This document shows, one piece after another, positions 1-64,000 of a stretch of DNA of 64,000 bases (positions are counted from its first letter, which is position 1; every line of letters begins with the position of its first letter). The notes below the pieces were generated by a model. The model had not been told where the DNA came from, ran no database searches, and worked only from the letters and a program-made list of their open reading frames with translations. Both the position numbers and the translations under genes were made by a program. The DNA is from Candidatus Omnitrophota bacterium (GTDB lineage: Bacteria; Omnitrophota; Gorgyraeia; Zapsychrales; Fredricksoniimonadaceae), in the NCBI GenBank assembly GCA_028865345.1, contig JAGWKL010000005.1:21577-85576 (forward strand), in the 5' to 3' direction.

Positions 1-1
1 A

Positions 2-502
2 ATTGATGAGGACCTGCAGCAAAAATCCCGGCGGCTTTTGGATGCCAATCCTTTGGGAAAAGTCCCGACCTTGATCCTGGATAACGGCACCGCGGTCTTC
101 GACAGCTCGGTCATTTGCCAATATCTCGACGGCCTCCATGATAAGGCCCTTATGATCCCGCGGGAATCCCTTGGGCGCATGGAGGTCTTAAAGTGGGAAG
201 CTTTTGCCGATGACCTGGTTGTGTGCGCGATCAATCTTTATATGGAAAAAGTCCGGCACCCGGATGATTTTCACAAGGACTGGACGGCGGCATTGGAGGC
301 CAATGTCCGCCGGGCTTTTGCCTTTATCGAAAGCAATCTGCACCAATTGCAGACATTCAATTTAGCGTCGGTCGCCGTGGCCTCCAGCCTCGGTTATATT
401 CATTTGCGCCTGCCTCATTTAAAGGAGCAGGGGGACGCGGCGCAATGGTTTGAAATAATTTCAAAACGTCCCAGCATGGCCCAAACCGTCCCGGTGGTCT
501 GA
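2..502 (+). CDS. Glutathione S-transferase family protein; its 5' end lies upstream of the window.
   Basis: The frame is open from position 2. The N-terminal GST thioredoxin-like motif (NPLGKVPTL) is followed by an alpha-helical C-terminal GST domain. Confidence 0.75.
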   Translation: MDEDLQQKSRRLLDANPLGKVPTLILDNGTAVFDSSVICQYLDGLHDKALMIPRESLGRMEVLKWEAFADDLVVCAINLYMEKVRHPDDFHKDWTAALEANVRRAFAFIESNLHQLQTFNLASVAVASSLGYIHLRLPHLKEQGDAAQWFEIISKRPSMAQTVPVV

Positions 503-514
503 AAGAAGGCACGC

Positions 515-1006
515 ATGCCCCGCCGCAAATTTGATGTCAGACGCCATTGCCCCGTTGAATTGCCCAACGGCCGCACCGTCCGCATCACCTTCATCAACCA
601 TCCCGGGGCCGTTCTCATAGTGCCGTTCTTAAATAAGGACTTGATCGTCATGATGCGCCAGTTCAGGCCGGCGCTTAAAAAGTACATTTACGAGCTGCCT
701 GCCGGCACTCTCGAGGCCGATGAGCCGCCGTCCACTTGTGCCCGGCGGGAATTGCTGGAAGAGACCGGATTCAAGGCCGGACGTCTGGTTAAGTTGGGGG
801 CCATTTATCCGGTGCCGGGATATTCGACGGAAGTTATCCATATTTTCAAAGCCGGGCGCCTGACTGCGGCGGGCGCCCAACCCGAGGATTATGAGGTTAT
901 CGAGCTTATTCCTATGAACAAATCCACGGTGCGCCGGCTTCTTGTTAAAGGAAAACTCATGGATGCTAAAAGTATTTGCGCTCTTGTGTTTTGCGGATGG
1001 TTGTAA
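515..1006 (+). CDS. NUDIX hydrolase (ADP-ribose pyrophosphatase-like).
   Basis: Nudix box GTLEADEPPSTCARRELLEETG (GX5EX7REUXEEXGU). Confidence 0.8.
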   Translation: MPRRKFDVRRHCPVELPNGRTVRITFINHPGAVLIVPFLNKDLIVMMRQFRPALKKYIYELPAGTLEADEPPSTCARRELLEETGFKAGRLVKLGAIYPVPGYSTEVIHIFKAGRLTAAGAQPEDYEVIELIPMNKSTVRRLLVKGKLMDAKSICALVFCGWL

Positions 1007-2229
1007 TGACGAGGCCTGTTCATTCCATCAAGCAATATGCTTTATCGTTGACCCTTTTGGGCGGCGTTGCGTTGGGCTGCCTGCTGGGGCTGGTCTTTAA
1101 AGAAAAGGCCGTTGTTTTCAAGCCCTTCGGCGATGCCTTTCTTAACCTGCTTTTTACCATTGTTGTCCCCCTGGTTTTTTTCTCCATTGCTTCGGCGGTC
1201 GCTTCGATGAACAATATCCGGCGTCTGGGACGGATCATTTTATGGATGATGCTGGTCTTTACCCTCACCGGTATCATCGCCTCCATCCTCATGCTGATCG
1301 CGGTACGGCTTTATCCGCCGGCCCTGGGCATCCCTATAGTCCTGCACGGTGGCGCCCATGTTCAGCAGCTCAACGTCTCCGACCAGATCGTCAAGGCCTT
1401 CACCGTTTCCGATTTTGCCGATCTTTTTTCCAAGAAGAACATGCTGGCCCTGATCATTTTTGCCTTGCTCATAGGTCTTAGCGCCTGCACTCTTGGAGAA
1501 AAAGCGAAAGCATTCACGTCTTTTCTGGTTTCCGGCAATGAGGTGATGATGAAAGCCATTTCCTATATCATGTGGTATGCGCCCATCGGATTAGGCGCCT
1601 ATTTTGCGTACTTGATCGGTGTCTTGGGCCCGCAACTATTGGGTGCCTATGTGCGTGCCATGACCATTTATTATCCGGTGTCCCTGGCGTATTTTTTTAT
1701 AGGTTTTTCCTGTTACGTGTTATTAGCGGCGGGAGGCAGGGGATTAAGGATTTTCTGGCCCAACATCATGCCCGCCGCCGCGACAGCCCTGGCCACCAGC
1801 AGCAGCATGGCTGTGATCCCCGTAAATTTGGAAGCGGCCGAACGCGTCGGGGTGCCCCGGGACATCCGTGAGATGGTCATCCCTATCGGCTCGACCATCC
1901 ATATGGACGGCTCCTGTCTTTCCGCTGTTCTTAAAATAGCGGTGCTTTTCGGGCTGTTCCACATGAATTTCTCGAGCCCCTGGGCCATGGCCACGGCGGT
2001 CGGTGTCGCCCTTTTAAGCGGCACGGTCATGAGCGGGATTCCAGGAGGCGGCTTCCTGGGAGAGCTGATGATCGTCACCCTTTATGGTTTTCCGGTCATG
2101 GCCATGCCCATCATATCCATGATCGGTACCCTGGTAGATCCTCCAGCCACGATGGTCAACGCTGTTGGAGACAATGTCAGCAGCATGCTGGTCGCGCGCA
2201 TTTTGGGCGGCAAAAACTGGATGTCCTAA
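1006..2229 (+). CDS. Dicarboxylate/amino-acid:cation symporter (DAACS/GltP family).
   Basis: Multi-TM protein with the family motif MVIPIGSTIHMDGS. The ATG overlaps the stop of the upstream gene (TAATG). The ORF track's longer start at 976 is probably spurious. Confidence 0.75.
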   Translation: MTRPVHSIKQYALSLTLLGGVALGCLLGLVFKEKAVVFKPFGDAFLNLLFTIVVPLVFFSIASAVASMNNIRRLGRIILWMMLVFTLTGIIASILMLIAVRLYPPALGIPIVLHGGAHVQQLNVSDQIVKAFTVSDFADLFSKKNMLALIIFALLIGLSACTLGEKAKAFTSFLVSGNEVMMKAISYIMWYAPIGLGAYFAYLIGVLGPQLLGAYVRAMTIYYPVSLAYFFIGFSCYVLLAAGGRGLRIFWPNIMPAAATALATSSSMAVIPVNLEAAERVGVPRDIREMVIPIGSTIHMDGSCLSAVLKIAVLFGLFHMNFSSPWAMATAVGVALLSGTVMSGIPGGGFLGELMIVTLYGFPVMAMPIISMIGTLVDPPATMVNAVGDNVSSMLVARILGGKNWMS

Positions 2230-2921
2230 TGAGGACCGCCGTCATGTCCCCAAGTCGGTGTCTCACAATGGTATTGTGCCTTTGCCTGCCGGCCCTGCAG
2301 GGCTGCACCGCGCTGACTCCGCCGTCGTTATTCAAGCTGGGCCCTTCAATCTCCCAAGCCGTTATTGTCCATCCCGTCGCCAAAAATTCCATCCACGCCG
2401 GATTAAGCGCCTGGCAGAAAACCCATGCCGGGCAGGGAGCGGGGAATGGAGGCTGGCGCCGCATATTCTTTGTCAGGGCTCTCATCGGTAAAAACGGCTT
2501 GGCTGATCCCGGCCGCAAGAAAGAAGGGGACGGTAAGACCCCTTGGGGGGTTTATCCTTTGGGGCCCGCGTTCGGTTATGCCCCGTCGGCAGTTACAGGA
2601 CTGCCTTACCGCCAGGCCACGGATATTGATTTTTGGGTGGATGATCCGCGTTCAATGCAATATAATCAATGGGTCAGAGGTACGCCCCGTGCCCATTCTT
2701 TTGAACGCCTCAAACGCCCGGATGACCTTTACCGGTATGGGGTCGTTATTGGGTATAATATGCACCCGGTCATTCCCGGCGCAGGGAGCGCCATTTTCAT
2801 GCATATTTGGCGGGGAGGCGACAGCCCCACTGCGGGCTGTGTGGCTTTGAGTCAAAGGAATTTGCGCAGGATCCTGCGCTGGTTAAATCAACGCGATCAA
2901 CCTGTCATTATCCTGGAGTGA
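2229..2921 (+). CDS. L,D-transpeptidase (YkuD-like) lipoprotein.
   Basis: Lipobox LPALQGC and a YkuD catalytic region (IFMHIWRGGDSPTAGCVAL, a His...Gly-Cys triad). Confidence 0.6.
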   Translation: MRTAVMSPSRCLTMVLCLCLPALQGCTALTPPSLFKLGPSISQAVIVHPVAKNSIHAGLSAWQKTHAGQGAGNGGWRRIFFVRALIGKNGLADPGRKKEGDGKTPWGVYPLGPAFGYAPSAVTGLPYRQATDIDFWVDDPRSMQYNQWVRGTPRAHSFERLKRPDDLYRYGVVIGYNMHPVIPGAGSAIFMHIWRGGDSPTAGCVALSQRNLRRILRWLNQRDQPVIILE

Positions 2922-2925
2922 ATCG

Positions 2926-3201
2926 ATGACCAATGCACAAATGATCAACACAGTCTTAAGCACGTACGGGCTTTCCAATTTTATGGGCCCGGGCGGTTTT
3001 AATTGGTGGAACATTATCTGGGGGTCCATTTTCGGCCTGATCGGCTGGCTGGCTTTCTCACATGGTAAAAAAGAAAGGAGCTTCAGGCCGATGGTGATAG
3101 GCATTGTGATGATGGTTTACACGTTTTTTGTGGCCAATACATGGCTGGTCTTTCTCATCGGCTTAGGACTGACCGCCGCGCTGTATTTTTGGAGAGAATA
3201 A
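2926..3201 (+). CDS. Small hypothetical membrane protein (91 aa, 2-3 TM).
   Basis: The ORF has hydrophobic helices and fits tightly between flanking genes. Confidence 0.4.
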   Translation: MTNAQMINTVLSTYGLSNFMGPGGFNWWNIIWGSIFGLIGWLAFSHGKKERSFRPMVIGIVMMVYTFFVANTWLVFLIGLGLTAALYFWRE

Positions 3202-3203
3202 CT

Positions 3204-3863
3204 ATGAGCCCGAAAATTTTACGATTTGCCGTTATATTAGGCGGCTGCGGCAATAAAGATGGCGCTGAAATCCATGAATCCGTCCTGACGCTTCTTAGTA
3301 TCGACCGCCATGGCCATCGGTACCAATGTTTTGCGCCCGACGTGCCGCAGGCCCGTGTCCTGAATTTTTTGACCAACGAACCCATGAATGAAAAACGCAA
3401 TGTGCTTCTTGAGGCGGCCCGCATTGCGCGCAGTAAAATCAAACCCCTGTCCGATTTTGCCCAAAAGGACTTTGACATCCTGGTCCTGCCTGGCGGCAGC
3501 GGGGTGGCGTATAATCTTTGCACTTTTGCCGTTGATGGTGATAAAATGACGGTTTTACCGCAGGTGGAATCGGCCCTGCGGGCCATGCATGCTGCGGCCA
3601 AGCCCATCGGGGCCTGGTGCATTGCGCCGGTCATCATTGCCCATGTCTTGAAAAAGGTCACGGTGACCTTCGGCCGGGACGAGAAGACCGCCGCGGTCTT
3701 TCGGAAATCGGGCGCGACAACCGTCAATACTGATGCCCGGGGGCTTGCGGTCGACCACGACAATAAGGTCGTGACCACCCCGTGTTATATGCTCGATGCC
3801 CGCATCAGCGAGGTGGCGGAAGGCATAGATAAAGGCATTCAACAACTGATCAAAATGGTGTGA
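3204..3863 (+). CDS. elbB: Isoprenoid biosynthesis protein ElbB (DJ-1/PfpI class-I glutamine amidotransferase-like).
   Basis: N-terminus MSPKILRFAVILGGCGNKDGAEIHE is typical of ElbB. The ATG at 3204 follows the stop of the upstream gene. The ORF track's 3141 start is unlikely. Confidence 0.7.
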   Translation: MSPKILRFAVILGGCGNKDGAEIHESVLTLLSIDRHGHRYQCFAPDVPQARVLNFLTNEPMNEKRNVLLEAARIARSKIKPLSDFAQKDFDILVLPGGSGVAYNLCTFAVDGDKMTVLPQVESALRAMHAAAKPIGAWCIAPVIIAHVLKKVTVTFGRDEKTAAVFRKSGATTVNTDARGLAVDHDNKVVTTPCYMLDARISEVAEGIDKGIQQLIKMV

Positions 3864-3867
3864 ATTT

Positions 3868-4548
3868 ATGCGTATCCTTGTCATCGAAGATGAAGTCAAA
3901 ATCGCCCAGTTCATCAAGCGCGGCCTTAAAGAGGAGGGCTACGCCGTTGATGTGGCCAATGACGGCGAAGAAGGCCATTTCATGCTGGCTTCCAATGAAT
4001 ATGATGCCCTTGTTCTCGACTTGATGTTGCCCAAGATGGACGGCCTGGCGCTGTGCCGCCAGCTGCGCAAAGACGGCAATCAGATCCCTATCATCATGCT
4101 GACCGCCAAGGACACGGTCAAGGACAAGGTCAAGGGCCTGGACACCGGCGCGGACGATTATCTCCCTAAGCCTTTTGCCTTTGAGGAGCTGTTGGCGCGT
4201 GTGCGCGTATTGTTACGCAAAAAGGACAGCCGCGTGCAGACGCAGTTGAGGGTGGACGATCTTTGCCTGGATTTGTTGACCCACAAGGTGACAAGGTCCG
4301 ACCGCGATATCGATCTTACGTCCAAAGAATTCGCCTTGCTGGAATATTTGATGCGCAATGCCGGCAACATCGTCACCCGCACCATGATATCCGAGCACGT
4401 ATGGGATATTAATTTCGATACCTTCACCAATGTCATCGACGTCTATATCAATTATCTGCGTAATAAGATCGACAGCGGTTTTGAGAACAAAATGATCCAT
4501 ACCGTGCGGGGCAAAGGATACCTTCTCAAGAAGGGTGCAACACCTTAA
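3868..4548 (+). CDS. OmpR-family two-component response regulator (CusR/CopR-like).
   Basis: Receiver domain (DEVKIAQFI...DLMLPKMDG...LTAKD) followed by a winged-helix output domain. Confidence 0.9.
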   Translation: MRILVIEDEVKIAQFIKRGLKEEGYAVDVANDGEEGHFMLASNEYDALVLDLMLPKMDGLALCRQLRKDGNQIPIIMLTAKDTVKDKVKGLDTGADDYLPKPFAFEELLARVRVLLRKKDSRVQTQLRVDDLCLDLLTHKVTRSDRDIDLTSKEFALLEYLMRNAGNIVTRTMISEHVWDINFDTFTNVIDVYINYLRNKIDSGFENKMIHTVRGKGYLLKKGATP

Positions 4549-4553
4549 AGAAC

Positions 4554-6038
4554 ATGCCTTTCCATTCCATCCGCTTCAAGATCGTCCTGTGGCACATGCT
4601 GATCCTGTCCCTGGCCCTGTTCATTTTCGGGACGGTGCTCTATCACAATTTTTACCTGAAGGCCTCCGATGATACCGATGACATTTTGCGTTCCCGCGCC
4701 AAAGGTTTTGAACAGTCCATCAATACCTATTGGGAAGCCGAGAGCATGGCCATTGCCCAGGGAAACAGGAGGGTTCATTTTACCAAAGAAGATAATATCA
4801 ATTTTATAAGGCTGGCCAGGCGCTGGGTGGAGGAGAAGATCAATGACCCGGATTTAATCAATATAGTCGTGCGCATTTTCGATGCCCACGGAAATCCCAT
4901 TGCCTCTTCCAGGAATATCCCCATCGCGCACCTGAATGAGAGCATTTTTCACAACGTTAAGAAAGGCGCAGACCATTTTGAGAATGTTTTTCTGATGGAA
5001 GATGAGAAACCGTCCTCTTTCAGGACCCTCACCACTCCTGTCATGGAAGGCCGAAGGCTGGCCTACATCGTGCAGGTGGCCAGCCCCTTGTCCCAAATCC
5101 ATACCGTGCTTCGGAGTTTGCGCCTTTCTTTGCTTGTGTTGTTGCCCCTGACGGTCATCCTGACAGGATTGAGCGGCGTTTTTCTCGTCCAGCTGACGCT
5201 CAAGCCCGTTGACCAGATGATCGAGACCATCCACCAGATCAGGGCCGAAAATTTAAAGCTGCGGCTCAAGATCCCGGGCACCCGCGATGAAATAGAGTCC
5301 CTGGCCAGGACCTTTAACGAAATGATCGCCCGCCTGGATGAGGCCTTCACCACCCAGCGGCAATTCATGGAAGACATTTCCCATGAGCTTAAAACGCCTT
5401 TGGCGGTGCTTAAGGGAGAGCTGGAAGTCACGCTGAAAAAGATCCGGTCGACCCAGGAATACGAGACCGCCATGCACAGCATTCTCGAGGAGGTCGACCG
5501 CCTGGCGGGGATCGTGGGCAACCTTTTGACCCTGGCGAGGTTTGACGCGAAAACCACGGAGCTTGACGCGCAGCCGCTCGACCTCAACGCTTTGATCAAA
5601 GACGCGATAGAGGTCATGCAGGTGCTGGCCATCCAGAAAGACATAACGCTTCAATTCAACAGCGCCCATACGGTCGATATCACCGCCGACAAAAACCATC
5701 TCAGGCGGCTTATCTTGAATCTCCTGGACAATGCCATTAAATACACGCCGCCGGGAGGCAAGGTCTCCGTCGATCTCCGCCAACAGAAAGAAACGGTGGA
5801 CCTGGACATCGCGGACACCGGCGTTGGGATCCTTCCCAAAGACCTGCCCCATATTTTTGACCGTTTTTACAGGATCGACAAATCCCGCAGAAGCGCCGGC
5901 TTCGGGCTGGGCTTGAGCATCGCCCAGTCCATTGCCCTGGCGCATGGAGGGAAAATCGAGGCCAGGGCCAATGATCCCCAGGGAACGGTTTTTACCGTTT
6001 CTTTGCCGTTAAAGCCAAAACAGGTTATAGAATTTTAA
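4554..6038 (+). CDS. Sensor histidine kinase (two TM segments, periplasmic domain, HAMP, HisKA, HATPase).
   Basis: H-box EDISHELKTPL plus the N-box and G-box (NLLDNAIKYT, GLGLSIAQ). It sits 6 nt downstream of the regulator. Confidence 0.9.
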   Translation: MPFHSIRFKIVLWHMLILSLALFIFGTVLYHNFYLKASDDTDDILRSRAKGFEQSINTYWEAESMAIAQGNRRVHFTKEDNINFIRLARRWVEEKINDPDLINIVVRIFDAHGNPIASSRNIPIAHLNESIFHNVKKGADHFENVFLMEDEKPSSFRTLTTPVMEGRRLAYIVQVASPLSQIHTVLRSLRLSLLVLLPLTVILTGLSGVFLVQLTLKPVDQMIETIHQIRAENLKLRLKIPGTRDEIESLARTFNEMIARLDEAFTTQRQFMEDISHELKTPLAVLKGELEVTLKKIRSTQEYETAMHSILEEVDRLAGIVGNLLTLARFDAKTTELDAQPLDLNALIKDAIEVMQVLAIQKDITLQFNSAHTVDITADKNHLRRLILNLLDNAIKYTPPGGKVSVDLRQQKETVDLDIADTGVGILPKDLPHIFDRFYRIDKSRRSAGFGLGLSIAQSIALAHGGKIEARANDPQGTVFTVSLPLKPKQVIEF

Positions 6039-6119
6039 TTTTATTCTAATCGTTATCTAATCTCAGGTTGCCTAAACTAAAACACGCAAAAAATGACAGC
6101 GCATCAAAAGGGTTCTTCA

Positions 6120-6479
6120 ATGAAGTCCGTTATTTTCATAGCTTTATTGATTTTACCGTCAATGCGTATGGCCTGGGCCTGGGGCGATGATCCTGTCATG
6201 GCCGCGACCATTGTCGAAAGTACGCATACGATTTCAGGCGGGATAGTCAAGTCTGTTTCCCGGGCCGATCCGGCCAAGGGGACAAAATCCGAGATTGTGG
6301 TGACGGATTCCCGGAGAAAATCGATCCATGTCGTCATCACGCCCACCACCACTCTTTGGGACTCGGATGACAAGGCCATTATGCCGGATAAAATAACCGC
6401 CCGCGCCCGCGTGAATGTCATTTATGTCTCCACCCCTGAAGGCATCAACATAGGCCAATCCGTCAAAATCCTCAAGTAG
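6120..6479 (+). CDS. Small secreted hypothetical protein (signal peptide).
   Basis: N-terminal [20 protein letters not shown] is a signal peptide. The gene lies downstream of the two-component pair. The start could be at either 6093 or 6120. Confidence 0.45.
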
Positions 6480-6496
6480 CGCATTTTGGGCATTTA

Positions 6497-6525
6497 TTGA
6501 CATCCCGGATACCTTTCTATATAAT
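6497..6525 (+). promoter_or_regulatory. Sigma-70 consensus promoter TTGACA-N17-TATAAT upstream of leuC.
   Basis: TTGACA at 6497-6502, a 17-nt spacer, and TATAAT at 6520-6525. The SD AAGAGGA precedes the leuC ATG. Confidence 0.6.
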
Positions 6526-6549
6526 CAAAACTTCAATCGAAGAGGATTT

Positions 6550-7959
6550 ATGGGCCAAACAATGTTCGACAAAATATGGCAGGACCATCTGGTGCGGGAA
6601 TCCCAGGGCGATACTTCTTTAATATATATTGATCTGCATCTGGTGCATGAGGTGACAAGCCCTCAGGCTTTTGCGGCGTTAAGGGAAAATAAAAGGGCCG
6701 TGCGCTGCCCCGGGAAAACCGTGGCGACCATGGACCACAATGTGTCCACGCGCACCAAGGACATTTCCCAAGTAGAAATGACTTCCCGTACTCAAATGGA
6801 GGCCTTGTCCAAGAATGCCAAAGATTTTGGCATTAAATTGTATGATTTTGCAGACAAGGACCAGGGGATCGTGCATGTCATCGGCCCGGAGCAGGGGCTG
6901 ACCTTGCCCGGCATGACCATTGTGTGCGGCGATTCCCATACCGCCACCCACGGGGCCTTCGGAAGCCTGGCTTTCGGTATCGGCACTTCGGAGGTGGAGC
7001 ATGTCCTGGCCACCCAGACCCTGCAACAGAACAAGCCCAAGACCATGCTCATCAATATCGACGGGAAATTAGGTCAAGGGGTGGTGTCCAAGGACATTAT
7101 TTTGTATATCATAGGCCTTATCGGGACAGCCGGAGGCACGGGGTATGTCATCGAGTACGCCGGTTCAGCGATACGGGAGCTGTCCATGGAAGCCCGCATG
7201 ACCATGTGCAACATGTCCATTGAAGCCGGCGCACGCGCGGGCATGATCGCGCCTGATGAGACGACTTTTAATTATATCAATGGCCGCGACTTTGCCCCTA
7301 AAGGCGCTGATTGGCCCAAGGCCGTCTCTTACTGGAAAGCCCTGGCCTCTGACAAAGACGCCGCATTTGATAAGGTCATAAATATTAAAGCCGAGCACAT
7401 CAAGCCCATGGTCACCTGGGGGACGTCCCCGGGACAGGTCACTTCTGTAGATGGAGTTGTTCCTGACCCCGAGTCCATGAAGGACCCTGTGGAGCGTGCC
7501 GCCGCCAGGAATGCCCTGGTTTACATGGATTTGAAACCGGGCACTAAAATGACGGACATCAAAATTGACAAGGTTTTTATAGGCTCCTGCACCAATGGCC
7601 GCATCGAGGACCTGCGCGCCGCCGCCCAGATCGTTTTGGGCAGGAGGGTGGCGCCGGGTGTTGAGGCTATGGTGGTGCCCGGTTCAGGCCGGGTGCGGCT
7701 TCAGGCCCAAAAAGAAGGCTTGGATAAAATATTTACAGATGCCGGACTGGAATGGCGCTTTGCCGGCTGTTCCATGTGTTTGGGTATGAATGACGACCAG
7801 TTAAAAAAAGGCGAACGCTGCGCTTCCTGCAGCAACCGCAATTTCGAGGGACGGCAGGGTCCCGGCGGACGTACGCATTTGATGAGCCCGCAAATGGCGG
7901 CCCTCGCCGCTTTGGAAGGCAAGATCACGGATATCAGAATACCAAGGCCTACGCCTTAA
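6550..7959 (+). CDS. leuC: 3-isopropylmalate dehydratase large subunit.
   Basis: Aconitase-family fold with Cys ligands ([15 protein letters not shown]) and clear LeuC similarity. Confidence 0.93.
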
Positions 7960-7993
7960 AGTAACCATTGGCCCAAGAAAGGAACAGGGAACC

Positions 7994-8611
7994 TTGCAAC
8001 CGTTTAAGACCCATACAGGTGTCGCGGCCCCCTTGGACCGCGTCAACGTCGACACCGACGCCATCATCCCTAAGCAATTTTTGAGGAAGATCGAAAAGGC
8101 CGGTTTCGGCAGGCATCTTTTCCATGAATGGCGCTATAGCGACTATGAAGGCACCAAGGAGAACCCGGATTTCGTTTTAAATCAAGGGCCCTTTCGCAAA
8201 GCCACGGTGCTTTTGGCCAGGGACAATTTCGGCTGCGGTTCCAGCCGCGAGCATGCGCCCTGGGCGTTGGCCGATTTCGGGTTTAAAGTGATCATCGCTC
8301 CGTCTTTCGCGGATATTTTTTATAACAATTGCGTCAAGAACGGCATTTTGCTGGCGCGCTTGAAATCCCAGGAAGTTGATGAGATATTTGCCTTTGCCGC
8401 GAAAAACGAGGGGGGCGCGGTCAGCGCGGATCTGCCGTCCCAGACCGTCACGGCAGGAGGCAGGGTTTACAAATTTCCCATGGATGCCTTTAATAAGGAA
8501 TGCCTGCTCAAAGGCCTGGACGCTATCGGCTGGACAATGCAATTCAAGGACAATATCTCGGACTACGAAAATAAAATGAAATCCGAGCGTCCGTGGATCT
8601 CGAGGGTTTAA
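7994..8611 (+). CDS. leuD: 3-isopropylmalate dehydratase small subunit.
   Basis: N-terminus [26 protein letters not shown] is the LeuD signature. The start is TTG. Confidence 0.9.
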
Positions 8612-8613
8612 AA

Positions 8614-10290
8614 ATGTCTGATATCAGAAAGTTCTCCCGTTTGGTTGTCGACGGCAATGACCGCGCACCCAACCGGTCCATGCTGCGCGCCACCGGGTTC
8701 AAGGATGAGGATTTTGGCAAAGCCCAAATCGGCGTGGTTTCCACCTGGAGCATGCTCACCCCCTGCAACATGCACATTGATAAATTGGCCGCCAAGGCGG
8801 TGGAGGGGGTTGACGCCGCCGGCGGCAAGGGCATCATTTTCGGCACCATCACCGTGGCCGACGGCATTTCCATGGGCACCGAGGGCATGAAGTATTCCCT
8901 GGTTTCCCGCGAGGTGATCGCGGATTCCGTGGAAACGGTCGCCGGATGCGAAGGCTTCGACGGGCTGGTGGCCGTGGGCGGCTGCGACAAGAACATGCCC
9001 GGTTGTGTGATCGCCATGGCCCGCCTGAACCGTCCGTCGGTGTTTGTTTATGGCGGCACCATTTTGCCCGGCTGCCTGCATGGACAGAACCTGGACATCG
9101 TTTCCGTATTTGAAGCGGTTGGCAAACATGCCGCCCGGAAAATTTCCGACCAGGAATTAAAAGATATCGAAAGCTGCGCCATACCGGGTCCCGGTTCATG
9201 CGGGGGGATGTACACGGCCAATACCATGGCCAGCGCCATCGAGGCTCTGGGCATGAGTCTTCCCAACAGCTCCATGCAAATTGCCGTGTCCCGGGAGAAA
9301 CAATTGGATTGTTTTAATGCCGGCGCCGCCGTCCTGGATTTATTGAAACGGAATCTCAGGCCCCGCGACATCATGACCAAAAAAGCTTTTGAAAATGCCA
9401 TTTGCGTGGTCACCGCCTTGGGCGGATCGACGAATGCCGTTTTGCATCTCATGGCCATTGCCCATGCGGCAGGCGTCAAATTAAACCTCGATGATTTCAC
9501 CCGCGTGAGCAAAAAAGTTCCGGTGTTGGCCGACCTTAAGCCCAGCGGCCGTTTTGTAACGGCGGAATTGGCGGCCATCGGCGGGCTTTTGCCGTTGATG
9601 AAAATGCTTTTGGACAAAGGCCTGTTGCACGGCGAGTGCATGACCGTGACAGGAAAAACCATGCGTGCCAATTTAGCTGATGTCAAACCATACCCCGCGG
9701 GCCAAGAGATCATCAGGCCGTTGGATAACCCCATTAAGAAGGAAGGCCATCTGGTCATTTTATATGGTAATCTTGCTCCTGAGGGTTCGGTAGCCAAGAT
9801 CACCGGCAAGGAAGGGTTGTCTTTCAGCGGGCGGGCCAAGGTTTTTGATTCGGAAGAAAAGGCGCTCAAAGCCATATTAGGCGGCAAAATTGTCAAGGGG
9901 GATGTGGTAGTGGTCCGCTATGAAGGCCCCCGCGGCGGTCCCGGCATGCGCGAGATGCTTTCTCCCACATCGGCCATTGCGGGCCGGGGACTCGGCAAGG
10001 ATGTCGCCTTGATCACCGACGGGCGGTTTTCCGGAGGTTCACACGGTTTTGTGGTAGGGCACATCACGCCCGAGGCTTTTAACGGCGGGCTTTTGGGTAT
10101 CGTCAAAAACGGCGATACCATCACCATTGACGCCGTCAAAAGGCAGATCGATCTTCTCCTCCCTGCGGCGGAAATCAAGAAGCGCCAAAAAGCCTGGGAA
10201 GCGCCAAAACCAAAATATACCCGCGGTGTCTTGGCCAAGTACGCTAAATTGGTCACCAGCGCCTCCAGTGGTGCAGTGACGGACAAATAA
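8614..10290 (+). CDS. ilvD: Dihydroxy-acid dehydratase.
   Basis: Matches the IlvD/Edd family throughout (CDKNMPG, SGGSHG). The ATG at 8614 comes straight after the leuD stop. Confidence 0.93.
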
Positions 10291-10293
10291 CTT

Positions 10294-10407
10294 ATGGCAG
10301 GCAATTCTTTCGGACAGTTTTTTAAGATCACCACCTTCGGCGAAAGCCACGGGCCCGCGATTGGGGGCGTCAAAAGGCCCAATTGCTTCGACGTCGAAAG
10401 AGGTTAA
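10294..10407 (+). other. Upstream ORF (37 aa) that duplicates the first 24 codons of aroC and ends in a conserved linker.
   Basis: Translation is [37 protein letters not shown]. The ATG lies 3 nt after the ilvD stop. The TAA overlaps the aroC RBS 2 nt before the aroC ATG. Confidence 0.5.
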
Positions 10408-10409
10408 TT

Positions 10410-11477
10410 ATGGCTGGTAATTCTTTTGGTCAGCTTTTTAAAATTACTACTTTTGGTGAAAGTCACGGACCTGCGATTGGGGTCGTCATTGACGGGGTGC
10501 CGCCCAAACTGCCATTGACCGAAGCAGACATTCAAAAAGATTTGGATCGCCGCCGTCCCGGCCAAAGCAAAATCACCACCCAGCGCCGGGAACCTGATAA
10601 GGCCGAGATCCTTTCCGGTGTCTTTGAAGGCAAAACAACAGGCGCGCCGCTGGCCATCCTCATCCGCAATACGGACGCCCGTTCCAAAGATTATGAGAAT
10701 ATCAAAGACGTGTTCCGTCCGGGCCATGCGGATTTCAGCTATATGGCTAAATACGGGATCCGAGACCACCGTGGCGGCGGGAGATCGTCAGGCCGGGAAA
10801 CCGCCTGTCGGGTCGCCGCCGGTGCGGTGGCCAAAAAGATTTTGGCCGGGCATAAGGTCGGGATCATTGTTTATACATTGTCCGTCGCGGGCGCCTATGC
10901 CCAGGAGATTGATTACAGTGTCATCGAAAAAAACGCGGTGCGTACCGCCGATATGAAAGCCGCCGGGCTCATGATCGCCAAGATTGAAGAGGCGCGCAAG
11001 AACGGCGATTCGCTGGGCAGCACCCTGCAGTGCGTTGTGAAAAATTGCCCTGCGGGCCTGGGCGATCCCTGCTTTGATAAACTCAATGCGCGCCTGGCCC
11101 AGGCATTGATGTCCATAGCGACCGTCAAGGGTATTGAATTCGGCGATGGGTTCGCCGCCAGCCAGCTGACGGGTTCCATCAACAACGACCGGTTTGTCCT
11201 TAAGGGTAAGAAAGTGGGGACCGCCACCAACCATTCCGGCGGCATCATGGGCGGCATATCCACCGGCGAAGACATCACCATCCGTATGGCATTGAAGCCG
11301 CCGTCATCCATTTCCAGGCTGCAGAAGACAATCAACGAGAAACAACAGGAAGTCGAAGTCCGGGTCAAAGGCCGCCATGATCCGTGCCTCGCCCCGAGAG
11401 TTGTCCCTGTGGCTGAAGCCATGATCGCCCTGACGCTGGTGGATTGTTTGATGATCCAGAAAGCCACAAATTTATAA
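10410..11477 (+). CDS. aroC: Chorismate synthase.
   Basis: N-terminus [29 protein letters not shown] and full-length AroC similarity. The SD GAAAGAGG is present. The ORF track's start at 10383 is an upstream TTG artefact. Confidence 0.93.
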   Translation: MAGNSFGQLFKITTFGESHGPAIGVVIDGVPPKLPLTEADIQKDLDRRRPGQSKITTQRREPDKAEILSGVFEGKTTGAPLAILIRNTDARSKDYENIKDVFRPGHADFSYMAKYGIRDHRGGGRSSGRETACRVAAGAVAKKILAGHKVGIIVYTLSVAGAYAQEIDYSVIEKNAVRTADMKAAGLMIAKIEEARKNGDSLGSTLQCVVKNCPAGLGDPCFDKLNARLAQALMSIATVKGIEFGDGFAASQLTGSINNDRFVLKGKKVGTATNHSGGIMGGISTGEDITIRMALKPPSSISRLQKTINEKQQEVEVRVKGRHDPCLAPRVVPVAEAMIALTLVDCLMIQKATNL

Positions 11478-11487
11478 ATCCATTGTC

Positions 11488-11553
11488 ATGCAGGATCAAA
11501 AAGTCATTTTAAATATTCCCTGTTCCTTCGACGGCGCCGGGGTACATGGATAA
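11488..11553 (+). other. Upstream ORF copy 1 (21 aa) of the SDR start-duplication module.
   Basis: Translation is MQDQKVILNIPCSFDGAGVHG*. Its TAA overlaps the next ATG (ATGGATAA). Confidence 0.4.
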
Positions 11554-11611
11554 TCGAAAAGTTATTCTCAATATTCCCTGTTCCTTCGAGGTCGGAAGGT
11601 TAAATGGATAA
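11546..11611 (+). other. Upstream ORF copy 2 (21 aa) of the SDR start-duplication module.
   Basis: Translation is MDNRKVILNIPCSFEVGRLNG*. It duplicates ATGGATAATCG(A/G)AAAGTT of the SDR gene. Its TAA overlaps SDR codons 2-3. Confidence 0.45.
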
Positions 11612-12452
11612 TCGGAAAGTTGTCCTGATTACGGGGTGTTCAAGCGGGTTTGGGCTGTCTACGGCTGTACGATTGGCTGCGAGCGGCCATTTTGTTTGGG
11701 CGACGATGAGGGACACGTCCAAAAGGTTCCGCCTGGAAAATGGGCTGGCCAAGCACAGGGCCCAGGCTTTTATCCGCGCGCTGGATGTCACGCAACCTCT
11801 TACCATCCAAAATGTCGTTGATGAAATCGACCAAACCCATGGGCGTATTGATGTGCTGGTCAATAACGCGGGCTATTTGGTCGCGGGGTTCTTTGAGGAT
11901 TTGAAGCCCGAGGAGATCCGCGCGCAGATGGAAACCAATTTTTTCGGGGCACAGAATGTCTGCCGCGGGGTTCTGCCTTTGATGCGCCGGCAAAAGAAGG
12001 GCAGGATCATCAATATTTCCAGTATTGCCGGGCAAATAGGCACTCCGACGCTGGGAGCGTACAATGCCAGCAAGTGGGCGCTGGAGGGATTCAGCGAAAG
12101 CCTTTATTTTGAACTTAAGCCCTTCGGGATTTCCGTTTCCCTGCTGGAACCCGGCCTTTATACAACCGAACTTTTCAGCAAGAATATCCGTTACGCACAG
12201 GATTTTGACAATCCCCAAAGCCCGTATTTCAGCCTGAACCGGAAAATTAAGGCGTTTTCCCATAAGTTCCATAAACTTGGGAAGGACCCCAACCGGATAG
12301 CCGGGCTGATTGAACGGATCATCAATGAGAGGTCCCCGCGTTTGCGCTATGTTTCCGATTTTCCATCGTGGGTAAGGATCAATGCCCAAAAGATCCTGCC
12401 GCCGGCCTGGGTGGCCTATATTCTCAGGAGGGTTTTTCATGCAGACAAATAA
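11604..12452 (+). CDS. Short-chain dehydrogenase/reductase (SDR family oxidoreductase).
   Basis: TGCSSGFG Rossmann motif, NNAG, and the catalytic S...YxxxK (YNASK). Confidence 0.85.
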   Translation: MDNRKVVLITGCSSGFGLSTAVRLAASGHFVWATMRDTSKRFRLENGLAKHRAQAFIRALDVTQPLTIQNVVDEIDQTHGRIDVLVNNAGYLVAGFFEDLKPEEIRAQMETNFFGAQNVCRGVLPLMRRQKKGRIINISSIAGQIGTPTLGAYNASKWALEGFSESLYFELKPFGISVSLLEPGLYTTELFSKNIRYAQDFDNPQSPYFSLNRKIKAFSHKFHKLGKDPNRIAGLIERIINERSPRLRYVSDFPSWVRINAQKILPPAWVAYILRRVFHADK

Positions 12453-12738
12453 AACACCTTATCAACGGCAAATCTTCGTATGCACCAATAATGTCAATGG
12501 CGAAAAAGCCTCCTGTGGCGATCATCAGGGAGAGGAAGTTTTCCGTCAACTGCGCGAAATTGCCAAACAGCGTAAACTGCATCCCAATATCCGTGTGGCC
12601 CAGGCCAGATGTTTAGGGCAGTGCAACAGGGGCGTTAACATTATGGTCTATCCTGAAAACGTCTGGCACAGCGATGTACGCCTCGGGGATGTGCCCCAAC
12701 TGGCGGAAAAATATATAACCGCGGCCCAAGGCTTGTGA
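12439..12738 (+). CDS. Thioredoxin-like [2Fe-2S] ferredoxin-domain protein.
   Basis: Cys pattern C-x..C...CLGQC. The ATG overlaps the SDR end by 14 nt. The ORF track's 12382 start is too long. Confidence 0.55.
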   Translation: MQTNKTPYQRQIFVCTNNVNGEKASCGDHQGEEVFRQLREIAKQRKLHPNIRVAQARCLGQCNRGVNIMVYPENVWHSDVRLGDVPQLAEKYITAAQGL

Positions 12739-13772
12739 CATTCATGATGAGGATATTCTTTTTTACCGGATTCATGTTTTTAAGCGCTTTGTCTGCTTAT
12801 GCCCAGACGGCCGGAGAGTATAACAATCAGGGCTTGGCGGCCCTTCGCTGTGGCCATGCCTCTGCTGCCATTGTCGCGTTCACCAAGGCGATCGCTATCG
12901 ACCATCATAACGCACAAAGCTATACGGACCGCGCCCTTGCTTTTGCTGAATCGGGCCGTTGGACCGATGCTGTTTCAGATGCCGACCACGCCATCAAGCT
13001 GGCCCCCCGGCTGGCCGTTGCTTACAATAACCGGGCCACCATCGAGGCGGCCGAGGGCAAGGCGCCTGATGCCCTTGCCGATCTGGCCATGGCCATTGAA
13101 TTGGCCCCCCGGGACACAGGATGTTATAACAATCGGGGGATTATTTATTATAAGCTGGGCAACTTTCCTGCCGCCATTTCCGATTATACCAAGGCCATCG
13201 GGATAGACCCCGGATATGTGCCTGCTTATGCCAACCGCGGCAAAGCTTACGCCAAGGAAGGTGATCTTACCGCCGCCTTGACGGATTACAATAAAGCCAT
13301 TGAAATAAAACCCGGCGATGCGTTCCTTTACAGGAACCGGGGCCTCATTTATATCAAAAGCGGCGATCTTACCGCCGCCAGGACTGATTTCAGCAAGGCC
13401 ATCGGCATGGACCCCAAAAATACGGCTGCCTATTTTATCCGGGGGACCATTTATTACAAGCAGGGGGATTTCACCGCTGCGGTCGCTGATTTCAGCCAAG
13501 CCATCAGCCTTGATCCCGTTGACGCCAAAAGCTATATGAACCGCGGCCTGACCTTCCTGCGGATCAATATGCCCCGGCAGGCCATTGCCGATCTGGTCAA
13601 GGTGACACAATTGGACCAAAGGTTCACAAGGGCCTATTATAACCTGGCTGTGGCCTATTATAAGCTCAAGCAATACGATAAAGCCTGGGAGTATGTGCAC
13701 AAGGCCCAGAGGCTGGGTGTCACCGTCAAACCGGCATTTATGGAGGCGCTCAAAAGCGCTGCCCGCAAATGA
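12735..13772 (+). CDS. Secreted TPR-repeat protein.
   Basis: Signal peptide followed by about 8 tandem 34-aa TPR units (AYNNRG..Y..A..D). Confidence 0.8.
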   Translation: MTFMMRIFFFTGFMFLSALSAYAQTAGEYNNQGLAALRCGHASAAIVAFTKAIAIDHHNAQSYTDRALAFAESGRWTDAVSDADHAIKLAPRLAVAYNNRATIEAAEGKAPDALADLAMAIELAPRDTGCYNNRGIIYYKLGNFPAAISDYTKAIGIDPGYVPAYANRGKAYAKEGDLTAALTDYNKAIEIKPGDAFLYRNRGLIYIKSGDLTAARTDFSKAIGMDPKNTAAYFIRGTIYYKQGDFTAAVADFSQAISLDPVDAKSYMNRGLTFLRINMPRQAIADLVKVTQLDQRFTRAYYNLAVAYYKLKQYDKAWEYVHKAQRLGVTVKPAFMEALKSAARK

Positions 13773-14386
13773 TCGTCGATTGTGGTCAATATACCGCGGA
13801 CCAGATGTATTTCCTGCTGATCCAGCTTGTCATTCCAAGGCCCGTCGCGTGGGTGCTTTCCGACAACGGCAACGGCACCCATAATCTGGCGCCGTTCTCC
13901 TTTTTTAATGCTATCACCGCCAACCCGCCCATTCTGATGATCTCCGTCGGGTGGAAGGACGACAAGCTTCACAAGGACACCTGGGTCAATATCGGCGAGC
14001 GTTCTCATTTTGTGGTGCACATTCCCCGCGGCGGACAGGTCCATGACGTGAGCAACAGTTCGTCCGTTTTGCCGCACGGCGTTTCTGAAATCGAAACCTT
14101 CGGCATTGCCACGGAGTCCCCGGAAGGCTGGCCGCTGCCCAGGGTCACGGGGGCCGCTGTCGCCTTTTGTTGCGAAAAGTACGCCATTTATGAAATAGGC
14201 CGTGATCCCCAAGGCCTCATCCTGGGCAAGATCAACCGCATTTGGATCGACGAGGAAGCGGTCAGCCGGTCCAATAACCGCATTGTCATTGATCCCGCGA
14301 AAATCGATCCTCTGGCGCGTTTGGGGGGCAATCACTATGCGCTGTTGGGAGAGATCCTGACCGTCAAGCGACCGGATAAACCGTAG
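13769..14386 (+). CDS. Flavin reductase-like (FMN-binding split-barrel) protein.
   Basis: RPVAWVLS...NLAPFSFFN is the flavin reductase domain signature. Confidence 0.7.
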   Translation: MIVDCGQYTADQMYFLLIQLVIPRPVAWVLSDNGNGTHNLAPFSFFNAITANPPILMISVGWKDDKLHKDTWVNIGERSHFVVHIPRGGQVHDVSNSSSVLPHGVSEIETFGIATESPEGWPLPRVTGAAVAFCCEKYAIYEIGRDPQGLILGKINRIWIDEEAVSRSNNRIVIDPAKIDPLARLGGNHYALLGEILTVKRPDKP

Positions 14387-14436
14387 GTAGCATCAAAGGT
14401 TCTATGAAAACGCATGGTGAATATGGAGGGCATAAC

Positions 14437-14540
14437 TCCTTGCGCCAAGGTATTGGGCTTCCCAACACTTTGTTTGGCCGTACTCGTTGACAATCGGATG
14501 TGGAAGGCTGGGATGAACCTTGGCTTAAGGAGTTATGCCC
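14437..14540. repeat. Imperfect 22-bp inverted repeat enclosing about 60 nt. It forms part of a structured intergenic region.
   Basis: GGCATAACTCCTTGCGCCAAGG pairs with CCTTGGCTTAAGGAGTTATGCC. Confidence 0.5.
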
Positions 14541-14585
14541 CCCATATCCTCTTGGAATATTTTATGAAAACCATATCGGCGGGTG

Positions 14586-14635
14586 GCTCGGAATTGATGT
14601 TGCCGAGCGCACGGCAACATCAATTTCGAGCCAGG
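14586..14635. repeat. Long near-perfect hairpin (about 22 bp with one bulge).
   Basis: TGGCTCGGAATTGATGTTGCCG-AGCGCA-CGGCAACATCAATTTCGAGCCA. Confidence 0.5.
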
Positions 14636-14701
14636 ACCCGTCGCGAATGGTAAGTTATCGGGATTTTTGACAGTACTAAACCGTAAACAGGGAGGGTGAG
14701 T

Positions 14702-14857
14702 ATGGCTCAGAAGAAAGTCACTGTTTTCAAAATCAAAAACCGTAGCGGTTTTGCCGCCGTGTGCGATGGGCATTTGACCGAGGGCTCAAGCAAAGAGCAG
14801 GCGTTGGCCCGCATGGCAAAAGCGTTGAAGCGCACGTCCAGGAAAAAAATACGTTAA
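14702..14857 (+). CDS. Small basic hypothetical protein (51 aa).
   Basis: Strong SD AGGGAGGGTGAGT before the ATG. It is absent from the ORF track because it is under 60 aa. The sequence MAQKKVTVFKIKNRSGFAAVCDGHLTEGSSKEQALARMAKALKRTSRKKIR has no recognisable family. Confidence 0.35.
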   Translation: MAQKKVTVFKIKNRSGFAAVCDGHLTEGSSKEQALARMAKALKRTSRKKIR

Positions 14858-14941
14858 AAAATCTGGGAACCAGGTTGCTTTTTACTCATAGGGCTCCTAT
14901 ACTTTAAATGATATGTTTTATATCTTAAGGAGGAGAAGCCT

Positions 14942-16795
14942 ATGAGCATGTTCGACAAGAACATCAGCGCAGAGAAGCTCAAGAGCCTCGAGTTTGCAGA
15001 AAGCGCCCGTGAGCAGGAATGGAAGGCTCCCAGTTTTGCCCTCAAGCTTTTTGGCGGTTCCCTCGATTTTAATTTGATCCACCCTTTCCCGCAACAGGAC
15101 CCCGACGATAAAAAAGCCTGCGACGCGTACATGGCCCGGATGGAAAAATTCCTGCGGGAAAATCTGAATCCGGATGAAGTGGACAAGACCGGTGAGATCC
15201 CTTCCAAGGTTTATAAAGGTCTGGCCGATCTTGGTGCTTTTGCCTTGAAAATACCCAAAGAATACGGCGGCTGCGGTTTCAGCCAGTACAGTTATAACCG
15301 CATCATGCATTTGATTTCCAGCTATTGCGGCTCGACCGCGGTCCTGCTTTCCGCGCATCAATCGATCGGCGTCCCCCAGCCTCTGAAACTTTTCGGGACG
15401 CCTGAACAAAAGAAAAAGTATCTGCCCATGTTTGCCAAGGGCGCCGTCTCGGCCTTTGCCCTGACTGAGCCCGAGGCCGGTTCCGACCCGCGCAACATGA
15501 GCACCACCGCAACTCCGACGGAAGACGGGAAGTTTTTTTTGCTCAACGGCACCAAGCTCTGGTGCACCAACGGCCTTATTGCGGATGTGATGGTGGTCAT
15601 GGCCGTGACCCCGCCCAAGATCGTCAAGGGCAAAGAGATCAAGCAGATCACCGCTTTTATCGTCGAAGGCGCGTATCCCGGCATTGAAAAGGTCCACCGT
15701 TGCAGTTTCATGGGGCTGCATGGCATCCAAAACGGCCTTATGCGTTTCAACAATGTCAGGGTGCCCCGTGAAAATATTATTTTAGGCGAAGGCGAAGGCC
15801 TGAAGCTGGCCCTGATGACGCTCAATACCGGCCGCCTGACCCTGCCGGCCGCATCGACGGGCATCGGCAAATGGTGTTTGAACGTGGCCCGCCAATGGGC
15901 CGCCAAGAGGCATCAGTGGGGTTCTGCCATCGGAGAACATGAGGCCGTGGCCTTAAAATTGAATTATATCGCTTCTCATACCTTCGCCATGGACGCCGTA
16001 ACATGGTTGACCTCGGCGATGGCGGATGATAAGCGCCGTGATATCCGTCTGGAAGCGGCCATCGCCAAACTTTTCTGCACAGAGGTTTCCTGGCAGATCG
16101 TTGACGCCACTTTGCAGATCCGCGGAGGGCAGGGTTATGAGACATCGGAGTCCCTCGCCAAACGCGGCATGGACTACTGGCCCGTGGAAAGGGCCATGCG
16201 CGACGTGCGCATCAACCGCATCATCGAAGGCACGTCGGACATCATGCACCTGTTCATCGCCCGCGAGGCCCTGGACCCGCATTTGTCCAGGATCAAGCCC
16301 TTACTGAGCGGCAAGGTGGCGCTTAATGCCAAAATGACCGCCGCCCTTAAAATGGTCGGGTTTTACGCAGGATGGTATCCGGGATTATGTCTTCCGTCGC
16401 TGACCGCTGGCCCGGAGGGCGGCCTGCCGCGGCCCCTTAATGAGCATATGGCCTTTGTCCGCAAGGCAAGCAAGAAGCTTGCCCGCCTGACATTTCATGC
16501 CATGATGAAACACCAGCAGAAACTGGAAAGCAAGCAAAGCATCTTAAACCGCATCGTGGATATCGGCATGGAATTATTTGTGATGTCGGCGGTATGTTCC
16601 TATGCCCAAATGCTGGCCCGGGAGACTCAAGCCAATGCCGTGGAGCTGGCGGACAGTTTTTGTGCCGATGCCGCAAACCGCGTCAATGCTTCATTTCAGG
16701 AGAGCGCTGAAAACGTCGACGGCAAGAAATTAGAAATAGCCAGGAGGATTCTGGCCCGTGAATTTGAGTGGATGGAGAACCAGATCATCAAGTGA
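14942..16795 (+). CDS. Acyl-CoA dehydrogenase (long form with a C-terminal extension).
   Basis: Contains the ACAD N, middle and C domains (TEPEAGSDP; IEGTSDI). The SD is AAGGAGG. Confidence 0.85.
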   Translation: MSMFDKNISAEKLKSLEFAESAREQEWKAPSFALKLFGGSLDFNLIHPFPQQDPDDKKACDAYMARMEKFLRENLNPDEVDKTGEIPSKVYKGLADLGAFALKIPKEYGGCGFSQYSYNRIMHLISSYCGSTAVLLSAHQSIGVPQPLKLFGTPEQKKKYLPMFAKGAVSAFALTEPEAGSDPRNMSTTATPTEDGKFFLLNGTKLWCTNGLIADVMVVMAVTPPKIVKGKEIKQITAFIVEGAYPGIEKVHRCSFMGLHGIQNGLMRFNNVRVPRENIILGEGEGLKLALMTLNTGRLTLPAASTGIGKWCLNVARQWAAKRHQWGSAIGEHEAVALKLNYIASHTFAMDAVTWLTSAMADDKRRDIRLEAAIAKLFCTEVSWQIVDATLQIRGGQGYETSESLAKRGMDYWPVERAMRDVRINRIIEGTSDIMHLFIAREALDPHLSRIKPLLSGKVALNAKMTAALKMVGFYAGWYPGLCLPSLTAGPEGGLPRPLNEHMAFVRKASKKLARLTFHAMMKHQQKLESKQSILNRIVDIGMELFVMSAVCSYAQMLARETQANAVELADSFCADAANRVNASFQESAENVDGKKLEIARRILAREFEWMENQIIK

Positions 16796-16798
16796 CCC

Positions 16799-18835
16799 AT
16801 GTCAGCCCTGCCTTCATTTTTTAACAATAAGCTGCCCATCTTAAAGCAGATCCCCATTTTCCATGGGCTTAACTGGTTTGAATTAAACCGTGTCAGCCGC
16901 CATGTCGAGATCGTTGATTTCAACAAGGGGGACATCATTTGCCTGCAGGGTGCGCCCGCGGACGCTTTTTATGCTTTGGTCTCAGGGAGGGTCTATTCTT
17001 ACGTGTCCGGCCAGGCGGGAGAGAAGCAGGATGTGGATTTCATCCTGCGCGGGATGTCCTTCGGCATCATCTCGGCGCTGACAGGAGAAAACCATTCCCA
17101 TACGTACGAAGCGATCAATGATTCCGTCGTCATCAGGATCAACAAGGATAATTTTTCCAAGCTTCTTCAATCCATTCCCAAACTGGCGGTGGCCCTGAGC
17201 CAGAGCTTGTCCCTTCGTATGCGCAGCCAGGTCACGCACACAAGGTCAGCCCAGGAATGTACCATTATTGCCGTTTATGCGCCCGTTGCCGGCTCAGGGG
17301 CTTCCACCTACGCCGCGAATTTGGCGCTCAACCTTAAGGAACAGACGGGAAAGAAAATTTTATTGTTGAGCCTCTCGTCGGACAAGGATGAAGAACGCAG
17401 GGACTTAAGCGAGATCATCGAGGACGACCATCTGATCCTGGGTGCCATCACCAGAGGGGTCCTGCCGGTGGACCTTTTAAGTGTCAGGTTCGACGCGCAA
17501 AATCCGATGCCGGCGGGAAAGATCAGCCGGTTTGTGGCCGCACCCGTCAATGATTATCATTATATTGTCCTGGATTTGCCCAACGAGATGGATGATGTGG
17601 TCATGAAAACTCTTACCCAATCGGACGTCATCCACCTGGTCAGCCTCGACAATGAAAAAAATTTGGAGGCCACCCGCCATGTGATCGACAAGCTGGCGGG
17701 CCGCCTGAAGGAGAGGTTCCGTGCCGACCGCGTGCAGGTCATCATCGGCGGGGTCAATACCGAAAACCGGCTCGTTCCCCAAGAGATCAAGAAAATCCTC
17801 AACTATGATGTCTTTTTGGTTTTACCGCATTTGCAGAGCGCGGAATTTGCTTATAAAAAAGTCGCCCCTGGTTTTGCCTTTGTAGAAGTCGACGCCAAAA
17901 GCGAATATGCCAAAACCATACGGCGGCTTTCGCGCCAGATCAGCCGGGTCATGGTGGGGTTGGTCCTGGGAGGCGGTGCTGCCCTCGGCATGGCGCATAT
18001 CGGCGTTATTCGGGTCCTGGAGCGGGAAGGAATACCTGTTGATGTGGTGGTGGGAAGCAGCATGGGCGCCCTGATAGCCAGCCTGTGGGCCGTAGGGAAT
18101 AACGCTGCTTCCCTGGAAGAGTTCGGCCGCGAGTTTGAAAATAAATCGGCCCTTTTGCATGTGTGCGATCCCATCTTCCCCGTTGCCGGTCTCATCGGCG
18201 GAGAGGGGATCGTCCACTGGCTTAAAGGCAAATTGGGCGGCAAGACCTTCCATGACGGTAAAATCCCTTTGAGGGTTGTGACCTATGATCTTTTCCACCG
18301 CAAGGAGGTGGTTGTCAGCGACGGCCTTCTGGTCGACGCGGTGCGTAAAAGTGTCGCCATTCCGGGCGTCATCACGCCGGTCATGGAAGGCAGGCAGATG
18401 ATCATCGACGGAGGCGTTTTAAACCCTTTGCCCACCAATGTGCTGGCGGACATGGGTGTCAAAAAGATCATCGCGGTCAATGTGCTGCAATCGCCCGAAG
18501 AAGTGGACTGGTCGCAAAAGAAAGCGGACGAAGATATTGCCAAAAGTTTTGATGTCTCTTTTTCCAGGCACCCTTTCAAATTCCTTGGGTTCAGGATGGG
18601 CTGGCTTTTGTCCAGGATGCTCACGCCCAATATCGCCGACATCGTCGTCCGTACACTGCAGGCCTCGGAATACGTGATTGCAGAAACCAGCGCCAAGCAG
18701 GCGGATGTTTTGATCCATCCGGATTTGAGAGGGATCAATTGGTTTGAATTGTACAAAGTCAATGAATTGATCCAACGCGGTGAAGAAGCTGCTCAAAAAG
18801 CCCTGCCTGCCATCAAGGCTCTGGTCAATAAATAG
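16799..18835 (+). CDS. NTE-like protein. It has an N-terminal cyclic-nucleotide-binding domain, a degenerate ParA/MinD-like middle region and a patatin-like phospholipase domain.
   Basis: cNMP beta-barrel (FYALVSGRV...GMSFG). Patatin motifs GGGAALG, GxSxG (GSSMG) and DGG (IIDGGV). Confidence 0.8.
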   Translation: MSALPSFFNNKLPILKQIPIFHGLNWFELNRVSRHVEIVDFNKGDIICLQGAPADAFYALVSGRVYSYVSGQAGEKQDVDFILRGMSFGIISALTGENHSHTYEAINDSVVIRINKDNFSKLLQSIPKLAVALSQSLSLRMRSQVTHTRSAQECTIIAVYAPVAGSGASTYAANLALNLKEQTGKKILLLSLSSDKDEERRDLSEIIEDDHLILGAITRGVLPVDLLSVRFDAQNPMPAGKISRFVAAPVNDYHYIVLDLPNEMDDVVMKTLTQSDVIHLVSLDNEKNLEATRHVIDKLAGRLKERFRADRVQVIIGGVNTENRLVPQEIKKILNYDVFLVLPHLQSAEFAYKKVAPGFAFVEVDAKSEYAKTIRRLSRQISRVMVGLVLGGGAALGMAHIGVIRVLEREGIPVDVVVGSSMGALIASLWAVGNNAASLEEFGREFENKSALLHVCDPIFPVAGLIGGEGIVHWLKGKLGGKTFHDGKIPLRVVTYDLFHRKEVVVSDGLLVDAVRKSVAIPGVITPVMEGRQMIIDGGVLNPLPTNVLADMGVKKIIAVNVLQSPEEVDWSQKKADEDIAKSFDVSFSRHPFKFLGFRMGWLLSRMLTPNIADIVVRTLQASEYVIAETSAKQADVLIHPDLRGINWFELYKVNELIQRGEEAAQKALPAIKALVNK

Positions 18836-19059
18836 CCCTCTCGCACGCCCCCAACTCTTTTAGCTCTTATCGCACCTTAAGGTGCTGATTTATACAAAAA
18901 GTATACGCGGATTTACAAATTATCATAACTACATATATTCCAATGTATTATATTCTTCTTGTAAATTGTTAAGATTTGACAAACATTAAATATATGTTAT
19001 CCTTTCAGCATTAACCATTTCTTAACGTGCCAGTGACTATAAATTCATTTAGGGGATAA
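18836..19059 (+). promoter_or_regulatory. AT-rich (about 30% GC) upstream region of the giant gene, with a palindrome GCACCTTAAGGTGC.
   Basis: Base composition differs sharply from the flanking sequence. The SD AGGGGA precedes the ATG at 19060. Confidence 0.4.
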
Positions 19060-22000
19060 TTGACCATGCTTAGAAAAATTTTGAGCCTGACCGTTATTTT
19101 CTGTTTTTTTCTCACAACTTTAACCCCCTATCCCAAAGCCCACGCAGATATAATGGCCGCCCTGCCGGCGCCCGGGACCATGGTCAATTTAAGCCCGGCT
19201 TACCAGCCTGTATTGATCAAGGGTTTGACCGTTCATAAAGACAATCCGTTCCTTTTTGATTTCATGGTGGATACCGGCAACAGCGGCATGACCGGCGCCC
19301 GGCTGAAGAAAGAAAGCGACCGCCTGGTCAAATACTTTTTCGCCTGCTTGACCATCCCCGAAAAAGATCTGTGGGTCAACCTTTCCCCATATGAAAAGAA
19401 CCGCATGATCCCCAGAGCCCTTGGTCAGACCGCGTTGGGACGCGATCTGTTGGCCGAAGATTATATCCTTAAACAGTTGACTGCTTCCCTAATATATCCC
19501 GAAAAAGACCTTGGCAGGACCTTCTGGAACAGGGTTTATGCAAAAGCCCGGCAGATGTACGGCACCACCCAGATCCCGGTGAATACCTTCAATAAGGTAT
19601 GGATCGTTGCTGATAAAGCTACTGTATATGAGCATGGCCAGACGGCGTTCGTGGTCAGGGGACACCTGAAGGTGATGCTTGAAAAAGATTATTTGGCCTT
19701 GAAGAAACATATGGCGGGTGCTGTTGAAGGCCGGGCGGGGTCTTCCCGGACCAATGACCTTGGCTCCCAGATTGTGCGCGAGATCGTCCTGCCCGAGATC
19801 GATAAAGAAGTGAACACGGGCAGGAATTTCGTTGCCCTGCGTCAGATATTTAATTCTCTTATCCTGGCCGCGTGGTACAAGAAGGAGCTCAAGCAGGCCT
19901 TGTTGAACCGGGTTTATGCCGATAAGAGCACCGTCAAAGGCATGAACCTGGCCGACCCTTCCGTCAAGGAAATGATCTATCAACGCTATCTGGAAGCGTA
20001 CAAGAAGGGTGTGTTCAATTATGTCAAGGAGTATACCCGGGCCGACGGCCAGGTGGTCCCCAGAAAATATTTTTCCGGCGGGTTTGTTTCAGATTTGAAA
20101 ATGACCGTAGACAAAGACCCTGCGGATGCGGCCCAGGCCGCCGAGCCGACGGGGAATATGGTGGACGTGTCCGTCGGGCTGAAGGTCAAAACCGGCGACC
20201 AGGCCATGACGCCCCAGACCAATGATTTCGATAATGCGTATGTCCTCTGGGACGAGCAGACCTCCCAGTTGGATGAACATACGGGCAAGGGCCTGGTCGG
20301 TGGAAAATCTTATCAGGCGGCCAGGTATTGGAAAGACGAACCGGCCAATAATCTGCGCAGTTTTTCCGCCACCGCCAAGGCTTCCATCGATTTTTTGAAT
20401 TCCAACCAGGATCTGCTTCCCGAGATATACCGTATCACCCGCGACCTTGATGCTTCCGATGAAACGGCCAGGGAAGAGGCCGGCGCCAGGATCCGAGCCT
20501 TGATCACGGGTACGCCCGTTCCTGCTGCCATTGAACAGGCCGTCCGCCAGGGCTACCGCAGATTGGTCAGCATCACGGACCAGCCGTTGGTGGCGGTGCG
20601 CAGCTCCGGGAAGGCGGAGGATATTTCCCTGAATGTCCCGGAACTGGCCGGGATCAATATGGGCGCCAATGCCGGGCAGCATGACACCTTCCTTGGGGAA
20701 ATGGGCGCAGATGCGGTCATTAAACGCTGGAGGGACTGTATCGCTTCGCTGTATACGGCCCGGGTCCTTGGCTACCGCGACAGCATGATGGTCTTCAGCG
20801 CCTTCGGCAAGATTCTGCCCAACAAACAATTGACCGCGGAGATCATTGCCAAGCTAAAGACAGGCAACGATGAGGACAGGCTTGTGGCCCGCGCCATTGA
20901 GGAAAAGAACATAGGGATCATCTCTTCTTTAAGATTATTGCATGCCTTGCAGCGCAACGGTTTTCAGGAAGCGGCGAAGCTGGTCAGTGAAGCGCGCGAG
21001 GATTTCATCAAGATCGCAAACATAGCCATGGGGGTCACGATCATGCCCATGGCCGGCGTTGACATTTCCTTCGTGGCCTTCGGGCATGACATGACCTCCT
21101 ACTGGACGGCGAAGGATTTCCAGGACGTTTCTCCCGAGGAATATCTTAATAAAGGCCGGGTGGTGACTGTCACCACCAATTACGGCCTGGGGGAATCTAT
21201 CGTGCAGGGGGCTGCCATGCCCGATACGTTTCTGGTGCACATTTTTAAAGATTCAAGCGGGGAACATGTCAATATCCTTTCCCGGACCCTGGGCACGAAA
21301 AGCGTGCAGACCGTATATGTCGCCCCTGTCATGGAGGCTCTCGGTCTCAACCATGCTTCGGTGAAACTGTTCCTGGAATTATTGGGGGCCGGGGATGTCA
21401 CGGCCTTCAGCGGCTTGGGCAACGCAAAGGATTATAACGAGATGCATCTTAAGAAGGGGGCCGATCTGGTCGTCATCAAAGACGTCCTGGAACGGTTGAT
21501 CAAAGAAAAGGTCGATGGGACATCCTCTGTGAAGATCACGGCCGATGAGCTGTCCCAATTCACGTATACCAGGGAAGAATTGGATAAACTGGCGCACCTT
21601 TTAAAGGCGTTCCAGAAGGACCCGGAGATCAAGACCATGTTCACGGACGTCCCGGAGGAGTTGCGCAACCAGTTTTCGGCCAGCGATGAGCAGGTCCGCA
21701 AGATCGCCCTGGAGTTCATGAAAAAGGCCAAAGATTTTCACGATCTCGTGGATATGGAAGGCGCCGTGGGCAAGAATTTCAGCCGGCTCAACGTCGCGGT
21801 GACGACCCAGCGCCGCCCCTCCAATGTGGACAAAGGCGACGTCAAGGAACCACGGATGATCAATATCCATTACACCTATGTGAAGGCCGGCGACGTCGAT
21901 AAGATCCGTGCCGGGAAGGAACGCATCACCAAGGCCGACGGACAGTTGACGAACATTGTGGTCGGTGAACAACTGGTCCAGGGCATCCCCACCCGCAACA

Positions 22001-25000
22001 GTTTTTCGGGGACGATTTACAAGATCGATGACTCCAAGGACCTGACGCCCCAATTTGAGGAGATCAAACGTCTGGCCGATGAAGGCCATAAGATCATTAT
22101 CCGTACCAATGAGACGACTCCGGACTATATCGATGTGTTGAAATATAAAAATGTGGTGGGGGTCATCGCCAATTCAGGCGGGGCGACCTCGCACGCGGCG
22201 GTCGTTTCCAGGGAGCTTGGTATCGCCACGGTGGTGGGCATTCAGAGCTGGCTGGACAGGCTGGCCGATACCCTGGGCCCGCAGAAGGCTATGGAGATCA
22301 AGGAATATCTCGATACGACCGGGAGCATTGTGACCGTGGACGCCAATGCCGGCGAAGAAACGGGTTTGGGTACCGTTTATGCAGGCCAGTTGCCCATCAG
22401 TACGCGCAACATCGAGATAGACATATCACGCCTTCCTTATATTTACACCAAGATCGGCTATATCATGGGCATGCCCCATCCGATGCTGGCCATGTCTAAA
22501 ATGTCTCAATATAAGGGATATTACGGGGTGGCGCTGATGCGCGGGGAGTTCGCTTACGCGGAGGAAGGCATCAATCCGCGGGCGGGGCGCGCCTATGATC
22601 TGATGCTGGTGGATGATTATTTGAAGACGTACAGGGACAACAATGCAGCCAAAGCTTATTATGAAAAATTGGGGCGGGCGGAAAGAGAAGCCCTCGACAC
22701 CTTCAGGACCCTTCTTGAACGAAGGGCGGATCTGCGCGCCCGGGGGCAGGACATTCCTTTGGATGAAACACAACGGTACATCGAGCAGTTCAAGAATAAG
22801 CGTCCGGGGGCTTTTTTAAAGAGCCTCTCCACCTACCAGCAGACGGACATTGAGCTGCTGAGGGAGCACAGCGAAGATGTGGGGAAATTGACCAAACAGA
22901 TCGTCGGGTATTTGTCGTACAATGAGTTTTTTGAAGCGGTGCACGGCGGGGCGGTGGCGACCATGGCCGCAGCCAACAGCCAGGAAAACGATACCGTCGT
23001 TTATCGCAGCATCGACTTCAAGAAAAACGAAGCGGCCGAACTGATCGGCTCCAAGATCTTTGACCCTATCCCCGAGCCCGCCACCATGATCGGTGAGCGC
23101 GGCGCCCGCTGGCTTTTAAAGCCGGAGAACAGGGTCATCCTTGTCGAAGAGATCCACATGCTCCTGCGGCAGGTCGACCGGGGTTATAAAAATATCGGTT
23201 TCATGTTCCCCTTTGTGTCTACTCCCCACGAGTTGGACCAGCTTTTGACCATATTGGATAATGAAGAAAGGAGTTTCAGTCTCCAGGAGAACAAACCTTT
23301 ATATTTAAGGGAAGTCGGACAAATGGTGGAACTGCCCAGCAACATCGTGGAGGCAGAACAGTTCATCCAGGTTCTCAAGAGGCACGAAGCCAGGACCAAA
23401 GCGTGGTTCAAGGAGAAGTTTTCCGTGGACATCAAGCGCAGCAGCTTTCTGTCCTTCGGGACCAATGACCTGACTCAGTTGACCCTCGGTGCGGACAGGG
23501 ACAATCCCAAAATGAGGCAATTGTTCAATGAGGCCAACCCCTTTGTCATCGAATCCATCCGCCACGTGGTCAATATGGCCAATAAATACGGGATCAAATG
23601 CGGGCTTTGCGGCCAGGCGCTGGTGAACCTGGTCAATGTGGACCCTGATGCGGCGGAGGAGATCCTCATGCTCCTCGGTTCCACGGGAGGGTATGCCGGG
23701 ACGGACTATCTGGGCACCCTGGCGGCCATCACCCGTTCCGCGAGCGCGACCCTGAAACACGGGGTGGTGGCGGATGAAGTGGCTGCCTCGGCGCAACCGA
23801 TCGCCCTGCACATTGAGTCCACCTTGGAGCACGGGGCGGCCGCCCGTCCTTTGTATCAGGTGACAACCCACGAGGATCTGGACAAAACCTATTTGGGTGA
23901 TTTTATCTTCGTCCATAACGGTATTTTGTCGGGTTTTGAAAAGGACGAGAAGTTAAAGCAGCAGCTTTCCCGTTTGGGGGCCATTATCTACAGCGATGAT
24001 AAACTGGCCGACGTGATCAAGACCGTCAGCAAGACCTTACGCGTGCCGGCCGTTAAGGTGGATGCAGGCGCCGACCGCCTCGCCGCTGTATCTAACGGAG
24101 ATAAAGTCACCATTGATTTCAACCGCCATGCCATTTACAGAGGCGCCCTGGAGGTTTCCATCGATGTGCCTGAAATAGCCAGCAAGATCGACGTCAACGC
24201 CAAACACCATCCGGAATTAAAGCGCATCGACTTTAACGAGACCTTCCGCGCTTCGGACTTGTACAAAAGCCTGGGCATCTATCCGACGGCTTTCCTGGCC
24301 TTTGATGACCCGAAAAAGCAAGGTGAGCTCGACCCTGAGACCATCGCCGAGATCAGGCATTTGATGCGCGAAACGCAGAGTTCTTCGGCCGTAGGAGTCC
24401 TGCGCCATGAGATCCAAAAGAGGATCACCTCTCAAATGGTCCAGCCTGATGCCAGAATGGTTTATGAGACCATGGACCTGCAGAGTGATGATCAGATCAA
24501 GCTGCTGGGCCATAAAGCCATGGGCGCCGTGGAAGAGGTCAACCCGCCCTTAGGGTTCAACGGCCTGGAAGCTTTGATGGACGACCCTCAATTGAGGGAA
24601 CTCTTCAAGGTCGAGATGTCCACCGTCAAGGGGCTGATCGACAAGGGGTATAATATTTCTATTCAATTCAACGGCATCAAGACCCCCAAGAGCCTGCAGG
24701 AGGCCATGGCGATCCTAAAGGAGATCGGCATTGATCCCTCCAAGGTCAAGGTGGGCATGAATACAGCCTGGCCCGGCAATTATCTTTTCCTGCAGGAATA
24801 CCTGGCCCAGGGGCTTTCCTTTGTGACCGTGGATGAAAGGAAGTTGGCCCAAGCGTATCTGGCGGCCGATCTTTATAAGAACGAAAGGGTCCGCGATACT
24901 TATGCATGGAACAATATCAAGGCGGACATGAATTATCCCGAAAGGATGATCGAACAGGCCGTTGCTGATTATTCCGCCAGAAAGCACGATGTCTTCATCC

Positions 25001-25317
25001 GGACCATCCCCTTTGATTCTGCCATGACAGCGCCCCCTGAAATGCCTGTTGCCGCCGTGAGGACGCAAGCGGCCGTCCCGCCGGGCGGTATCGACTTAAA
25101 TACCGCCAACATGGCCATGACGGTGACCAAAGACGCCGACGGCGGAGTAAAGGTGCTTACGCAGTCGAAACAATTGGGCCTTTTGATCGCGCGCATCAAG
25201 ACCAGGGGGGTATTCTCGGCGGACCCTGTCATTATCCGTATCACGCCCATAAGCCGCGCGCAGATATCGCCTTTGTTGGGCTTGCGGGTGTCACCGGCCC
25301 GGTCGGCCCAGGTTTAA
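19060..25317 (+). CDS. Giant (2085 aa) signal-peptide or anchor protein with PEP-utilising-enzyme domains (PPDK/PEPS-like).
   Basis: N-terminal hydrophobic signal. Nucleotide-binding motif VAVRSSGKAEDISLNVPELAG. Phospho-His swivel GGATSHAAVVSRELGIATVVG. TIM-barrel motif FLSFGTNDLTQLTLGADRDN. About 450 aa N-terminal and about 550 aa C-terminal have no clear assignment. Confidence 0.75.
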   Translation: MTMLRKILSLTVIFCFFLTTLTPYPKAHADIMAALPAPGTMVNLSPAYQPVLIKGLTVHKDNPFLFDFMVDTGNSGMTGARLKKESDRLVKYFFACLTIPEKDLWVNLSPYEKNRMIPRALGQTALGRDLLAEDYILKQLTASLIYPEKDLGRTFWNRVYAKARQMYGTTQIPVNTFNKVWIVADKATVYEHGQTAFVVRGHLKVMLEKDYLALKKHMAGAVEGRAGSSRTNDLGSQIVREIVLPEIDKEVNTGRNFVALRQIFNSLILAAWYKKELKQALLNRVYADKSTVKGMNLADPSVKEMIYQRYLEAYKKGVFNYVKEYTRADGQVVPRKYFSGGFVSDLKMTVDKDPADAAQAAEPTGNMVDVSVGLKVKTGDQAMTPQTNDFDNAYVLWDEQTSQLDEHTGKGLVGGKSYQAARYWKDEPANNLRSFSATAKASIDFLNSNQDLLPEIYRITRDLDASDETAREEAGARIRALITGTPVPAAIEQAVRQGYRRLVSITDQPLVAVRSSGKAEDISLNVPELAGINMGANAGQHDTFLGEMGADAVIKRWRDCIASLYTARVLGYRDSMMVFSAFGKILPNKQLTAEIIAKLKTGNDEDRLVARAIEEKNIGIISSLRLLHALQRNGFQEAAKLVSEAREDFIKIANIAMGVTIMPMAGVDISFVAFGHDMTSYWTAKDFQDVSPEEYLNKGRVVTVTTNYGLGESIVQGAAMPDTFLVHIFKDSSGEHVNILSRTLGTKSVQTVYVAPVMEALGLNHASVKLFLELLGAGDVTAFSGLGNAKDYNEMHLKKGADLVVIKDVLERLIKEKVDGTSSVKITADELSQFTYTREELDKLAHLLKAFQKDPEIKTMFTDVPEELRNQFSASDEQVRKIALEFMKKAKDFHDLVDMEGAVGKNFSRLNVAVTTQRRPSNVDKGDVKEPRMINIHYTYVKAGDVDKIRAGKERITKADGQLTNIVVGEQLVQGIPTRNSFSGTIYKIDDSKDLTPQFEEIKRLADEGHKIIIRTNETTPDYIDVLKYKNVVGVIANSGGATSHAAVVSRELGIATVVGIQSWLDRLADTLGPQKAMEIKEYLDTTGSIVTVDANAGEETGLGTVYAGQLPISTRNIEIDISRLPYIYTKIGYIMGMPHPMLAMSKMSQYKGYYGVALMRGEFAYAEEGINPRAGRAYDLMLVDDYLKTYRDNNAAKAYYEKLGRAEREALDTFRTLLERRADLRARGQDIPLDETQRYIEQFKNKRPGAFLKSLSTYQQTDIELLREHSEDVGKLTKQIVGYLSYNEFFEAVHGGAVATMAAANSQENDTVVYRSIDFKKNEAAELIGSKIFDPIPEPATMIGERGARWLLKPENRVILVEEIHMLLRQVDRGYKNIGFMFPFVSTPHELDQLLTILDNEERSFSLQENKPLYLREVGQMVELPSNIVEAEQFIQVLKRHEARTKAWFKEKFSVDIKRSSFLSFGTNDLTQLTLGADRDNPKMRQLFNEANPFVIESIRHVVNMANKYGIKCGLCGQALVNLVNVDPDAAEEILMLLGSTGGYAGTDYLGTLAAITRSASATLKHGVVADEVAASAQPIALHIESTLEHGAAARPLYQVTTHEDLDKTYLGDFIFVHNGILSGFEKDEKLKQQLSRLGAIIYSDDKLADVIKTVSKTLRVPAVKVDAGADRLAAVSNGDKVTIDFNRHAIYRGALEVSIDVPEIASKIDVNAKHHPELKRIDFNETFRASDLYKSLGIYPTAFLAFDDPKKQGELDPETIAEIRHLMRETQSSSAVGVLRHEIQKRITSQMVQPDARMVYETMDLQSDDQIKLLGHKAMGAVEEVNPPLGFNGLEALMDDPQLRELFKVEMSTVKGLIDKGYNISIQFNGIKTPKSLQEAMAILKEIGIDPSKVKVGMNTAWPGNYLFLQEYLAQGLSFVTVDERKLAQAYLAADLYKNERVRDTYAWNNIKADMNYPERMIEQAVADYSARKHDVFIRTIPFDSAMTAPPEMPVAAVRTQAAVPPGGIDLNTANMAMTVTKDADGGVKVLTQSKQLGLLIARIKTRGVFSADPVIIRITPISRAQISPLLGLRVSPARSAQV

Positions 25318-25442
25318 TTTTCTCTCCAGGCGATATTCAGCAATGTTAGCTCTTGCCAAAATGCCCCAATCGTGCTATTCTAAATACGTCAAAAAGTGAA
25401 GTATATAAGCCTTAAAAAGGTTACTGTCAAGGAGTGTTTTAA

Positions 25443-26036
25443 ATGGAAATTAAAACCATGATCCAGAGCACACCCAACCCCAACGCGCTCAAATTCGTAT
25501 TGAATGTACCTGTTAAAACCACCGGCAAGGTCACCTATAAAAATGCCGCCCAATGCGCGCATAATCCGATGGCGGCGGGCTTGTTTACCATCCCCAATAT
25601 CACGGAAGTTTATTTTTTTGACAATTATGTCACCGTGACCCAGGACGGCAGGGTTGATTGGGAAGAAATTGAAGAGCAGATCAAGAAGATCATCCTGGAA
25701 TACGCGCCGGACCACAACCCGGATTTTGAGGTCCAAGAGGAGAAAAAACCTTCGGCGCCTGTTTCCGACAATCCTGAGATCGCCAAGATCAACGCGATTT
25801 TGGACAATACCATCCGCCCCGGGCTTCAAATGGACGGCGGGGACCTTCAGATCGTGAGCTTCGAGGGGACCAATTTGATCGTGAATTACCAGGGGGCGTG
25901 CGGTTCGTGTCCCAGTTCCACCATGGGAACGCTTAAAGTGATCGAGAGCATTTTGCGCGATCAATATAATCCTGAGATCACGGTGCAAACCGAAGGTGGA
26001 ATGATAGGAGGGGACGCCCATGGAGAGCCTTATTAA
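25443..26036 (+). CDS. nfuA: Fe-S cluster assembly scaffold, Nfu type (Nfu_N domain plus NifU-like CxxC domain).
   Basis: C-terminal GACGSCPSSTMGTLK motif. The N-terminal Nfu_N fold precedes it. Confidence 0.75.
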   Translation: MEIKTMIQSTPNPNALKFVLNVPVKTTGKVTYKNAAQCAHNPMAAGLFTIPNITEVYFFDNYVTVTQDGRVDWEEIEEQIKKIILEYAPDHNPDFEVQEEKKPSAPVSDNPEIAKINAILDNTIRPGLQMDGGDLQIVSFEGTNLIVNYQGACGSCPSSTMGTLKVIESILRDQYNPEITVQTEGGMIGGDAHGEPY

Positions 26037-26367
26037 TAAAAAATGCACGCCTTGCGAAGGCGCCGGCAGGGCCTTTACCGCGGATGAGGTCAAGGATCGT
26101 TTGCCGGAAATTCCCGGCTGGAGCATGGGATTTGACGGCAAAACCATCGAACGCGCAATGACGCTCAAGAATTTCATTGCCTGTGTCAATTTTATCAATA
26201 AAATCAAAGACATCGCCGAAGATGAAATGCACCATCCGGATTTGCATTTGACGGGGTATAAGAATTTGAAAGTGGTTTTATATACGCATGCGCTTGGCGG
26301 AGTTACCGAGAATGACTTGATCGTGGCCGCCAAGATCAACCAACAATTGATGGGGAGTCATGTTTAA
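26020..26367 (+). CDS. phhB: Pterin-4a-carbinolamine dehydratase (PCD/DCoH).
   Basis: Signature EMHHPDLHLTGYKNLKVVLYTHALGG. It overlaps nfu by 17 nt and the rrf2 gene by 8 nt. Confidence 0.7.
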   Translation: MESLINKKCTPCEGAGRAFTADEVKDRLPEIPGWSMGFDGKTIERAMTLKNFIACVNFINKIKDIAEDEMHHPDLHLTGYKNLKVVLYTHALGGVTENDLIVAAKINQQLMGSHV

Positions 26368-26818
26368 GATCAACCGTAAACTGGAATATGCGTTGATTTC
26401 CCTTAAGGCAATGAGCGCCAAATCACCGGGCCAGCTCACCTCAGCCAAGGAAATTTGCGATATTTACCGTACCCCCTTTGACCCCACGTCGCGCGTGCTG
26501 CAGATCATGGCCCAGCATGAGATCGTGCGTGCCGAACAGGGCGCGCACGGAGGGTACCAGATTATGAAAGATTTGGGCAAAATCACCCTTTATGACCTGA
26601 CCCAGATCATCGAAGGGCCGATCCAGATCGTTAATTGTTTTCACGGCAACTATTCGCATTGCGACATGACGTCCCAATGCAATGTCATCTCGCCCATGCT
26701 GAATTTGAATGAACGGATCGCGGAAATGTTCAAGACCATCAATGTGTACCAGCTCATCTCTTCGCGCAACCAGGGCGAGAAAATGATACGTTCCAAACCT
26801 TTTATGCAGGAGGCTTGA
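26360..26818 (+). CDS. Rrf2-family transcriptional regulator (IscR/SufR-like).
   Basis: N-terminal wHTH ([10 protein letters not shown]) and three clustered Cys (C-x-H...C-x5-C) for Fe-S sensing. Confidence 0.75.
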
Positions 26819-26835
26819 GCGCCCGAGGAATACAT

Positions 26836-28293
26836 ATGTCGGAAACCATCAAACAAAAAGAACTTCAAGATAATAAGCTGGCCGGAGACTACCGGTACGG
26901 GTTCCATACGGTCATCGAAGAGGACAAGGCACCCAAAGGCCTGAATGAGGACATCGTATGCTTGATTTCCGCCAAAAAAAAGGAGCCTGAGTGGATGCTG
27001 GAATGGCGTCTGAAAGCCTTCCGCCATTGGCGACAGATGCAGGAGCCTGCCTGGCCCAATTTTGAGTACGGCCCCATTGATTATCAGGACATTTATTATT
27101 ATTCCGCGCCCAAGCAGAAGAAGGAAAATCCTAAAAATTTGGCCGAGGTGGATGAGGAACTGCTGAAGACCTTTGACCGCCTGGGCATACCTTTGACGGA
27201 GCAGAAACGCCTGACAGGGGTGGCGGTGGACGCAGTTTTCGACAGCATTTCCGTGGGGACGACCCACCAAGGCGAGTTGGCCAAGCACGGTATTATTTTC
27301 TGTTCCATGTCCGAAGCGGTGGCGCACCATCCACAGCTTGTCAGAAAATATTTGGGTTCGGTCGTGCCTTATACCGACAATTTCTTTGCTTCCCTGAACT
27401 CTGCGGTTTTCTCCGATGGTTCTTTTTGTTATATCCCCAGGGGCGTGCGCTGCCCATTGGAGTTGTCCACGTACTTTCGCATCAATGCCGAAGATACCGG
27501 CCAGTTTGAGCGCACGCTGATCGTCGCTGAAGACAGCAGTTATGTCAGCTACCTGGAGGGCTGCACCGCACCGATGCGCGACACCAACCAGTTGCACGCG
27601 GCAGTCGTGGAGTTGGTGGCGCTGGACAATGCCGAGATCAAATATTCGACCGTGCAGAACTGGTATTCCGGGGACAAGGAAGGCCGCGGCGGCATCTATA
27701 ACTTTGTCACCAAGCGCGGGGCCTGCAGGGGAGTCAATTCCAAAATTTCCTGGACGCAGGTGGAGGCCGGCAGCGCCATCACCTGGAAATATCCCAGCGT
27801 CATTTTACAGGGGAACAATTCCGTGGGAAAATTTTATTCCGTGGCCCTGACCAATAATCATATGTCCGCGGACACGGGCACCAAGATGGTTCATATCGGA
27901 AAGAACACCAAAAGCACCATTGTCTCTAAAGGCATCTCTTCGGATTTTGCGCATAACAGTTACCGCGGCTTGGTCAAGATCATGCCGACGGCCGATGGGG
28001 CCCGTAATTTCTCCCAATGCGATTCCATGCTGGTGGGGAACCATTGTTCAGCCAATACTTTTCCTTATATTGAGGTCAAAAATAATACCGCTGTCCTGGA
28101 GCACGAAGCCTCCACCTCCAAGATCAACGCCGAACAGATGTTCTATCTGCGTTCGCGCGGCCTGGACCTGGAAGAGTCGGTGTCTCTGATTATCAACGGA
28201 TTCTGCAAGGACGTATTTAAAGAACTGCCCCTGGAATTCTCCGTCGAGGCAGTCAAACTGCTGGAAATGAAGCTGGAAGGGAGTGTCGGGTAA
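26836..28293 (+). CDS. sufB: Fe-S cluster assembly protein SufB.
   Basis: Full-length SufB similarity. SD GAGGAA. The ORF track's 26815 start is a few codons too long. Confidence 0.92.
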
Positions 28294-29048
28294 TGCTGGA
28301 AATCAAGGATCTGCACGCCGGTATCGAAGGCAAAGAAATTTTGAAAGGAATATCCCTCACCGTCAATGCCGGCGAGGTGCACGCGATCATGGGGCCTAAC
28401 GGCTCGGGCAAGAGCACCTTGTCCAAGGTGCTGGCCGGGCATCCGCAGTATGAGGTCACGGGCGGTTCCATCGCCTATGAGGCCAATTTCAAAAAGCTCG
28501 AGCTGACGGGCATGGAACCCGACCAGCGCGCCCGGGAAGGCATCTTTCTGGCATTTCAATACCCGGTCGAAATTCCCGGCGTTTCCAGTTCCGTGTTTTT
28601 ACGCGCGGCGTTCAATGCCATTTGCCGCCACCAGGGCGCCGAAGAAATGGACCCCATAGATTTCGACAAATATGTCCGTGAAAAAATGAAATTGCTTCAG
28701 ATGGATGATAAGTTTCTCGACCGTCCGGTCAATGTGGATTTCTCCGGAGGAGAAAAGAAACGCAACGAAATCCTGCAGATGGCCGTCTTGAACCCGCGCT
28801 TGGCCGTCCTGGATGAGACCGACTCCGGCCTGGACATCGATTCCATGAAAATCGTGGCCGAAGGCGTCAATAAACTGCGTCGCAAGGACAATGCCGTTAT
28901 TGTGATCACCCATTATCAACGCCTGCTTAATTATATCCAGCCTGATTTTGTCCATATCCTTTATGACGGTAAGATCGTCAGGTCCGAGGGCAGGGAATTG
29001 GCCCTGGAAGTCGAGAACCGCGGTTATGACTGGCTGATTAAAAGGTGA
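28293..29048 (+). CDS. sufC: Fe-S cluster assembly ATPase SufC.
   Basis: ABC ATPase with Walker A GPNGSGKST and signature FSGGEKKR. Confidence 0.93.
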   Translation: MLEIKDLHAGIEGKEILKGISLTVNAGEVHAIMGPNGSGKSTLSKVLAGHPQYEVTGGSIAYEANFKKLELTGMEPDQRAREGIFLAFQYPVEIPGVSSSVFLRAAFNAICRHQGAEEMDPIDFDKYVREKMKLLQMDDKFLDRPVNVDFSGGEKKRNEILQMAVLNPRLAVLDETDSGLDIDSMKIVAEGVNKLRRKDNAVIVITHYQRLLNYIQPDFVHILYDGKIVRSEGRELALEVENRGYDWLIKR

Positions 29049-29049
29049 T

Positions 29050-30366
29050 ATGATGACCCAGCAGCAGATGCCTTTGAATATCGAAGGGCTACAGGAGTAT
29101 CAGTCTAAATTATCCGGCAACTCAAATGGTTGGCTCAAGACTTTCCGCCAGAAAAGTTTTGATCAATGGTCTGCTGAGCCGATGCCCACGCCCAAAGATG
29201 AGGAATGGAAATACACGTCTTTGGCAGACGTGATCAACCGCCGTTTTCAACTGGCCAGGCGGCATCAATTGGTCGAAGACAGGCAATTTGAGAACTACCG
29301 AAGCCGAGCGGACATCAACGTTGTTTTGGTCAACGGTGTTTTGTGGGGGGAATTGTCGAATTTGAAGGACCTGCCGCCGGGCCTTAAGATATCCTCCTTC
29401 AACGAAGCCCTGGGCCACGGGTCTGACGAGATCCGGGACACGGTCTCCAAATTGACCCCCAATGATTCAAAACCGTTTTTATGGATGAACCAGGCGCTGT
29501 TTTTGGACGGGGCCTTTATCCGGGTCATGCCTGAGGCCGAGATAGGGCCCTTGGTGCATATTATCCACGTGACAAGCGGCATCCTGCCGGACACGGTTGT
29601 CTTTCCCAGGACGTTTATTTCAGTGGGTGAATCTGCGAGTGTTGATATTCTGGAAAGCCATATCAGCTTCGAGCCGGTGTCCTACCTGTCCAACGCGGTG
29701 ACCGATATACGTATCGCGGCCAATGCCATGGTGGGTTTCTGCAAGACCCAGGCCGAAGCCCATCAGGCCGTGCATGTGGGCACCACCCGCATCTGGCAGG
29801 AGGCGGCCAGTTATCTTGATTCTTTTTCTTTCAATTTCGGCGGCCGGCTTGTCCGTAATAACCTTTCGGTCCTCATCAAAGGCGAGGCCACCCGTACGGT
29901 CATGAACGGGCTGTATGGCATCGACGGCAACCAGCATGTGGACAACCACACCTTACTCGATATTCAGCATCCCAACTGCACGAGCTATCAGCTTTATAAA
30001 GGGCTCTTGAATGGCAAGTCCAGGGCTGTTTTCAACGGTAAGATCTATGTGCATGCGCAAGCCCAGAAAACCGACGCGTACCAGTTGAATAAACATTTAT
30101 TGTTGGGCAAGGAAGCTCGGGTGGATACCAAACCGCAGCTGGAAATTTTTGCGGATGACGTGAAATGCACGCACGGGGCCACCATCGGCCAGCTCAATGA
30201 GGAGGAGATTTTTTATTTGCAGAGCCGCTGTATCCCCAGGCCGACGGCCATTCAATTAATGTCCAAGGGGTTCATTGACGATATCATCAATACCATCAAG
30301 AGCGATTCCATCCGCGCCAAACTGGGCCGCCTGCTGCTTAAAAAATTCCCGGAAATAAAGCTTTAA
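29050..30366 (+). CDS. sufD: Fe-S cluster assembly protein SufD.
   Basis: SufB/D family. It sits directly between sufC and sufS. Confidence 0.85.
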   Translation: MMTQQQMPLNIEGLQEYQSKLSGNSNGWLKTFRQKSFDQWSAEPMPTPKDEEWKYTSLADVINRRFQLARRHQLVEDRQFENYRSRADINVVLVNGVLWGELSNLKDLPPGLKISSFNEALGHGSDEIRDTVSKLTPNDSKPFLWMNQALFLDGAFIRVMPEAEIGPLVHIIHVTSGILPDTVVFPRTFISVGESASVDILESHISFEPVSYLSNAVTDIRIAANAMVGFCKTQAEAHQAVHVGTTRIWQEAASYLDSFSFNFGGRLVRNNLSVLIKGEATRTVMNGLYGIDGNQHVDNHTLLDIQHPNCTSYQLYKGLLNGKSRAVFNGKIYVHAQAQKTDAYQLNKHLLLGKEARVDTKPQLEIFADDVKCTHGATIGQLNEEEIFYLQSRCIPRPTAIQLMSKGFIDDIINTIKSDSIRAKLGRLLLKKFPEIKL

Positions 30367-31602
30367 ATGGTTCCTATGTCTTCCTTTGATGCCCATCGCT
30401 ATAGAGCGGAGTTCCCCAATCTCAGGATCAATGTCCACGGCAAGCCGTTGGTTTACCTGGACAATGCCGCCACGACCCTTAAGCCCCGCTGTGTGGTTGA
30501 CGCGGTCAATGCCTATTATGTGACCGGCGTGTCCAACGTGCACCGGGGGGTCCACTTTTTAAGTGAACAGGCAACGGCGGCCTTTGAGTATTCCCGTCAG
30601 GTGGTACGGCAATTCCTTCATGCCCCTAAAGCGCATGAAATTATCTTTACCAAGGGGGCCACCGAATCGCTCAACCTCGTGGCCCAATCTTTCGGCAGAC
30701 AATTCCTTAAAAAAGGCGATGAGATCATCATTTCCTACATGGAGCACCATTCCAATATCGTGCCCTGGCAAATGCTTTGCGAACAGGCAGGCTGCGTGCT
30801 TAAGGTCATTCCCATCAATGAGCGCGGTGAAATAATTTTTGAGGAGTATCTTAAGCTTTTATCCCGGAAAACCAGGCTGGTTGCCGTTGTCTGGGTCTCA
30901 AACTCTTTGGGCACCGTCAACCCCATCAAGGCTGTCATTGATCAGGCTCACCGGCGGGGCGCGGTTGTGGTCATTGATGCGGCCCAGGGGGTCACCCATG
31001 CGCCGACCAACGTCCAGGAACTGGACTGCGATTTTCTGGCCTTTTCGGGGCACAAGGTCCTGGGACCGACGGGCGTGGGAGTGCTTTATGGCAAAGAAAA
31101 ATGGCTGGAGGCCATGCCCCCTTATCAGGGTGGGGGGGACATGATCAAAAGCGTCACCTTCAGTAAAACTTTGTACAATGCCCTGCCTTATAAATTTGAA
31201 GCGGGGACACCTCCGATCGCCGAGGTCATCGGCCTGCGTTCAGCCCTGGAATTCCTGCAGACCATCAACTGGGAGGGCATGAAGGCCTACAAGCAGGAAT
31301 TGCTGGATTACGGCACTCAAAAGCTTTTGTCCATTGATGGTGTGCGCCTTATCGGAACGGCCCGTGACAAAACATCCATTTTGTCCTTTGTGGTGGATGG
31401 CATCCATCCCCATGATCTTGGCACTATTGTGGACCAGGACGGGGTGGCCATCCGCACCGGCCATCACTGCACCCAGCCGGTGATGGAATTCTTCAAGGTG
31501 CCTGCCACGGCCCGCGCGTCGCTGGCTTTTTACAACACTAAAGAAGAGATCGATGTCCTTGCCGGGGCTGTCGTCCGGGCCAAGGAGGTTTTTCATGCGT
31601 GA
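30367..31602 (+). CDS. sufS: Cysteine desulfurase SufS.
   Basis: Class-V aminotransferase fold with the PLP lysine region (SGHK) and the active-site HHCTQP. Confidence 0.92.
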   Translation: MVPMSSFDAHRYRAEFPNLRINVHGKPLVYLDNAATTLKPRCVVDAVNAYYVTGVSNVHRGVHFLSEQATAAFEYSRQVVRQFLHAPKAHEIIFTKGATESLNLVAQSFGRQFLKKGDEIIISYMEHHSNIVPWQMLCEQAGCVLKVIPINERGEIIFEEYLKLLSRKTRLVAVVWVSNSLGTVNPIKAVIDQAHRRGAVVVIDAAQGVTHAPTNVQELDCDFLAFSGHKVLGPTGVGVLYGKEKWLEAMPPYQGGGDMIKSVTFSKTLYNALPYKFEAGTPPIAEVIGLRSALEFLQTINWEGMKAYKQELLDYGTQKLLSIDGVRLIGTARDKTSILSFVVDGIHPHDLGTIVDQDGVAIRTGHHCTQPVMEFFKVPATARASLAFYNTKEEIDVLAGAVVRAKEVFHA

Positions 31603-32038
31603 GGAACTTTACCAGCAGACCATTTTGGAACACAACCGCAACCCCCGGAATTTTAAGAAGCTCGAAGGGGCGACCCATGTGGCCGAAGGGTATAATCCTT
31701 TATGCGGGGACCATCTGTGGGTTTATATGAAGATCAACGGCGGCGTTATTGAAGAGGCTTCTTTCGAAGGTTCGGGGTGCGCCATTTCCAAGGCCTCGGC
31801 TTCCATGATGACCGCTTCCCTTAAAGGCAGGACAATGGCTGAAGCGCAGGTGTTGTTTGACGAATTCCATCAACTGGTCATCGGTGAGCTCAAACCCGAT
31901 GAAAGGCCGCACCACTTGGGCAAGTTGGCGGTCTTTTCCGGCATCTGGCAATATCCGGCGCGGGTCAAATGCGCATCGCTGGGCTGGCACACCATGCACG
32001 GCGCTCTGGAAAAGACAAAATCAGTATCCACGGAATAG
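31595..32038 (+). CDS. sufU: SUF-system NifU-family sulfur-transfer protein SufU.
   Basis: Motifs NPLCGD...GSGCAIS...WHTMHGA. The ATG overlaps the sufS stop. The ORF track's 31553 start is spurious. Confidence 0.85.
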   Translation: MREELYQQTILEHNRNPRNFKKLEGATHVAEGYNPLCGDHLWVYMKINGGVIEEASFEGSGCAISKASASMMTASLKGRTMAEAQVLFDEFHQLVIGELKPDERPHHLGKLAVFSGIWQYPARVKCASLGWHTMHGALEKTKSVSTE

Positions 32039-32063
32039 AGGGATAAATTTATCCTTTACGATC

Positions 32064-33080
32064 ATGGCCATTATAGATTCATTAAACAGACCTTTGCACG
32101 ATTTACGTATATCGTTGATCGACCGCTGTAATTTCCGCTGTCCGTATTGCATGCCGTCGGAGAAGTTCCATCATGCGTATCAGTTCCTCGATAAGGACCG
32201 ATGGCTGAGTTTTGATGAGATCGTGCGCCTGGCCAAAATTTTTGTGGGGCTGGGGGGCCGCAAGCTGCGATTGACCGGAGGGGAACCTTTGTTGAGACCG
32301 GAAATTGACAGGCTTGTCCGTCAATTGGCGGCTGTTGAGGGGATTGAAGATCTGGCCCTGACGACCAACGGCTCCATGCTGAGCTTATGGGCTGCACGCC
32401 TGAAAGCCGCAGGCCTGCACCGGTTGACCGTCAGCTTAGACACGCTGGATGAGTCCGTTTTTTACCGGATGAACGGTGAGAAAGCGGCCCTCAAAGAAGT
32501 GCTGGATGGCCTGCGTGCCGCCGAACAGGCGGGATTCAAAGCCATCAACATCAATGCCGTTATCCAGCGCGGGGTCAACGACCATACCATTTTGGATCTG
32601 GTCAGGTACTTTCGCGGCACTCCCCATACGTTGCGTTTTATCGAATATATGGATGTCGGCAATCAGAACCATTGGGACGACACGCAAGTCGTGCCTTCAA
32701 GCGAAATCATCTCCATGATCAATGCCGAATTCCCTTTGCGCAAGATCGGCGGTACGCAGGACGGGGGGACTTCGGAGATTTTTTGTTTTAAGGACGGAGA
32801 GGGCGAGGTGGCTTTTATTTCGTCGGTGACCAAGGCCTTTTGCGGTACCTGCAGGCGTCTGCGTTTGTCCGCCGACGGGAAATTATACACCTGTCTTTTT
32901 GCCACCCGCGGCACAGATCTAGGCGGGCCTTTGAGAAAAGGGGCTTCCGATGAGATTTTGGGCGGCATCATTCGCCAGGTTTGGACCGGGCGGGATGACC
33001 GCTATTCCGAGACCCGCTATAAACTCCGCCACGGGCCCCAAGCGCTGCCGAAGGTTGAAATGTACCAGATCGGCGGGTAA
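32064..33080 (+). CDS. moaA: GTP 3',8-cyclase MoaA (radical SAM).
   Basis: CNFRCPYC radical-SAM motif and a C-terminal C..C..C cluster. The start is the ATG at 32064. The ORF track's 31857 start is too long. Confidence 0.9.
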   Translation: MAIIDSLNRPLHDLRISLIDRCNFRCPYCMPSEKFHHAYQFLDKDRWLSFDEIVRLAKIFVGLGGRKLRLTGGEPLLRPEIDRLVRQLAAVEGIEDLALTTNGSMLSLWAARLKAAGLHRLTVSLDTLDESVFYRMNGEKAALKEVLDGLRAAEQAGFKAININAVIQRGVNDHTILDLVRYFRGTPHTLRFIEYMDVGNQNHWDDTQVVPSSEIISMINAEFPLRKIGGTQDGGTSEIFCFKDGEGEVAFISSVTKAFCGTCRRLRLSADGKLYTCLFATRGTDLGGPLRKGASDEILGGIIRQVWTGRDDRYSETRYKLRHGPQALPKVEMYQIGG

Positions 33081-33108
33081 TATATGAAGATCCGCCTTGG
33101 AGCATGCA

Positions 33109-34671
33109 ATGGGTAATCTTATTGTTCTGATTTGGGTGGTTTTTATATTCGCGGCCTCTGTTTTTTTCGGCGGAGCCTCCTTTATAGAACTCATTCAAAA
33201 TGGGAAATTAAGGATTGATAAAGGGTTTTGGCTCTCTTTATCTGCATGTGCGGCGGCGCTCCTGCTTTGTCTTTCGATAGGACCCGCATTCTATCGCGTA
33301 TACCACGATGAACTTGTCTTTATTTCGCAATCCTGGAACATCCTTTTTTCCGGAAGCGCCGGCGTCATCTTAAAAGGAAGCCGGCTGCATCCGGAAATTT
33401 TGGCCCCGTGGACGGCCAATCCGAAACTCCCGGGATTTGCCTGCCTGGAAGCCGTTGTGCTTTTCTTGACAAAAGATTTTACGCACAGTTTTTTTATCAT
33501 GAATATTGCTTTAGGGGTCCTGTCGGTGGCGCTGGTTTACAGGATCGTTTGGCTTTTGACGGCAAGCCATGCGCTGTCCTGGTGGTCGGCCGTTTTTCTG
33601 GCATGCCTGCCTGTGCGCATCACCTATTCCATGTCTGCGGCTTCCGACATCGCCGGGCTTTTTTTCTTTTTGCTCTTTCTTCTTTTTATCGTCGAATACA
33701 GGGGAATGCCGGGCAGGCGCTTTTTGTATGCCGCCATTTTTTGCGGCATATTTAGTGTTTGCATCAAGCCTTTCTACGGAATTCTGACTTTGGCGGGACT
33801 GGCGGTGGCTCTGTCCATGTACCGGCGGGAAAGATTGTTGGACCGGAAAGCCTTTACGCAGGCGTGGGTGGATATCTTTTGTTTGTTCCTTCCGGTCTTG
33901 TGCGCGGTGCCGGTCATGTTCTTGACCGACGAGCAGAAACCTTTTTCCTTGTTGTTTGTGGGACGAAATCTCCAAACAGATATTTTCTATTTATTTTCCA
34001 ATCAACAAAACACCTTTTTAACGGCCGTGGCCGCCGCGGCAGCGGTCGGGACAGGCATTTACTACAGAAAAGGAGGCTTGACAGCCCTATGGGCAGGATG
34101 GCTGGTGGGTGGATTGCTGATCATTTCGGTTTTCTACGCGGGAGGGATTTCCTATCCCGGGCATGCCTATTCGGACCGATACTTCCTTCCCTTGGCATTC
34201 CCGTTCGTATTTTTAGCGGCCCAAGGGATGGTCGGCGTCTTAACGAGGCCAGGCCCCAAGTTTTTAGGGACTGCTTTCTTTTTAATTCTGATCATCAGCG
34301 CTTTTTATGCATCAAAACATTTGACCAGGGAGGCCAAGGAGGGATTTCATTATCAAAAGACACTGATACTCAAACAGGTATTGCCTTTGGTTCCCGATGA
34401 AGCTTATATGCTGGATGCCTGCTCTGCGCTGATCGCAACGATCAGTTCCAAGAAATCGATCCAGACAGAGCTTTTTATACATGGAGATCATCCCAAAGAA
34501 ATTGTTTTCCTTAAAGGGATCGCCGATGATCTGTACAATTCCGACGAACCTAAAAACATGGCGCTGGTCAAGAAGATCCTGAAGGCGGAATACCGCTGTG
34601 AGCCTCTGACAGCTTCACCGGTCGCCGAGCCCGATCTGTCGGCCACACCGTTCCTTTGCGTACGCAAATAA
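33109..34671 (+). CDS. GT-C fold glycosyltransferase (GT39/ArnT/PMT-like) membrane protein.
   Basis: About 11 TM segments and a first-loop YHDE motif. The general topology matches 4-amino-4-deoxy-L-arabinose and protein mannosyl transferases. Confidence 0.55.
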   Translation: MGNLIVLIWVVFIFAASVFFGGASFIELIQNGKLRIDKGFWLSLSACAAALLLCLSIGPAFYRVYHDELVFISQSWNILFSGSAGVILKGSRLHPEILAPWTANPKLPGFACLEAVVLFLTKDFTHSFFIMNIALGVLSVALVYRIVWLLTASHALSWWSAVFLACLPVRITYSMSAASDIAGLFFFLLFLLFIVEYRGMPGRRFLYAAIFCGIFSVCIKPFYGILTLAGLAVALSMYRRERLLDRKAFTQAWVDIFCLFLPVLCAVPVMFLTDEQKPFSLLFVGRNLQTDIFYLFSNQQNTFLTAVAAAAAVGTGIYYRKGGLTALWAGWLVGGLLIISVFYAGGISYPGHAYSDRYFLPLAFPFVFLAAQGMVGVLTRPGPKFLGTAFFLILIISAFYASKHLTREAKEGFHYQKTLILKQVLPLVPDEAYMLDACSALIATISSKKSIQTELFIHGDHPKEIVFLKGIADDLYNSDEPKNMALVKKILKAEYRCEPLTASPVAEPDLSATPFLCVRK

Positions 34672-35601
34672 TTACCAGAAACCTTGGGAATCGGCTTGCA
34701 GGGCGTGTTCAAATTTCCCCACAAAACGGACTTCGCGGACCAGCTGCAGGCCGAATTTTCTCTTGACGGCTTCCATCATCTTCAGGTGCAGGTCATGCAC
34801 ATCCTGTGAGCAGGCGCCCCGGCCTTTGATGATGATATTGGCATGCTTTTCAAAAATATAGGCGCCGCCGGCCTTCAGATTTTTGGCGCCCGATTCTTCC
34901 AAGAACCATCCGGCGGCCTGGCGGCGTTGGGCCTGTGATGAGGGCTCGATGTTGCGGAAAAATGAACCGGCGCAAGGTTCCCGGGTAAGGTCCGGGTGTT
35001 TTTCGGCGCGTTTTTTAAGTATTTCGGCGCGTTCCCGGGCCAGGAGCGCCCGATCAGCGGGCGTTAAAGCAAATTCCACGTCGATGATGATCTCGTTGCT
35101 TTCTTTGAGAAGCGAGTGGCGGTAGGAGAAACCGAAATATTCGGGGCCCACGGTTTTGACGCGGCCCTCGGCGTCGATGATCCGCGCGGATTTTAACGCG
35201 TCGCCGACCTGCCTGCCCCAGGCGCCGGCATTGCCCACGACTGCGCCTCCGACGGTGCCCGGAATTCCTGTGGCATAATTGAGGCCTCCCAGGCCTTCAT
35301 CGGCGCAAAAAAGGGCCAGATCATCCAGAAGGGTGCTTGCCGCAACCAGGACCGCTTGGTCCCGGCGTTCTATGAGGGGGGTTTCGGACAAATAGCGTAT
35401 CACGGTCGGTACAAGCCCGTGATCGGAAATCACCAAATTAGACCCGCCGCCGATCAGCAAAAACGGCTCATGGACTTTTTTTAACTTTTGGACGGTGGCG
35501 ATCAGTTCATCGGGGCCCAAGCATTCAATCAGGCAGGGGCAGGGGCCGCCCAACTGAAAGGTGGTGTATTGGGATAAAGGCACGTCTTTAAGGGTTTTCA
35601 T
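34672..35601 (-). CDS. murB: UDP-N-acetylenolpyruvoylglucosamine reductase.
   Basis: FAD-binding PCMH domain (FQLGGPC...LIGGGSN) and the MurB C-terminal domain. Confidence 0.9.
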   Translation of the reverse strand: MKTLKDVPLSQYTTFQLGGPCPCLIECLGPDELIATVQKLKKVHEPFLLIGGGSNLVISDHGLVPTVIRYLSETPLIERRDQAVLVAASTLLDDLALFCADEGLGGLNYATGIPGTVGGAVVGNAGAWGRQVGDALKSARIIDAEGRVKTVGPEYFGFSYRHSLLKESNEIIIDVEFALTPADRALLARERAEILKKRAEKHPDLTREPCAGSFFRNIEPSSQAQRRQAAGWFLEESGAKNLKAGGAYIFEKHANIIIKGRGACSQDVHDLHLKMMEAVKRKFGLQLVREVRFVGKFEHALQADSQGFW

Positions 35602-35681
35602 CCGAATAATTCCACTATGTTTCTCCGCTGATTCGAAGTGCCGCTTTCCTTAAATTTTATTGTCGGGAAGCGGCCATGGCG

Positions 35682-36104
35682 TCAGGCGGCAGGTTTTCCG
35701 TGGATCCAGGATTTACTTCCGTCGGTATAAAATTCTTTTTTCCAGATCAGCAGTCTTTTTTTGACCTCTTCAATGATGTAGCGGCAGGCCTTGAAGGCCT
35801 CATCGCGGTGAGGGGCCCATACGCCGATCCATACCGCGGTCTCCGTGGTTTTTAATTGGCCGGTCCTCTGAATGCACACAGCATCATGGATGAGAAAACC
35901 GGTGGTGGCTTCCTTGATTATTTTTTCGCCCTCGGCAAGGACGGCGGGCGCCTCGGCGATATACAAAAGCCCGCTGACAGCGCGGTCGTGTGTTTGGTCG
36001 GCCCTGACCGTGCCTTCAAAAATCACCAGGGCGCCGTCGGCCGGATCGCGGTACATGTTCCTTGCTTGCGCAACGTCGATGGGGCTTTCTTGGAGGATAA
36101 ACAT
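35682..36104 (-). CDS. moaE: Molybdopterin synthase catalytic subunit MoaE.
   Basis: MoaE family motifs (GALVIFEGTVR, HR.G...WKKE). Confidence 0.8.
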   Translation of the reverse strand: MFILQESPIDVAQARNMYRDPADGALVIFEGTVRADQTHDRAVSGLLYIAEAPAVLAEGEKIIKEATTGFLIHDAVCIQRTGQLKTTETAVWIGVWAPHRDEAFKACRYIIEEVKKRLLIWKKEFYTDGSKSWIHGKPAA

Positions 36105-36154
36105 ATCAATACGTTGCTTATATTCCCTGTTTCTTCGGCGCCGTTAGGTTTTAT

Positions 36155-36409
36155 TTAATAAGTTACTTTTACCGTTCCCTGTAAAATCCTGCATTGGCAT
36201 CCCAAACGGTGGGTACGGTCCATGGCCAGGTCCGTTTCTTCCTTGTTCAATGTATTGATATTTTCTGCGCCTTCGAGGACCTCGATCTGGCAGGTGCCGC
36301 AGACGCCGGAATTGCAGGAAAACGGGATGCCTGCCGCCTCGCAAGCCTCGGCGATCTGTTGGCCGTCGGGTACTTCATAGGTGACATTATCTATAATCAG
36401 TTTTGCCAT
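36155..36409 (-). CDS. [2Fe-2S] ferredoxin.
   Basis: Cys motif CNSGVCGTC....C. The start is 1 nt after the ispH stop. The ORF track's longer start at 36442 overlaps ispH. Confidence 0.75.
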   Translation of the reverse strand: MAKLIIDNVTYEVPDGQQIAEACEAAGIPFSCNSGVCGTCQIEVLEGAENINTLNKEETDLAMDRTHRLGCQCRILQGTVKVTY

Positions 36410-36410
36410 T

Positions 36411-37337
36411 TTATTTTTTAAATTGGAGAACCGGAAAAACAATGTTCTTTTCCGGATTACTGAATTCGTGGACGACAGCCCCGGGGTAAAAACCTTTGAT
36501 CTTGCCGATGATTTCGTCCACCAGGTAGCGGGGAACGGAAGCGCCGGAGCTCAAACCTACCCGTTGCTTGGTCCTCAGAATGGAGCAGTCCAATTCCGCA
36601 GCTGTGTCGACGATATAGCTTTCCACGCCGAGCTGCTCTCCGGTTTCCCGCAGGCGGTTGCTGTTGGAAGAGTGGGGCGAACCGCAAATGATGATGATAT
36701 CGCAAAAGCCCGCCAAATCCTTGACGGCATCCTGCCGGTTTTGGGTGGCGTAGCAGATGTCCGAACGCAAGGGGCCTGTGAGTTTGGGGAATTTGGCTTT
36801 CAACTTTTCGATGATGACTTTGGTCTCATCTACGGAGAGGGTGGTCTGCGTCAGGTAAGCGACGGTTTTCTGAGGGTCGATGTCCAGGAGGTCGACATCC
36901 TCTTCCTTTTCGATGATGTGCAGCAGGCCCGGATGCACATAACCGGAAGTGCCGATCAATTCCTGGTGCCCCACGTGGCCGATGAGAACTGTGTCCACTT
37001 TTTGATCGGAAAATTTGACGGCTTCCTTATGCACCTTGGTCACGAGAGGGCAGGTGGCGTCTACGAATTTCAGATGGCGCTGGCGGGCTTCCCCGATGAC
37101 GTCCGGAGGGATGCCATGGGCGCTGAAAATGATGCGGGAGCCGGGCGGAACGCTTTTAAGGTCCTCGACAAACTTGATCCCCCGGGCTTTCATGTCATTG
37201 ACCACGGAGGTGTTATGCACAATGTCGTGGTAGACAAAAAGCGGGGAGCCGTAGGTTTTAAGGGCCAATTCCACGATATCGATGGCGCTGGCGACCCCGG
37301 CGCAAAAACCCTGGGTTTTGGCTAGAAATATTTCCAA
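36411..37337 (-). CDS. ispH: 4-hydroxy-3-methylbut-2-enyl diphosphate reductase.
   Basis: LytB/IspH signature throughout (GFCAGV, HNxxV, CPLV). Confidence 0.93.
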   Translation of the reverse strand: MEIFLAKTQGFCAGVASAIDIVELALKTYGSPLFVYHDIVHNTSVVNDMKARGIKFVEDLKSVPPGSRIIFSAHGIPPDVIGEARQRHLKFVDATCPLVTKVHKEAVKFSDQKVDTVLIGHVGHQELIGTSGYVHPGLLHIIEKEEDVDLLDIDPQKTVAYLTQTTLSVDETKVIIEKLKAKFPKLTGPLRSDICYATQNRQDAVKDLAGFCDIIIICGSPHSSNSNRLRETGEQLGVESYIVDTAAELDCSILRTKQRVGLSSGASVPRYLVDEIIGKIKGFYPGAVVHEFSNPEKNIVFPVLQFKK

Positions 37338-37393
37338 AAGACCCCATTTCTTATGTTTTAAAGAAAGGTTGCGAGAAGGCGAACCCTTTGAGC

Positions 37394-37422
37394 TTGCTTT
37401 TTTTATTTATGTTTCCTATAAT
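37394..37422 (+). promoter_or_regulatory. Sigma-70-like promoter TTGCTT-N17-TATAAT for ispG. It sits in the divergent ispH/ispG region.
   Basis: TTGCTT at 37394-37399 and TATAAT at 37417-37422. Confidence 0.5.
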
Positions 37423-37468
37423 ACGCGTCAATTATAACATTTTTGCTTGAGGTGTAAATTTTAATTTC

Positions 37469-38683
37469 ATGAGTGTCATTCATCGTCGAAAAACACCAGT
37501 TGTCCACATCGGCCATTTAAGTTTGGGGCACGGTGATCCGGTGCGTATCCAGTCCATGACGGACACGCCGACGGCTGACGTCCAGGCAACCCTGGCCCAA
37601 ACCAGGGAATTGATTGCTGCCGGCTGTGAACTCGTACGTTGGACGATCAATGATGACGGTGCGGCCAAAGGCGCCGTCGAGGCCATCCGAAGCCTCCGCG
37701 CGGAAGGCATCACCACTCCCATCATCGGAGACTTTCATTTTAACGGGCATGTCCTTTTAAAGAACAATCCGAAAACCGCCGGGTTGCTGGATAAGTACCG
37801 CATCAATCCCGGCAACGTGGGCCGTGGCCGCCTGCACGATGATAATTTTTCCCAAATTATCAAAATTGCGATCGACAACGGAAAAGCCGTGCGCATCGGC
37901 GTCAATTGGGGGTCTTTGGACCAGGAGTTGTTGACGGAACTGATGGACATCAATGCCCGTTCATCCGCGCCTAAAGATTTCAGTGAGGTGACTCGTGAAG
38001 CCATGGTGCAAAGCGCTTTGCGGTCCGCGGAATATGCTTTAAAGCTGGGGCTTTCCCGCCAAAAGCTTGTTTTGAGCGTTAAGATGTCCGGATTGCAGGA
38101 CATGGTTGCGGTTTACGAGCGTCTTGCCAGGCAATGTGATCTGGCTTTGCATCTGGGTTTGACGGAGGCGGGGGGCGACCTGAAAGGCGCCGTGTCATCG
38201 AGCGCGGCGCTTTCCATCCTGTTGCAGCAGGGCATCGGTGACACCATCCGCGTTTCGTTGACGCCCCAGCCCAATGTCCCCCGCTCAAGGGAAGTGGAGG
38301 TTTGCAAAGAGCTTTTGCAGTCCTTGGGGTTGCGTTATTTTTCTCCGTCCGTGACAAGCTGCCCCGGCTGCGGCCGCACGAGTTCGGACTATTTCCAATA
38401 CCTGGCCCGGGACATCAATGCCTACATCAAATTAAAAATGCCCTTATGGCAAAAACAATATCCCGGCATTGAAGAAATGAAAATTGCGGTCATGGGCTGT
38501 GTGGTCAACGGTCCCGGGGAGAGCCGCCATGCCCATATCGGCATCAGCCTGCCGGGCGCATCTGAAGTGCCCATTGCGCCGGTCTACATGGACGGCAAGG
38601 AATACAAGACCCTGAAAGGCGGCCATATCAAGGAAGAGTTTATCGAAATACTGGAGACATATATTAAAAACCGGTATTCATAG
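37469..38683 (+). CDS. ispG: 4-hydroxy-3-methylbut-2-en-1-yl diphosphate synthase.
   Basis: GcpE family with C-terminal Cys ligands (CPGCGR...C). Confidence 0.93.
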   Translation: MSVIHRRKTPVVHIGHLSLGHGDPVRIQSMTDTPTADVQATLAQTRELIAAGCELVRWTINDDGAAKGAVEAIRSLRAEGITTPIIGDFHFNGHVLLKNNPKTAGLLDKYRINPGNVGRGRLHDDNFSQIIKIAIDNGKAVRIGVNWGSLDQELLTELMDINARSSAPKDFSEVTREAMVQSALRSAEYALKLGLSRQKLVLSVKMSGLQDMVAVYERLARQCDLALHLGLTEAGGDLKGAVSSSAALSILLQQGIGDTIRVSLTPQPNVPRSREVEVCKELLQSLGLRYFSPSVTSCPGCGRTSSDYFQYLARDINAYIKLKMPLWQKQYPGIEEMKIAVMGCVVNGPGESRHAHIGISLPGASEVPIAPVYMDGKEYKTLKGGHIKEEFIEILETYIKNRYS

Positions 38684-38784
38684 CAATCCTCGGGTGGCCG
38701 AGGGAGGGGCATCCCCGCCGAGCGCAGGCTTTTGCGAGCACGGCGGGGAAACCCGAGGCCAGGCCCCGAGGCTTAGGAGACCTT

Positions 38785-39852
38785 ATGAACAGCGAATCTA
38801 AGAAGTTTTTACGTGAATTCTTAAGCCAGTGCGGGCCCTCGGGCTTCGAGGAAGCCAGCCAGAAAGTCTGGGCCAGGAGAACCCAACAATATGCCAAAGA
38901 GCTCCGGCGTGATGTGCACGGCAATGCCATTGCCGTATTGAACCCGAAAGCGGATTATAAGATCATGCTGGCCGGGCATTGCGATGAAATCGGCTTCATC
39001 ATAAGCCACATCACCGGCGAAGGTTTTTTGTGCGTGGTGCCGGTGGGCGGCATCGACAGCGGTGTTTTGCCCGGCAGCCAGGTGAAGGTGCAGACGGCAA
39101 AAGGCCTGGTCGATGGAATTATCGGTAAAAAACCCATCCATCTTATGGAAGAGGCGGACCGTAATAAGAATGTTCCAATCAAAGAATTGTGGGTGGATAT
39201 CGGCGCCAAGGACAGGAACGACGCGCTTAAAGCCGTGGCCTTGGGGGACGCGGTTTCTTTCGCGCCGAATTATATGGAACTGCGCAACAATGTTTTTTCT
39301 TCCAAGGGTTGCGACGATAAGACCGGCGCCTTTGTGGTTTCGGAGGTGATCAAGATCTTAAGCGGCAGGAAACTGCGTAAAGATATCGGGGTTTACGGCG
39401 TATCGACGGTCCAGGAAGAGGTGGGTTTGCGCGGGGCGCGCACCAGCGCCTATGGCATCAATCCCAAAGTCGGCATCGCCGTGGACGTCGGTTTTGCCTC
39501 GGATGTGCCGGGCATCGACAAGCGCATCGTGGGGGAGGTGTCTTTGGGCAAGGGGCCCATCCTGCATGCCGGGCCTGCGATCAACCGGACCCTGGGCAAG
39601 CTGTTCATCGAAGTGGCCGGTGCCAAGAAAATCCCTTACCAATTTTCATCCGTCGGCCGCCCTGACGGCACGGACACCGGTGCCATGCAATTGAGCCGTG
39701 ATGGCGTGGCAACGGCCTTAATCAGCGTCCCCAACCGCTACATGCATACCATGGTGGAAGCCTGTTGTCTGGATGACTTGGAATCCTGCGCCAACCTGAT
39801 CGCGGAAGTCGTTCTGGAGATCACTCCCAAAATGGATTTTATCCCCCGGTAG
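38785..39852 (+). CDS. M42-family aminopeptidase (FrvX/cellulase-M-like).
   Basis: M42 fold with conserved His and Asp metal ligands (GHCDEIGF, DDKTG). Confidence 0.8.
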   Translation: MNSESKKFLREFLSQCGPSGFEEASQKVWARRTQQYAKELRRDVHGNAIAVLNPKADYKIMLAGHCDEIGFIISHITGEGFLCVVPVGGIDSGVLPGSQVKVQTAKGLVDGIIGKKPIHLMEEADRNKNVPIKELWVDIGAKDRNDALKAVALGDAVSFAPNYMELRNNVFSSKGCDDKTGAFVVSEVIKILSGRKLRKDIGVYGVSTVQEEVGLRGARTSAYGINPKVGIAVDVGFASDVPGIDKRIVGEVSLGKGPILHAGPAINRTLGKLFIEVAGAKKIPYQFSSVGRPDGTDTGAMQLSRDGVATALISVPNRYMHTMVEACCLDDLESCANLIAEVVLEITPKMDFIPR

Positions 39853-40321
39853 GACTCAGGGATTTTAAAGCGACCAGAATTTCCTGATCGTGGCCTTCGG
39901 GTCTGACCTTCTCAAATACCCTGGCAATCCGGCCGGCTGAGTCAATGATGAAGGTGGTACGGGCCACGCCCATGTATTTTCTGCCGTACATGGATTTTTC
40001 CACCCAGACGCCGTAATCCCGGCACATTTTCTTATCTTCATCGGCCAGCAGGATAAAAGGCAGTTTGAATTTGCTGATGAATTTTTCATGGGAGTTGATG
40101 GGGTCCGGGCTTACTCCTAAGACCACGGTGTTATGTTTTTCGATCTCTTTAAAACTATTACGCAAACCGCAGGCTTCCACGGTGCATCCCGGCGTATCGT
40201 CCTTGGGATAAAAGTAAACAACCGCATTTTTGCCTTTCAAGTCTTTTAGGGCAATGGCACCGCCGCTTGTGGAAGGCAAATTAAATTCAGGGGCCTTGCT
40301 TCCTTCTGAAGGGATCGGCAT
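39839..40321 (-). CDS. bcp: Peroxiredoxin Bcp (thiol peroxidase).
   Basis: Motif FYPKDDTPGCTVEAC. Confidence 0.9.
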   Translation of the reverse strand: MPIPSEGSKAPEFNLPSTSGGAIALKDLKGKNAVVYFYPKDDTPGCTVEACGLRNSFKEIEKHNTVVLGVSPDPINSHEKFISKFKLPFILLADEDKKMCRDYGVWVEKSMYGRKYMGVARTTFIIDSAGRIARVFEKVRPEGHDQEILVALKSLSPTGG

Positions 40322-40428
40322 ATTTTCACCTTTCTATGTTTTTTGGAGAAAAGAAGTTCCCCTATTATATAGTAAAAAGGGATAAACTAATAATATTGCC
40401 GGTTTATTTATGTTAAAATTAACAATTA

Positions 40429-42312
40429 ATGGGGCCCCACCTATACTTTTTTATAGGCACACCTTTGATCGGCATCGCTTTTTTAGATGCCATCTTATTT
40501 TATCTTCTTTTAAAAAATAACCCCCAAAACAGGAACATTAACAAGTCCATTGCCTTCGGCTGCTTTTTTACGGCCTTATATGCTTTTTTTGCAGGTATTG
40601 TGTATATCCGGGCAGGCTTGGGTCTCAACTATACATTTTTTTATAAATGCTGCTGGGCAGGGTGGCTTGCCATGGCACCCATCTATCAATTTGCTTTTTA
40701 TATTAAAGATGACAACAGTAAGAAGGCGATATCTGTCGGCCTTGGGTTATATTTTTTCTGGTTTCTTGCCTTTGCCCTTTGCTTTACGTCCGACTGGATG
40801 GAGCCCGGCGTAAAAAGCCTCATTCCCTATTTTCCCCACTATGGCATTTTAGAAAGGCCTGTACGTTCCATCGGCGGATTCATGTTGCTTTACGCCATTT
40901 ACAAGTTATTCAAGGCCAAGAACGAAGTCAGCGGCATCAAGAAAATACAAACCAGCTATCTTATTTTAGGCTTGATTATTTATGCCCTGGGGGCCATTGT
41001 CACATCTTGTTTTTTGTCCTTGGTCGGCGGCCTTGGATTTGACCCGGCCCTGACATCTTATTTCAGCCTTCCCTGGACCCTTCTTGTTTTTTATGCCATC
41101 ACCCGCTACAGGCTGTTCGATATCCAGATTATCATTTCCAGCGCCTTATCCATTGTCATTTTGACCATTATCCTGGGCGTATTGAACGTCGCCCTGTTCA
41201 GGTTGTTGGAACCGTTGATAGGTTCCACCTGGGCCATTTTTATATCAGTGTTTGTGATCATCATTATTTTCCTGCGGACACCCCTGCGGCGCATGGTGCA
41301 GGGAGGGTTCAGCGACACCCTGCTGGGAGGCAAGTACAATTACCAGGCGATATTAAGGGAATCCACCCGGGCCATTGTCACCATCCTTGACCAGGAGGAA
41401 TTGCTCAATTACCTGGTCCATATTTTGCAGCAAAGTTTTAAAGTCCGCAAGGTCTGCTTGTTTTTAAAGCACGCGGAAGGCCCTTATTATGTCCGTTATC
41501 AATGGGGGATGGGCAAGATTCCTCCGGATTTGCAGTTTTCCGATGAAAAGATCATTGAATGGTTGAAGAAGAACCGGCAGATTTTTATCAAGGAGGAGCA
41601 GCAGGGAATGCTGACCAGAGAAAAGTTCGATCAGCTCTATGATAAGCTCCATTTCATAGAGGCCAACCTGGTCCTGCCCCTGTTTTTTAAAGACAATCTG
41701 ATAGGCTTTCTGACCCTCGGCCCCAGCGACGATGACCGTCCTTATGTCCAAAGCGATATTGATATCCTGATGACCCTGACCGGCCAGACCGCCATCGCCA
41801 TTGAGAACGCCCGCCTCTACACGGAGGCCATCACTGACGGGTTGACCGGTTTATACCATCATAAATATTTCGTCATGCGCCTGACCGAAGAGGTCCAGCG
41901 CGCCCAACGCTACGGCCGGCCTTTAAGTTTATTGTTGCTCGATGTGGACCATTTTAAGAACATCAATGACGTGTGCGGCCACCTGGCGGGAGACAAGGTG
42001 CTGGTGGGAGTGTCAGAATTTATCAAGAAGTCCCACCGCACCACCGATGTGGTGGCGAGGTACGGAGGTGAAGAATTTGCCGTCATCCTTCCGGACACCG
42101 ACAGGGAAGCGGCCTTGATCCCGGCCAGGAGGTTAAGGGAAGCCATTGAAGCCACTGCCTTCGAAGGCAATCTTCTTGTCACGGTCAGCATAGGCCTGGC
42201 CTGTCTGGACCTTAACCGCAAAGAATTGAAGACCGAAGATCTGATAGAGGCTGCGGACAAGGCCCTTTACCGGGCCAAAGAAAACGGCAGGAACCGCATT
42301 GAAATCGCTTGA
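40429..42312 (+). CDS. Membrane sensor diguanylate cyclase (multi-TM N-terminus, GAF, GGDEF).
   Basis: About 8 TM helices, a GAF-like region, and a GGDEF domain with RYGGEEF. Confidence 0.85.
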   Translation: MGPHLYFFIGTPLIGIAFLDAILFYLLLKNNPQNRNINKSIAFGCFFTALYAFFAGIVYIRAGLGLNYTFFYKCCWAGWLAMAPIYQFAFYIKDDNSKKAISVGLGLYFFWFLAFALCFTSDWMEPGVKSLIPYFPHYGILERPVRSIGGFMLLYAIYKLFKAKNEVSGIKKIQTSYLILGLIIYALGAIVTSCFLSLVGGLGFDPALTSYFSLPWTLLVFYAITRYRLFDIQIIISSALSIVILTIILGVLNVALFRLLEPLIGSTWAIFISVFVIIIIFLRTPLRRMVQGGFSDTLLGGKYNYQAILRESTRAIVTILDQEELLNYLVHILQQSFKVRKVCLFLKHAEGPYYVRYQWGMGKIPPDLQFSDEKIIEWLKKNRQIFIKEEQQGMLTREKFDQLYDKLHFIEANLVLPLFFKDNLIGFLTLGPSDDDRPYVQSDIDILMTLTGQTAIAIENARLYTEAITDGLTGLYHHKYFVMRLTEEVQRAQRYGRPLSLLLLDVDHFKNINDVCGHLAGDKVLVGVSEFIKKSHRTTDVVARYGGEEFAVILPDTDREAALIPARRLREAIEATAFEGNLLVTVSIGLACLDLNRKELKTEDLIEAADKALYRAKENGRNRIEIA

Positions 42313-42774
42313 TCAATAGGCTTTCCATGATTTGGACTTGCCGTCGTAAATTGCTTTGACCCTTTGGTTTTCTGCAACGCCGTCCTCCACGGGCCAGGCA
42401 GTGGCTTCCAGCTTATTGCCGTCGGGATCGTAAAAATAAAGGGACCAGGACTTAGGGCGCTTCTTGGCAAATTCGATTTTGACGTCATGGGCTTCCAGAT
42501 GGGCGATCATGGCCTCAAAATCCCGGGCATTCACACGGAAGGAAAAATGGTTGGCCCCCAGGCCTTCATTGGCAAAAAGATGGCTGCTTTTTAAATCTTG
42601 GGCCTGGATGATCCCCAGGAGGCTGCTGCCGCAGTCCAGAAAATATTCAATGCCGGGTTTGGAAGGCTCACGTTCGGTGACCTTGAGGCCGATGGTCTTG
42701 GTATAAAACTCCAGGGATTTATTCAAGTCCCGCACGTTAAAAGCCACGTGATCGATCCCTTGTATTTTAATCAT
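42313..42774 (-). CDS. VOC/glyoxalase-family protein.
   Basis: Glyoxalase/bleomycin-resistance fold (GIDHVAFNV). Confidence 0.75.
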   Translation of the reverse strand: MIKIQGIDHVAFNVRDLNKSLEFYTKTIGLKVTEREPSKPGIEYFLDCGSSLLGIIQAQDLKSSHLFANEGLGANHFSFRVNARDFEAMIAHLEAHDVKIEFAKKRPKSWSLYFYDPDGNKLEATAWPVEDGVAENQRVKAIYDGKSKSWKAY

Positions 42775-43574
42775 ATCTTTATTCTCTTCTCTATTTTTTT
42801 TTGTTTAAAAACCAGATATTCTTTATAGCCGACGGATTGGGCCAGGTCAAGGGCCTTATCAAAGTCCCTGCCGACATCCCGAGGGTCGTGCGCGTCAGAG
42901 CCGAAAGTCAAAGGTACGCCCGCCTCCCGGTATATTTTCAGGCAGCCGGGCGCCGGGTACATTTCAGCAACAGGCTTGCGCAACCCTGCGGTATTGATTT
43001 CCACGGCGACGCCGGTTTCTTTAAAGACCTTGGCTGTGGCATTGATCTCGTCGGTGAGATCAATAGTCGGCCGGGCGCCGAATTTTTTAGGCAGATCACA
43101 ATGGCCGATGATCTGGAAGAACCCGGTTTGGGCCGATTTTCTCAACAGGGCATAATATTTCCGGTAGACTTCATTGACATCATGCACCTTCCAATATTCA
43201 CGGGTAGACGGGTCATCAAAGGCCCAGTCATCGATAAAATGCACGGAGCCGATGATGTAATCGTATGGGTAGCTGTTGATGATGGCCTTTGTTTTGGCCT
43301 CATATCCCGGCAGGAAATCCGATTCCAGCGCGATCTTGATGTTGATGGAGCCGGATAAACGTTTGCGGACATCCTCGATCATGGCGTTGTATTTAGGGAG
43401 CTCATCCATGGTCATCGTAATGCCGGGCATGGGTTTATGCACCATGGGCGCATGGTCTGAGAATCCAATTTCCTTCAGCCCCATCTTGACGGCTTGCTTG
43501 ACGTATTCTTCGGGCTCGCCAATCGCATGGCCGCACAGAGGGGTGTGCATATGATAGTCGGCAAAGACAAGCAT
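42771..43574 (-). CDS. hisK: PHP-family histidinol-phosphatase (HisJ/HisK type).
   Basis: N-terminal DYHMHT, and the PHP motifs continue through the protein. Confidence 0.75.
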   Translation of the reverse strand: MLVFADYHMHTPLCGHAIGEPEEYVKQAVKMGLKEIGFSDHAPMVHKPMPGITMTMDELPKYNAMIEDVRKRLSGSINIKIALESDFLPGYEAKTKAIINSYPYDYIIGSVHFIDDWAFDDPSTREYWKVHDVNEVYRKYYALLRKSAQTGFFQIIGHCDLPKKFGARPTIDLTDEINATAKVFKETGVAVEINTAGLRKPVAEMYPAPGCLKIYREAGVPLTFGSDAHDPRDVGRDFDKALDLAQSVGYKEYLVFKQKKIEKRIKI

Positions 43575-43631
43575 AGGAGCACAGAATATAACATGGACAG
43601 GGATAAGTCAATATGGTAATATTCCCATCTT

Positions 43632-44171
43632 ATGGATCAATATTTCCGTAAAATGCTCGAACATATCGGCGAAGACCCCGGCCGCGAAGGGCTTTTAAAG
43701 ACCCCGGTGCGGGCGGCCAGGGCCTTTGAATTCCTGACCCAGGGCTATAAGAAGGATGTCAAGGAGATCGTCAACGGGGCGATCTTCACTTCCGATAATG
43801 ATGAGATGGTCATTATCAAGGACATCGAATTGTATTCCCTGTGTGAACACCATCTTCTGCCGTTTTTCGGCAAGGCCCATGTGGGCTATATCCCCAGAGG
43901 GAAGATCATCGGCCTTTCCAAAATAGCCCGTATCGTGGACATGTATGCCAGGCGCCTGCAGGTCCAGGAAAATTTGACCAAACAGATCGCCCAGACCCTG
44001 ATGGAGGTCACCGGCGCTTTGGGGGTGGGTGTGGTGATCGAGGCCCGGCATTTATGCATGATGATGCGGGGCGTGGAAAAGCAAAATTCACTGATGAAAA
44101 CATCCTGCCTGCTGGGAGCCTTTAGAAAGGATGATTCGACCCGAAAGGAATTTTTGGCCTTAATTTCATAG
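43632..44171 (+). CDS. folE: GTP cyclohydrolase I.
   Basis: FolE signature (CEHHLLPF...G.YIP). Confidence 0.92.
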
Positions 44172-44172
44172 T

Positions 44173-44898
44173 ATGCCTTCCAAAATCAAAGGGACAGCCT
44201 TGGTGACAGGCGCGGCCAAACGCCTTGGCAATATGGTTGCCATGCATTTGGCCAAGCAAGGGTACCAAATCGCCCTGCATTATCACCGCTCCAAGTCTGG
44301 GGCCATGTCGACGCAGAAAGCCATTTGTAAAATGGGAAGGCGTTGTGAGCTTTTCTGCGCAGACCTGAGCATAGAAGCCCAGGCCCTCACGCTGTTTGCG
44401 GAGGTATTTAAAGCCTTCCCCAATGTGAATGTTCTGGTCAACAGCGCTTCTATTTTTATTCCCAATCAGTTCGGTGCCCTTGATTTGGGGCTTTTTAAGG
44501 CCCATTGGAACATTAATTTTAAAGCTCCGTACATTTTAACCTGTGAGTTTGCGCGGTTGGTCCAAAAAGGACATGTGATCAATTTTGTCGATGCCAACGC
44601 CGTCAAATACAAGACCGGCTACGCGGATTATCTGATGACCAAAAAGGCCTTGCTGGAGTTTACCCGGATGGCCGCAGTGCAGTGGGGGCCGGCCATCAGG
44701 GTCAACGGCGTTTCTCCTGGAATGATCCTGGCGCCGGTCAACGGCCAGCCGGATGACCGCGCCAGGCGCGCCAGGCAAATACCATTGTGCAGGACCGGGA
44801 ACCCGCGCAACATCCTGCAGAGCGTCCAATTTTTGCTGGAGAATGATTATTTGACCGGGCAAGTCATTGTAAACGACGGAGGGGAGAGTTTAATATAA
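44173..44898 (+). CDS. SDR-family reductase, probably a pteridine reductase (FolM/PTR1-like).
   Basis: TGAAKRLG Rossmann motif and YxxxK (YLMTK). It lies between folE and folB. Confidence 0.6.
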   Translation: MPSKIKGTALVTGAAKRLGNMVAMHLAKQGYQIALHYHRSKSGAMSTQKAICKMGRRCELFCADLSIEAQALTLFAEVFKAFPNVNVLVNSASIFIPNQFGALDLGLFKAHWNINFKAPYILTCEFARLVQKGHVINFVDANAVKYKTGYADYLMTKKALLEFTRMAAVQWGPAIRVNGVSPGMILAPVNGQPDDRARRARQIPLCRTGNPRNILQSVQFLLENDYLTGQVIVNDGGESLI

Positions 44899-44899
44899 T

Positions 44900-45277
44900 A
44901 TGGCCGTTATCAGGATCAATGATTTGAAAGTACGGGCCTTGATCGGGGCGTATTCCTGGGAAAGGGTCAATAAACAGGAATTGATACTCAATATAACCAT
45001 CGAATACGATGCCTCCCGGGCCTGCCGTACCGATAAGCTTAAAGACGCGCTGAATTATGAAACCGTGGCCGCCCGTGCGGTTAAGACCGCCCGGGGTTCA
45101 CGCCACGTATTATTAGAGAAGCTGGCCTCCAGGCTTTTAGCCGGCATCATGTCCGACAAAAGGGTGGATGCGGCCTGGGTGCGGGTCGACAAGACTCATG
45201 CCCTGCCTGATGCCCGTTGCGTGTCTTTTGAGCTTTCCGCTGCCTGTCCCCGCACTCGGGGAGGCGCTAAAAGATAA
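44900..45277 (+). CDS. folB: Dihydroneopterin aldolase.
   Basis: FolB fold (RALIGAYSWER...L..E.V). Confidence 0.8.
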   Translation: MAVIRINDLKVRALIGAYSWERVNKQELILNITIEYDASRACRTDKLKDALNYETVAARAVKTARGSRHVLLEKLASRLLAGIMSDKRVDAAWVRVDKTHALPDARCVSFELSAACPRTRGGAKR

Positions 45278-45352
45278 AATTTTGCTTGCAGTCGGATTTA
45301 TCATGGTTAATATACTACTCACACAACCTTGAACCTTACGGAGAGCAAGCCA

Positions 45353-46102
45353 TTGGGCCTTTGGTCCTTCAAAGATGAAGTCGTTTTGGTTACAGGCTCC
45401 ACACGCGGCATAGGTTTAGGTGTGGCCCACGCTTTTGCCCAGGAAGGGGCCATGGTCCTTATTGTGGGGACCAATGAGTCGATGGCCAGGCAGGTCGCCG
45501 CCGATTTTAAGTCCAAAGGCCGCTTGGCGGACGGATTCGGTTGTGATGTGACCGATTTTCATCAGGTACAAGAAACTGTTAATAAAATTCTTGACATTCA
45601 TAAGCGCATTGATATATTAGTCAACAACGCCGGCATTACGCGTGACAATCTCCTCTTGAGGCTTGATGAAAACGATTGGGACCAGGTTATTAAGGTCAAC
45701 CTCAAGGGAACCTTTAATGTCACCAAGGCCGTTGGCAGGGCGATGATAAGGGCCAAAAAGGGCAGGATCATCAATATCGCCTCCGTGATCGGGCTGACCG
45801 GTAATATCGGCCAGGCCAATTACGCAGCCAGCAAGGCAGGGATTATTGCTTTTTCTAAGTCGGCGGCCAAAGAATTCGCTCATCGAAATATTACGGTCAA
45901 TTGTGTTGCTCCGGGGTACATCCGTACGGACATGACCGCCAAAATATCCGAGGCCGTGCAGCAAAAAGTGCTTGAACGCATTCCTTTGTCCAGGTTCGGA
46001 GAAGTTCATGATGTGGCCGGCCTTTGCATGTTCCTGGCCTCTCCGGCGGCCGATTATATCACCGGACAGACGATCGTTGTGGACGGCGGATTGACGATAT
46101 AA
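45353..46102 (+). CDS. fabG: 3-oxoacyl-[ACP] reductase.
   Basis: TGSTRGIG, NNAG, and the S..Y...K (YAASK) triad. The start is probably the TTG at 45353, behind SD GGAGAG. The ORF track uses an earlier TTG at 45329. Confidence 0.85.
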   Translation: MGLWSFKDEVVLVTGSTRGIGLGVAHAFAQEGAMVLIVGTNESMARQVAADFKSKGRLADGFGCDVTDFHQVQETVNKILDIHKRIDILVNNAGITRDNLLLRLDENDWDQVIKVNLKGTFNVTKAVGRAMIRAKKGRIINIASVIGLTGNIGQANYAASKAGIIAFSKSAAKEFAHRNITVNCVAPGYIRTDMTAKISEAVQQKVLERIPLSRFGEVHDVAGLCMFLASPAADYITGQTIVVDGGLTI

Positions 46103-46192
46103 AAAATAATTTATAGGTTAGGTCCCCGAGTCTGGGGACAGGAAAGTTTCAAGCCCGCTAAAAACTTAAACGGGCAACTCCAGGAGGAAGAC

Positions 46193-46432
46193 ATGGCAGT
46201 GGACAGCAAGATCAAGTCAATAATTGCGGAACAATTGGGCGTCAAGCCGGAAGAAGTGACGCCGAACGCCTCTTTCGTGGATGATCTGGGCGCGGATTCC
46301 TTGGATACCGTCGAGCTTATCATGGCGCTGGAAGAGGAATTCAACATCGAAATTCCGGACGAAGATGCCGAAAAGATGAAGACCGTGGGCGACGCGATCA
46401 AATACATTGAAGAAAAAGCCAACGCTTCTTGA
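46193..46432 (+). CDS. acpP: Acyl carrier protein.
   Basis: LGADSLD phosphopantetheine attachment site. Confidence 0.95.
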
Positions 46433-46478
46433 TGACGTCGACGTTTGAATCGCCGTTGATAGTTTATATGGATGAGAC

Positions 46479-46508
46479 TTGCCCCGCCATCGGCGGGGCA
46501 AACTTTTA
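46479..46508 (+). terminator. Hairpin with a short T-tract between acpP and fabF (partial terminator or attenuator).
   Basis: TTGCCCCGCC-ATC-GGCGGGGCAA followed by ACTTTTAA. Confidence 0.45.
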
Positions 46509-46527
46509 ATGGGGAGTTATCGATATC

Positions 46528-47772
46528 ATGCAGAAAAACAAGGTGGTCATCACAGGGATGGGGGTCCTTTCGCCCGTGGGATGCGGGGTGGATAGATTCT
46601 GGCAGGCCTTGAGTCAGGGCCAAAGCGGGATCCGTGCCATCACCCAATTCGATGCTTCCGGTTTTGATTCACAGGTGAGCGGTGATGTGACCGGCTACGA
46701 TCCTTTAGAGCATTTTAATTCCAAAGACGCCCGTAATCTGTCCCGGTTCATCCAGTTCGGCGTCGTGGCGGCCCAAGAGGCGCTGACCGGCGCCCGGCTT
46801 GACATCCGTCAAATGGACGCGTCCCGCGCCGCCGTTGTCGTCGGGTCAGGCATCGGCAGCATTTATTCCGCGGAAGAAGAATACGACAAATTGCTGCACA
46901 AGGGGCCTTCGCGCATTTCGCCGTTTTTCATCACGCGCATGATCATCAATGAAGCGGCGGGACAGATAGCCATCCATACCGGTGCCACAGGACCTTGTTT
47001 CGCGATTGCCACGGCTTGCGCCACTGCCAATAACTGCATCGGGGAAGGCATGCGCATGATCCAGCATGGTGAGGCGGACGTAGTGATCGCCGGCGGTACG
47101 GAAAGTGCAACCTCCAAATTAGGGGTGGGCGGTTTCTGTGCCCTGAAAGCTCTTTCGAGGCGCAATGACCAGCCTGCCAAGGCCAGCCGCCCTTTTGATC
47201 TTAACCGGGACGGTTTTGTGATGGGCGAAGGGGCAGGCATCGTGGTTTTGGAAGCTCTTTCGTTTGCCCAAAAGCGCGGGGCGACCATTTTAGCGGAATT
47301 GGCCGGTTATGGCCGCACGTGCGATGCCTATCATATTACAGCGCCGCATGCCGAGGGATTGGGAGCGTTGAAGGCCATGGAGATGGCCATCAAAGACGCC
47401 GGCCTGAAGGTGACGGACATCAACTATATCAACGCGCACGGGACCTCCACGAAACTCAACGATGCCGTTGAAACCATGGCCATCAAGAAATTATTCGGCG
47501 ATCATGCCGGGAAGATTCCGGTTTCTTCCACTAAATCCATGACCGGGCATCTGCTGGGGGCCGCGGGCGGTATAGAGCTCATTGCCTGTGTCATGTCCAT
47601 CAAAGACAATACCATACATCCGACCATCAATTATGAGACCCCCGACCCGGACTGCGATTTGGACTACGTGCCCAATGTGGCCCGAAAGGCAGAGGTGAAT
47701 GTGGCCCTGTCGAATTCCCTGGGTTTCGGCGGCCACAATGCTACGCTGGTCGTCAAACGATTCAAAGAATAG
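46528..47772 (+). CDS. fabF: 3-oxoacyl-[ACP] synthase II.
   Basis: KAS II with the Cys-His-His triad (ATACAT, HGTST, GHLLGAAG). Confidence 0.93.
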   Translation: MQKNKVVITGMGVLSPVGCGVDRFWQALSQGQSGIRAITQFDASGFDSQVSGDVTGYDPLEHFNSKDARNLSRFIQFGVVAAQEALTGARLDIRQMDASRAAVVVGSGIGSIYSAEEEYDKLLHKGPSRISPFFITRMIINEAAGQIAIHTGATGPCFAIATACATANNCIGEGMRMIQHGEADVVIAGGTESATSKLGVGGFCALKALSRRNDQPAKASRPFDLNRDGFVMGEGAGIVVLEALSFAQKRGATILAELAGYGRTCDAYHITAPHAEGLGALKAMEMAIKDAGLKVTDINYINAHGTSTKLNDAVETMAIKKLFGDHAGKIPVSSTKSMTGHLLGAAGGIELIACVMSIKDNTIHPTINYETPDPDCDLDYVPNVARKAEVNVALSNSLGFGGHNATLVVKRFKE

Positions 47773-47774
47773 AT

Positions 47775-48878
47775 ATGAAAACCTACCGATTAGCCATCAT
47801 TCCCGGTGACGGGATCGGTCCTGAAGTCGTGGCCCAAGGCCTCAAAGTTCTGGACGCGGCCGGCCGGAAATTCGCCTTTACCACCCGGCGCGAGAATTTT
47901 GATTTCGGCGGGGCGCGGTATCTGAAAAAGGCCCAAGTATTGTCAGATGAGGAAATGAATGCCTTGCGCGCCTTTGACGCCATCTATCTGGGCGCGGTCG
48001 GCCATCCGGACGTCAAACCCGGCATCCTGGAAAGAGGTGTTTTATTGAAGCTGCGTTTTGGCCTGGATCAATACATCAATTTGCGTCCGGTGCGTTTGTA
48101 CCAAAATGTCGCGACACCGATCAAAAATAAAGGCCCTGAGCATATTGATTATGTGGTGGTGCGCGAGAACTCCGGGGATGTTTACACCGGTGAAGGTGAG
48201 ATCCGCAATCAAGGCACCGGTCAGGAAGTGGCGACGCAAATCATGGTGTATTCCCATGCTCAGGTGGAGCGTTGCTTAAAGTATGCTTTTGAATATGTGA
48301 TGAAACGCCATGCCGACAAGCCCTGGAAAGGTTTGAGCGAAGAAGATAGAAAAGCGGGATTTATCGGCAAGCTGACCTTGTGCGGCAAAAGCAACGTGTT
48401 GACCAATGTCTTTGGGCTTTGGGACAGGGTCATGAACGATATGGCCCAACAATACCCCAAGGTCAAATTGGACTATGCGCATGTGGACGCGATGTGTATT
48501 TTCTTGATCGAGGCGCCGGAGCGTTTTGACGTGATTGTGACAACCAATATGTTTGGAGATATCATCACCGATCTGGCCGCCGTGACCCAGGGCGGCATGG
48601 GTGTCGCCCCGTCGGGAAACATCAATCCTAACGGTGTCAGTATGTTTGAGCCGGTGCACGGCAGTGCCCCGCAATTTACCGGTAAAGGGGTGGCCAATCC
48701 CTTGGCCGCGATCCTGACCGTCAAACTGATGCTCGAACATTTAAAGGAAGAAAAAGCGGCTCAGGCCATTGATGCCGCCGTGCAGTCGGTGATGTTAAAA
48801 ATGAAATCTATGTTGATCGGGCAAATGGGATATTCCACCGATCAAATCGGTGATATGGTGGCGGGGGTTTTAAAATGA
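47775..48878 (+). CDS. leuB: 3-isopropylmalate dehydrogenase (isocitrate/isopropylmalate dehydrogenase family; tartrate-DH-like subfamily).
   Basis: Motifs IPGDGIGPEV and NMFGDIITDLAA. Assignment to LeuB rather than tartrate/D-malate DH rests on family resemblance and the leuCD genes nearby. Confidence 0.6.
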   Translation: MKTYRLAIIPGDGIGPEVVAQGLKVLDAAGRKFAFTTRRENFDFGGARYLKKAQVLSDEEMNALRAFDAIYLGAVGHPDVKPGILERGVLLKLRFGLDQYINLRPVRLYQNVATPIKNKGPEHIDYVVVRENSGDVYTGEGEIRNQGTGQEVATQIMVYSHAQVERCLKYAFEYVMKRHADKPWKGLSEEDRKAGFIGKLTLCGKSNVLTNVFGLWDRVMNDMAQQYPKVKLDYAHVDAMCIFLIEAPERFDVIVTTNMFGDIITDLAAVTQGGMGVAPSGNINPNGVSMFEPVHGSAPQFTGKGVANPLAAILTVKLMLEHLKEEKAAQAIDAAVQSVMLKMKSMLIGQMGYSTDQIGDMVAGVLK

Positions 48879-49852
48879 AAAAGTACAATGTAGCGATCTT
48901 AGGCATTCGCGGGGCCGTGGGCCAATGCATGTATTCCATTGTCAAGGAACGTAAATTCCCTGTCAATAAACTGGTGTTGATCTCACCCAGCGGCGCCGGC
49001 GGAGAATTGGAAGGCCATAGGTACGTGCCGCTGACCAAGGATGTTTTCAACGGGATCGACATTGTTTTGTCCTCACCGGGCGCTGAAATTTCCAAAGAAT
49101 GGGCGCCCCTCGCGGCCAGGGCTGGGGCGGTTGTCATCGATAACACCTCGCAATTCCGCATGGACGAGGACGTGCCTTTGGTCGTGCCGGAAGTCAACCC
49201 CGAAGACATCCAGAAGCACAAGGGCATTATCGCCAATCCTAATTGTTCGACGATACAGATGCTGGTTGCCTTAAAGCCTTTGCATGATTTTGCCCGTATC
49301 AAGCGCATTGTGGTTTCCACCTACCAGGCCGTTTCCGGCGCCGGGGCCGAGGCCGTGGCTGAACTGGAAGACCAGTTGCAGGGCAAAAAGACCGCCAAAA
49401 AGTTTCCCCATCAGATCGCGCATAACCTGATCCCGCAGATCGACGTGTTTTGCGACAATTTTTATACCAAGGAAGAAATGAAGATGGTCAACGAGACCCG
49501 TAAAATCTTCCATGACCCCGCGATCCAGATTTGTCCCACCTGTGTGCGGGTCCCGGTCAAAAACGGGCATTCGGAATCCGTCAATATCGAGACTGAGAAA
49601 AAGATCACCCGCGGCCGGGCGATCGAAATTCTGAGCAGGGCGCCGGGTGTCAAGGTCGTCGATGATGTCGCGTCATCCGTGTACCCGCTGCCTATCCTCG
49701 CCGACGGGCAAGATGAGACCTTTGTGGGCCGCATCCGCGAAGACATTTCAATTGCCAACGGGCTGAACCTGTGGGTGGTTTCCGATAATCTGCGCAAAGG
49801 CGCCGCCCTCAATGCCGTCCAGATCGCGGAAATCCTCATCAAGAACAAATGA
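48875..49852 (+). CDS. asd: Aspartate-semialdehyde dehydrogenase.
   Basis: N-terminal NAD-binding region (AILGIRGAVGQ) and the active-site Cys region (ANPNCSTI). Confidence 0.9.
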   Translation: MKKYNVAILGIRGAVGQCMYSIVKERKFPVNKLVLISPSGAGGELEGHRYVPLTKDVFNGIDIVLSSPGAEISKEWAPLAARAGAVVIDNTSQFRMDEDVPLVVPEVNPEDIQKHKGIIANPNCSTIQMLVALKPLHDFARIKRIVVSTYQAVSGAGAEAVAELEDQLQGKKTAKKFPHQIAHNLIPQIDVFCDNFYTKEEMKMVNETRKIFHDPAIQICPTCVRVPVKNGHSESVNIETEKKITRGRAIEILSRAPGVKVVDDVASSVYPLPILADGQDETFVGRIREDISIANGLNLWVVSDNLRKGAALNAVQIAEILIKNK

Positions 49853-50514
49853 AAACGTTTTGTATAGGCGATATCCATGGGGCCTATCACGCCTTGCTCC
49901 AATGTTTGGAGCGCTCCCGATTCGACAGGAAAAATGACCGGCTGATCTGTTTAGGGGATGTCTGCGACCGGGGAGTACAGGTCAGGGAATGCATGGATGT
50001 GCTTCTGGGCATCCCCCATTGCATTTATATCTTGGGCAACCATGATGTCTGGGCCCTGGAATGGGCTCGGGAAGGCAAGAAGCCCCGGGAATGGTGGGAC
50101 CAGGGCGGCGCCCGGACGTATGCCTCTTATGGCGGGGCGGGAATGCCCGAGGACCATGTCCGTTTCTTGAGCAAAGGCTTGTTTTACTATGTGGACCGAA
50201 ACAGGCTGTTCGTCCATGGCGGTTTTGATCCCCAATCGCCTTTGGAAGAAACCTCCCGGGAGATTTTTATTTGGGACAGGAGCTTGTTGGAAAAAGCGCG
50301 GCTGACCCACTCTGTTTCACCCGGCTATAAATTCGGGGAATTTGACGAGATCTTTGTCGGGCATACCCCGACGCTGAATTTCGGCAGGACAACCCCAAGC
50401 CAATTTTGTAATATCTGGGCCCTGGACACCGGCGCCGGATGGGGCGGCAGGCTATCCATCATGGACGCGGACACCAAGGAATACTGGCAGTCAGACCCCG
50501 TTGAGGCCTTTTGA
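49849..50514 (+). CDS. Calcineurin-like metallophosphoesterase (Ser/Thr phosphatase-like).
   Basis: Motifs GDIHG...GDVCDRG...GNHD. Confidence 0.75.
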   Translation: MKTFCIGDIHGAYHALLQCLERSRFDRKNDRLICLGDVCDRGVQVRECMDVLLGIPHCIYILGNHDVWALEWAREGKKPREWWDQGGARTYASYGGAGMPEDHVRFLSKGLFYYVDRNRLFVHGGFDPQSPLEETSREIFIWDRSLLEKARLTHSVSPGYKFGEFDEIFVGHTPTLNFGRTTPSQFCNIWALDTGAGWGGRLSIMDADTKEYWQSDPVEAF

Positions 50515-50520
50515 CCTTTT

Positions 50521-51264
50521 ATGCGCAATTTCAAAATCACTCTTGAATACGACGGTGCTTCTTTTTGCGGATGGCAGTCCCAGGGCCAGGGGGAACGCAC
50601 AGTCCAGGATGAATTGGAGGGCGTTTTTCTAAAGATTTTTAAAAAGCCCGTCAAGGCTGTGGCGTCGGGGCGCACGGACAGCGGGGTGCATGCCCGGGGG
50701 CAGGTCGTCTCCTTCAAGGCCTCCACCCGCATGAAGGCTTTGGAGATCAAGCGCGCCTTAAACGGGCACCTGCCGCCGGACATTGCCGTGCATGAGGCCC
50801 TGGAAGTCGAAGAGGGTTTCCATGCGCAATATAGCGTCAAAGAAAAAACCTACCGCTATACGATTCTCAACCGCCCATGGCGTTCGGCGTTTTTAAGGGA
50901 CCGTGCTCTTTTTTATCCGTACCCCTTGAACATGTCCCGCATGCGCAAGGCGGCAGGGTATTTGATCGGGCGGCATGATTTTAAAACGTTCCAAGCGCAT
51001 GACCCTGAGAGATCGGAACGCCGGACCGTGCGCACCATTAAGAACATCGTGATTAAGAGGGACGGGGAGCTCATCCACGTCGATATGACCGCCGACGGTT
51101 TTCTTTATAAAATGGTGCGCAACATCGCAGGGACGCTTTTGGCTGTAGGTTCCGGACACCTTGCGCCAAAGGAGATGCCCGGAATATTGAAGGCCAGGGA
51201 CCGCAAGAAGGCCCGGGACACGGCGCCTGCCCACGGCCTTTGCCTGATGAGAGTCCAATATTGA
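50521..51264 (+). CDS. truA: tRNA pseudouridine(38-40) synthase.
   Basis: TruA family with the catalytic Asp region (ASGRTDSGVHA). Confidence 0.9.
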   Translation: MRNFKITLEYDGASFCGWQSQGQGERTVQDELEGVFLKIFKKPVKAVASGRTDSGVHARGQVVSFKASTRMKALEIKRALNGHLPPDIAVHEALEVEEGFHAQYSVKEKTYRYTILNRPWRSAFLRDRALFYPYPLNMSRMRKAAGYLIGRHDFKTFQAHDPERSERRTVRTIKNIVIKRDGELIHVDMTADGFLYKMVRNIAGTLLAVGSGHLAPKEMPGILKARDRKKARDTAPAHGLCLMRVQY

Positions 51265-51368
51265 TTTTTTGCCCCTGCCGCGAGGGACTGGCAAAAAGGA
51301 CATAAAACATGGTATTCTTAGGATAGTTGCATGTGGACTAATGGGGGCCTTCCTAAGGAGGTGTAATA

Positions 51369-51512
51369 ATGATTTCCAAGTTGATTAAGGGAACCAAAAA
51401 AAACACATTGGTGCGCATAAGGACATTCAGGGTTTTTGGGAAAAGAAACACATTAAAGGTTTTGCAGCGGATGAAGTTTTTTGTTGTGCGGGCAGCCGGG
51501 TTGGTTTGCTAG
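51369..51512 (+). CDS. Small basic hypothetical ORF (47 aa).
   Basis: Very strong SD CTAAGGAGGTG 7 nt before the ATG. The sequence MISKLIKGTKKNTLVRIRTFRVFGKRNTLKVLQRMKFFVVRAAGLVC has no family assignment. Confidence 0.3.
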   Translation: MISKLIKGTKKNTLVRIRTFRVFGKRNTLKVLQRMKFFVVRAAGLVC

Positions 51513-51568
51513 GGTTGCCTTTTTCTGGAAACATCCATCCTTTTTTCGCCTTAAAATATTAAAAATAT

Positions 51569-51596
51569 TTGACTTTTGGCGCAAAGATGTTATATT
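51569..51596 (+). promoter_or_regulatory. Sigma-70-like promoter TTGACT-N16-TATATT for rplM-rpsI.
   Basis: TTGACT at 51569-51574 and TATATT at 51591-51596. The SD GGAAGAGGA precedes rplM. Confidence 0.5.
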
Positions 51597-51652
51597 TCTA
51601 ATTCTATTTCTCACGTGACAGAGCTTAGTGGAATTATTGGGAAGAGGATTTT

Positions 51653-52081
51653 ATGAAAACGTATTTACCGAAGGCCGATGAACTCGAACATAAGTGCTAT
51701 GTGATCGACGCCAAAGACAAGATCTTAGGAAAGGTCGCGGCCAAGGCAGCTTCCGTGCTGCGCGGCAAACACAAGAGGATCTATACGCCGTTTTTGGATA
51801 CCGGGGACACGGTGGTCATCATCAATGCCGACAAGATCAAGGTGACCGGTAAGAAATTGACGGACAAGGTCTACAGCCGTTATACCGGTTATCCCAGCGG
51901 TTTCAGGGAAATGACCTTAGGGGTCATGCTGGCCAAGCGCCCTGCGAAGGTCCTGGAGCTGGCGGTTTCCCGTATGTTTCCCAGCGGCGCCCTGGCTTAC
52001 AAGCAAACATCCCGCTTAAAAGTTTATGCGGGGGACAAACATCCGCATGCGGCCCAGAAGCCCATTGCCTTGGAAGTTTAA
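51653..52081 (+). CDS. rplM: 50S ribosomal protein L13.
   Basis: Full-length L13 similarity. Confidence 0.95.
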   Translation: MKTYLPKADELEHKCYVIDAKDKILGKVAAKAASVLRGKHKRIYTPFLDTGDTVVIINADKIKVTGKKLTDKVYSRYTGYPSGFREMTLGVMLAKRPAKVLELAVSRMFPSGALAYKQTSRLKVYAGDKHPHAAQKPIALEV

Positions 52082-52095
52082 TTGAGGAGAGTTTC

Positions 52096-52491
52096 ATGGT
52101 CGAAGTTGTCAAATATGCAGGTACAGGACGCCGTAAAAGCTCGGTGGCCCGGGTGGTTTTGACCCCAGGGTCCGGCAAGATCACGGTCAATAAGCGTGAG
52201 TTCATGAACTATTTCCCGCGTGAAACGGACCGCATTTCCATCATGCATCCTTTAAAGCTGGTGAATTTGGAAAACAAATTTGATGTTTCCGTGCGTGTCA
52301 CCGGCGGCGGTTCCACCGGCCAGGCGGGCGCCTTTAAATTAGGCCTGTCCCGTGCCATCATTTCCTGCGATCCCAACACCCGCAGTGTCTTAAAGAAGGC
52401 CAGCTGCCTGACCCGTGACGACAGAATGAAAGAAAGAAAGAAACCCGGTCAAAAGGGAGCGCGCCGTAAATTCCAGTGGGTCAAACGTTAA
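52096..52491 (+). CDS. rpsI: 30S ribosomal protein S9.
   Basis: Full-length S9 similarity, ending in the typical C-terminal KR. Confidence 0.95.
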   Translation: MVEVVKYAGTGRRKSSVARVVLTPGSGKITVNKREFMNYFPRETDRISIMHPLKLVNLENKFDVSVRVTGGGSTGQAGAFKLGLSRAIISCDPNTRSVLKKASCLTRDDRMKERKKPGQKGARRKFQWVKR

Positions 52492-52514
52492 CGACGATCA
52501 AAATATAAAGAAAT

Positions 52515-52560
52515 AAAGCCCATCTCCCTTTGAATATCATTGACGAGATGGGCTTTTTTA
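52515..52560 (+). terminator. Rho-independent terminator after rpsI.
   Basis: AAAGCCCATCTC....GAGATGGGCTTT stem followed by TTTTTTA. Confidence 0.8.
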
Positions 52561-52609
52561 TTTATTATAAACGGATTCATCAAAAGGCTTGTTTGCCGAC
52601 GAGGACCAT

Positions 52610-53659
52610 ATGTACGAAAAAGAGCTGGAATATCCGGTTAAGACCGTTCGTGCCGGTGTTTGGGGTGTCAGCGGATATACCGGCCGCGAAGTTTTTTCGC
52701 TGCTTTTGAAACACCGGGGCGTGAGGGTGACCTATGTGGCCGCCAACAACACCCAAGGGCCTTTGCCTGAAATTTTTCAGGAATTCCTGAACCGTACGAC
52801 CCTGGTTTGCCGCCCATTCAGCGTCAAGAAAACCGCGAAAAGGTGTGACGTGGTTTTCTTGGCCTTGCCGCACACTCAGTCCATGGCGGTGGTGCCGAAG
52901 TTATTAAAAGCGGGCTTAAAGGTCATTGACTTAAGCGCAGACTACAGGCTTAAAAGCCCCGAGGTTTATGAACAGTGGTATGGGCACAAACATGACGATA
53001 TAAGGAATCTAAGCAAGGCCGTTTACGGTCTGCCGGAGTTGTTTCGTCAGAAAATAAAAGGGGCCGTCTTTGTGGCCAATCCGGGCTGCTACCCTACGGC
53101 GGCCGTTTTGGGGCTGGCGCCGTTGATCGCCACTGCCAAGGACATTTTGTCCATCGTCGTGGACGCCAAATCAGGGGTTTCCGGCGCCGGACGTAAGGCC
53201 GCGGTGGAAAAGCTTTTCGGCGAGGTCAGTGAAAACTTCAAGGCGTATAAAGTGTTGAGCCATCAGCACGCGCCGGAAATCGAGCAATATTGTTCTCAAT
53301 TGGCCGGCAGGGAAACACCCATTCATTTTGTGGCGCACCTGCTTCCCATCACGCGGGGCATTTTAAATACGATGTATGTGCATTTAAAAGAGGGCATTGC
53401 TTTAAATCAACTGTACAATCTTTATAAGAAATTTTATAAGATCGAGCCTTTTGTGCGCGTCCATCCGTTGGGAAGCCAGCCGGAGGTCAAGAGTGTGGCC
53501 AATACCAATTTCTGCGATATCGGTTTGGCGGTAAGCCCAGACAAGAAGATGGTGGTCATTACGTCGGCCATTGATAATTTGGTCAAAGGCGCCGCCGGAC
53601 AGGCGGTACAAAACATGAATTTGATGCTGGGATTTAATGAAACTGAAGGATTGTTATGA
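52610..53659 (+). CDS. argC: N-acetyl-gamma-glutamyl-phosphate reductase.
   Basis: ArgC family with the active-site Cys (PGCYPT). The ATG at 52610 follows SD GAGGA. The ORF track's 52589 start is an upstream TTG. Confidence 0.9.
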   Translation: MYEKELEYPVKTVRAGVWGVSGYTGREVFSLLLKHRGVRVTYVAANNTQGPLPEIFQEFLNRTTLVCRPFSVKKTAKRCDVVFLALPHTQSMAVVPKLLKAGLKVIDLSADYRLKSPEVYEQWYGHKHDDIRNLSKAVYGLPELFRQKIKGAVFVANPGCYPTAAVLGLAPLIATAKDILSIVVDAKSGVSGAGRKAAVEKLFGEVSENFKAYKVLSHQHAPEIEQYCSQLAGRETPIHFVAHLLPITRGILNTMYVHLKEGIALNQLYNLYKKFYKIEPFVRVHPLGSQPEVKSVANTNFCDIGLAVSPDKKMVVITSAIDNLVKGAAGQAVQNMNLMLGFNETEGLL

Positions 53660-53775
53660 AGATGACTCGAGGCGGGGTAACGGCAGCTAAAGGGTTTTTG
53701 GCCAACGGGGTATCGGCAGGCAATATTCCCTATTGCTTCGAATTCGTAAGGGGTTCTGCATATGAAAATTATTAA
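53656..53775 (+). other. Upstream ORF (39 aa) that duplicates the argJ N-terminus and ends in the conserved linker.
   Basis: Translation is MKMTRGGVTAAKGFLANGVSAGNIPYCFEFVRGSAYENY*. Its ATG overlaps the argC TGA (ATGA). Its stop falls inside argJ codons 4-5. Confidence 0.5.
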
Positions 53776-54904
53776 GGGCGGAGTTTGTACTCCTAAAGGT
53801 TTCTTGGCCAATGGTGTGTCATCAGGTATCAAACGGTCAGGGAAGCTGGATTTAGGCGTCATTGTTTCCGAAGTGCCCGCTGTTGTGGCCGGGGTGTTTA
53901 CCAAAAGTTCCATCAAGGCAGCGCCTCTCATCGTCAGCATGAAGCATATCAAAAAAGGCTCTGGAAGGGCGGTGGTGGCCAATTCCGGCAACGCCAATTG
54001 TTTTACCGGTCCCGCCGGGTTAAGGTATGCGCAGGGAACGGCGGAAGCGGTGGCCGGGTTTCTTGGCGTCGGACCCGCGGATGTTTTGGTGACATCCACA
54101 GGGATCATTGGTAAGACCCTGCCTTACAATAAGATCATCGACGCGCTGCCGGCTTTGCTCAAGGGTGTCGGCTCCAAAGGCGGCGGTAATTTCGCCAGGG
54201 CCATCATGACGACGGATTTGAAGGTCAAGGAATGCGCTGTTTCGCTTGTGATCGGAGGCAAAAAAGTCTCCGTCGGCGGCTGCGCCAAAGGTTCCGGGAT
54301 GATCGAACCCAATATGGCCACCATGCTCGGGTTTATCACTACGGACGCATCGATCTCTTTAAAGATGTTGAAGCTGGCTTTAAAGCGCGCCACGGAGCGT
54401 TCGTTCAACAGCATTACCGTCGATGGGTGCATGAGCACCAATGATATGGTCACCGTGCAGGCCAATGGGCTGGCCGCCAACACAAAAATCACGGCACAAG
54501 GGGCTGATTTCAAGAAGTTTTACGGGGCGCTCGAATTTGTCTGCGTCGATTTGGCCAAGCAGATCGTACTCGACGGGGAAGGCGCCACCAAATTTATAGC
54601 GGTCCATGTCAAGGGCGCGGCGGATGGTCCCCAAGCCCGTACAATAGCCAAAACCATCGCCAATTCACCCTTAGTCAAGACTGCGGCTTTCGGCAGCAAC
54701 CCTAATTGGGGGCGGGTGGCTGCGGCCGTGGGTTCCTTGGGGATCGCCCGGATCAACGAGAACAGCGTGAAGATCACTTTTTCCCCCTTTGACAAAAAGG
54801 AAATCAGCATTGGCGTCGAACTTTCGTTGGGACGTGCCGAAGCCACGGTTTACACCTGCGATCTTTCGCTCGAGTATGTGCGGATCAACGGGGAGTACAA
54901 TTGA
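53762..54904 (+). CDS. argJ: Bifunctional glutamate N-acetyltransferase / amino-acid acetyltransferase.
   Basis: ArgJ family (GFLANGVSSGIK...ATMLGFITTDA, with the self-cleavage Thr). Confidence 0.92.
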   Translation: MKIIKGGVCTPKGFLANGVSSGIKRSGKLDLGVIVSEVPAVVAGVFTKSSIKAAPLIVSMKHIKKGSGRAVVANSGNANCFTGPAGLRYAQGTAEAVAGFLGVGPADVLVTSTGIIGKTLPYNKIIDALPALLKGVGSKGGGNFARAIMTTDLKVKECAVSLVIGGKKVSVGGCAKGSGMIEPNMATMLGFITTDASISLKMLKLALKRATERSFNSITVDGCMSTNDMVTVQANGLAANTKITAQGADFKKFYGALEFVCVDLAKQIVLDGEGATKFIAVHVKGAADGPQARTIAKTIANSPLVKTAAFGSNPNWGRVAAAVGSLGIARINENSVKITFSPFDKKEISIGVELSLGRAEATVYTCDLSLEYVRINGEYN

Positions 54905-55761
54905 TGGAACAGATCGTTAAAAAAGCTTCAATTTTGATCGAAGCTATTCCCTATATCAATGCGTTTCGCCGCAAGATTTTTGTCATTAAATACGGCGGCA
55001 GCATTTTGGACGATCCCAAGATCCGGCATAACGTTTTGCAGGACATTGTGTTTTTAAGCTATGTTGGCATCCGCATCATCATTGTGCACGGCGGGGGACC
55101 GCACATTTCGGCAAGGATGAAGGAAAAGGGCCTGAAGAACGAATTTGTCGACGGTATCCGGGTCACCGACAAAGAGACCTTGGGAATCGTGGGTGAAGAA
55201 CTGGAGAAGCTCAACCATCAGATCGTTGCCCAGATCAAGACCCTCAAAGGGGATGTCACCGGGCTTCAGGGCCAGGAGAACATTATTTTCGTCAAAAAGA
55301 AGAAAGCAGCCAAGGACCTGGGGTTCGTGGGGACGATCACGTCCGTCAATCGCGAGCACCTGGAGTCCCATTTAGCCCAAGGCCAGATCACCGTGGTCTC
55401 GCCGATGGGCATGACGACGGACAAGGTGCCGCACAACGTCAATGCCGATGAAGTGGCTTCCGCCATTGCCAATTCCATGAAGGCGGAAAAACTGGTTCTG
55501 CTGACAGATGTGCCGGGTGTGATGCGCGACCTGAAGGACATGGGCACCTTGATGTCCACCCTGACCCTGGCCCAGGTCGATGATCTGATCAAAAGCGGAG
55601 TTATCGTGGGAGGGATGATCCCCAAGGTCACTTCCTGTGTGGAGGCGCTCAAAGGCGGCGGGGTCAACAAGACCCACATCATCGATGCCCGCATGCCGCA
55701 TGCATTGTTATTGGAGTTCTTTACCGACCAAGGGGTGGGTACACAGATCATTAAATCATGA
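54901..55761 (+). CDS. argB: Acetylglutamate kinase.
   Basis: AAK family (VIKYGGS...VHGGGP). Confidence 0.92.
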   Translation: MMEQIVKKASILIEAIPYINAFRRKIFVIKYGGSILDDPKIRHNVLQDIVFLSYVGIRIIIVHGGGPHISARMKEKGLKNEFVDGIRVTDKETLGIVGEELEKLNHQIVAQIKTLKGDVTGLQGQENIIFVKKKKAAKDLGFVGTITSVNREHLESHLAQGQITVVSPMGMTTDKVPHNVNADEVASAIANSMKAEKLVLLTDVPGVMRDLKDMGTLMSTLTLAQVDDLIKSGVIVGGMIPKVTSCVEALKGGGVNKTHIIDARMPHALLLEFFTDQGVGTQIIKS

Positions 55762-56963
55762 AAACCGACGAAATTTTTCAAGAGTATAACGAGCACATCC
55801 TTGCGACATACACCCGCATGCCGGCGGTCTTTGTCAAGGGCAAGGGCTCTGTGCTCACGGACATCCACGGCAAGAAATATTTGGATTTCTTCCCGGGCTG
55901 GGGGGTCAGCAATTTGGGTCATTGCCATCCCAAGGTCATGGGCGCGGTGCGCGAGCAAATAGGGAAATTGATCCATGTTCCGAACAACCTGTACAATCCG
56001 CACCAGGCTAAATTGGCCAGGGAGCTTGTTCGTATTGCTTTTGAAGGCAAGATCTTTTTTTGCAACAGCGGCACGGAAGCCATGGAAGCGGCCCTTAAAT
56101 TCGCCAGGATGTACGGCCGGGGGCAAAAATATGAGATCATCACGACGCTGAATGCTTTTCACGGCCGCACCATGGGGGCCTTGACGGCCACGGGCCAGGA
56201 AAAACACCAAAAAGGTTTCGGGCCTTTGGTGCCGGGGTTCAAGCATGTGCCTTTCAATGACCTGGACGCCATGAAATCAGCGGTCAATGACCGTACTGCG
56301 GCCATTGTCCTGGAGCTGGTACAGGGCGAGGGCGGCATCAACGTTGCGGACAAGGACTACGTGGCGGCGATACGGCGGATCTGCGATGAGAAGGGGATTT
56401 TGTTGATACTGGATGAAGTGCAGACCGGCATGGCGCGCACGGGAGAGATTTTTGCTTTCAAACATTTTTGTATTACGCCGGACGTGATGTGTATCGCCAA
56501 GGCGTTGGGCGGCGGCCTGCCCATCGGCGCCATGATCGTCAGGAAAGAATTGGCAGATATTTTTAAACCAGGCATGCACGGCTCCACCTTTGCCGGCAGT
56601 CCTCTGGTATGCAAGGCCGCTTTAGGAGTGATCAAGGCGATTTATGCCGAAAAGATCATGAAGAATGTCAAGGCCCAGGGGCCGTATCTCTTGAGTAAGT
56701 TGAATGAGTTGAAATCCAAATACGGCATCATTAAAGAAGTGCGCGGTTTGGGGCTGATGATCGGGATGGAATTGACCGTTGAAGGCACGCCTATCTTTAA
56801 GGAATGTTTCAACCGCGCCTTGATCATCAACTGCACGCAGGGCAATGTGCTGCGCATTATGCCGGCACTGAACGTGACCCGGCGTCAGATCAACAGGGCC
56901 ATCCATATTTTGGATGGAGCCTTGGCCACGGTCGCCGGACAACCGCAAAAGGCTGTTTTATGA
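55758..56963 (+). CDS. argD: Acetylornithine aminotransferase.
   Basis: Class-III PLP aminotransferase with the PLP Lys (AKALGGG). Confidence 0.9.
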   Translation: MKTDEIFQEYNEHILATYTRMPAVFVKGKGSVLTDIHGKKYLDFFPGWGVSNLGHCHPKVMGAVREQIGKLIHVPNNLYNPHQAKLARELVRIAFEGKIFFCNSGTEAMEAALKFARMYGRGQKYEIITTLNAFHGRTMGALTATGQEKHQKGFGPLVPGFKHVPFNDLDAMKSAVNDRTAAIVLELVQGEGGINVADKDYVAAIRRICDEKGILLILDEVQTGMARTGEIFAFKHFCITPDVMCIAKALGGGLPIGAMIVRKELADIFKPGMHGSTFAGSPLVCKAALGVIKAIYAEKIMKNVKAQGPYLLSKLNELKSKYGIIKEVRGLGLMIGMELTVEGTPIFKECFNRALIINCTQGNVLRIMPALNVTRRQINRAIHILDGALATVAGQPQKAVL

Positions 56964-57883
56964 AACGGGACTTTATCAAATTATCGGATTATTCCGGGGT
57001 TGAAATTCTGGGCCTGGTGGGTTGTGCGGACCGGCTCAAAAGGCAAAAGGGAAAACTACGCGCGGATTTAAAGGGAAAATCTGTGGCCCTGGTGTTCCAG
57101 AAGCCGTCCAACCGCACGAGGGTCTCTTTTGAAGTCGGCGTTTATGAACTGGGAGGTCACTGCCTTTATTTGGGGCCGGAAGAGATCAATTTAGGCAAAC
57201 GCGAATCCACGCCTGACGTGGCCAAGACTTTGTCGCGTTATGTGCATTGTATCGTGGCGCGGGTCTATGACAATAAAGACATTGTCGAACTGGCCCGGTA
57301 TGCGGATGTCCCGGTCATTAACGCTTTGTGCGATCTCTATCATCCCTGTCAGGCGCTGGCGGACATCCAAACCATCCGTGAGCGGTTCGGAAAATTTAAA
57401 GGCCTGACCCTGGCCTATGTGGGCGACGGAAACAACGTGTTCCATTCCTTGATGGTGGCCTGCGCCTTGGTGGGGATCAATGTGCGTTTTGCCGGGCCTA
57501 AAGGTTATGATCCCGATCCCGAAATCGTGCGTCACGCGGCAGGTCTGGCCCGGCGGAACAAATGCACCATTGAGTTGGGCAGGAGGCCCCAGGAAGCTGT
57601 CAAAGCTGCGGATGTGATTTATTCGGACGTCTGGGTCAGCATGGGACAGGAAAAAGAGACGGCCCGCCGCGTCAGGGAATTCAGGGGTTACCAGATCAAC
57701 GCCGGCCTTTTGCAGGCGGCCCATAAAGATTATATTTTTATGCACTGCCTGCCCGCGCACCGTGGCCTGGAAGTGACGGCCGACATCATCGACGGCAAAC
57801 ACTCGGTGATCTTCGACCAGGCCGAGAACCGCCTGCATGCGCAGAAAGCAGTTCTTTTAAAATTGTTAGAAAGGTCATTATGA
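56960..57883 (+). CDS. argF: Ornithine carbamoyltransferase.
   Basis: STRTR motif (SNRTRVSFE) and HCLP. The ATG at 56960 overlaps the argD stop. Confidence 0.92.
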   Translation: MKRDFIKLSDYSGVEILGLVGCADRLKRQKGKLRADLKGKSVALVFQKPSNRTRVSFEVGVYELGGHCLYLGPEEINLGKRESTPDVAKTLSRYVHCIVARVYDNKDIVELARYADVPVINALCDLYHPCQALADIQTIRERFGKFKGLTLAYVGDGNNVFHSLMVACALVGINVRFAGPKGYDPDPEIVRHAAGLARRNKCTIELGRRPQEAVKAADVIYSDVWVSMGQEKETARRVREFRGYQINAGLLQAAHKDYIFMHCLPAHRGLEVTADIIDGKHSVIFDQAENRLHAQKAVLLKLLERSL

Positions 57884-59043
57884 AGAAAGTCGTTTTGGCA
57901 TACTCCGGCGGCCTTGATACCAGCTGCCTGATCCGTTGGCTGAAGGACAAGGGTTACGAGGTCATTGCTTTCATGGCGGATGTGGGGCAGGGGAGCGATT
58001 TTAAGAAAATCGAAAAACGCGCCCTTGCCACCGGCGCTTCCAAGGTGTATATCCTTGATCTCAAGAAAGAGTTCGTCAAAGATTACGTTTTTCCTGCGAT
58101 CAAGGCCAATGCGGTTTATGAGGGTAAATACTTCTTGGCCACTGCCTTGTCAAGGCCGCTTATTGCCAAACACCAGGTGCTGGTGGCTAAAAAAGAAAAA
58201 GCGACGGCCATTGCCCATGGTTCTACCGGTAAAGGCAATGATCAGGTGCGTTTTGAAGTGACCGCCAAAATTTTAGCGCCGCATTTGGAGATCCTGGCGC
58301 CTCTGCGCACATGGGAATTCAAGACCCGCGAGCAGGAAATCGAGTACGCGCACAAATATAAAATTCCGATTGATGTCACTAAAAAGAGTCCCTATTCGGT
58401 CGATATCAATCTTTACGGGCGTTCCATCGAGTGCGGCGTTCTGGAAGATCCGTGGGTTGAGCCGCCGGAAGAAATTTATGCGCTGACCAAAAACCCGCTT
58501 CAATGCCCCAACCGCCCGGAATATGTGGAGATTCAATTTTCCAAAGGCGCGGCCGTAGCGGTCAACGGTAAAATCTGCCCCCCTGTGGAGTTGGTCCTGA
58601 AGCTCAACACGATCGGCGGACGCAACGGCGTGGGGCGCGTGGACATGGTGGAGAACCGTTTGGTGGGCATCAAGTCCCGCGAGATCTACGAAAATCCCGC
58701 AGGCACCCTTTTGATCACCGCCCATAAAGAGCTTGAAGCCATGGTGCTTGACCGCGAGACCTTGCATTATAAAGAGTTGATTTCTCCCCGCTATGCCGAA
58801 CTGGCCTATTACGGGTTGTGGGAAACTCCGTTAAAGGCACAGATGGATGCGTTTATTGATAAGACCCAGGAACGTGTCAGCGGTACCGTAAGGCTGAAAT
58901 TGTTTAAAGGGAGTTGTAATGTCGTAGGGCGTAAATCGCCGTTTTCACGCTATAAGGAAGAACTGGCCACCTACGGCGACAAAGACATTTTTGACCCCAA
59001 ACTTTCCGAAGGCTTTATCCGGATCTGGGGCATGCCATATTAA
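57880..59043 (+). CDS. argG: Argininosuccinate synthase.
   Basis: Motif AYSGGLDTS and full-length ArgG similarity. Confidence 0.93.
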   Translation: MKKVVLAYSGGLDTSCLIRWLKDKGYEVIAFMADVGQGSDFKKIEKRALATGASKVYILDLKKEFVKDYVFPAIKANAVYEGKYFLATALSRPLIAKHQVLVAKKEKATAIAHGSTGKGNDQVRFEVTAKILAPHLEILAPLRTWEFKTREQEIEYAHKYKIPIDVTKKSPYSVDINLYGRSIECGVLEDPWVEPPEEIYALTKNPLQCPNRPEYVEIQFSKGAAVAVNGKICPPVELVLKLNTIGGRNGVGRVDMVENRLVGIKSREIYENPAGTLLITAHKELEAMVLDRETLHYKELISPRYAELAYYGLWETPLKAQMDAFIDKTQERVSGTVRLKLFKGSCNVVGRKSPFSRYKEELATYGDKDIFDPKLSEGFIRIWGMPY

Positions 59044-59056
59044 GGGGTACGACCAA

Positions 59057-59398
59057 TTGAGTATTAAGGTTTTCAAAACAAAGATATCCAAACTTGATCT
59101 CGAAGAACTTGCCAAAACCTATGGTGATATGATTAAAGGGGTTGTTGATATCGGCCAAAAGATGGCGGCTTTAGGCGGTGAGCTTCACGCCGATTGCGAA
59201 GAGGTCCTTCTTGAGCAAGGTTGTAAGCAGGCTGATTTATGGGGATTTAATATTTATCCTAATAAGAAAACGGAAGAACGGCTTGAATACACGTCGTTTA
59301 TTAATATCCGTCCTAAACAGGGTAATTTTCAGATGGAAGTTAAGGACGAAAAAATCCGGCGACAGATAAAAGCAGTGGTTGATCATTTGATTGATTAG
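59057..59398 (+). CDS. Hypothetical protein (about 113 aa) inserted between argG and argH.
   Basis: Open frame from a TTG at 59057 behind SD AAGGGG. The next in-frame ATG is at 59125. No recognisable family. Confidence 0.4.
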   Translation: MSIKVFKTKISKLDLEELAKTYGDMIKGVVDIGQKMAALGGELHADCEEVLLEQGCKQADLWGFNIYPNKKTEERLEYTSFINIRPKQGNFQMEVKDEKIRRQIKAVVDHLID

Positions 59399-59399
59399 C

Positions 59400-59720
59400 A
59401 TGATCACTAACGAGCGTTGGTCGAAACTATCTTTGTTTGAACAAATGGGGCATATCGGTTCCGAGGTGTCCCGTGCGCGTCTTTGGCAGGAGCGCAACGA
59501 TACAACCTCTTGCAATCGGTGTATAGAGAGGGCCTTTGAATTGGTCGATTTGACCATCGCCGATCATCGTTGGCGAGAACGTTTAAAAGAAATTTGCCGG
59601 TTTCGTGAAGTTTTGGCTGACCAGTATGCCGCCGGCCATGTGTATCAAGTGTCATTGAATGAGTTGGAGCGTTACTGTATGGATTTTGCGCTGGCTGCAA
59701 AGAAACCTAAAGGGGATTAA
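59400..59720 (+). CDS. Hypothetical protein (about 106 aa) inserted between argG and argH.
   Basis: Its ATG lies 1 nt after the preceding stop. The ORF ends 2 nt before argH. The protein is Arg/Glu-rich and helical, with no recognisable family. Confidence 0.45.
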   Translation: MITNERWSKLSLFEQMGHIGSEVSRARLWQERNDTTSCNRCIERAFELVDLTIADHRWRERLKEICRFREVLADQYAAGHVYQVSLNELERYCMDFALAAKKPKGD

Positions 59721-59722
59721 AT

Positions 59723-61099
59723 ATGAGCAAGCTCTGGGGGGCGCGGTTTGACAAGAAATCCGATCCGCTGGCTGATCTCTTCACCTTCAGCATCAGCTAT
59801 GACCATCGTTTGGCCCGATACGACGTGATCGGCTCCATCGCCCATGCCCGGATGCTGGCCAAGCAAAGGATCATTCCTCAATCTGACGCCGCCAGGATCA
59901 TCGCCGGACTTAAGAAAATCCTTAAGCAGATCAAGGATGGCCGGTTCAAATTCGATCCCCAGGCTGAAGACATCCATACGGACATCCAAAACCGCCTGAA
60001 GGGCCTCGCCGGTGCTGCTGCGGAAAAATTGCATACGGCCCGCTCCCGCAATGACCAGGTGGTTTTGGATATGAAGCTTTATTGCCGCCATGAGGCCGCA
60101 CAATTAATGGCGTCGGTAAAATTTTTGCAAAAGGAGATTTTGGGTTTTGCCGGCAGGAATAAAGATGTCATTATCCCGGCCTATACGCATCTGCAGGCGG
60201 CCCAGGTGGTGTTGTTGGCGCACCATATGTTGGCCTACATCGAAATGCTTGAACGCGATCGCACCAGGCTTGTGGATGCCGCCCAACGCTGCGACACCAT
60301 GCCTCTGGGGTCTTGCGCTTTGTCAGGCACGTCGTTAAAAACGGATCGCGCCTATCTTGCGAAATTGTTAGGATTCAGCCGGGTCGCGGCCAACAGCATG
60401 GATGTTGTCTCCGACAGAGATTTCATCGTTGAGATGATCGGCGCCTGCGCCATGATTGCGACGCACCTTTCCCGCATCGCCGAGGATTTGATCTTATGGG
60501 CTTCCAGGGAGTTCGATCTCGTTGATATTGACGGCGGTTTCTGCACCGGTTCGTCGATCATGCCGCACAAGAAAAATCCGGATGTGCTGGAGTTGATCAG
60601 GGGCAGTTCTTCCAAGGTCATCGGGCGCTTGGCCGAGATCCATGTGCTGTTAAAAGGCCTGCCGTTGACCTACAACCGTGACCTGCAGTTGGATAAACCG
60701 GCCCTGTTCGAAAGCGTCGACACTGCTCAATTTATGCTGTTGGTTTTGAGCCGGGTTTTTGCCACGTTGAAATTAAAGAAGGAGAATGCCGCTCAACGAG
60801 TTTTGGACGAGAGTTTTTTCACGGTGGATGCGATGGATTATTTGGTTAAAAAGGGGGTTTCTTATCGCCAGGCGCATGACATCTTAGGCCGTATGGTCAG
60901 GGATTGCCTGGATCACGGCAAGCCTATCTCTTCGCTGAGCACAGACGAGCTGATCCGGTATTCACCGCTGCTGGAAGGGGACGTGAAAAAACTTTTCAAT
61001 CCCCGGATGTCTGTTAAAATTAAATCTTCTTCGGGCTCGACAAATCCCGGGTTTGTCGGCCGACAACTTAAAACATGGGGCAAGAAGCTGCATGCATGA
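59723..61099 (+). CDS. argH: Argininosuccinate lyase.
   Basis: Fumarate-lyase family signature GSSIMPHKKNP. Confidence 0.93.
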   Translation: MSKLWGARFDKKSDPLADLFTFSISYDHRLARYDVIGSIAHARMLAKQRIIPQSDAARIIAGLKKILKQIKDGRFKFDPQAEDIHTDIQNRLKGLAGAAAEKLHTARSRNDQVVLDMKLYCRHEAAQLMASVKFLQKEILGFAGRNKDVIIPAYTHLQAAQVVLLAHHMLAYIEMLERDRTRLVDAAQRCDTMPLGSCALSGTSLKTDRAYLAKLLGFSRVAANSMDVVSDRDFIVEMIGACAMIATHLSRIAEDLILWASREFDLVDIDGGFCTGSSIMPHKKNPDVLELIRGSSSKVIGRLAEIHVLLKGLPLTYNRDLQLDKPALFESVDTAQFMLLVLSRVFATLKLKKENAAQRVLDESFFTVDAMDYLVKKGVSYRQAHDILGRMVRDCLDHGKPISSLSTDELIRYSPLLEGDVKKLFNPRMSVKIKSSSGSTNPGFVGRQLKTWGKKLHA

Positions 61100-62342
61100 T
61101 TTTCATTTTAAAAACGGCGAACTTTGCTGCGAGAACGCGAAGGTCTCGGCCATCGCCCAACGCGTGGGGACCCCGTTTTATCTTTACAGCTATAAGACGC
61201 TGACCGACCATTTTTTAAAGATCCAGAGGGCCTTTGCCCCGCTTGATCCGCTCATCTGCTTTGCCATGAAATCCAACGGTAACTTGAGCGTGGTCAAAAG
61301 TCTGGTGGAGTTGGGCGCCGGCATCGATATTGTTTCCATCGGCGAATTGGGCAAGGCGCTCCTGGCCGGGGCAGACCCTCAAAAGATCGTGTTTGCCTCT
61401 GTCGGCAAGACCGAAGAAGAGATTGCCTTTGCCATTGAGACAGGCATTTTATTGTTTAATGTGGAGTCCGAGCCTGAATTGGCACAGATCAACCTCATTG
61501 CTGCCAAAATGAAGAGGCGGGTGCAGGCGGCCTTGAGGATCAACCCTGATGTCCCGGCGCCGACGCACGAGTACACCAACACCGGTTCGTTAAAAAAGAA
61601 ATTCGGCATCGATCTCGGTACCGCCCGCCGGATCTTCAGGACACAGGCTCAATATAGTCATGTGAAGATCAACGGTGTGCATATCCATATCGGGTCGCAG
61701 ATCATTGGACCCAGGCCTTTTGTGGGCGCCATCAAAAAAGTGGCCGATTTTATCGATGGTCTGCGTGCTGAAGGGATCACCATCGAATATTTGGACATCG
61801 GCGGAGGGTTGGGTATTATTTATAAAGATGAGAACCCCCAGACCGCTCAGCAGTACGCGGACAAGGTGGTCCCTATTTTAGAGAAAACGGGGTTAAAAAT
61901 CATCATGGAGCCCGGCCGTTTTATCGTCGGCAACGCAGGCATCTTTGTCACCAAGGTTTTGTATGTTAAGGACAACGGTCTCAAGAAATTCGTGATTGTC
62001 GATGGGGGCATGAATGACTTGATCAGGCCGATGCTTTATGATGCCTATCATGAGATCGTGCCCGTGGCGCAAACGCGGGGAGTTCCACAAAAATGCGATG
62101 TGGTGGGCCCGATTTGCGAAAGCGGCGATTTTTTTGCCCATGACCGTCTATTGCCCAGGGTCAAGAAAAATGACCTCCTGGCCGTGATGAGCGCGGGGGC
62201 CTACGGGTATGTCATGTCCAGCAATTATAATGTGCGTCCGCGGGTGGCGGAGGTCATGGTAAGGTCAAGCAAGTTCAAGATCGTCAAGGAGCGCGAAACT
62301 TTTAAAGATTTGGTGCGCGGGGAGAAGATCATTTCATGGTAA
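61092..62342 (+). CDS. lysA: Diaminopimelate decarboxylase.
   Basis: Orn/DAP/Arg decarboxylase fold (PLP Lys in FAMKSN; EPGR; CESGD). The ATG at 61092 overlaps the argH end. The ORF track's 61053 start is too long. Confidence 0.9.
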   Translation: MHDFHFKNGELCCENAKVSAIAQRVGTPFYLYSYKTLTDHFLKIQRAFAPLDPLICFAMKSNGNLSVVKSLVELGAGIDIVSIGELGKALLAGADPQKIVFASVGKTEEEIAFAIETGILLFNVESEPELAQINLIAAKMKRRVQAALRINPDVPAPTHEYTNTGSLKKKFGIDLGTARRIFRTQAQYSHVKINGVHIHIGSQIIGPRPFVGAIKKVADFIDGLRAEGITIEYLDIGGGLGIIYKDENPQTAQQYADKVVPILEKTGLKIIMEPGRFIVGNAGIFVTKVLYVKDNGLKKFVIVDGGMNDLIRPMLYDAYHEIVPVAQTRGVPQKCDVVGPICESGDFFAHDRLLPRVKKNDLLAVMSAGAYGYVMSSNYNVRPRVAEVMVRSSKFKIVKERETFKDLVRGEKIISW

Positions 62343-63166
62343 ACGTCCCATTCGTCAAAATGGTCGGCGCGGGCAATGATTTTATCATTATTGATGCGCA
62401 CAAGAATTTTGATTACGCCGCTTTTGCCAAGTCTGTGTGCGCACGACAGAACGGCATCGGCGCCGACGGGGTCCTGATATTGGATAAATCCGCGCGATCC
62501 GATTACCGGATGCGCATCATCAATGCCGACGGCTCGGAAGCGGAGATGTGCGGCAACGGGGCGCGCTGCATGGCCGTCTATATTGCCGGCCATAAAAATC
62601 CGGTCAAGGCCCTATTCGGCATGGAAACCCTGGCCGGCGAGATTCTGGCTGAAGTTCAGGGCGAAACGGCCCGGGTGCGCCTGTCCAACCCCAAAGATTA
62701 CATGCCGGATTTGAACATCACCGTGGCCAAACAGAAATTGCAGGTGCACTACATCGATACCGGCGTGCCGCACACGGTGCTTTTTGTCGACGGTCTGCAG
62801 GAAGTGAACGCCGGCAGCATAGGGGCCTTGATCCGCAACCACCCGCGCTTTGCGCCGCGGGGCGCCAATGTTAATTTTGTCGAACGTGCGCGGGAGGGGA
62901 TGGTGGCGGTGCGCACCTACGAACGTGGGGTCGAGGCGGAAACCCTGGCCTGCGGTACCGGCGCCGTCGCCTCCGCGCTTGTCGCTTATCTTCACGCCCA
63001 TCCCAAGGTCAAGAAATTCAAAGGCGCCTCCATGAGGGTAGTGACGGCAAGCAAGGAAATCCTGGAAATCACCTTTGATCTGGACGAGGGGTATAAAATA
63101 GATAACGTATGGCTTAAAGGTTCGGCGAAACTGATCGCCAAAGGAGAGTATTTTTATAATGGATAG
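62336..63166 (+). CDS. dapF: Diaminopimelate epimerase.
   Basis: F.KM.G.GNDF N-terminus and the two active-site Cys (MCGNGARC, CGTGAVAS). Confidence 0.9.
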   Translation: MVNVPFVKMVGAGNDFIIIDAHKNFDYAAFAKSVCARQNGIGADGVLILDKSARSDYRMRIINADGSEAEMCGNGARCMAVYIAGHKNPVKALFGMETLAGEILAEVQGETARVRLSNPKDYMPDLNITVAKQKLQVHYIDTGVPHTVLFVDGLQEVNAGSIGALIRNHPRFAPRGANVNFVERAREGMVAVRTYERGVEAETLACGTGAVASALVAYLHAHPKVKKFKGASMRVVTASKEILEITFDLDEGYKIDNVWLKGSAKLIAKGEYFYNG

Positions 63167-64000
63167 AAAAAGGTTCCACGGCGCTTTTACAGCGTTGATC
63201 ACTCCATTTACGCCCGATGGTATTGATGAGACCGCCTATAAAAAATTGATCGAATGGCAGATTGCGCGGGGCATTCACGGCCTCGTGCCTTGCGGCACCA
63301 CCGGAGAGACCCCTACCATGACCGAAGAGGAACATTTAAGGGCCATGGAGATCTGCGTCCAAACGGCAGCCAAAAGGGTGCCGGTCATAGCGGGCACCGG
63401 TTCCAATTGCACCCGTGAAGCGGTCAACATGACCAGGCACGCTGCCACCATCGGAGCGGACGCGGCCCTGGTCGTCACACCTTATTATAATAAACCTACG
63501 GCCAAAGGCATTTATTTGCATTATAAGGCGATCACTGAAAGCGCGGATATCCCCATTATCCTTTACAACATTGCCGGCCGCACCGGCCGCAACATTGAAC
63601 CGGATCTAATGGCCGAACTGGCGGGGATCAAAAACATTATCGGCGTCAAGGAAGCTTCCGGTAATCCGGAGCAGATGAAAAAGATCCGTGAAGTCTGCCC
63701 CAAGGATTTCTTGTTGATTTCCGGGGACGATGCCATGACCCTGCCGATTTTAAAAATGGGCGGGGTGGGCATTATTTCGGTGGCTTCCAATATTGTGCCC
63801 GGGGATGTGGTGGAGCTGGTCAATGCTTTTAATGCCGGCAACAGGGACAGGGCGGCGGCCGTCAATGCCAAATTATTGCCCTTGATAGAGGCGCTGTTTA
63901 TAGAAACGAATCCCGTCCCGGTCAAAACAGCGGCTGCCCTGATGGGGTTGTGTTCGGACACCATGCGCCTGCCGATGTGCGCCATGGAAGGGACGAATCT
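63159..64000 (+). CDS. dapA: 4-hydroxy-tetrahydrodipicolinate synthase; its 3' end lies beyond the window.
   Basis: DapA motifs (GTTGE; Y..P; K in IGVKEASG). There is no stop before position 64000. Confidence 0.88.
   Translation, partial: MDRKRFHGAFTALITPFTPDGIDETAYKKLIEWQIARGIHGLVPCGTTGETPTMTEEEHLRAMEICVQTAAKRVPVIAGTGSNCTREAVNMTRHAATIGADAALVVTPYYNKPTAKGIYLHYKAITESADIPIILYNIAGRTGRNIEPDLMAELAGIKNIIGVKEASGNPEQMKKIREVCPKDFLLISGDDAMTLPILKMGGVGIISVASNIVPGDVVELVNAFNAGNRDRAAAVNAKLLPLIEALFIETNPVPVKTAAALMGLCSDTMRLPMCAMEGTN

Follow-up and report, generated by a model that had tools for sequence, protein, structure and literature searches.

At three gene junctions of the analyzed DNA (the window, a stretch of 64 kb), namely ilvD/aroC, aroC/SDR and argC/argJ, a copy of the start of the downstream gene is followed by a conserved linker of 34-40 nt and then by the intact gene. 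This linker belongs to a previously undescribed interspersed repeat of about 37 nt with the unit AAAAGGCCCAATTGCTTCGACnTCGTAAGGTTGTGTC; topic searches and sequence-string searches of the literature found no description of such an element. From the comparison of sequences we consider it likely that a MITE/REP-like element inserts here with long, variable target duplications, and that it leaves a translational-coupling relay at the site.

Organization of the three junctions

The positions of the duplicated segments, the repeat units and the resulting upstream ORFs (uORFs) are as follows.

10288-10290, stop codon of ilvD
10294-10371, plus strand, aroC remnant (codons 1-26, 78 nt), 81% identical to 10410-10487
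10372-10409, plus strand, aroC linker, a repeat unit of 38 nt, AAAAGG subtype (nhmmer 41.8 bits, E=4e-12)
10294-10407, plus strand, aroC uORF (remnant plus unit, 37 codons); its TAA lies 2 nt before the aroC ATG (10410), without overlap
10410-10487, plus strand, functional copy of the duplicated segment in aroC (gene 10410-11477), with the target motif ATTG directly after it at 10488
11475-11477, stop codon of aroC
11488-11511, plus strand, first SDR remnant (codons 1-8)
11512-11545, plus strand, first SDR repeat unit of the AATATT subtype, 34 nt long and diverged in its 3' half (nhmmer 23.5 bits)
11546-11569, plus strand, second SDR remnant (codons 1-8), part of a 58-nt tandem unit
11570-11603, plus strand, second SDR repeat unit, 34 nt, AATATT subtype (nhmmer 29.6 bits)
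11488-11611, plus strand, two putative SDR relay uORFs (11488-11553 and 11546-11611), the TAA of each overlapping the next ATG (ATGGATAA)
11604-11627, plus strand, functional copy of the duplicated segment in SDR (gene 11604-12452), followed by ATTA
25156-25186, minus strand, additional unit copy, in-frame in the C-terminal region of a giant ORF (19060-25317; nhmmer 29.5 bits, E=3e-8)
36121-36155, plus strand, weak, diverged unit copy (nhmmer 7.3 bits, E=0.31, read directly)
53656-53721, plus strand, argJ remnant (codons 1-22), the ATG of which still overlaps the argC stop in the native manner (ATGA)
53722-53761, plus strand, argJ repeat unit and spacer, 40 nt, AATATT subtype (nhmmer 35 bits)
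53656-53775, plus strand, argJ uORF (39 codons), with its stop 11-13 nt inside argJ
53762-53827, plus strand, functional copy of the duplicated segment in argJ (gene 53762-54904), followed by ATCA

These coordinates bear out the original prediction, made from the sequence, that at each junction a short ORF re-encodes the downstream start and then runs through a conserved linker. The duplication had been put at 6-24 codons; the start is indeed duplicated, but the actual extent is 26 codons for aroC, 8 for SDR (twice) and 22 for argJ. The aroC remnant retains the native junction with ilvD, and the aroC/SDR junction consists of two tandem 58-nt units (11488-11545 and 11546-11603), each of which comprises a 24-nt start copy and a 34-nt linker. 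The linkers also supply the expected ribosome binding site of the real gene: GAGG is located 7 nt 5' of the aroC ATG, GGAAGG of the second SDR unit 4 nt 5' of the SDR ATG, and AAGGGG of the argJ unit 5' of the argJ ATG. An overlap of the uORF with the genuine start, which had been proposed for all junctions, exists at SDR, but not at aroC, where the uORF stops short of the gene, and at argJ the stop lies 11-13 nt within it.

The linker core CCCNRTTSCTTCGA has four exact occurrences, versus 0.00 expected from 100 shuffles. According to a protein-level scan of the window, N-terminal duplications are confined to the three junctions. A candidate duplication at 57083-57092 was rejected, as it is internal to argF and has no module, and the protein-scan matches at 13 kb represent TPR repeats.

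The repeat family

A subtype of the repeat reads AATATTCCCTGTTCC..., and the window contains six unit copies: the four linker copies already noted in the original prediction were confirmed, and two more (25156-25186 and 36121-36155) had been overlooked. The latter copy is situated in the 56-nt spacer of two minus-strand genes, in the opposite orientation to them, and is not accompanied by a duplication. About 180 units were present in the 1.5 Mb of loci examined, and the metagenome scan comprised at least 120 loci. Among the matches listed, those of 28-52 bits were found only in Omnitrophota and 'Planctomycetales' MAGs; the matches in other taxa reach 18-25 bits and cover just the searched 20-mer. 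As judged from these matches, the repeat family is confined to Omnitrophota-type genomes.

The unit can also be found reversed, within ORFs, 5' of a tRNA, in a gene-free tandem and inside another repeat. A CRISPR array was considered and rejected, since the 'spacers' are copies of the adjacent gene starts and units also stand head-to-tail without spacers (loci L026 and L080). A separate REP-like hairpin (HP) module, composed of a GTGTC head and a palindrome (GTGTC + ATTGCGAG...GAAGCAAT), is an independent repeat, 34 of its 61 copies being alone. In the composite of unit and HP, the inverted termini AAAAG..ATTGCTTCGAC and GnCGAAGCAATCTTTT pair and the fold has a z of -2.1, while the solo 37-nt unit forms a weak palindrome only (fold z ~0) and all four window linkers (4/4) fold no better than shuffles.

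At gathering thresholds, Rfam identified no family in the window and in 11 element-rich loci, except the tRNA in L056, and BLAST of the composite element against plasmids gave no match. An autonomous parent or a transposase with matching ends was not found in the 1.5 Mb of loci, in which inverted unit pairs had no consistent IS-like spacing; the case for mobility is therefore built on presence/absence and copy number. In L079 and L087, a conserved sequence common to both follows the unit; an RNA gene or IS end was suspected there, but the position contains no tRNA.

Empty junctions in related genomes

The comparison with module-free relatives that was suggested in the original prediction revealed empty junctions at all three sites. 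In the nearest relatives (AroC 93%, 90% and 83% identical), the ilvD/aroC and aroC/SDR spacers are 1-16 nt long and lack the element; the aroC unit is missing from the relatives L088, L089, L090 and L091, and the argC/argJ junction of L092-L094 is empty, with the native ATGA overlap. These tight empty junctions in close relatives at all three sites indicate that the modules are insertions. The genome of the relative with 93% identical AroC has units of its own elsewhere (L009 and L050), and the L009 unit is near-identical to that of argJ. An orthologue of the SDR unit, as a single unit, occupies the same codon in L090 and L190. As to the age of this orthologous insertion, its 21-codon uORF has been preserved alike in all three (window, L090 and L190), although their DNA differs by about 20%. 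In L200, a unit of the SDR-type subtype lies just 5' of an ATG.

Geometry of the insertions and of the flanking duplications

Flanking duplications of 19-105 nt were observed for 21 of 117 distinct metagenomic copies (about 17%) among the matches listed and in 6 further genome loci, the duplications of the window being 24-78 nt long. The check suggested in the original prediction, whether linker matches are accompanied by a duplicate, is positive for these copies, but not for the rest. The duplicated targets include aroC, argJ, SDR, atpE (at two different codons), moaA, a Mrp-like ATPase, a response regulator and a tRNA-Arg (L056; Rfam and ARAGORN), and where the element is reversed it is the 3' ends of genes that are duplicated.

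The two edges of the duplications behave differently. The fixed edge is the 5' end of the element, located immediately 5' of the target AT(T/C/A)(G/A); AT follows the duplication in 24/27 cases vs a background of 7.6%. The idea that an in-frame Ile codon acts as a signal of its own was discarded, given that ATHG[AC] falls in frame in 76% of instances in any case. The variable edge precedes a start codon by 0-15 nt or is found at the 5' end of a tRNA or at a stop codon, the reversed-orientation cases having it 0 and 7 nt past stop codons. Likewise, the 5' boundary of the element is sharply constant in all copies, and its 3' side is cut at variable points (26-88 nt). The empty sites, the phylum-restricted family and the recurrent flanking duplications agree with the small insertion element with long target duplications that was among the readings originally offered. 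The additional suggestion that it targets start codons is contradicted, because the fixed point lies within the gene, 5' of AT(T/C/A)(G/A), and the edge that falls at the start is the variable one.

Based on this geometry, the following series of events can be proposed. A short, probably mobile, non-autonomous repeat is joined by its 5' end immediately 5' of the target motif, and the target DNA from the insertion point to a variable point 19-105 nt upstream is duplicated. For an insertion in the first codons, only a duplication that reaches back to the translation start would presumably spare the gene, and such duplications are those observed. The orphaned upstream copy keeps the native start and the coupling to the upstream gene, and is read in-frame through the element. 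The uORF then ends at, or a few codons from, the real start, to which ribosomes would probably be relayed, and the functional copy tends to be recoded synonymously toward A/T after the insertion.

That the variable edge is 0-15 nt from the start even within operons, where any position in the upstream gene would be open to it, is not accounted for by selection for an intact gene. Tentatively, a new insertion mode may be envisaged, with a site-specific end 5' of ATHR and a second junction at the functional boundary of the target gene (the initiation region, the tRNA 5' end or the stop codon), which would be intrinsically gene-sparing and relay-building and would be followed by directed synonymous recoding. 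In such a mode, the second junction could be produced by microhomology of the SD type, by a second nick at AT-N-R or by a step templated from an RNA end.

Replication template switching (MMBIR/FoSTeS-like), which involves no transposase, seems to us a rather improbable origin of the modules. A strand stalled at AT(H)R would copy about 26-90 nt of another repeat, re-anneal upstream by microhomology and re-copy the start. The variability of both the element 3' end and the duplication length would fit such a process, as would the failure to find a transposase in 1.5 Mb of loci and the fact that the native SD (AAGG, TAAGGA, GAAAGG) coincides with the element CGTAAGG at L164, L025, L185, L018, L195 and argJ. 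This microhomology is, however, indistinguishable from selection for a well-spaced SD, and the constant 5' boundary, together with the 4-nt target motif at the fixed end, is the signature of a site-specific enzyme and not of random switching.

Synonymous recoding of the functional copies

The aroC remnant has a GC3 of 0.69, similar to that of the remaining gene and of the empty-site relatives, whereas the GC3 of the aroC functional copy is 0.27 vs 0.67 for the rest of the gene. A similar drop was observed for the argJ functional copy (0.32, the remainder of the gene having 0.67), and of 58 genes compared by 5' GC3, aroC and argJ rank lowest. Using four outgroups, at least 9 derived synonymous changes were assigned to the aroC functional copy vs 2 to the remnant, and the sole 2 non-synonymous differences are both in the remnant; for argJ, the outgroups placed 9 derived changes in the functional copy vs 4 in the remnant. 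Recoding of the functional copy toward A/T was found in 15/20 informative cases, the trend being reversed in the SDR cases.

The recoding may reflect selection for an open initiation region after the loss of direct coupling. Local mRNA folding explains the recoding weakly (-17.4 vs -22.4 kcal/mol, with 12% of random recodings equally good), and mRNA unfolding as the full cause of the recoding was set aside. One-shot mutagenesis (deamination or error-prone fill-in) was rejected for aroC, as a hand count from the sequences gave 9/12 third-position Cs changed and 0/9 first/second-position Cs; that one change of the aroC copy is still polymorphic among strains also contradicts it.

The concentration of changes in the downstream copy would be compatible with an RNA/cDNA-mediated insertion, in which the downstream copy stems from reverse transcription of a 5' segment of the gene's RNA joined to the element RNA, and the variable edge is an RNA end (tRNA +1, a short 5' UTR, or a 3' end after the stop). 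The variable edge does fall at RNA boundaries (the tRNA-Arg 5' end, 0-15 nt pre-ATG, 0 and 7 nt post-stop), and the combination of a sharp end, a truncated end and variable duplications resembles target-primed reverse transcription. Even so, we regard this origin as very unlikely. Nearly all changes in the downstream copy are synonymous, and one of them still varies among strains, which argues for gradual selection and not for polymerase error; RNA 5' ends exactly at the ATG are not expected for operon-internal genes; and no reverse transcriptase was linked to the element.

Upstream ORFs and the putative translational relay

Among the copies listed, the remnant and the element together form a uORF in 24/24 cases (17 independent sites), its stop falling between -15 and +19 nt relative to the real ATG, with an exact ATGA overlap in 5 of the 24 and an in-frame fusion in none. 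The element carries an AAGG/GAGG Shine-Dalgarno-like motif. With this arrangement, termination-reinitiation and/or the new SD probably pass ribosomes on to the real gene. The translational-coupling relay of the original prediction is therefore upheld as the resulting architecture, from which we infer the coupling itself. The uORF peptides consist of the gene's own N-terminus followed by KRPNCFD or NIPCSFE, the same tail being present on unrelated genes. This shared tail, which had attracted attention earlier, is real, but it is a by-product: the fixed target motif is mostly an in-frame Ile codon, and the conserved element is consequently read in one frame.

The uORF-to-start plan and the SD-like motif in the unit would also be consistent with a host-evolved, non-mobile regulatory cassette (a translational coupler or a leader-peptide attenuator) that developed in situ at every junction. 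We find this scarcely credible, given that it is already largely refuted by the distribution of the unit, with its reversed, ORF-internal, tRNA-associated, gene-free tandem and repeat-embedded copies, and that close relatives lack the unit at these sites. A leader-peptide device, also considered originally, likewise finds no support in the scan of the aroC and SDR junctions, which detected no terminator-like site within these two modules, in the uORF peptides, which lack a run of regulatory codons, or in the fold of the solo unit (z ~0). A hairpin hiding the RBS was likewise rejected, as the solo linkers do not fold better than shuffles.

An assembly or binning artefact with collapsed or chimeric repeats, named at the outset as what might undo the observation, can practically be dismissed: mis-assembly is possible with short repeats and a masked N run separates the copies in L018, but the same structure, with about 99.8% identity and one SNP within the modules, is present in three other MAGs (GCA_028870875, GCA_028871075 and GCA_028866185) and one independent assembly (Logan SRR32006849), that is, in four separately built assemblies of one species. 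Other species and samples have orthologous modules whose sequence has diverged, and collapsed reads are impossible because the repeat copies have diverged from one another.

Implications

The modules suggest how essential genes of tightly coupled operons (aroC, argJ, atpE, moaA) can harbour a very small mobile repeat in their coding 5' ends without being destroyed, and they offer about 20 natural examples of a putative 'bicistronic design' relay. Dozens of independent events become available for the study of long, variable target duplications, so far known only for a small number of IS elements and RM cassettes. As it is asymmetric, the recoding toward A/T represents a natural experiment on the needs of the first 20-25 codons after the loss of stop-start coupling. 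It should also be mentioned that gene callers will call spurious small ORFs at such sites and may choose the wrong start.

Comparison with known systems

Variable direct repeats of 8-514 bp have been described for IS1549 of Mycobacterium smegmatis and IS1634 of Mycoplasma mycoides (PMC2266710), the insertion of RM units is accompanied by target duplications that are long and variable, and IS1630 produces duplications of 19-26 bp (PMC2853133); IS1634-family elements have been reported in Omnitrophota (preprint 10.64898/2026.06.07.730766). As in IS1549, IS1634 and IS1630, the inserts described here are flanked by long direct target repeats of variable length. Those elements, however, are autonomous, 1.5-2 kb long and encode a DDE transposase, whereas the present element is non-coding, 26-88 nt long, and has one constant and one truncated end.

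MITE, REP, BIME and REPIN elements (PMC3184786) are similarly short, non-coding, multi-copy and lineage-specific and form modular mosaics. The unit is short (<300 bp) and non-coding, has many copies and is polymorphic in its presence, all three junctions being empty in relatives; in place of a short TSD of fixed length, its duplications are variable and 19-105 nt long. Classical MITEs have two TIRs and a short fixed-length TSD, and REPs are extragenic and have no TSD (PMC3184786), whereas the window copies are solo and unstructured (z ~0), lie in gene 5' ends and have 24-78-nt duplications. As solo units without a second inverted terminus, the window copies are thus unlike classical MITEs. MITE/REP elements can influence the expression of neighbouring genes (PMC3184786).

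Kilobase-sized gene-cassette inserts resemble the modules in that a single-copy sequence of the empty site becomes a direct repeat of >30 bp, often overlapping a gene end, and in that classical mobile-element genes are lacking. Those inserts are all different, whereas here a conserved 37-nt multi-copy repeat has a defined target motif. Rickettsia palindromic elements (RPE) are small repeats that are tolerated in coding genes, read in-frame and retained in the protein. They are not associated with a gene-restoring duplication, and in the window only the copy at 25156-25186 resembles the RPE situation.

Synthetic bicistronic designs (BCD), reportedly introduced by Mutalik et al. in 2013, and coupled bicistrons have the same layout as the modules, with a short upstream ORF that holds the downstream SD and stops at or over the start (ATGA, TAATG). 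Unlike in BCD, the leader ORF here would have arisen by accident, when a duplicated start became joined to a mobile element, and would be neither designed nor an ancestral operon feature.

Duplicated gene starts at three gene junctions

At three junctions the beginning of the downstream gene is present twice, and direct reading of each one bore out the original description of a duplicated start followed by a linker. The upstream, orphan copy (the remnant) and the linker together form a module, and the start of the intact gene is the functional copy.

Modules and further linker copies in the window
10294-10371 and 10410-10487: two copies of the aroC start (78 nt, 26 codons; 81% identity), separated by a 38-nt linker, at the ilvD/aroC junction
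Before the real SDR start at 11604: a 58-nt segment (24 nt of the SDR start and a 34-nt linker), twice in tandem, at the aroC/SDR junction
53656-53721: a diverged copy of argJ codons 1-22, then a 40-nt linker, before the argJ start at 53762, at the argC/argJ junction
25156-25186, minus strand: a linker copy (29.5 bits), in frame in the C-terminal part of the giant ORF 19060-25317
36121-36155, plus strand: a weak, diverged copy, reversed relative to the two flanking minus-strand genes, with no duplication

The remnant starts 3 nt after the stop of the upstream gene in the aroC module and 10 nt after it in the SDR module, and overlaps it (ATGA) in the argJ module. The ORF formed by remnant and linker (the uORF) stops 2 nt before the A of the real ATG in aroC, and 8 nt and 13 nt after it in SDR and argJ, respectively. 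The linker core CCCNRTTSCTTCGA has four exact occurrences in the window versus 0.00 expected in shuffled sequence, and when every plausible start in the window was scanned at the protein level, N-terminal duplications of this type were confined to the three junctions. A collapsed or chimeric assembly, considered originally, is effectively excluded as the origin of the modules, since the same DNA is found in three further deposited MAGs and in a Logan assembly built independently (~99.8% identity, with a single SNP within the modules).

Empty sites in related genomes

In relatives whose AroC is 93%, 90% and 83% identical, the ilvD/aroC and aroC/SDR spacers are 1-16 nt long and the element is absent, and ArgJ relatives keep the native argC/argJ ATGA overlap. 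The comparison of orthologous junctions that had been proposed found relatives empty at all three sites, so the modules are insertions. The 93% relative (MAG REEB252) has units elsewhere in its own genome (L009, L050), so the family appears to be active, or recently active, in the clade. A single unit at exactly the same SDR codon as in the window is present in the more distant L090 (87%), and likewise at the metagenomic locus L190, indicating that the SDR insertion is old and was lost or never gained in some lineages; L200, with the same unit subtype just 5' of an ATG, is a candidate SDR case.

At another ArgJ relative (L095, 801-830; 386-aa variants P0123 and P0124), the argC-coupled ATG and the conserved ATGAAAATT start are separated by 18 inserted nt, ATGACCCTCGGACCACAG, and the ATG is duplicated. 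The insert may be a footprint left by a similar insertion, or a derivative of one that has undergone internal deletion.

A repeat family recurrent across a phylum

The linkers are copies of a ~37-nt unit, AAAAGGCCCAATTGCTTCGACnTCGTAAGGTTGTGTC, of which the AATATTCCCTGTTCC... subtype is present at SDR and argJ. A degenerate 20-mer scanned against one genome per species gave 81 loci, which were cleanly divided by a profile made from clear unit copies. Matches of 28-52 bits were restricted to Candidatus Omnitrophota MAGs and bins named 'uncultured Planctomycetales', often with several per genome; those in other phyla were scattered, scored 18-25 bits and agreed with the searched 20-mer alone. The proposed search of related genomes for the linker motif therefore recovered a family recurring in Omnitrophota-type MAGs, and the finding is real and recurrent across a phylum. 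Head-to-tail units occur at two loci (L026 and L080).

The profile found six copies in the window, namely the four already described and two that had been missed. The minus-strand copy sits in the 'GGIDLN...PVII' region of a 2085-aa protein and encodes ..VLTQSKQLGLLI..; by analogy with Rickettsia palindromic elements, which are tolerated in frame inside proteins, it could be a tolerated in-frame insertion. The diverged plus-strand copy lies in the 56 nt that separate two minus-strand genes, a ferredoxin-like ORF and its neighbour, which starts at 36104.

No Rfam family matched the unit in the window and element-rich loci, and BLAST of the composite of the unit and a REP-like element (see below) gave no match in plasmid records. 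Topic and sequence-string searches of the searchable literature returned neither the element nor its sequence, in agreement with the original statement that no such element was known; as far as can be told, it is undescribed.

Flanking duplications and insertion ends

A more specific pattern, scanned against metagenomes, gave at least 120 loci, and a duplication adjoins the unit's 5' end in 21 of the 117 distinct copies among the metagenome matches listed. With six genome loci, there are ~27 duplication cases, 19-105 nt long. The targets include atpE (after codon 13 in L062 and L160, after codon 22 in L018), moaA (L021, L177), tRNA-Arg (L056, first 19 nt copied), aroC, argJ, SDR, an Mrp-like ATPase, a response regulator and others. 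With the element in reverse orientation to the gene, it is the 3' end of the gene that is duplicated, and the variable edge lies 0 nt (L205) or 7 nt (L111) past the stop codon. Together with the empty sites, these cases support the original suggestion of an insertion element with long target-site duplications.

The upstream copy adjoins the element's 5' end, the fixed end, in every case. The sequence 3' of the downstream copy starts with AT in 24 of 27 cases versus a background of 7.6%, the consensus at this boundary being AT(T/C/A)(G/A). In this genome 76% of ATHG[AC] motifs are in-frame Ile codons, so the element nearly always lies in the same reading frame. The shared peptide tail noted originally does exist (KRPNCFD / NIPCSFE), and this fixed target frame explains it as a by-product, with no peptide role needed.

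At the variable end, the element breaks off after 26-88 nt, and the duplication begins 0-15 nt 5' of the start codon. At several variable junctions the native SD (AAGG, TAAGGA, GAAAGG) coincides with the element's CGTAAGG, which could reflect microhomology or selection for an SD, the two being inseparable here. The variable edge is close to the start even within operons, and gene integrity alone is insufficient to explain this. Template switching and an RNA-templated step are both possible origins of the duplication; a search of 1.5 Mb of related loci for an autonomous parent linked no transposase to the element.

Four loci show further arrangements. At L018 (atpE, CAZACW010000028.1, 3935-4330), there is a tandem array of three or more unit-bearing start copies, with a masked N run between; the real atpE copy is a mosaic, its first half resembling copy 2 and its second half copy 1, which suggests gene conversion or recombination between repeats. 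In the closest relative (L050, JAGWOI010000025.1, 6040-6330, reverse strand), start-like copies MEVSLINEGPVTF.. and MDVALVNDGPVTL.. flank a reversed unit, and a second, degenerate reversed unit comes after them; the duplicated part is the 5' end, the element is oppositely oriented, and the A/T-rich copy is the one in native upstream context. At L079 (3880-3980) and L087 (reverse, ~6027-6120), two different genomes with conserved synteny, a conserved segment of ~45 nt, ATGGC..CGGTGACTTACAGGCAAGAG..TGTAATCCGACGG, comes after the unit; ARAGORN found no tRNA in it.

Reading frames and translation signals

The ORF from the remnant ATG is open through the element and stops -15 to +19 nt from the real ATG in 24 of 24 cases (17 independent sites), with exact ATGA overlaps of stop and start in five. 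Three cases have a frame that would fuse to the real gene, and in these a stop is found just 5' of it. Over the cases as a whole, the other two frames mostly stop within a few codons. The orthologous SDR insertion has kept the same 21-codon uORF, ending ATG..TAA/TAG, over ~20% DNA divergence, and the unit provides GAGG, GGAAGG or AAGGGG 4-9 nt 5' of real starts. This anatomy, which resembles synthetic bicistronic designs, is that of termination-reinitiation coupling. The translational-coupling relay originally envisaged is thus matched in its arrangement, and we infer the coupling function from it. A leader-peptide device is effectively excluded: a scan of the aroC and SDR modules found no terminator-like site, and the folding of solo linkers does not exceed that of shuffled sequence (z -0.5 to +0.9), which suggests that the unit acts via sequence and reading frame, not structure.

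Recoding of the functional copy

In aroC, GC3 is 0.69 in the remnant, 0.67 in the rest of the gene, 0.62 in the closest empty-site relative and 0.27 in the functional copy. Judged against four outgroups, the functional copy carries at least nine derived changes, all synonymous and mostly C to T, and the remnant two, both non-synonymous. For argJ, GC3 is 0.59 in the remnant versus 0.32 in the functional copy, with four and nine derived changes, respectively; of the 58 genes called in the window, aroC and argJ rank lowest in 5' GC3. At 10469, the third position of a codon in the recoded aroC copy, the window has A, and the remnant, most outgroups and the near-identical strains L002 and L003 have G. 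The remnant of L002 carries a non-synonymous T>C at 10322. Both recoding and decay of the remnant can therefore be seen as polymorphism among 99.8%-identical strains, and recoding appears gradual rather than a single step at insertion.

Over 22 cases, the direction of recoding holds in 15 and is reversed in five (sign test p = 0.04, with orthologues that are not independent), and the two copies differ overall at 155 synonymous codons versus 63 amino acids. Local mRNA unfolding goes in the right direction, weakly. Our preferred guess is selection for an unstructured, U-rich initiation region after the loss of direct stop-start coupling.

A second, REP-like repeat

A REP-like repeat independent of the 37-nt unit consists of a GTGTC head, the palindrome ATTGCGAG(C/G)...(C/G)GAAGCAAT and CTYT (examples: L105, 9254; L125, 8900; L129, 281). 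It has 61 copies in 1.5 Mb of related loci, 34 of them without the unit; in 27 cases the unit directly precedes it. The unit sits inside this element immediately before ATTGCG, the same motif as in the gene targets, and ATTGCTTCG of the unit agrees with the complement of the repeat's 3' arm, which suggests that the two are related.

Comparison with known systems

The family consists of a multi-copy, 37-nt repeat that has one defined end and an AT-H-R target, is truncated variably on its 3' side and is accompanied by gene-boundary-anchored duplications of 19-105 nt. The best-supported reading, which we regard as probable, is a MITE/REP-like mobile element whose insertion generates long target duplications, with a putative relay uORF left behind. 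Small non-autonomous repeats such as MITEs and REP/BIME are well known (PMC3184786), but MITEs have short, fixed target-site duplications, which the family's are not, and two TIRs, which the unit in solo form lacks. Long, variable target duplications are produced by IS1549 and IS1634 (8-514 bp, with no mechanistic model; PMC2266710) and by restriction-modification cassettes, and IS1630 gives duplications of 19-26 bp (PMC2853133). The present family joins both traits, a small multi-copy repeat of the MITE/REP kind and long, variable duplications like those of IS1549 and IS1634.

Follow-up and report, generated by a model that had tools for sequence, protein, structure and literature searches.

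A duplicated aroC start in Candidatus Omnitrophota adjoins one of a family of small repeats that recur with regenerated gene starts

Background

Immediately downstream of ilvD in a Candidatus Omnitrophota genome, the 5′ end of aroC is found twice, once as the beginning of a 37-codon upstream open reading frame (uORF) and once as the beginning of the gene itself, and the two copies differ almost only at synonymous third positions. Which copy is the original one, what lies between them, and why do they differ in this way? The original prediction, made from this locus alone, took the pattern as a sign of peptide-level constraint on both copies, and further suggested selection for an AT-rich, weakly structured start on the real gene or for a divergence that avoids recombination between direct repeats. 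Here the locus is compared with related loci and with the rest of the window, that is, the whole stretch of 64,000 nt that was analysed, from whose first letter all positions are counted.

Results

The 5′ end of aroC is present in two copies

The features of the ilvD-aroC junction are as follows.

10288-10290, + strand: ilvD stop codon TAA; the ancestral aroC start lies 3 nt further downstream
10292-10372, + strand: repeat copy A, read here as the orphaned native aroC 5′ end; nearer to the relatives than copy B
10294-10407, + strand: uORF of 37 codons plus TAA; aroC codons 1-26, then read-through of element E (described below)
10405-10407, + strand: uORF stop codon TAA, 2 nt upstream of the aroC ATG
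10408-10488, + strand: repeat copy B, the restarted, functional aroC 5′ end
10410-11477, + strand: aroC (chorismate synthase, 355 aa; PF01264), 100% identical to protein P0001 from a Candidatus Omnitrophota MAG

A repeat search aligned 10292-10372 with 10408-10488 as an 81-nt direct repeat of 81% identity at a spacing of 116. Codon-by-codon comparison of the uORF with aroC over codons 1-24 gave 14 differences, 13 of them at synonymous third positions, at which the aroC copy always has T (11 times) or A (twice); the lone replacement is TTT in the uORF versus CTT in aroC (F/L), and in the uORF, which has five Phe codons, it makes an FF pair. By Nei-Gojobori counts, pS between the copies is 13/16 = 0.81 (saturated) and pN is 1/56 = 0.018. 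The longest identical run is a 10-nt stretch, GCGATTGGGG, at nt 64-73 of both copies. This recount agrees with the original prediction, whose list of codons was exact and which had also placed the uORF ATG correctly at 3 nt past the ilvD stop and the uORF TAA between the Shine-Dalgarno (SD)-like block and the ATG of aroC. The homology that it described over 24 codons is real but longer, reaching nt 81 with a second replacement at codon 25 (GGC in the uORF, GTC in aroC, Gly/Val); likewise, the interval 10294-10409 starts correctly, but its end takes in two spacer bases (TT) past the uORF stop at 10407.

The predicted contrast between T or A wobble bases in the real gene and a C/G-rich upstream copy was borne out. 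GC3 over codons 2-24 is 0.17 in copy B, against 0.65 in copy A (the uORF) and 0.67 in the remaining aroC, and T3 of copy B over the same codons (0.70) is above that of every relative's aroC. The T-rich shift spans codons 2-21. A GC3 of 0.17 or less was found in only 0.05% of 17,608 23-codon windows taken from 50 long ORFs of the 64-kb window. The 5′ GC3 of the other ORFs in the window ranges from 0.30 to 0.87, with the lowest value, 0.30, belonging to argJ, the other restarted gene; AT-richness of 5′ ends throughout the genome was rejected as the cause of the copy B bias on this range.

The same uORF/E/aroC structure is present in three further NCBI MAGs (L161-L163), with 5-7 SNPs over 4 kb, and in the Logan contig L164 from a separate sequencing run, so that the duplication of the aroC 5′ end as a uORF is confirmed in several assemblies. 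The sibling genomes show four-gamete evidence of recombination. Codon 20 of aroC is GGA in three genomes and GGG, the state of copy A and of the outgroup, in two; this GGG to GGA polymorphism is a hint of ongoing change.

Mutagenesis in one step was also considered. No reverse transcriptase gene was found in the neighbourhood, and the differences (C/T, G/A and A/T at wobble positions) are not confined to template adenines, and a diversity-generating retroelement target was therefore rejected. A single burst of error-prone synthesis, or retroelement mutagenesis, was rejected as the one-step origin of copy B because the changes are confined to synonymous sites: about 10 cytosines at non-synonymous positions are unchanged (our own calculation, hypergeometric P ~6e-5, with 9 of 20 cytosines changed, all synonymous).

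The upstream copy occupies the ancestral position of the gene start

A total of 160 related loci were fetched, and about 40 relatives with 77-93% AroC identity were compared. A tblastn search with the 26-aa N-terminus as the query found no second aroC N-terminus in these ~40 relatives. In 21 of them the ilvD stop lies 0-3 nt from the aroC ATG, in the context ...ACGGAyAAATAAnnATG, as at the uORF. Since the aroC ATG of the relatives occupies the position of the uORF ATG, copy A is at the ancestral start. Compared with the nearest relative, L001 (93% AroC identity), copy A has 9 differences in 72 nt and copy B has 16, and third-position divergence from L001 is 0.33 for copy A, 0.67 for copy B and 0.40 for the remaining gene.

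The differences between the copies were polarised with 39 relatives as outgroups. Copy A has the common state at 9 clear wobble sites, where the T or A of copy B is derived (at least 9 synonymous changes). Copy B is ancestral at two non-synonymous sites only, Leu9 (C in 30/39) and Val25 (T in 39/39), so L9F and V25G are the changes derived in copy A, among which no synonymous one is clear; F10S, an additional replacement in the uORF copy of a single sibling genome, is polymorphic. The low dN/dS between the copies thus reflects constraint on the protein of the working gene, not on the uORF peptide, and a uORF copy with derived replacements only gives no evidence of peptide-level constraint on the uORF. 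On these data the claim of constraint on both copies was not supported: its low dN/dS was an artefact of unpolarised changes, and the uORF frame proved not to be conserved, the uORF being missing in the ~40 relatives. The suggestion that divergence serves to avoid direct-repeat recombination fared better in part. A longest identity of 10 nt makes it possible, but it predicts changes in either copy and thus fails to explain why only the functional copy B changed.

These comparisons show that aroC of the ancestor began 1-3 nt after the ilvD stop and hence was translationally coupled to ilvD. In the present lineage, aroC nt 80 is followed by an insertion of about 116 nt, made up of the ~38-nt element E and a second, new copy of aroC from nt -2 to nt +80. 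This second copy serves as the current gene start, and the old one survives as the uORF, which continues through E to a stop codon 2 nt ahead of the ATG. We therefore read the uORF as the stranded original start of aroC; this reading, taken together with the template switching, the coupling relay and the selection on wobble bases proposed below, has in our estimate an even chance of being correct.

The spacer belongs to a family of short repeats

The ~38 nt between the copies, termed element E, has relatives elsewhere in the window. A 22-mer of the spacer matches the minus strand at 25163-25184 with 2 mismatches, where the chance expectation is none.

10369-10409, + strand: element E at aroC, subtype 'CAAAAGGCCC', TCAAAAGGCCCAATTGCTTCGACGTCGAAAGAGGTTAATT (nhmmer E = 4e-8)
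10387-10398, + strand: perfect 12-nt palindrome TTCGACGTCGAA within the aroC E; predicted hairpin weak
10396-10403, + strand: SD-like GAAAGAGG for the restarted aroC, within the uORF and 6 nt before the ATG
25152-25190, - strand: E copy most like the aroC E (27/31 identical), antisense in the 3′ part of a 2085-aa ORF, with no restart
36119-36154, + strand: degenerate E copy between convergent ORFs, from a profile search

There are six E copies in the 64-kb window and further copies in L104, L106, L095, L100, L087 and L167, with nhmmer E-values for the family down to 1e-10; a profile search found no E copy within the 28 kb available from the closest relative. Alignment of 12 copies gave a length of 30-38 nt and a common core of AAWAKKCCCWRTTSYTTCGA-NN-TCGNAAGG, usually followed by TTA(A) and ATG. 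E consists of a strongly conserved, pyrimidine-rich 5′ half (TTCCCTGTTCCTTC), a weak palindrome, a 3′ half with an SD-like purine block (GGAAGG, GAAAGAGG; GGAAGG or GAGG), and TTAA; blocks equivalent to GAAAGAGG are present in other E copies. Pairing between the two halves is possible, and most copies have a short CTTCG..CGAAG pairing; the hairpin predictions, however, are weak and lack uniformity, the MFE folds differing among copies. No terminal inverted repeats are visible in the 12-copy alignment, and the duplications flanking E measure about 3, 24, 26, 64-66 and 80 nt, with no fixed length. At aroC, the first 3-4 nt of E are shared with the end of repeat A (TCA microhomology). E copies also occur in inverted orientation beside gene starts (L100 and L087), and in L167 E is translated in frame inside ArgJ (MKV-NIPCSFDFVSL-VGGG; P0200, 391 aa versus 380).

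Other sources of the spacer were rejected. It is not a decayed continuation of aroC, since its local alignment to aroC codons 24-64 scores 12 while shuffles average 12.2. Plain tandem duplication by slippage does not agree with copies separated by a 38-nt foreign spacer that is homologous to other loci. The spacer and the ilvD 3′ end have an 11-mer, CGTCAAAAGGC, in common, and 2/500 shuffles reach the score; this sharing is probably due to chance, and derivation from the ilvD 3′ end was not accepted. A viral or phage origin of E was likewise discarded, as exact-pattern scans of IMG/VR gave no match in one case and, in the other, a single chance-level 18-mer in an unrelated coding region. An Rfam search of 10000-12000 at E-values up to 5 gave a chance-level hit only.

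The same structure is found at other genes

Two further genes of the window carry a restarted 5′ end.

11488-11603, + strand: SDR restart, two tandem 58-nt units, from a scan for start-proximal duplications
53656-53761, + strand: argJ restart, a 22-codon orphaned start followed by E (53719-53758); real ATG at 53762

Each SDR unit consists of the first 8 SDR codons and a 34-nt E relative, and the real SDR ATG is at 11604. A one-unit SDR restart is present in L106, L169 and L170, and at SDR of L095 E is found in truncated form. An import of the entire SDR gene along with its E would fit the divergence of this gene from L001, which is far greater than that of aroC, but SDR is fast-evolving in all pairs of relatives.

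The argJ case was found with a profile built from the earlier E copies. The ATG of the argJ orphan overlaps the argC stop, exactly as does the real argJ start in the closest relative, L165, and in the orphan four residues that are conserved elsewhere have been replaced. GC3 is 0.29 in the restarted argJ copy, 0.57 in the orphan, 0.57 in the L165 start and 0.67 in the remaining gene.

At leuD of L104, the first 26 nt of the gene occur twice, once on either side of E (ATGCAACCATTTAAAAATCATTCAGG, CAAAAGGCCCAATTGTTTCGCTATCGAAAGGTTAT and ATGCAGCCATTT..., in this order), and the two copies are 25/26 identical. This structure was confirmed by independent ENA and JGI assemblies and is also found in L171 and L172.

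In all restart cases the first copy of the gene start is at the ancestral, coupled position, E starts 24-80 nt into the coding sequence, and the second copy starts at the ATG ± 0-2 nt. The frame in which E is read (..IPCSF.. or ..RPNCF..) is common to all uORFs, and all of their stops fall within -2 to +14 nt of the restart ATG.

Possible origin of the duplications and role of the uORF

We think that the duplications may have arisen by template switching guided by microhomology. Synthesis would leave aroC at ...GTCA, switch to a copy of E located elsewhere just before a start codon, and land back on aroC's own ATG, giving the duplication. The take-off microhomology is TCA at aroC and CAGG at leuD and argJ, the latter two both having TCAGGTATC at the breakpoint, and the landing site is always ATG. 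An E that normally directly precedes a start codon would, when copied, lead to such a landing. The near-identical leuD copies of L104 show that the process can duplicate the genome's own sequence, and the two SDR units that restart units can be amplified in tandem. No source copy of E with matching flanks was found.

As for translation, aroC has the geometry of a coupled gene, with the uORF TAA 2 nt before its ATG and the SD-like GAAAGAGG inside the uORF, and the same geometry is seen at SDR, at argJ, at leuD of L104 and in L106. Ribosomes finishing ilvD would re-initiate at the old ATG, as in the ancestor; translation of the uORF would melt the pairing between the pyrimidine-rich half of E and the SD-like half and so expose the SD; and ribosomes terminating beside the new ATG would re-initiate on aroC. 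Selection would then only need the uORF to stay open and correctly terminated, and the old copy could drift. Judged by this geometry, the uORF is most likely a coupling relay from ilvD to aroC and would not be a functional peptide. The weak hairpin of E, with folds that are unlike among copies, speaks against such a relay. No promoter-like or terminator-like site was predicted at the ilvD-aroC junction, the terminator result covering 10200-10450.

Alternative explanations of the uORF

If both copies were instead kept by peptide selection, the uORF would be a conserved regulatory leader, for example a Phe-rich attenuator. The raw pN and pS values, the five Phe codons and the replacement that creates FF all fit such a leader. 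The uORF is however missing in the ~40 relatives, its clear derived changes (L9F, V25G) are non-synonymous and F10S is polymorphic, and neither a terminator or alternative-hairpin architecture nor an Rfam match accompanies it; a Phe-sensing attenuator was rejected on these points. In addition, argJ, leuD and SDR share the structure with unrelated N-terminal peptides, and the argJ orphan is decaying at the protein level. The leader-peptide reading thus appears largely refuted by the comparative data, and we regard it as very improbable. Somewhat less remote, though still improbable, is that the tail encoded by E, (N/K)(I/R)P.C.F(D/E).., acts in cis as a regulatory nascent peptide. Five apparently independent insertions (aroC, argJ of the window, argJ of L167, leuD of L104 and SDR) are in one frame, for which the chance probability is ~0.01; a nascent peptide would explain why E is always read in that frame, the 5′ half of E is strongly conserved, and all genes involved lie in biosynthetic operons. 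Constraint at the DNA or RNA level explains the conservation equally well, however, and the inverted E copies beside gene starts cannot be read in that frame. Moreover, the tails vary past ..CxF.. and stop at different places, and no known arrest motif was recognised in them.

The least credible alternative is that the structure is an assembly artefact in which two strain variants of the aroC start were joined in tandem. Contig L164 does break within the uORF, which indicates that the repeat troubles assemblers, but it spans E and both junctions of copy B; four MAG assemblies that differ in their SNPs share these junctions, as does an independent run, and the spacer is a genuine repeat family at other loci, including those in JGI and ENA assemblies of other lineages.

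Why the functional copy is T-rich

The synonymous bias of copy B may have arisen in place, the new start region gaining C-to-T and G-to-A wobble changes because a less structured initiation region was favoured. Folding predictions are in agreement with this. The predicted cost of opening -14 to +13 at the aroC AUG is 9.5 kcal/mol, versus 14.2 kcal/mol with uORF-type codons; the predicted MFE of -40 to +70 is -19.2 kcal/mol, versus -29.9 kcal/mol with uORF-type codons; and the real aroC start is within the lowest 3-4% of synonymous recodings. The weakly structured start proposed by the original prediction is consistent with these values, but the ~20-codon span of the shift is longer than accessibility would lead one to expect. 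Selection in place is supported by the low opening energy, by the GC3 of 0.29 in the restarted argJ and by the two states of aroC codon 20. Several points speak against it. Relatives in which aroC has been uncoupled by an inserted cassette show only a small drop in 5′ GC3, so that loss of coupling alone is not the usual driver of a strong shift; the aroC shift (codons 2-21) exceeds the ~10-13 codons expected for start accessibility; and at least 10 selected substitutions while the orphan changed 2-3 times would mean fairly strong selection per site.

Alternatively, ~100 nt comprising E and the first 63-73 nt of aroC could have been imported from a related Omnitrophota lineage of lower GC, by homology-facilitated or short-patch illegitimate recombination, the donor having E just upstream of its aroC. 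Nearly all-synonymous differences are typical of diverged orthologues and would be explained in one step, and the identity GCGATTGGGG (nt 64-73) coincides with the end of the T-rich stretch, the place at which a crossover would be expected. Copy B has 12 differences in 72 nt from L106, against 16 from the nearest relative L001, and E is present in the L106 lineage, whose aroC start has a GC3 of 0.17. Among relatives, the ilvD-aroC junction is a hot spot for insertions; in L108, an aroC 5′ remnant and a diverged real start with more A/T-ending codons flank an MNT/HEPN toxin-antitoxin cassette. The four-gamete evidence among the sibling genomes and the icd/e14 precedent in E. coli (PMC13626634) also favour import. 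On the other hand, no sampled relative has E upstream of aroC, and copy B is far from all sampled sequences (minimum 11-12 differences in 72 nt), its T3 of 0.70 topping that of the relatives. The 25/26 identity of the L104 leuD copies makes self-duplication feasible, and import would be needed twice, for aroC and for argJ, each time from a donor of low GC3. We consider import possible but doubtful, and favour selection in place for an open initiation region, to which we assign a probability of about one half.

Discussion

At aroC, an orphaned ancestral start adjoins one copy of a small repeat family whose members recur with regenerated gene starts. This structure is found at four or more loci, in four genes and in several Omnitrophota lineages, which suggests recurrent replacement of initiation regions in tightly coupled operons. 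The repeat nature of the spacer and its recurrence at other genes were absent from the original prediction. Tentatively, E may be a new type of miniature element, a ~35-nt 'restart' module that inserts into coding regions within their first 3-80 nt. It is equally tentative that landing on the gene's own start codon would regenerate an intact gene with a new ribosome-binding site and would turn the old start into a coupling uORF. If true, this would be a previously unrecognised way of rewriting gene starts and translational coupling in an uncultivated phylum, with the synonymous recoding of the restarted copy as its evolutionary footprint.

Two points reach beyond this locus. Polarising the changes removes the apparent low dN/dS signal, which calls for caution in the discovery of uORFs from sequence only. 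The orphan start keeps the ancestral wobble bases beside a recoded start, a natural before-and-after pair, and the pair informs how start-proximal synonymous sites respond to a changed initiation context.

A search of the full-text literature turned up no account of a short element whose duplications are anchored at the start codon, which is weak evidence of absence, and the structure is apparently undescribed; the analogues found in that literature were icd/e14 and the Rickettsia palindromic elements.

Comparison with known systems

Translational coupling by termination-reinitiation, with the ribosome unfolding a hairpin that occludes the SD, operates in many bacterial operons and in the MS2 coat/replicase pair. 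As in coupled operons, the uORF ends near the downstream ATG, the SD is inside the uORF and a complementary pyrimidine stretch lies upstream; in contrast to them, the upstream ORF is the same gene's discarded start and not a gene, and the coupling here is predicted. Bacterial gene starts show less mRNA structure and have AT-rich codons, as was reportedly described by Kudla and colleagues in 2009 and by Bentele and colleagues in 2013. The synonymous T/A enrichment at the aroC 5′ end and its lower predicted folding energy resemble such starts, but the shift in aroC (GC3 0.17 versus 0.67 over ~20 codons) exceeds that of the other ORFs in the window and of the relatives' aroC.

Templated insertions are known at rearrangement junctions, where they arise by microhomology-mediated template switching, and short-patch double illegitimate recombination is said to have been described by Harms and colleagues in 2016. 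The aroC structure is like templated insertions in having a short ectopic sequence at a duplication junction with microhomologies of 3-5 nt (TCA, CAGG and the ATG landing). It is unlike random filler DNA in that the same E family is found at four genes in several lineages.

In E. coli, icd and icdC flank prophage e14, where a gene end was replaced by an integrating element (Hill et al. 1989, via PMC13626634). The two cases agree in that a gene end is present twice, the gene is joined to the newly arrived copy, the native end is a leftover fragment and the differences are mostly synonymous. They differ in that the 5′ end and not the 3′ end is concerned at aroC, with ~38 nt between the copies and neither integrase nor prophage, and in that the near-identical leuD copies of L104 point to self-duplication rather than to an orthologue borne by an element. 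No recombinase ORF was found in the genes flanking the aroC structure.

Small interspersed bacterial repeats that insert in or near genes include REP sequences, MITEs and the Rickettsia palindromic elements (PMC10969869). Like these, E is short, dispersed and multi-copy, with a palindromic core and copies in both orientations, and, as with the Rickettsia palindromic elements (PMC10969869), a host protein (ArgJ P0200, L167) contains its in-frame translation. Unlike MITEs, E has no terminal inverted repeats or target duplication of fixed length, and it measures 30-38 nt as opposed to ~100-150 nt for the Rickettsia palindromic elements. What sets E apart is its association with duplications of 3 to 80 nt which, with the start codon as their anchor, restore the start of the gene.

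Copies of E in the window

E, a short repeat family of about 30-38 nt, or its core sequence was found in the window, in either orientation, in the following features:

7979-7993: AAGGAACAGGGAACC, directly before the TTG start of leuD (7994)
11488-11611: two 58-nt units in tandem, followed by the start of the SDR gene, the neighbour of aroC (SDR ATG at 11604)
25152-25190, minus strand: the E copy closest in sequence to that at aroC
53656-53775: orphaned argJ start, then E, then the restarted argJ (53762)

At argJ, the orphaned start overlaps the argC stop as ATGA, the same arrangement as in L165, the closest relative at this locus. The orphaned copy carries four replacements at conserved residues (MKMTR versus MKIIK; AAK versus APK), and the restarted copy has a GC3 of 0.29. 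In another lineage (L167:42-140, protein P0200), argJ has no restart ATG, and ArgJ contains E translated in frame, MKV-NIPCSFDFVSL-VGGGICSPQGF; this protein is 391 aa long versus 380.

The E copy at 25152-25190 lies antisense inside the final 60 codons of a 2085-aa ORF (19060-25317), the C-terminus of which bears a GGIDLN-type motif. In front of leuD, AAGGAACAGGGAACC reads as the E core (TTCCCTGTTCCTT) in reverse complement. In the related loci L087 and L100, gene starts are preceded at the same position by inverted E copies.

Units upstream of the SDR gene

Each of the two 58-nt units consists of eight codons of the SDR gene start plus a copy of E, and together they form two chained 21-codon uORFs, in which the uORF TAA, within ATGGATAA, overlaps the following ATG. 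The first unit is the more decayed and has lost its SD. Comparison of the SDR gene (11604-12452) with those of all relatives gave 60-68% identity, against 93% for AroC compared with L001, the closest relative at aroC. Nucleotide divergence between the window and L001, about 0.18 before the SDR E/restart site, rises there to about 0.35 and drops again at about 12420. Since the SDR gene is fast-evolving across all pairs of relatives, import of the window gene could not be shown. In L100 (4058-4102), an inverted E stands in place of the intergenic region and SDR codons 1-3, and no canonical start codon of the SDR gene is visible there.

The ilvD-aroC junction in relatives

In relatives, the junction of ilvD and aroC is a hot spot for insertions. 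The gap between the two genes measures 610-690 nt in L002, L004, L009, L011, L081, L086, L094, L103 and L112, and relics were found at the junction in L085 and L101. The cassettes at this site include at least three kinds of ORF of about 200 aa, and in some relatives short relics of cassette 3′ ends persist upstream of aroC. In L108 (2317-3001), where E is absent, a remnant of 42 nt from the aroC 5′ end comes first, then a gene pair, nucleotidyltransferase/HEPN-like judging from ORF translations alone, and then the real aroC, the start of which is again richer than the remnant in codons ending in A or T.

In L106 (3001-3060), from an E-carrying lineage, aroC is directly coupled to ilvD and its start is also strongly AT3-rich, with a GC3 of 1/18 over codons 2-19 versus 0.50 for the gene. 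This start could be the scar of an earlier restart that has since been resolved.

Within the window, an 11-mer, CGTCAAAAGGC, is shared by the ilvD 3′ region (10134-10144) and the junction of E with the orphaned aroC 5′ end (10367-10377). The score of this match was reached by 2 of 500 shuffles, and the sharing is possibly due to chance.

Across the window and three other MAGs with the same aroC structure (L161-L163), two SNPs of the aroC region (locus positions 1258 and 3060) occur in all four allele combinations, a sign that recombination, or else recurrent mutation, has taken place in the population.

Follow-up and report, generated by a model that had tools for sequence, protein, structure and literature searches.

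The junction between aroC (chorismate synthase) and the following gene for an SDR-family oxidoreductase in this Candidatus Omnitrophota genome is a once-tight operon junction that is now expanded. Positions 11488-11621 of the window (the whole analysed stretch of 64,000 nucleotides) hold a 58-nt unit in 2.2 copies (Tandem Repeats Finder: period 58, 82% matches, score 170). In each unit, a 24-nt copy of the SDR head (the ATG and 7 further codons) leads into an element of 32-34 nt that we name E. The same layout of relic head, E and intact gene is found at the ilvD-aroC and argC-argJ junctions of the window and, in a second Omnitrophota clade, at SDR and other junctions. The mechanism judged most likely joins this anatomy with a candidate termination-reinitiation relay through small upstream open reading frames (uORFs), which would keep SDR translation coupled to aroC; the joint probability, as estimated from sequence comparison, is about 0.55. 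The feature combines known principles, namely coupling through stop/start overlap, short dispersed repeats and direct repeats of variable length.

An earlier note on this DNA had described two chained uORFs in the aroC-SDR spacer, the first of them starting 10 nt past the aroC stop codon (TAA, 11475-11477). The sequence and the ORF reading bear this out (Table 1). The uORF1 stop (TAA, 11551-11553) overlaps the ATG of uORF2, and the uORF2 stop (TAA, 11609-11611) overlaps the ATG of the SDR gene, the overlap being 8 nt in both cases. Both uORFs end, as had been stated, with the GGA TAA inside ATGGATAA, though this overlap is automatic: the period of 58 equals 3n+1, so that ATG GAT AAT is read in the upstream frame as xAT GGA TAA. 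The note had given the unit as about 57 nt repeated in tandem; the tandem arrangement stands, while the length has to be corrected to 58 nt. A reading of the whole unit as a diverged SDR head needs revision. A clear copy of the SDR start is confined to the 24 nt with which each unit begins, and the other 32-34 nt belong to the dispersed element E, although the in-register similarity between E and the SDR gene described below means that this reading could account for the origin of E. The second head, H2, is hybrid-like, with a 5' portion similar to the real SDR head and a 3' portion similar to H1. An unequal exchange between copies of the head, as a second step, would account for such a pattern and for the second unit. 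The observation is confirmed and its earlier interpretation is partly supported.

As the source is a metagenome-assembled genome, one might suspect that a repeat was collapsed or duplicated in assembly or that haplotypes of different strains were placed in tandem. The assembly duplication, a possibility raised in the earlier note itself, is refuted. The 126-nt spacer is 100% identical in the MAGs GCA_028870875.1 and GCA_028871075.1 and in the Logan assembly of run SRR32006849; four assemblies, drawn from two or more data sources, thus agree on the sequence. The two 58-nt copies, moreover, match each other at just 78%. Single-unit homologues also occur in other species, whose sequences came from different pipelines (JGI, ENA). 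The ability of the unit to change copy number, also proposed earlier, is evident among species: no unit is present in about 60 Omnitrophota species, one in locus L085 and in L095/L172, and two in the window.

Table 1. Genes, uORFs, copies of element E and flanking repeats at the expanded junctions (positions in the window)
Feature	Positions	Strand	Description
ilvD (dihydroxy-acid dehydratase)	8593-10290	+	Pfam ILVD_EDD_N/C; gene 5' of the first expanded junction
aroC relic uORF	10294-10407	+	37 aa; 26 ancestral aroC codons, then E
E at aroC	10372-10405	+	AAAAGG subtype, AAAAGGCCCAATTGCTTCGACGTCGAAAGAGGTT; nhmmer E=8e-5
aroC (chorismate synthase), functional copy	10410-11477	+	Pfam Chorismate_synt
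uORF1	11488-11553	+	MQDQKVILNIPCSFDGAGVHG and stop, 21 codons; ATG 10 nt past aroC stop
uORF1 parts	11488-11511; 11512-11543		H1 (SDR-head relic); E1, then AC
uORF2	11546-11611	+	MDNRKVILNIPCSFEVGRLNG and stop, 21 codons
uORF2 parts	11546-11569; 11570-11601		H2 (SDR-head copy); E2, then AA
SDR-family oxidoreductase gene	11604-12452	+	282 aa, starts MDNRKVVLITGCSSGFG...; Pfam adh_short 2.9e-52
E-like copy	25156-25184	-	AAAAGG subtype, 25/29 identical to aroC copy
E at Fer2-MoaE	36120-36152	+	nhmmer E=1.4e-5; Pfam Fer2, MoaE
argJ relic uORF	53656-53775	+	39 aa, MKMTRGGVTAAKGFLANGVSAGNIPYCFEFVRGSAYENY and stop; 22 ancestral argJ codons, then E
E at argJ	53722-53755	+	AATATTCCCTATTGCTTCGAATTCGTAAGGGGTT; nhmmer E=2e-6
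argJ, functional copy	53762-54904	+	Pfam ArgJ
Flank repeat, SDR head (window, L085, L172)			20-28 nt, 75-90%
Flank repeat, L085 inverted #1 (aroC tail)			99 nt, 75%
Flank repeat, L085 inverted #2 (aroC tail)			19 nt, 79%

The ancestral state of these junctions can be read from the relatives. The order ilvD-aroC-SDR is conserved in about 55 Omnitrophota species. The aroC stop of the relatives is separated from the SDR ATG by 1-11 nt (4-11 nt in L004, L006, L008, L009, L084, L086, L091-L094 and L154), the ilvD stop lies 1-3 nt ahead of the aroC ATG, and six related loci keep the ATGA shared by argC and argJ. The SDR protein of the closest species begins with M[QDN][NDS]QKVILITGCSSGFG. These tight junctions imply that uORF1, the aroC uORF and the argJ uORF all begin at ancestral start sites. 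The genome is itself tightly packed, with 28 of 45 same-strand junctions not longer than 15 nt, and its three gaps of 102-126 nt are explained exactly by a relic plus an insert. L085 and L095 likewise carry an ATG with 7 SDR codons and then AATATTC[CT]CTGTTCCTTCGAC... ahead of their SDR genes. The SDR proteins of the unit-bearing clades are only 61-67% identical, and no nearer relative with intermediate states (above 67% SDR identity) was found in genome or metagenome collections. In other species, different small palindromic inserts occupy the same junctions.

The construction at aroC and argJ was absent from the earlier note. The aroC relic uORF begins at the ancestral start, 3 nt past the ilvD stop, and its TAA stop is located 2 nt ahead of the real aroC ATG. 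The duplicated aroC head forms a direct repeat of 80 nt with 81% identity and a spacing of 116, its two copies adjoining E on either side, and the AGAGG of this E copy lies 6 nt ahead of the aroC ATG. At argJ, the ATG of the relic uORF overlaps the argC stop as ATGA, and its own stop is 11 nt inside the real argJ gene; Pfam matches support argC as well. The argJ head repeat (66 nt, 68% identical) abuts E, whose AAGGGG is 8 nt ahead of the argJ ATG at 53762. Scanning the 64-kb window for other short-range duplications of gene starts revealed none.

Copies of E were detected in the window by an nhmmer profile at 10372, 11511, 11570, 36120 and 53722 and, weakly, at 25184 on the minus strand. Outside the window, the profile found three copies in L085 (two of them inverted), an inverted copy in L089 and one in L095; further E-bearing junctions were recovered in L173 by fuzzy or profile search. 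The copy number is six in about 84 kb of the genome, mostly at gene boundaries, and no copy was found in about 150 other Omnitrophota loci, in 21 kb of the sister species (L164) or in about 20 kb flanking the window. The Fer2 and MoaE genes are both on the minus strand, so the copy at 36120 is inverted relative to them; its 3' end is 2 nt from the Fer2 stop, and a possible 15-nt flanking repeat seen by eye is not significant. The minus-strand E-like copy lies in the 3' part of a 2083-aa ORF without a flanking repeat.

The copies share 18-26 of 32 positions in pairwise comparison, and the first 27 nt are identical in E1, E2 and L085. When E is compared in register with its host gene, the identity is at chance level for aroC (5/32) and argJ (9/32). 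A weak in-register similarity, to SDR codons 9-19, is seen at the SDR junction alone: E2 matches at 16/32 positions (null mean 8, 99th percentile 14), which against the SDR gene of the window itself is above all null positions, and the mean over nine relatives is 15.2/32 (p ~0.002). Copies of the AAAAGG subtype do not resemble the SDR gene (8.6/32).

The symmetry of E is restricted to an imperfect internal palindrome, TTCGAC/GTCGWA, and a weak CCCT/AGGG symmetry. Its predicted fold is not significant across eight copies (z from -0.9 to +0.4), and a mechanism by hairpin opening is therefore not supported. A hairpin in E sequestering the Shine-Dalgarno (SD) sequence was rejected, as z is near 0 and the central palindrome shows, by eye, two compensated and at least five uncompensated changes. 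Rfam covariance models gave no match at E<=1 over 10200-11700. An origin of E from a phage or a known mobile element was also rejected: the E core has 0 matches in viral_contigs. A DDE insertion sequence in L174 was the only one seen nearby, and its end bears no resemblance to E. No transposase gene was found in about 84 kb of the genome, no reverse transcriptase or recombinase gene in the window, and no RAYT gene was seen in the examined DNA of this genome. The literature yielded no published description of E or of the relic-plus-E construction.

When the two flanks of each E copy are compared, the best match in 8 of 13 cases is a direct repeat, 19-99 nt long, that adjoins the element on both sides (the null 99th-percentile alignment score being 14). 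Shorter repeats emerge from comparisons of empty and filled sites. At the ACAD-patatin junction, a 9-nt head repeat distinguishes the empty site of L172, AAATGACCGCC, from the filled site of L173, AAATGACCGCG[E]...ATGACTGCC, and a 6-nt repeat is found ahead of a flavin reductase gene. In E's own orientation, the relic is on the 5' side and the intact gene on the 3' side (five robust and three weak cases), and the 3' end of E (..AAGGGGTT) is 0-20 nt from a start or stop codon. Where E is inverted, the duplicated part is the 3' end of the upstream gene. Selection for SD placement could explain the orientation of the forward copies, but it cannot explain the inverted ones. In P0147, P0181 and P0206, an inverted E forms an N-terminal extension of the SDR protein.

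Translation through the expanded aroC-SDR junction might proceed as follows. Ribosomes terminating on aroC would re-initiate at uORF1, as at the ancestral SDR start; uORF1 would then be read through E1 and terminate on the ATG of uORF2, which in turn would be read through E2 and terminate on the SDR ATG. E would also place SD-like purines (GGGG and GGAAGG) 3-4 nt ahead of the uORF2 and SDR start codons. The relay would thereby keep SDR translation tied to aroC despite a 126-nt spacer, over which the coupling would otherwise be lost. In published experiments, almost no coupling was left once stop and start were about 20 nt apart (PMC10666635); hence, a 34-nt insertion in an overlapping junction would uncouple the genes unless it were bridged.

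The comparative data are consistent with bridging of this kind. The stops and starts of the chain overlap or lie a few nucleotides apart (10 nt after aroC, 8-nt overlaps, 2 nt for the aroC uORF), as in coupled ORFs. No promoter-like or terminator-like site was found in the aroC-SDR spacer. The relic starts keep the ancestral context, and in every forward case the relic uORF reads through E and stops between -18 and +14 nt around the new ATG. All four SDR-junction uORFs, which belong to three lineages, have an intact ATG, an open frame of 21-22 codons and a stop/start overlap. The overlap is ATGGATAA in three of them and TCATGA in L095, where the spacer is 7 nt longer. Their KVIL codons differ synonymously only (GTC/GTT, ATT/ATA/ATC, TTA/CTA/CTC), and at four of the five junctions where an upstream ATG enters a forward E, this element is read in one shared frame (NIPCSFD, KRPNCFD). 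The intact ATG and frame, the kept overlap and the synonymous variation of KVIL support a putative maintenance of the uORFs. Synonymous-only variation of the relics could instead be due to their repeated derivation from functional alleles. The relay idea is mechanistically plausible and would fit the start of uORF1 at the ancestral site and the formation of the L095 overlap by another sequence.

Several features temper this reading. Off-frame readers entering gene starts in this genome stop by +8 to +14 in 43-45% of cases, which makes the stopping of all uORFs at starts only modestly non-random (~0.01-0.02, 5-6 cases). Overlaps of 4 nt or 1 nt are common, and one of 8 nt is less typical. The spacing of the SD-like motif is good for aroC (6 nt) and argJ (8 nt) and short for uORF2 and SDR (3-4 nt). 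Ribosomes are probably lost at each re-initiation step, and two relays may lower rather than preserve SDR output. No promoter-like or terminator-like site was found in the aroC-SDR spacer.

The main rival to the relay treats the junction as a neutral scar in which the SD sequence of E serves for initiation de novo; we regard this as possible though rather unlikely. The uORFs would then be untranslated or inconsequential leftovers, SDR would be initiated from the GGAAGG of E2, and the relics would be young or harmless. Such a reading draws on the automatic ATGGATAA overlap of any 3n+1 period and on the commonness of off-frame stops near starts (45%). The genome uses Shine-Dalgarno initiation, and E carries a well-spaced motif before aroC and argJ; the relic heads are also nearly unchanged from the ancestral sequence, as would be expected at a young age. 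It is less easily reconciled with the 24-nt head and E being present in two clades as distant as the SDR identities given above, with ATG, frame and overlap intact and with an overlap of different sequence in L095. Direct repeats as long as 24-80 nt with only 34 nt between them are expected to disappear readily by deletion unless they are retained. The uORFs might alternatively encode regulatory leader peptides that act by attenuation or arrest and sense an amino acid or a metabolite. The biosynthetic nature of the genes (ilvD, aroC, argJ) and the FF in the aroC uORF would be in line with this, but the regulatory codon runs of amino-acid attenuators were not found in the uORFs, the spacer has no terminator or antiterminator and no Rfam match, the uORFs lie between cistrons and not at an operon leader, and their N-termini are those of the host gene itself. 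This highly improbable reading is largely refuted. A Phe attenuator for the aroC uORF was specifically rejected, as the FF is not conserved and is lost in strain L002 (TTT to TCT).

Any account of the origin of E and of the duplicated heads has to explain why divergence is seen in the functional copies rather than in the relics. Sequence common to the relatives is retained in the aroC relic; for instance, AAGATCACCACCTTCGGCGAAAGCCACGGGCC is identical to L004. Third positions differ from L004 at 9/26 codons in the relic and at 17/26 in the functional aroC head. About 3 derived changes are present in the 78 nt of the relic, as against 9 or more derived synonymous changes in the functional head; this mismatch is hard to square with repeats that were identical at first and then simply diverged neutrally. 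Codons 2-26 of aroC are recoded to T-ending codons: T3 is 0.64 in this part vs 0.19 in the rest of the gene, and the value is above those of all 52 ORF heads in the window and of all 76 relatives. For argJ, T3 is 0.48 in codons 2-22 vs 0.20 in the rest. Opening of the start site by this recoding was rejected, since the modelled accessibility is not higher in the recoded heads (aroC 0.34 vs 0.51; argJ 0.47 vs 0.52). No donor of the recoded aroC head was found among the sampled lineages (best match 66/78).

In L085, a single metagenome contig, the relic aroC tail agrees at 91% with the real tail of the sister L089. The closest match of its functional aroC tail is L173 (84%), and this tail is 74% identical to the contig's own relic, differing synonymously only. 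The 3' half of aroC in L085 is 91-99% identical to L173, which indicates that this gene is a recombinant mosaic. The second relic tail of L085 encodes LMIQKATNL and a stop, the C-terminus of the window/L004 group. Judged from these similarities, L085 shows a putative allele import.

No single model of origin, be it insertion, import or birth from the SDR head, explains everything. A transposition-like insertion of E would create long target duplications of variable length across a gene boundary, and only the insertions that regenerate a gene would survive. This tentative scheme agrees with direct repeats of 19-99 nt abutting E and of 6 and 9 nt at the filled and empty sites, with both orientations of E sharing one polarity, with the small palindromic inserts of other species at the same junctions and with the precedent of IS1549/IS1634 (PMC2266710). 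It is weakened by the lack of a young copy with near-perfect repeats among those found (they are 68-90% identical), of a transposase gene in the 84 kb and of clear terminal inverted repeats in E, by the dissimilarity of the L174 insertion-sequence end and by the unequal numbers of derived changes in the aroC relic and functional head, unlike neutral divergence from identical copies. In an import of diverged alleles, foreign DNA extending from E into the gene would enter by a homologous crossover in the gene and an illegitimate one at the 5' end of E, the resident gene end being left as a relic. The diverged state of the functional copies and the L085 mosaic fit such polar import starting at E, as do the L085 tails, the identities of the repeats, which resemble divergence between lineages, and the intactness of the relics, from which the functional copies differ mostly synonymously. 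Import nevertheless remains somewhat doubtful: the recoded aroC head of the window has no match in the sampled lineages and its T3 exceeds that of every relative, a primary mechanism placing E at the gene boundaries of the donors would still be needed, the constant breakpoint at the 5' end of E is left unexplained, and L085 is one contig.

A plain tandem duplication would start from the SDR junction. The first 58 nt of the SDR gene would have been duplicated twice in situ, with later divergence of the 3' 34 nt, and E, born there, would have been copied to other junctions. The similarity of E to the gene at the SDR junction alone fits this birth from a 58-nt head duplication followed by spread, the register with SDR codons 9-19 being kept in the window and the nine relatives, and E is present at the aroC-SDR junction in every sampled E-bearing genome. 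We likewise consider it doubtful that this reading suffices. The aroC, argJ, Fer2-MoaE and inverted copies match the E of the SDR junction at 18-26/32 positions while being unrelated to their host genes, so a copy-and-paste mechanism is required in any case. Moreover, the AAAAGG subtype lacks SDR similarity, and the first 27 nt of E1, E2 and L085 are identical though the SDR proteins are diverged. E might be regarded, tentatively, as a new short mobile or recombination module of Omnitrophota, maybe born from the SDR 5' end. It would enter tightly coupled junctions with a fixed polarity, the 3' end facing a start or stop codon, and would duplicate the adjacent gene end or replace it by a foreign allele without breaking either gene, and overlapping junctions would be turned into uORF relays of 0, 1 or 2 units that can tune translation.

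Several known systems share parts of this picture. Termination-reinitiation coupling has been described for gene pairs that overlap or lie close together (Huber et al. 2019, PMC6728339; 2023, PMC10666635). Co-directional ORFs with ATGA-type overlaps or gaps of a few nucleotides are common to these pairs and to the relatives' ilvD-aroC, aroC-SDR and argC-argJ junctions. The uORF chain, too, recreates an overlap at each step. Here, in contrast, the candidate relay would pass through one or two non-functional mini-ORFs formed from a relic copy of the start of the downstream gene, and the overlap is 8 nt vs the usual 4 or 1. In the bicistronic design of Mutalik et al. 2013, a short leader ORF reportedly holds the SD of the target, and its stop overlaps the target ATG. 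The uORFs are alike in being short upstream ORFs that contain the downstream SD and terminate on its start codon. In the bicistronic design, ribosome passage keeps the start region open. The present chain differs in being natural, intercistronic, tandem and made of the gene's own head and a repeated element.

Insertions of IS1549/IS1634 are flanked by direct repeats of 8-514 bp (PMC2266710). The flanking repeats of E likewise vary widely in length (about 6-99 nt), but E is only about 34 nt long, non-coding and without clear inverted termini, its repeats are diverged, and one repeat boundary always coincides with a gene boundary. No IS1634-family DDE transposase gene was found near E. Short dispersed repeats of bacteria also include REP/BIME, MITEs and Rickettsia palindromic elements (RPE). 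E resembles them in being about 30-40 nt long, partly palindromic (TTCGAC/GTCGAA centre), dispersed in both orientations and located at gene ends inside operons, where it is sometimes translated as RPE are. It differs from REP and MITEs by its low copy number and by the lack of a significant fold, the stable hairpin of REP/REPIN being absent from the eight copies modelled. Long stretches of an adjoining gene end are duplicated on its flanks, which is not known as a trait of REP or MITE families, and the fixed short target-site duplication of MITEs is replaced by repeats of 19-99 nt, possibly down to 6-9. Certain integrative elements supply a surrogate gene end, e.g., e14 in icd and tRNA-integrating islands. 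As with E, the resident end remains as a relic and the functional end is another allele with mainly synonymous differences; here, only 34 nt separate the two copies, and neither an integrase nor att arms are present.

[quoted passage not shown] E is unusual in combining a length of about 34 nt and a fixed polarity with duplicated gene ends of variable length and a functional copy that is the more diverged one. These traits do not fit the standard behaviour of REP, MITEs or insertion sequences. It may therefore reveal either a transposition chemistry with variably staggered cuts, unexplained since IS1549/IS1634, or a polar import of alleles between lineages. When uncultured phyla are annotated, relics of this kind produce false small ORFs and misplaced gene starts; in the window, the functional starts have moved downstream by 116 nt (SDR), 116 nt (aroC) and 106 nt (argJ).

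In the functional copies of aroC and argJ, i.e., the intact genes on the other side of the dispersed element E from their relics (leftover ancestral gene ends), the duplicated segments are rich in T-ending codons. Their share reaches 0.64 in aroC (window 10410-10487) and 0.48 in argJ (window 53762-53827), versus about 0.20 elsewhere in each gene. Unlike these strongly T-recoded functional segments, the aroC and argJ relics retain the ancestral composition. Start-site accessibility was considered as the cause of the recoding, and the modelled values do not explain it.

Codons 11-20 of aroC (block AAGATCACCACCTTCGGCGAAAGCCACGG) are near-invariant in nucleotides, including the synonymous sites, across many loci of distant Omnitrophota; the functional aroC of the window carries 8 synonymous changes within this block. 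Between the two MAG strains, the window and locus L002, the aroC relic uORF shows TTT -> TCT (F -> S; L002:2719 vs window 10322). The sole difference in the functional aroC head of the same strains is a synonymous GGA -> GGG.

In the Omnitrophota locus L085, as assembled in a single metagenome contig, the aroC|SDR gap measures 259 nt (L085:2242-2500) and contains three copies of E, two inverted and one forward, together with a relic SDR head and two relic 3' ends of aroC. The two relic ends resemble different lineages, one being L089-like and the other window/L004-like with LMIQKATNL*. The aroC of this contig is itself a mosaic with that of L173. Inverted E also affects the SDR start in some relatives. 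The N-terminal extension (M..IRPAEQGTGNIQKVILITG) of P0147, P0181 and P0206 is a translated inverted E (L173:2388-2440), and in the L089-type SDRs (P0190, P0191 and P0195; 276 aa) inverted E takes the place of the canonical SDR start codon.

One E copy, not flanked by a repeat, lies within the coding part of a giant ORF, where it may have inserted in frame or may have reshaped the C-terminus. The gene overlaps downstream of SDR are typical of the tight coupling of the operon.

Coordinates of overlaps, the ORF-internal E copy and other junction inserts
Feature	Location	Strand	Remark
DUF1636 gene	window 12439-12738		14-nt overlap with SDR gene end (12439-12452)
TPR/flavin reductase genes, downstream	window 13769-13772		ATGA overlap
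2083-aa ORF	window 19066-25317		weak PEP-utilizers_C match
E copy	window 25156-25184	(-)	25/29 identical to aroC-junction copy; in 3' coding part of 2083-aa ORF
Small palindromic inserts	aroC|SDR gap of L005, L007, L013, L015		
Small palindromic inserts	L085:5505-5600; L005:5400-5440; L006:4680-4740		

Operon junctions in Omnitrophota seem to receive short elements quite generally. In other members of the group, the junctions occupied by E carry unrelated small palindromic inserts, among them hairpins of the form AATAGGG..CCCTATTT and one hairpin with a GTCACAAG repeat. The motif CCCTATTT is common to the former hairpins and some E variants.

Follow-up and report, generated by a model that had tools for sequence, protein, structure and literature searches.

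A structured spacer in a Candidatus Omnitrophota operon is probably a recent insertion of nested, hairpin-forming mobile repeats

In a 64,000-nt stretch of DNA from a Candidatus Omnitrophota bacterium (GCA_028865345.1; hereafter the window), a spacer with two long palindromes separates a flavin-reductase gene from a 51-aa open reading frame (ORF). This spacer is probably (at a rough probability of 0.7) not a regulator but a set of nested mobile repeats of a MITE/REPIN-like kind, non-coding and hairpin-forming, whose insertion is recent and lineage-specific. In our reconstruction, a block of ~370 nt, M, entered the narrow gap between two genes of a conserved Omnitrophota operon, duplicating 9 nt of target sequence (TAAACCGTA). 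It contains a nested segment, N (151 nt, with a 31-bp inverted repeat), corresponding to the first palindrome, and a copy of a dispersed element, X, known from many unrelated gene junctions in Omnitrophota. In this strain a deletion of 78 nt, bounded by two direct repeats of 10 nt each, made the stem arms of X adjacent, and these form the second palindrome. The elements may have been mobilised in trans by an enzyme making 9-nt staggered cuts, and slippage during replication, from one 10-nt repeat to the other, may account for the 78-nt deletion. X may be recognised by its hairpin shape together with CGGGUGGC / CAGG(A/C)CCCG and AGCGCA / GAGCA-type inner-loop motifs. The hairpins would be co-transcribed in the operon mRNA and act there at most as incidental intercistronic structures, for example as a processing or stability site.

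The genes of the locus all lie on the + strand, in the order chorismate synthase, short-chain dehydrogenase, TPR protein, flavin reductase (Flavin_Reduct; 13769-14386, directly 5' of the spacer), spacer, 51-aa ORF (14702-14857, with the RBS GGGAGGG in front of it), 617-aa acyl-CoA dehydrogenase (ACAD; 14942-16795) and cNMP-binding patatin. The original prediction, made from the sequence of the window, had described the genes flanking the spacer (flavin reductase, the RBS-preceded 51-aa ORF and ACAD) in the same way. Because the 51-aa protein has 47 relatives in database clusters, those bearing names being Candidatus Omnitrophica, the ORF is a genuine conserved small gene of Omnitrophota. Folding of the 316-nt spacer, which had been suggested as a check, proved far more stable than that of shuffled sequences on both strands (z = -8.1 for the + strand and -9.5 for the - strand). 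The 79-aa (+) and 82-aa (-) ORFs within it encode the mirrored peptides ELMLPSARQHQFRA and KLMLPCARQHQFRA and have no Pfam match; they are an artefact of the palindrome, as had been proposed.

Both palindromes of the original prediction were recovered in longer form. Inverted repeat 1, first described with 22-nt arms (14429-14450 / 14518-14539, 2 mismatches) enclosing about 60 nt, extends to 31-nt arms that are 90% complementary, with 65 nt in between. Hairpin 2, described as a near-perfect hairpin of ~22 bp, has 25-nt arms (14584-14608 / 14609-14633) that are 92% complementary and have no spacer; an outer extension enlarges it to the full span given in Table 1. These are the two longest inverted repeats across the 64-kb window, and both are far above chance expectation. 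A search of the window that allowed up to 3 mismatches returned no occurrence of either arm sequence outside its own palindrome (chance expectation, 0).

Table 1. Coordinates of the inserted elements and their repeats in the 64,000-nt window
Feature	Position	Strand	Basis
Left 9-nt direct repeat TAAACCGTA (target-site duplication)	14377-14385	+	Sequence; overlaps last flavin-reductase codons
Composite insert M, 291 nt here	14386-14676	+	Absent from orthologous junctions
Inner 9-nt direct repeat TATGAAAAC, copy 1	14403-14411	+	Repeat search
Nested segment N, 151 nt, carrying inverted repeat 1	14412-14562	+	Bracketed by inner 9-nt repeat
Inverted repeat 1, left arm (extended, 31 nt)	14421-14451	+	Inverted-repeat search
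Inverted repeat 1, right arm (extended, 31 nt)	14517-14547	+	Inverted-repeat search
Inner 9-nt direct repeat TATGAAAAC, copy 2	14563-14571	+	Repeat search
X copy (long subfamily) with 78-nt internal deletion (hairpin 2)	14577-14644	+	Covariance model R1
Deletion junction, single GCACGGCAAC left	14609-14618	+	Alignment with L001/L007
M 3' tail, end ...GGGATTTTTGACAGTAC	14645-14676	+	Sequence; comparison with L020
Right 9-nt direct repeat TAAACCGTA	14677-14685	+	Sequence; intact RBS GGGAGGG of 51-aa ORF next
Second X copy in window (short subfamily, 85 nt)	38688-38772	+	R1, 21.7 bits, E = 0.006, filters off

The junction was compared with those of relatives in which the small ORF and the dehydrogenase are retained (L008, L009/L010, L011/L012 and L013). 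The flavin-reductase gene and the 51-aa ORF are 4 nt apart in L013 and 33 nt apart in L009/L010. In L008 they are separated by 93 nt, all of it unrelated sequence, whereas L011/L012 have no flavin-reductase gene, the dehydrogenase being followed immediately by the small ORF. BLAST of the spacer against these loci gave no match. The 9-nt direct repeat around M has a shuffle p of ~0.008 in these flanks, and taking out 14386-14676 together with one repeat copy yields a reconstructed empty site, GATAAACCGTAAACAGGGAGGGTGAGTATG, that is much like the L013 junction, where nothing is inserted. Neither the upstream stop codon nor the RBS of the downstream 51-aa ORF was lost through the insertion, the third base of the flavin-reductase stop codon TAG (14384-14386) being supplied by M. 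In strains L001 and L007, where the full hairpin-2 element is present, M measures 370 nt. As judged from these comparisons, the spacer appears to be a lineage-specific (species-specific) insertion and not an ancestral regulatory region.

The same comparisons bear on the possibility that the spacer is a locus-specific sRNA or a 5'-leader regulator of the 51-aa ORF and ACAD, which we regard as very improbable. The position of the spacer, immediately 5' of the small ORF, and its very stable folding speak for it, but none of the relatives retaining the small ORF and the dehydrogenase has its sequence at this junction, and a 78-nt indel lies inside it between strains of the same species. Nor was a sigma-70-like promoter found in 14200-15000 by a promoter scan; terminator-like sites in this interval are weak, just one of them lying inside the spacer, and Rfam gave no match. 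A cis-regulatory leader of the small ORF/ACAD operon is not supported, the element being absent upstream of the orthologues in L008, L009/L010, L011/L012 and L013.

An M-like block of 367 nt was found at an unrelated locus in L020, a peat metagenome contig, where it is flanked by an exact 9-nt repeat of its own (TAGAATAAA; shuffle p ~0.008). The two blocks have a common left end (GGyAGnnTCAAArGTTnTATGAAAACnCATGG, 26/32 identical), followed in the same order by a long inverted repeat at a like position, a leader GAATnTnTTATGAA..CAT.T directly 5' of X, and a tail ending TTTTGA; their ends are offset by 2 nt on the left and 6 nt on the right. Because the L020 block combines the same architecture with its own exact 9-nt repeat, M is a unit that has inserted at least twice, each time with a 9-nt duplication. 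These two copies, in different genomes, are the only ones known. M has the size of a MITE (under ~600 bp), a target-site duplication, and filled and empty sites; no significant terminal inverted repeats were found, the end-to-end local alignment scoring the same as shuffles. No transposase or recombinase partner for M or X was identified.

Within M, segment N is bracketed by an inner 9-nt direct repeat, and the arms of inverted repeat 1 sit 9 and 15 nt inside the two bracketing copies. In L020, TATGAAAAC and TATGAAC occupy the positions that correspond to the pair in the window, and the N-equivalent segment carries an inverted repeat of 26 nt whose sequence is unrelated (GGCTGACACCGATAT...). 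The arm of this L020 repeat, with its flank (CTCATGGAC), was found again in L024, and variants occur twice in L075; at least the L020 version is therefore a member of a multi-copy inverted-repeat family. Searches with the arms from the window gave a single one-arm chance match (an Oscillospiraceae MAG) among 185,579 species-representative genomes, no match in IMG/VR, and no second copy in a fuzzy search of all Omnitrophota loci compared. Inverted repeat 1 may be a nested small inverted-repeat element, and this is the weakest part of the reconstruction.

Hairpin 2 varies among strains. L001 (GCA_028870875.1) and L007 (a Logan contig) have 78 extra nt between its arms, two copies of GCACGGCAAC bracketing 68 further nt, and the window, L002 and L003 have one copy. 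Strains that differ inside hairpin 2 encode identical proteins, and linked single-base differences accompany the 78-nt indel, which shows that there are two real haplotypes. Because 11 metagenome copies match the L001 form end to end while all their flanks differ, the long form of X is ancestral and the form in the window a deletion derivative. The near-perfect 25-bp palindrome came about because the 78-nt loss made the arms of the long stem adjacent. Covariance model R1, built on ten long X copies, aligned to the hairpin-2 copy with 71.5 bits (E = 1e-13) and 78 model positions skipped. The interior has the same orientation in all assemblies; an invertible promoter was rejected on this ground, and a retron msr/msd was rejected because there is no reverse transcriptase gene nearby. 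The origin of the palindrome as a secondary product of a 78-nt deletion is not visible from the window alone.

A metagenome scan with a 21-nt arm pattern gave 17 matches, and the 11 contigs carrying the common element (~145 nt) all have different flanks. Altogether, 16 X copies were found in Omnitrophota contigs, two of them in the window; they are 85-153 nt long, and the 64-kb window, the 10-kb L021 and the 14-kb L017 hold two copies each. R1 scores were 56.8 bits for L021 8050-8192, 42.7 bits for L077 4277-4406, and 28.2 and 24.1 bits for the short, 85-nt copies L013 5094-5178 and L017 2794-2878; in 415 kb of unrelated viral contigs R1 had 0 matches. The second copy in the window nearly fills a 101-nt gap between a 404-aa ORF and a 355-aa ORF, read as probable ispG and M42-type peptidase genes, and near-identical copies occur at other loci in L013 and L017. 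Exact-protein look-ups of the proteins at this second site found neither on record. X arm and interior patterns gave only chance matches in IMG/VR, all rejected by the covariance model, and BLASTN of the 370-nt element against plasmid and phage collections gave no match. The 1-, 10- and 78-nt indels by which its copies differ exclude a coding function for X. A small peptide encoded by X was rejected, the start codon being inconsistent and the indels shifting the frame; when short X was translated in frame and used to search for proteins, no candidates emerged.

Genes flanking the metagenome X copies were assigned by reading ORF translations, without a family scan. On this reading, most copies of X sit between housekeeping genes that are co-oriented. 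X separates gyrB from gyrA and, at a second site, the gene 3' of dnaN (DciA in orthologous loci) from gyrB in L021; it lies between thyA and folA in L015; between both transhydrogenase alpha genes in L022; between a CoaB-like gene and apgM in L027; between the acyl-CoA dehydrogenase and patatin genes in L013; and upstream of dnaA in L077. One copy, L017 2794-2878, is in frame within a 368-aa ORF. By a hand tally, 13 of 15 copies have the orientation of the flanking or downstream gene (two-sided binomial p ~0.007), and the two exceptions both lie downstream of rplQ.

Filled and empty sites were compared at four junctions (flavin reductase/small ORF, ACAD/patatin, gyrB/gyrA and dciA/gyrB). L021, which is Omnitrophica by the GyrA relatives that bear names, has X in its gyrB-gyrA spacer, and the corresponding spacer in L076-L078 is 11-17 nt long and has no X. 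GyrA of three genomes shares 87-91% identity with the L021 protein, and in these genomes neither the gyrB-gyrA nor the dciA-gyrB spacer (11-18 nt) contains X. The ACAD-patatin gap is 3 nt in the window and holds an X copy in L013, which in turn lacks the insertion seen in the window. Set against the empty spacer of L076, the filled one of L021 seems to hold a decayed duplication of ~8-9 nt of ATAGAAAGG; the direct repeats flanking X-only copies show no consistent duplication, at best a decayed 6-9 nt. On the strength of these occupied and empty sites, X appears to be mobile on an evolutionary timescale.

The original prediction had left two readings of the region side by side, and they fared differently. 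The proposal that the region is a new sRNA, or regulates the small ORF and ACAD in cis, is not supported: the sequence is absent at the junction of relatives, has no Rfam match, and in hairpin 2 is a decayed copy of a dispersed repeat. The proposal of a MITE-like element was essentially right, because a 9-nt duplication of the reconstructed empty site flanks the block and hairpin 2 is a member of a dispersed family. The original prediction had named target-site duplications at dispersed copies as evidence against an RNA; X is dispersed, and M has exact 9-nt duplications.

The X copies are held together by structure. All have CGGGUGGC at the 5' base and CAGG(A/C)CCCG at the 3' base (L022 has CAGTATCCG), and in most the long stem is bordered at its inner end by motifs of the AGCGCA / GAGCA type, of which L017b and L077 carry variants. 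The two halves of X together make a long imperfect inverted repeat. Four unrelated sequences make up the long stem in different copies, each self-complementary: UCGGAAUUGAUGUUGCCG with CGGCAACAUCAAGGCCGAG, GAGUAGCGGCGUUCAGG with CCUGAAUGACGCGACGAGC, GCCUAUAUGUUUGUUC with GAACAAACAUAUAGGUGC, and CGAGGGAGGGGCAUCCCCGCCG with CGGCGGGGAAACCCGAGG. The outermost stem covaries as well (GCGGG/CCCGC, AUCGGG/CCCGAU, CCUCGGG/CCCGAGG, CAACGGG/CCCGUUG). In an alignment of 16 X sequences (A6), 85.7% of cells are paired and 14 of 27 pairs have two-sided changes; 0 of 500 shuffles reach the observed values, and slid controls give 2-7 two-sided pairs. Apical domains measure ~10 to ~80 nt, those of the long form being branched. 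By eye, copies from one metagenome sample are more alike than those from other samples (L020, L021, L022). X is a dispersed, structure-conserved repeat family that is absent from Rfam. The covarying stems of the family are likewise not visible from the window alone, and they leave room for X to act through its structure, whether in RNA or in single-stranded DNA.

Several of these properties are also those of a functional RNA, and the main rival to the mobile-repeat reading is that X, and hence hairpin 2, is a structured RNA module selected for at gene junctions: an intercistronic element for processing or stability, a platform that binds protein or a small self-cleaving ribozyme. Its spread and covariation would then stem from a function as RNA and not from selfish mobility. 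The invariant terminal motifs, the recurring inner-loop motifs and the hypervariable yet covarying stems speak for it, as do an apical domain whose length of ~10-80 nt is like that of many RNA families, the orientation of 13/15 copies with the flanking or downstream gene, and one-sided stem changes that mostly give G-U on the sense strand. We nevertheless consider it unlikely. The genes neighbouring X share no function, orthologous sites are empty in close relatives, so that X is dispensable, the copy in the window tolerates the loss of the whole apical domain, and one copy lies in frame inside the 368-aa ORF. Moreover, the sense strand is not consistently favoured, being the more stable in 9 of 16 copies, and Rfam holds no matching ribozyme or motif. 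As an observation on the mobile-repeat reading, the orientation bias and stem covariation of X were counted against it, since they would also fit a selected RNA function.

The searches for known RNAs were negative; the original prediction had been unable, by eye, to match the region to RNase P, SRP, tmRNA, 6S RNA or the common riboswitch cores. Rfam 15 gave no match across the whole window at gathering thresholds; in the spacer it gave only miRNA hairpin models far below threshold, inside X at ten loci with full-length copies nothing at E <= 0.1, and in two focused stretches at E <= 10 noise only, with no ribozyme or motif model. ARAGORN found no tRNA or tmRNA. A hammerhead-like core was rejected, as it reads CUGAUAG instead of CUGAUGA and has no Rfam match. 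Literature searches for Omnitrophota repeats or structured RNAs found nothing relevant.

Folding energies of the sense and antisense strands are mixed and do not separate consistently, so that the structure of X lends itself to a reading in RNA as well as in DNA. A reading in the latter sense makes X a structure-specific recombination or protein-binding site that acts as a folded single strand or cruciform, like attC or REP hairpins, and the hairpins of the spacer would be sites of this type. Such a site would have the attC-like layout that X shows, with conserved base motifs, a 3-nt bulge, variable complementary stems and a variable top, and a hairpin about equally stable on both strands; the orientation bias could then be a replication-strand bias, several copies lying near dnaA, dnaN and gyrB. 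We judge this quite improbable, however: the attC consensus boxes are absent on both strands, the flanks are syntenic core genes and not cassettes, and the few kb examined at each locus contain no integrase or HUH-type gene.

More broadly, X might be a new, Omnitrophota-specific recognition module defined by structure (RNA or single-stranded DNA) and read by a dedicated protein through its base and inner-loop motifs and tandem G-A mismatches, a proposal that we advance tentatively and hold to be doubtful. The reader could be a hairpin-specific transposase or recombinase that places X one way between co-transcribed genes; alternatively, an RNA-processing factor or ribozyme core could cut polycistronic mRNAs there. 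If a dedicated enzyme does recognise folded X, the element would offer an entry to a new mobilisation or RNA-processing system.

If the spacer is an insertion of mobile repeats, as we think probable, the structured region upstream of the small ORF and ACAD would be an insertion scar, and a tempting but false regulatory lead is removed. Small mobile palindromic repeats would then be documented in Omnitrophota, an uncultured phylum for which the literature searched holds no such description. Repeats of this kind enlarge intergenic regions, give rise to spurious ORFs and can split operon transcripts, and they are useful as strain-level markers, as in the case of the 78-nt indel.

Among known systems, the Correia/NEMIS elements of Neisseria and the ERIC/IRU elements of enterobacteria resemble M and X in being small, non-coding, hairpin-forming, dispersed and intercistronic in operons. 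They are also alike in showing filled and empty sites among genomes and in nesting and clustering in spacers, and M has target-site duplications. In contrast to Correia and ERIC, M has a 9-nt duplication without detectable terminal inverted repeats, and the structure of X is kept by covarying stems, not by terminal repeats of conserved sequence; neither has a known parent insertion sequence. To our knowledge, M and X have no sequence similarity to any described palindromic-repeat family.

REP and REPIN sequences share with X hairpin units of tens to ~100 nt, an intergenic location, subfamilies coexisting in a genome and a short base motif. X is larger, however, with an apical domain that varies in length and can reach 80 nt, and lacks GTAG at the hairpin base; and whereas a REP doublet consists of 20-40-nt palindromes paired in inverted orientation, X is one long hairpin with a branched top. 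No RAYT (Y1 HUH) gene was seen in the flanks of the fetched loci, and we know of no report of REPs making 9-nt duplications. The Rickettsia palindromic elements are, like X, palindromic repeats of 85-150 nt that can sit in frame in genes (as at L017 2794-2878), but X has only this one in-frame case and is mostly intergenic, the sequences are unrelated, and the phylum is different.

Integron attC sites likewise have a variable sequence on a conserved hairpin, base boxes, bulged bases and a variable top, and lie between co-oriented genes in a fixed orientation. Unlike them, X has no R''/R' boxes (RYYYAAC / GTTRRRY) on either strand, the bases of its 16 copies reading CGGGTGGC ... CAGGMCCCG, and it is found between core syntenic genes instead of cassettes, with no integrase found nearby; attC is a structural analogy only. 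Transposition of the IS1, IS4 and IS903 type, which uses DDE enzymes, gives 9-bp target duplications. M matches this in the exact 9-nt duplications at two independent insertions and in the 9-nt repeat around N, but it has no matching terminal inverted repeats and no identified transposase gene, so that the length of the duplication alone makes the link. The closest known kinds to M and X are the operon-embedded MITEs and palindromic repeats, the REP/REPIN sequences and the Rickettsia palindromic elements.

The second copy of the dispersed hairpin-forming repeat in the window is of the short form. It takes up almost all of a 101-nt spacer flanked by two ORFs, the 404-aa one interpreted as ispG and the 355-aa one as an M42-type peptidase. 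Near-identical short copies were found at two other loci fetched for comparison, L013 (5094-5178) and L017, with compensatory changes in the closing stem. The coordinates of the features are listed in the table.

Features identified in the window and at the comparison loci
Feature	Location	Remarks
51-aa ORF	window 14702-14857	lysine- and arginine-rich, MAQKKVTVFKIKNRSGFAAVCDGHLTEGSSKEQALARMAKALKRTSRKKIR
Second window copy of the repeat	window 38688-38772	short form, 85 nt; same strand as both flanking genes
24-nt inverted repeat	window 52503-52568	ATATAAAGAAATAAAGCCCATCTC ... GAGATGGGCTTTTTTATTTATTAT; A-rich and T-rich flanks
Acyl-CoA dehydrogenase	L008 3287-5144	four overlapping fragments of 82, 185, 280, and 105 aa
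368-aa ORF	L017 2236-3342	contains short repeat at 2794-2878
~1.3-kb block	L075 8696-10000	in gyrB-gyrA spacer

Among the long-form copies, two (L020 644-796 and L024 1078-1230) share a 10-nt insertion, AGCGAAGCGC / AGCGTAGCGC, immediately before the conserved AGCACGGC; this insertion could restore a short inner helix similar to that of the short form. At another comparison locus, L027, the 3' end of the repeat is partly duplicated (1455-1495), with two occurrences of GACAGGACCCGAT 8 nt apart, and this is a second case of slippage-type rearrangement within these elements.

Other repeats were also observed. The 24-nt inverted repeat in the window resembles a bidirectional intrinsic terminator. 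The ~1.3-kb block occupies the gyrB-gyrA spacer at L075, whose genome encodes a GyrA with 95% identity to the L021 protein; in three other relatives this spacer measures 11-17 nt. The block carries a GIY-YIG nuclease gene and a 119-aa ORF; within it the palindrome GTCATTCCCGCGAAAGCGGGAATCC recurs several times, alongside arms from the GGCTGACACCGATAT inverted-repeat family. Direct repeats of ~26 nt (AAGAATTTrGACATTTAGCATTA) bracket the block in its entirety.

The 51-aa ORF, to which no Pfam family was assigned, is conserved in 47 protein clusters, the named ones being Omnitrophica, and the 617-aa acyl-CoA dehydrogenase gene lies just downstream of it in all fetched loci. The fragmentation of this gene at L008, from a 1.29-Mb contig of ERZ25039480, suggests either frameshifts due to sequencing errors or a pseudogene.

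The short copy at L017 lies in frame and stop-free within the 368-aa ORF, where it encodes the linker QRVAEGGASPNARSEARTFGETRRQDPL between an aldolase-II-like N-terminal part and an SCP2-like C-terminal part, both recognized by eye. Either the repeat was inserted in frame, or it fused two genes; in-frame insertion, if that is the correct reading, would liken this copy to the Rickettsia palindromic elements.
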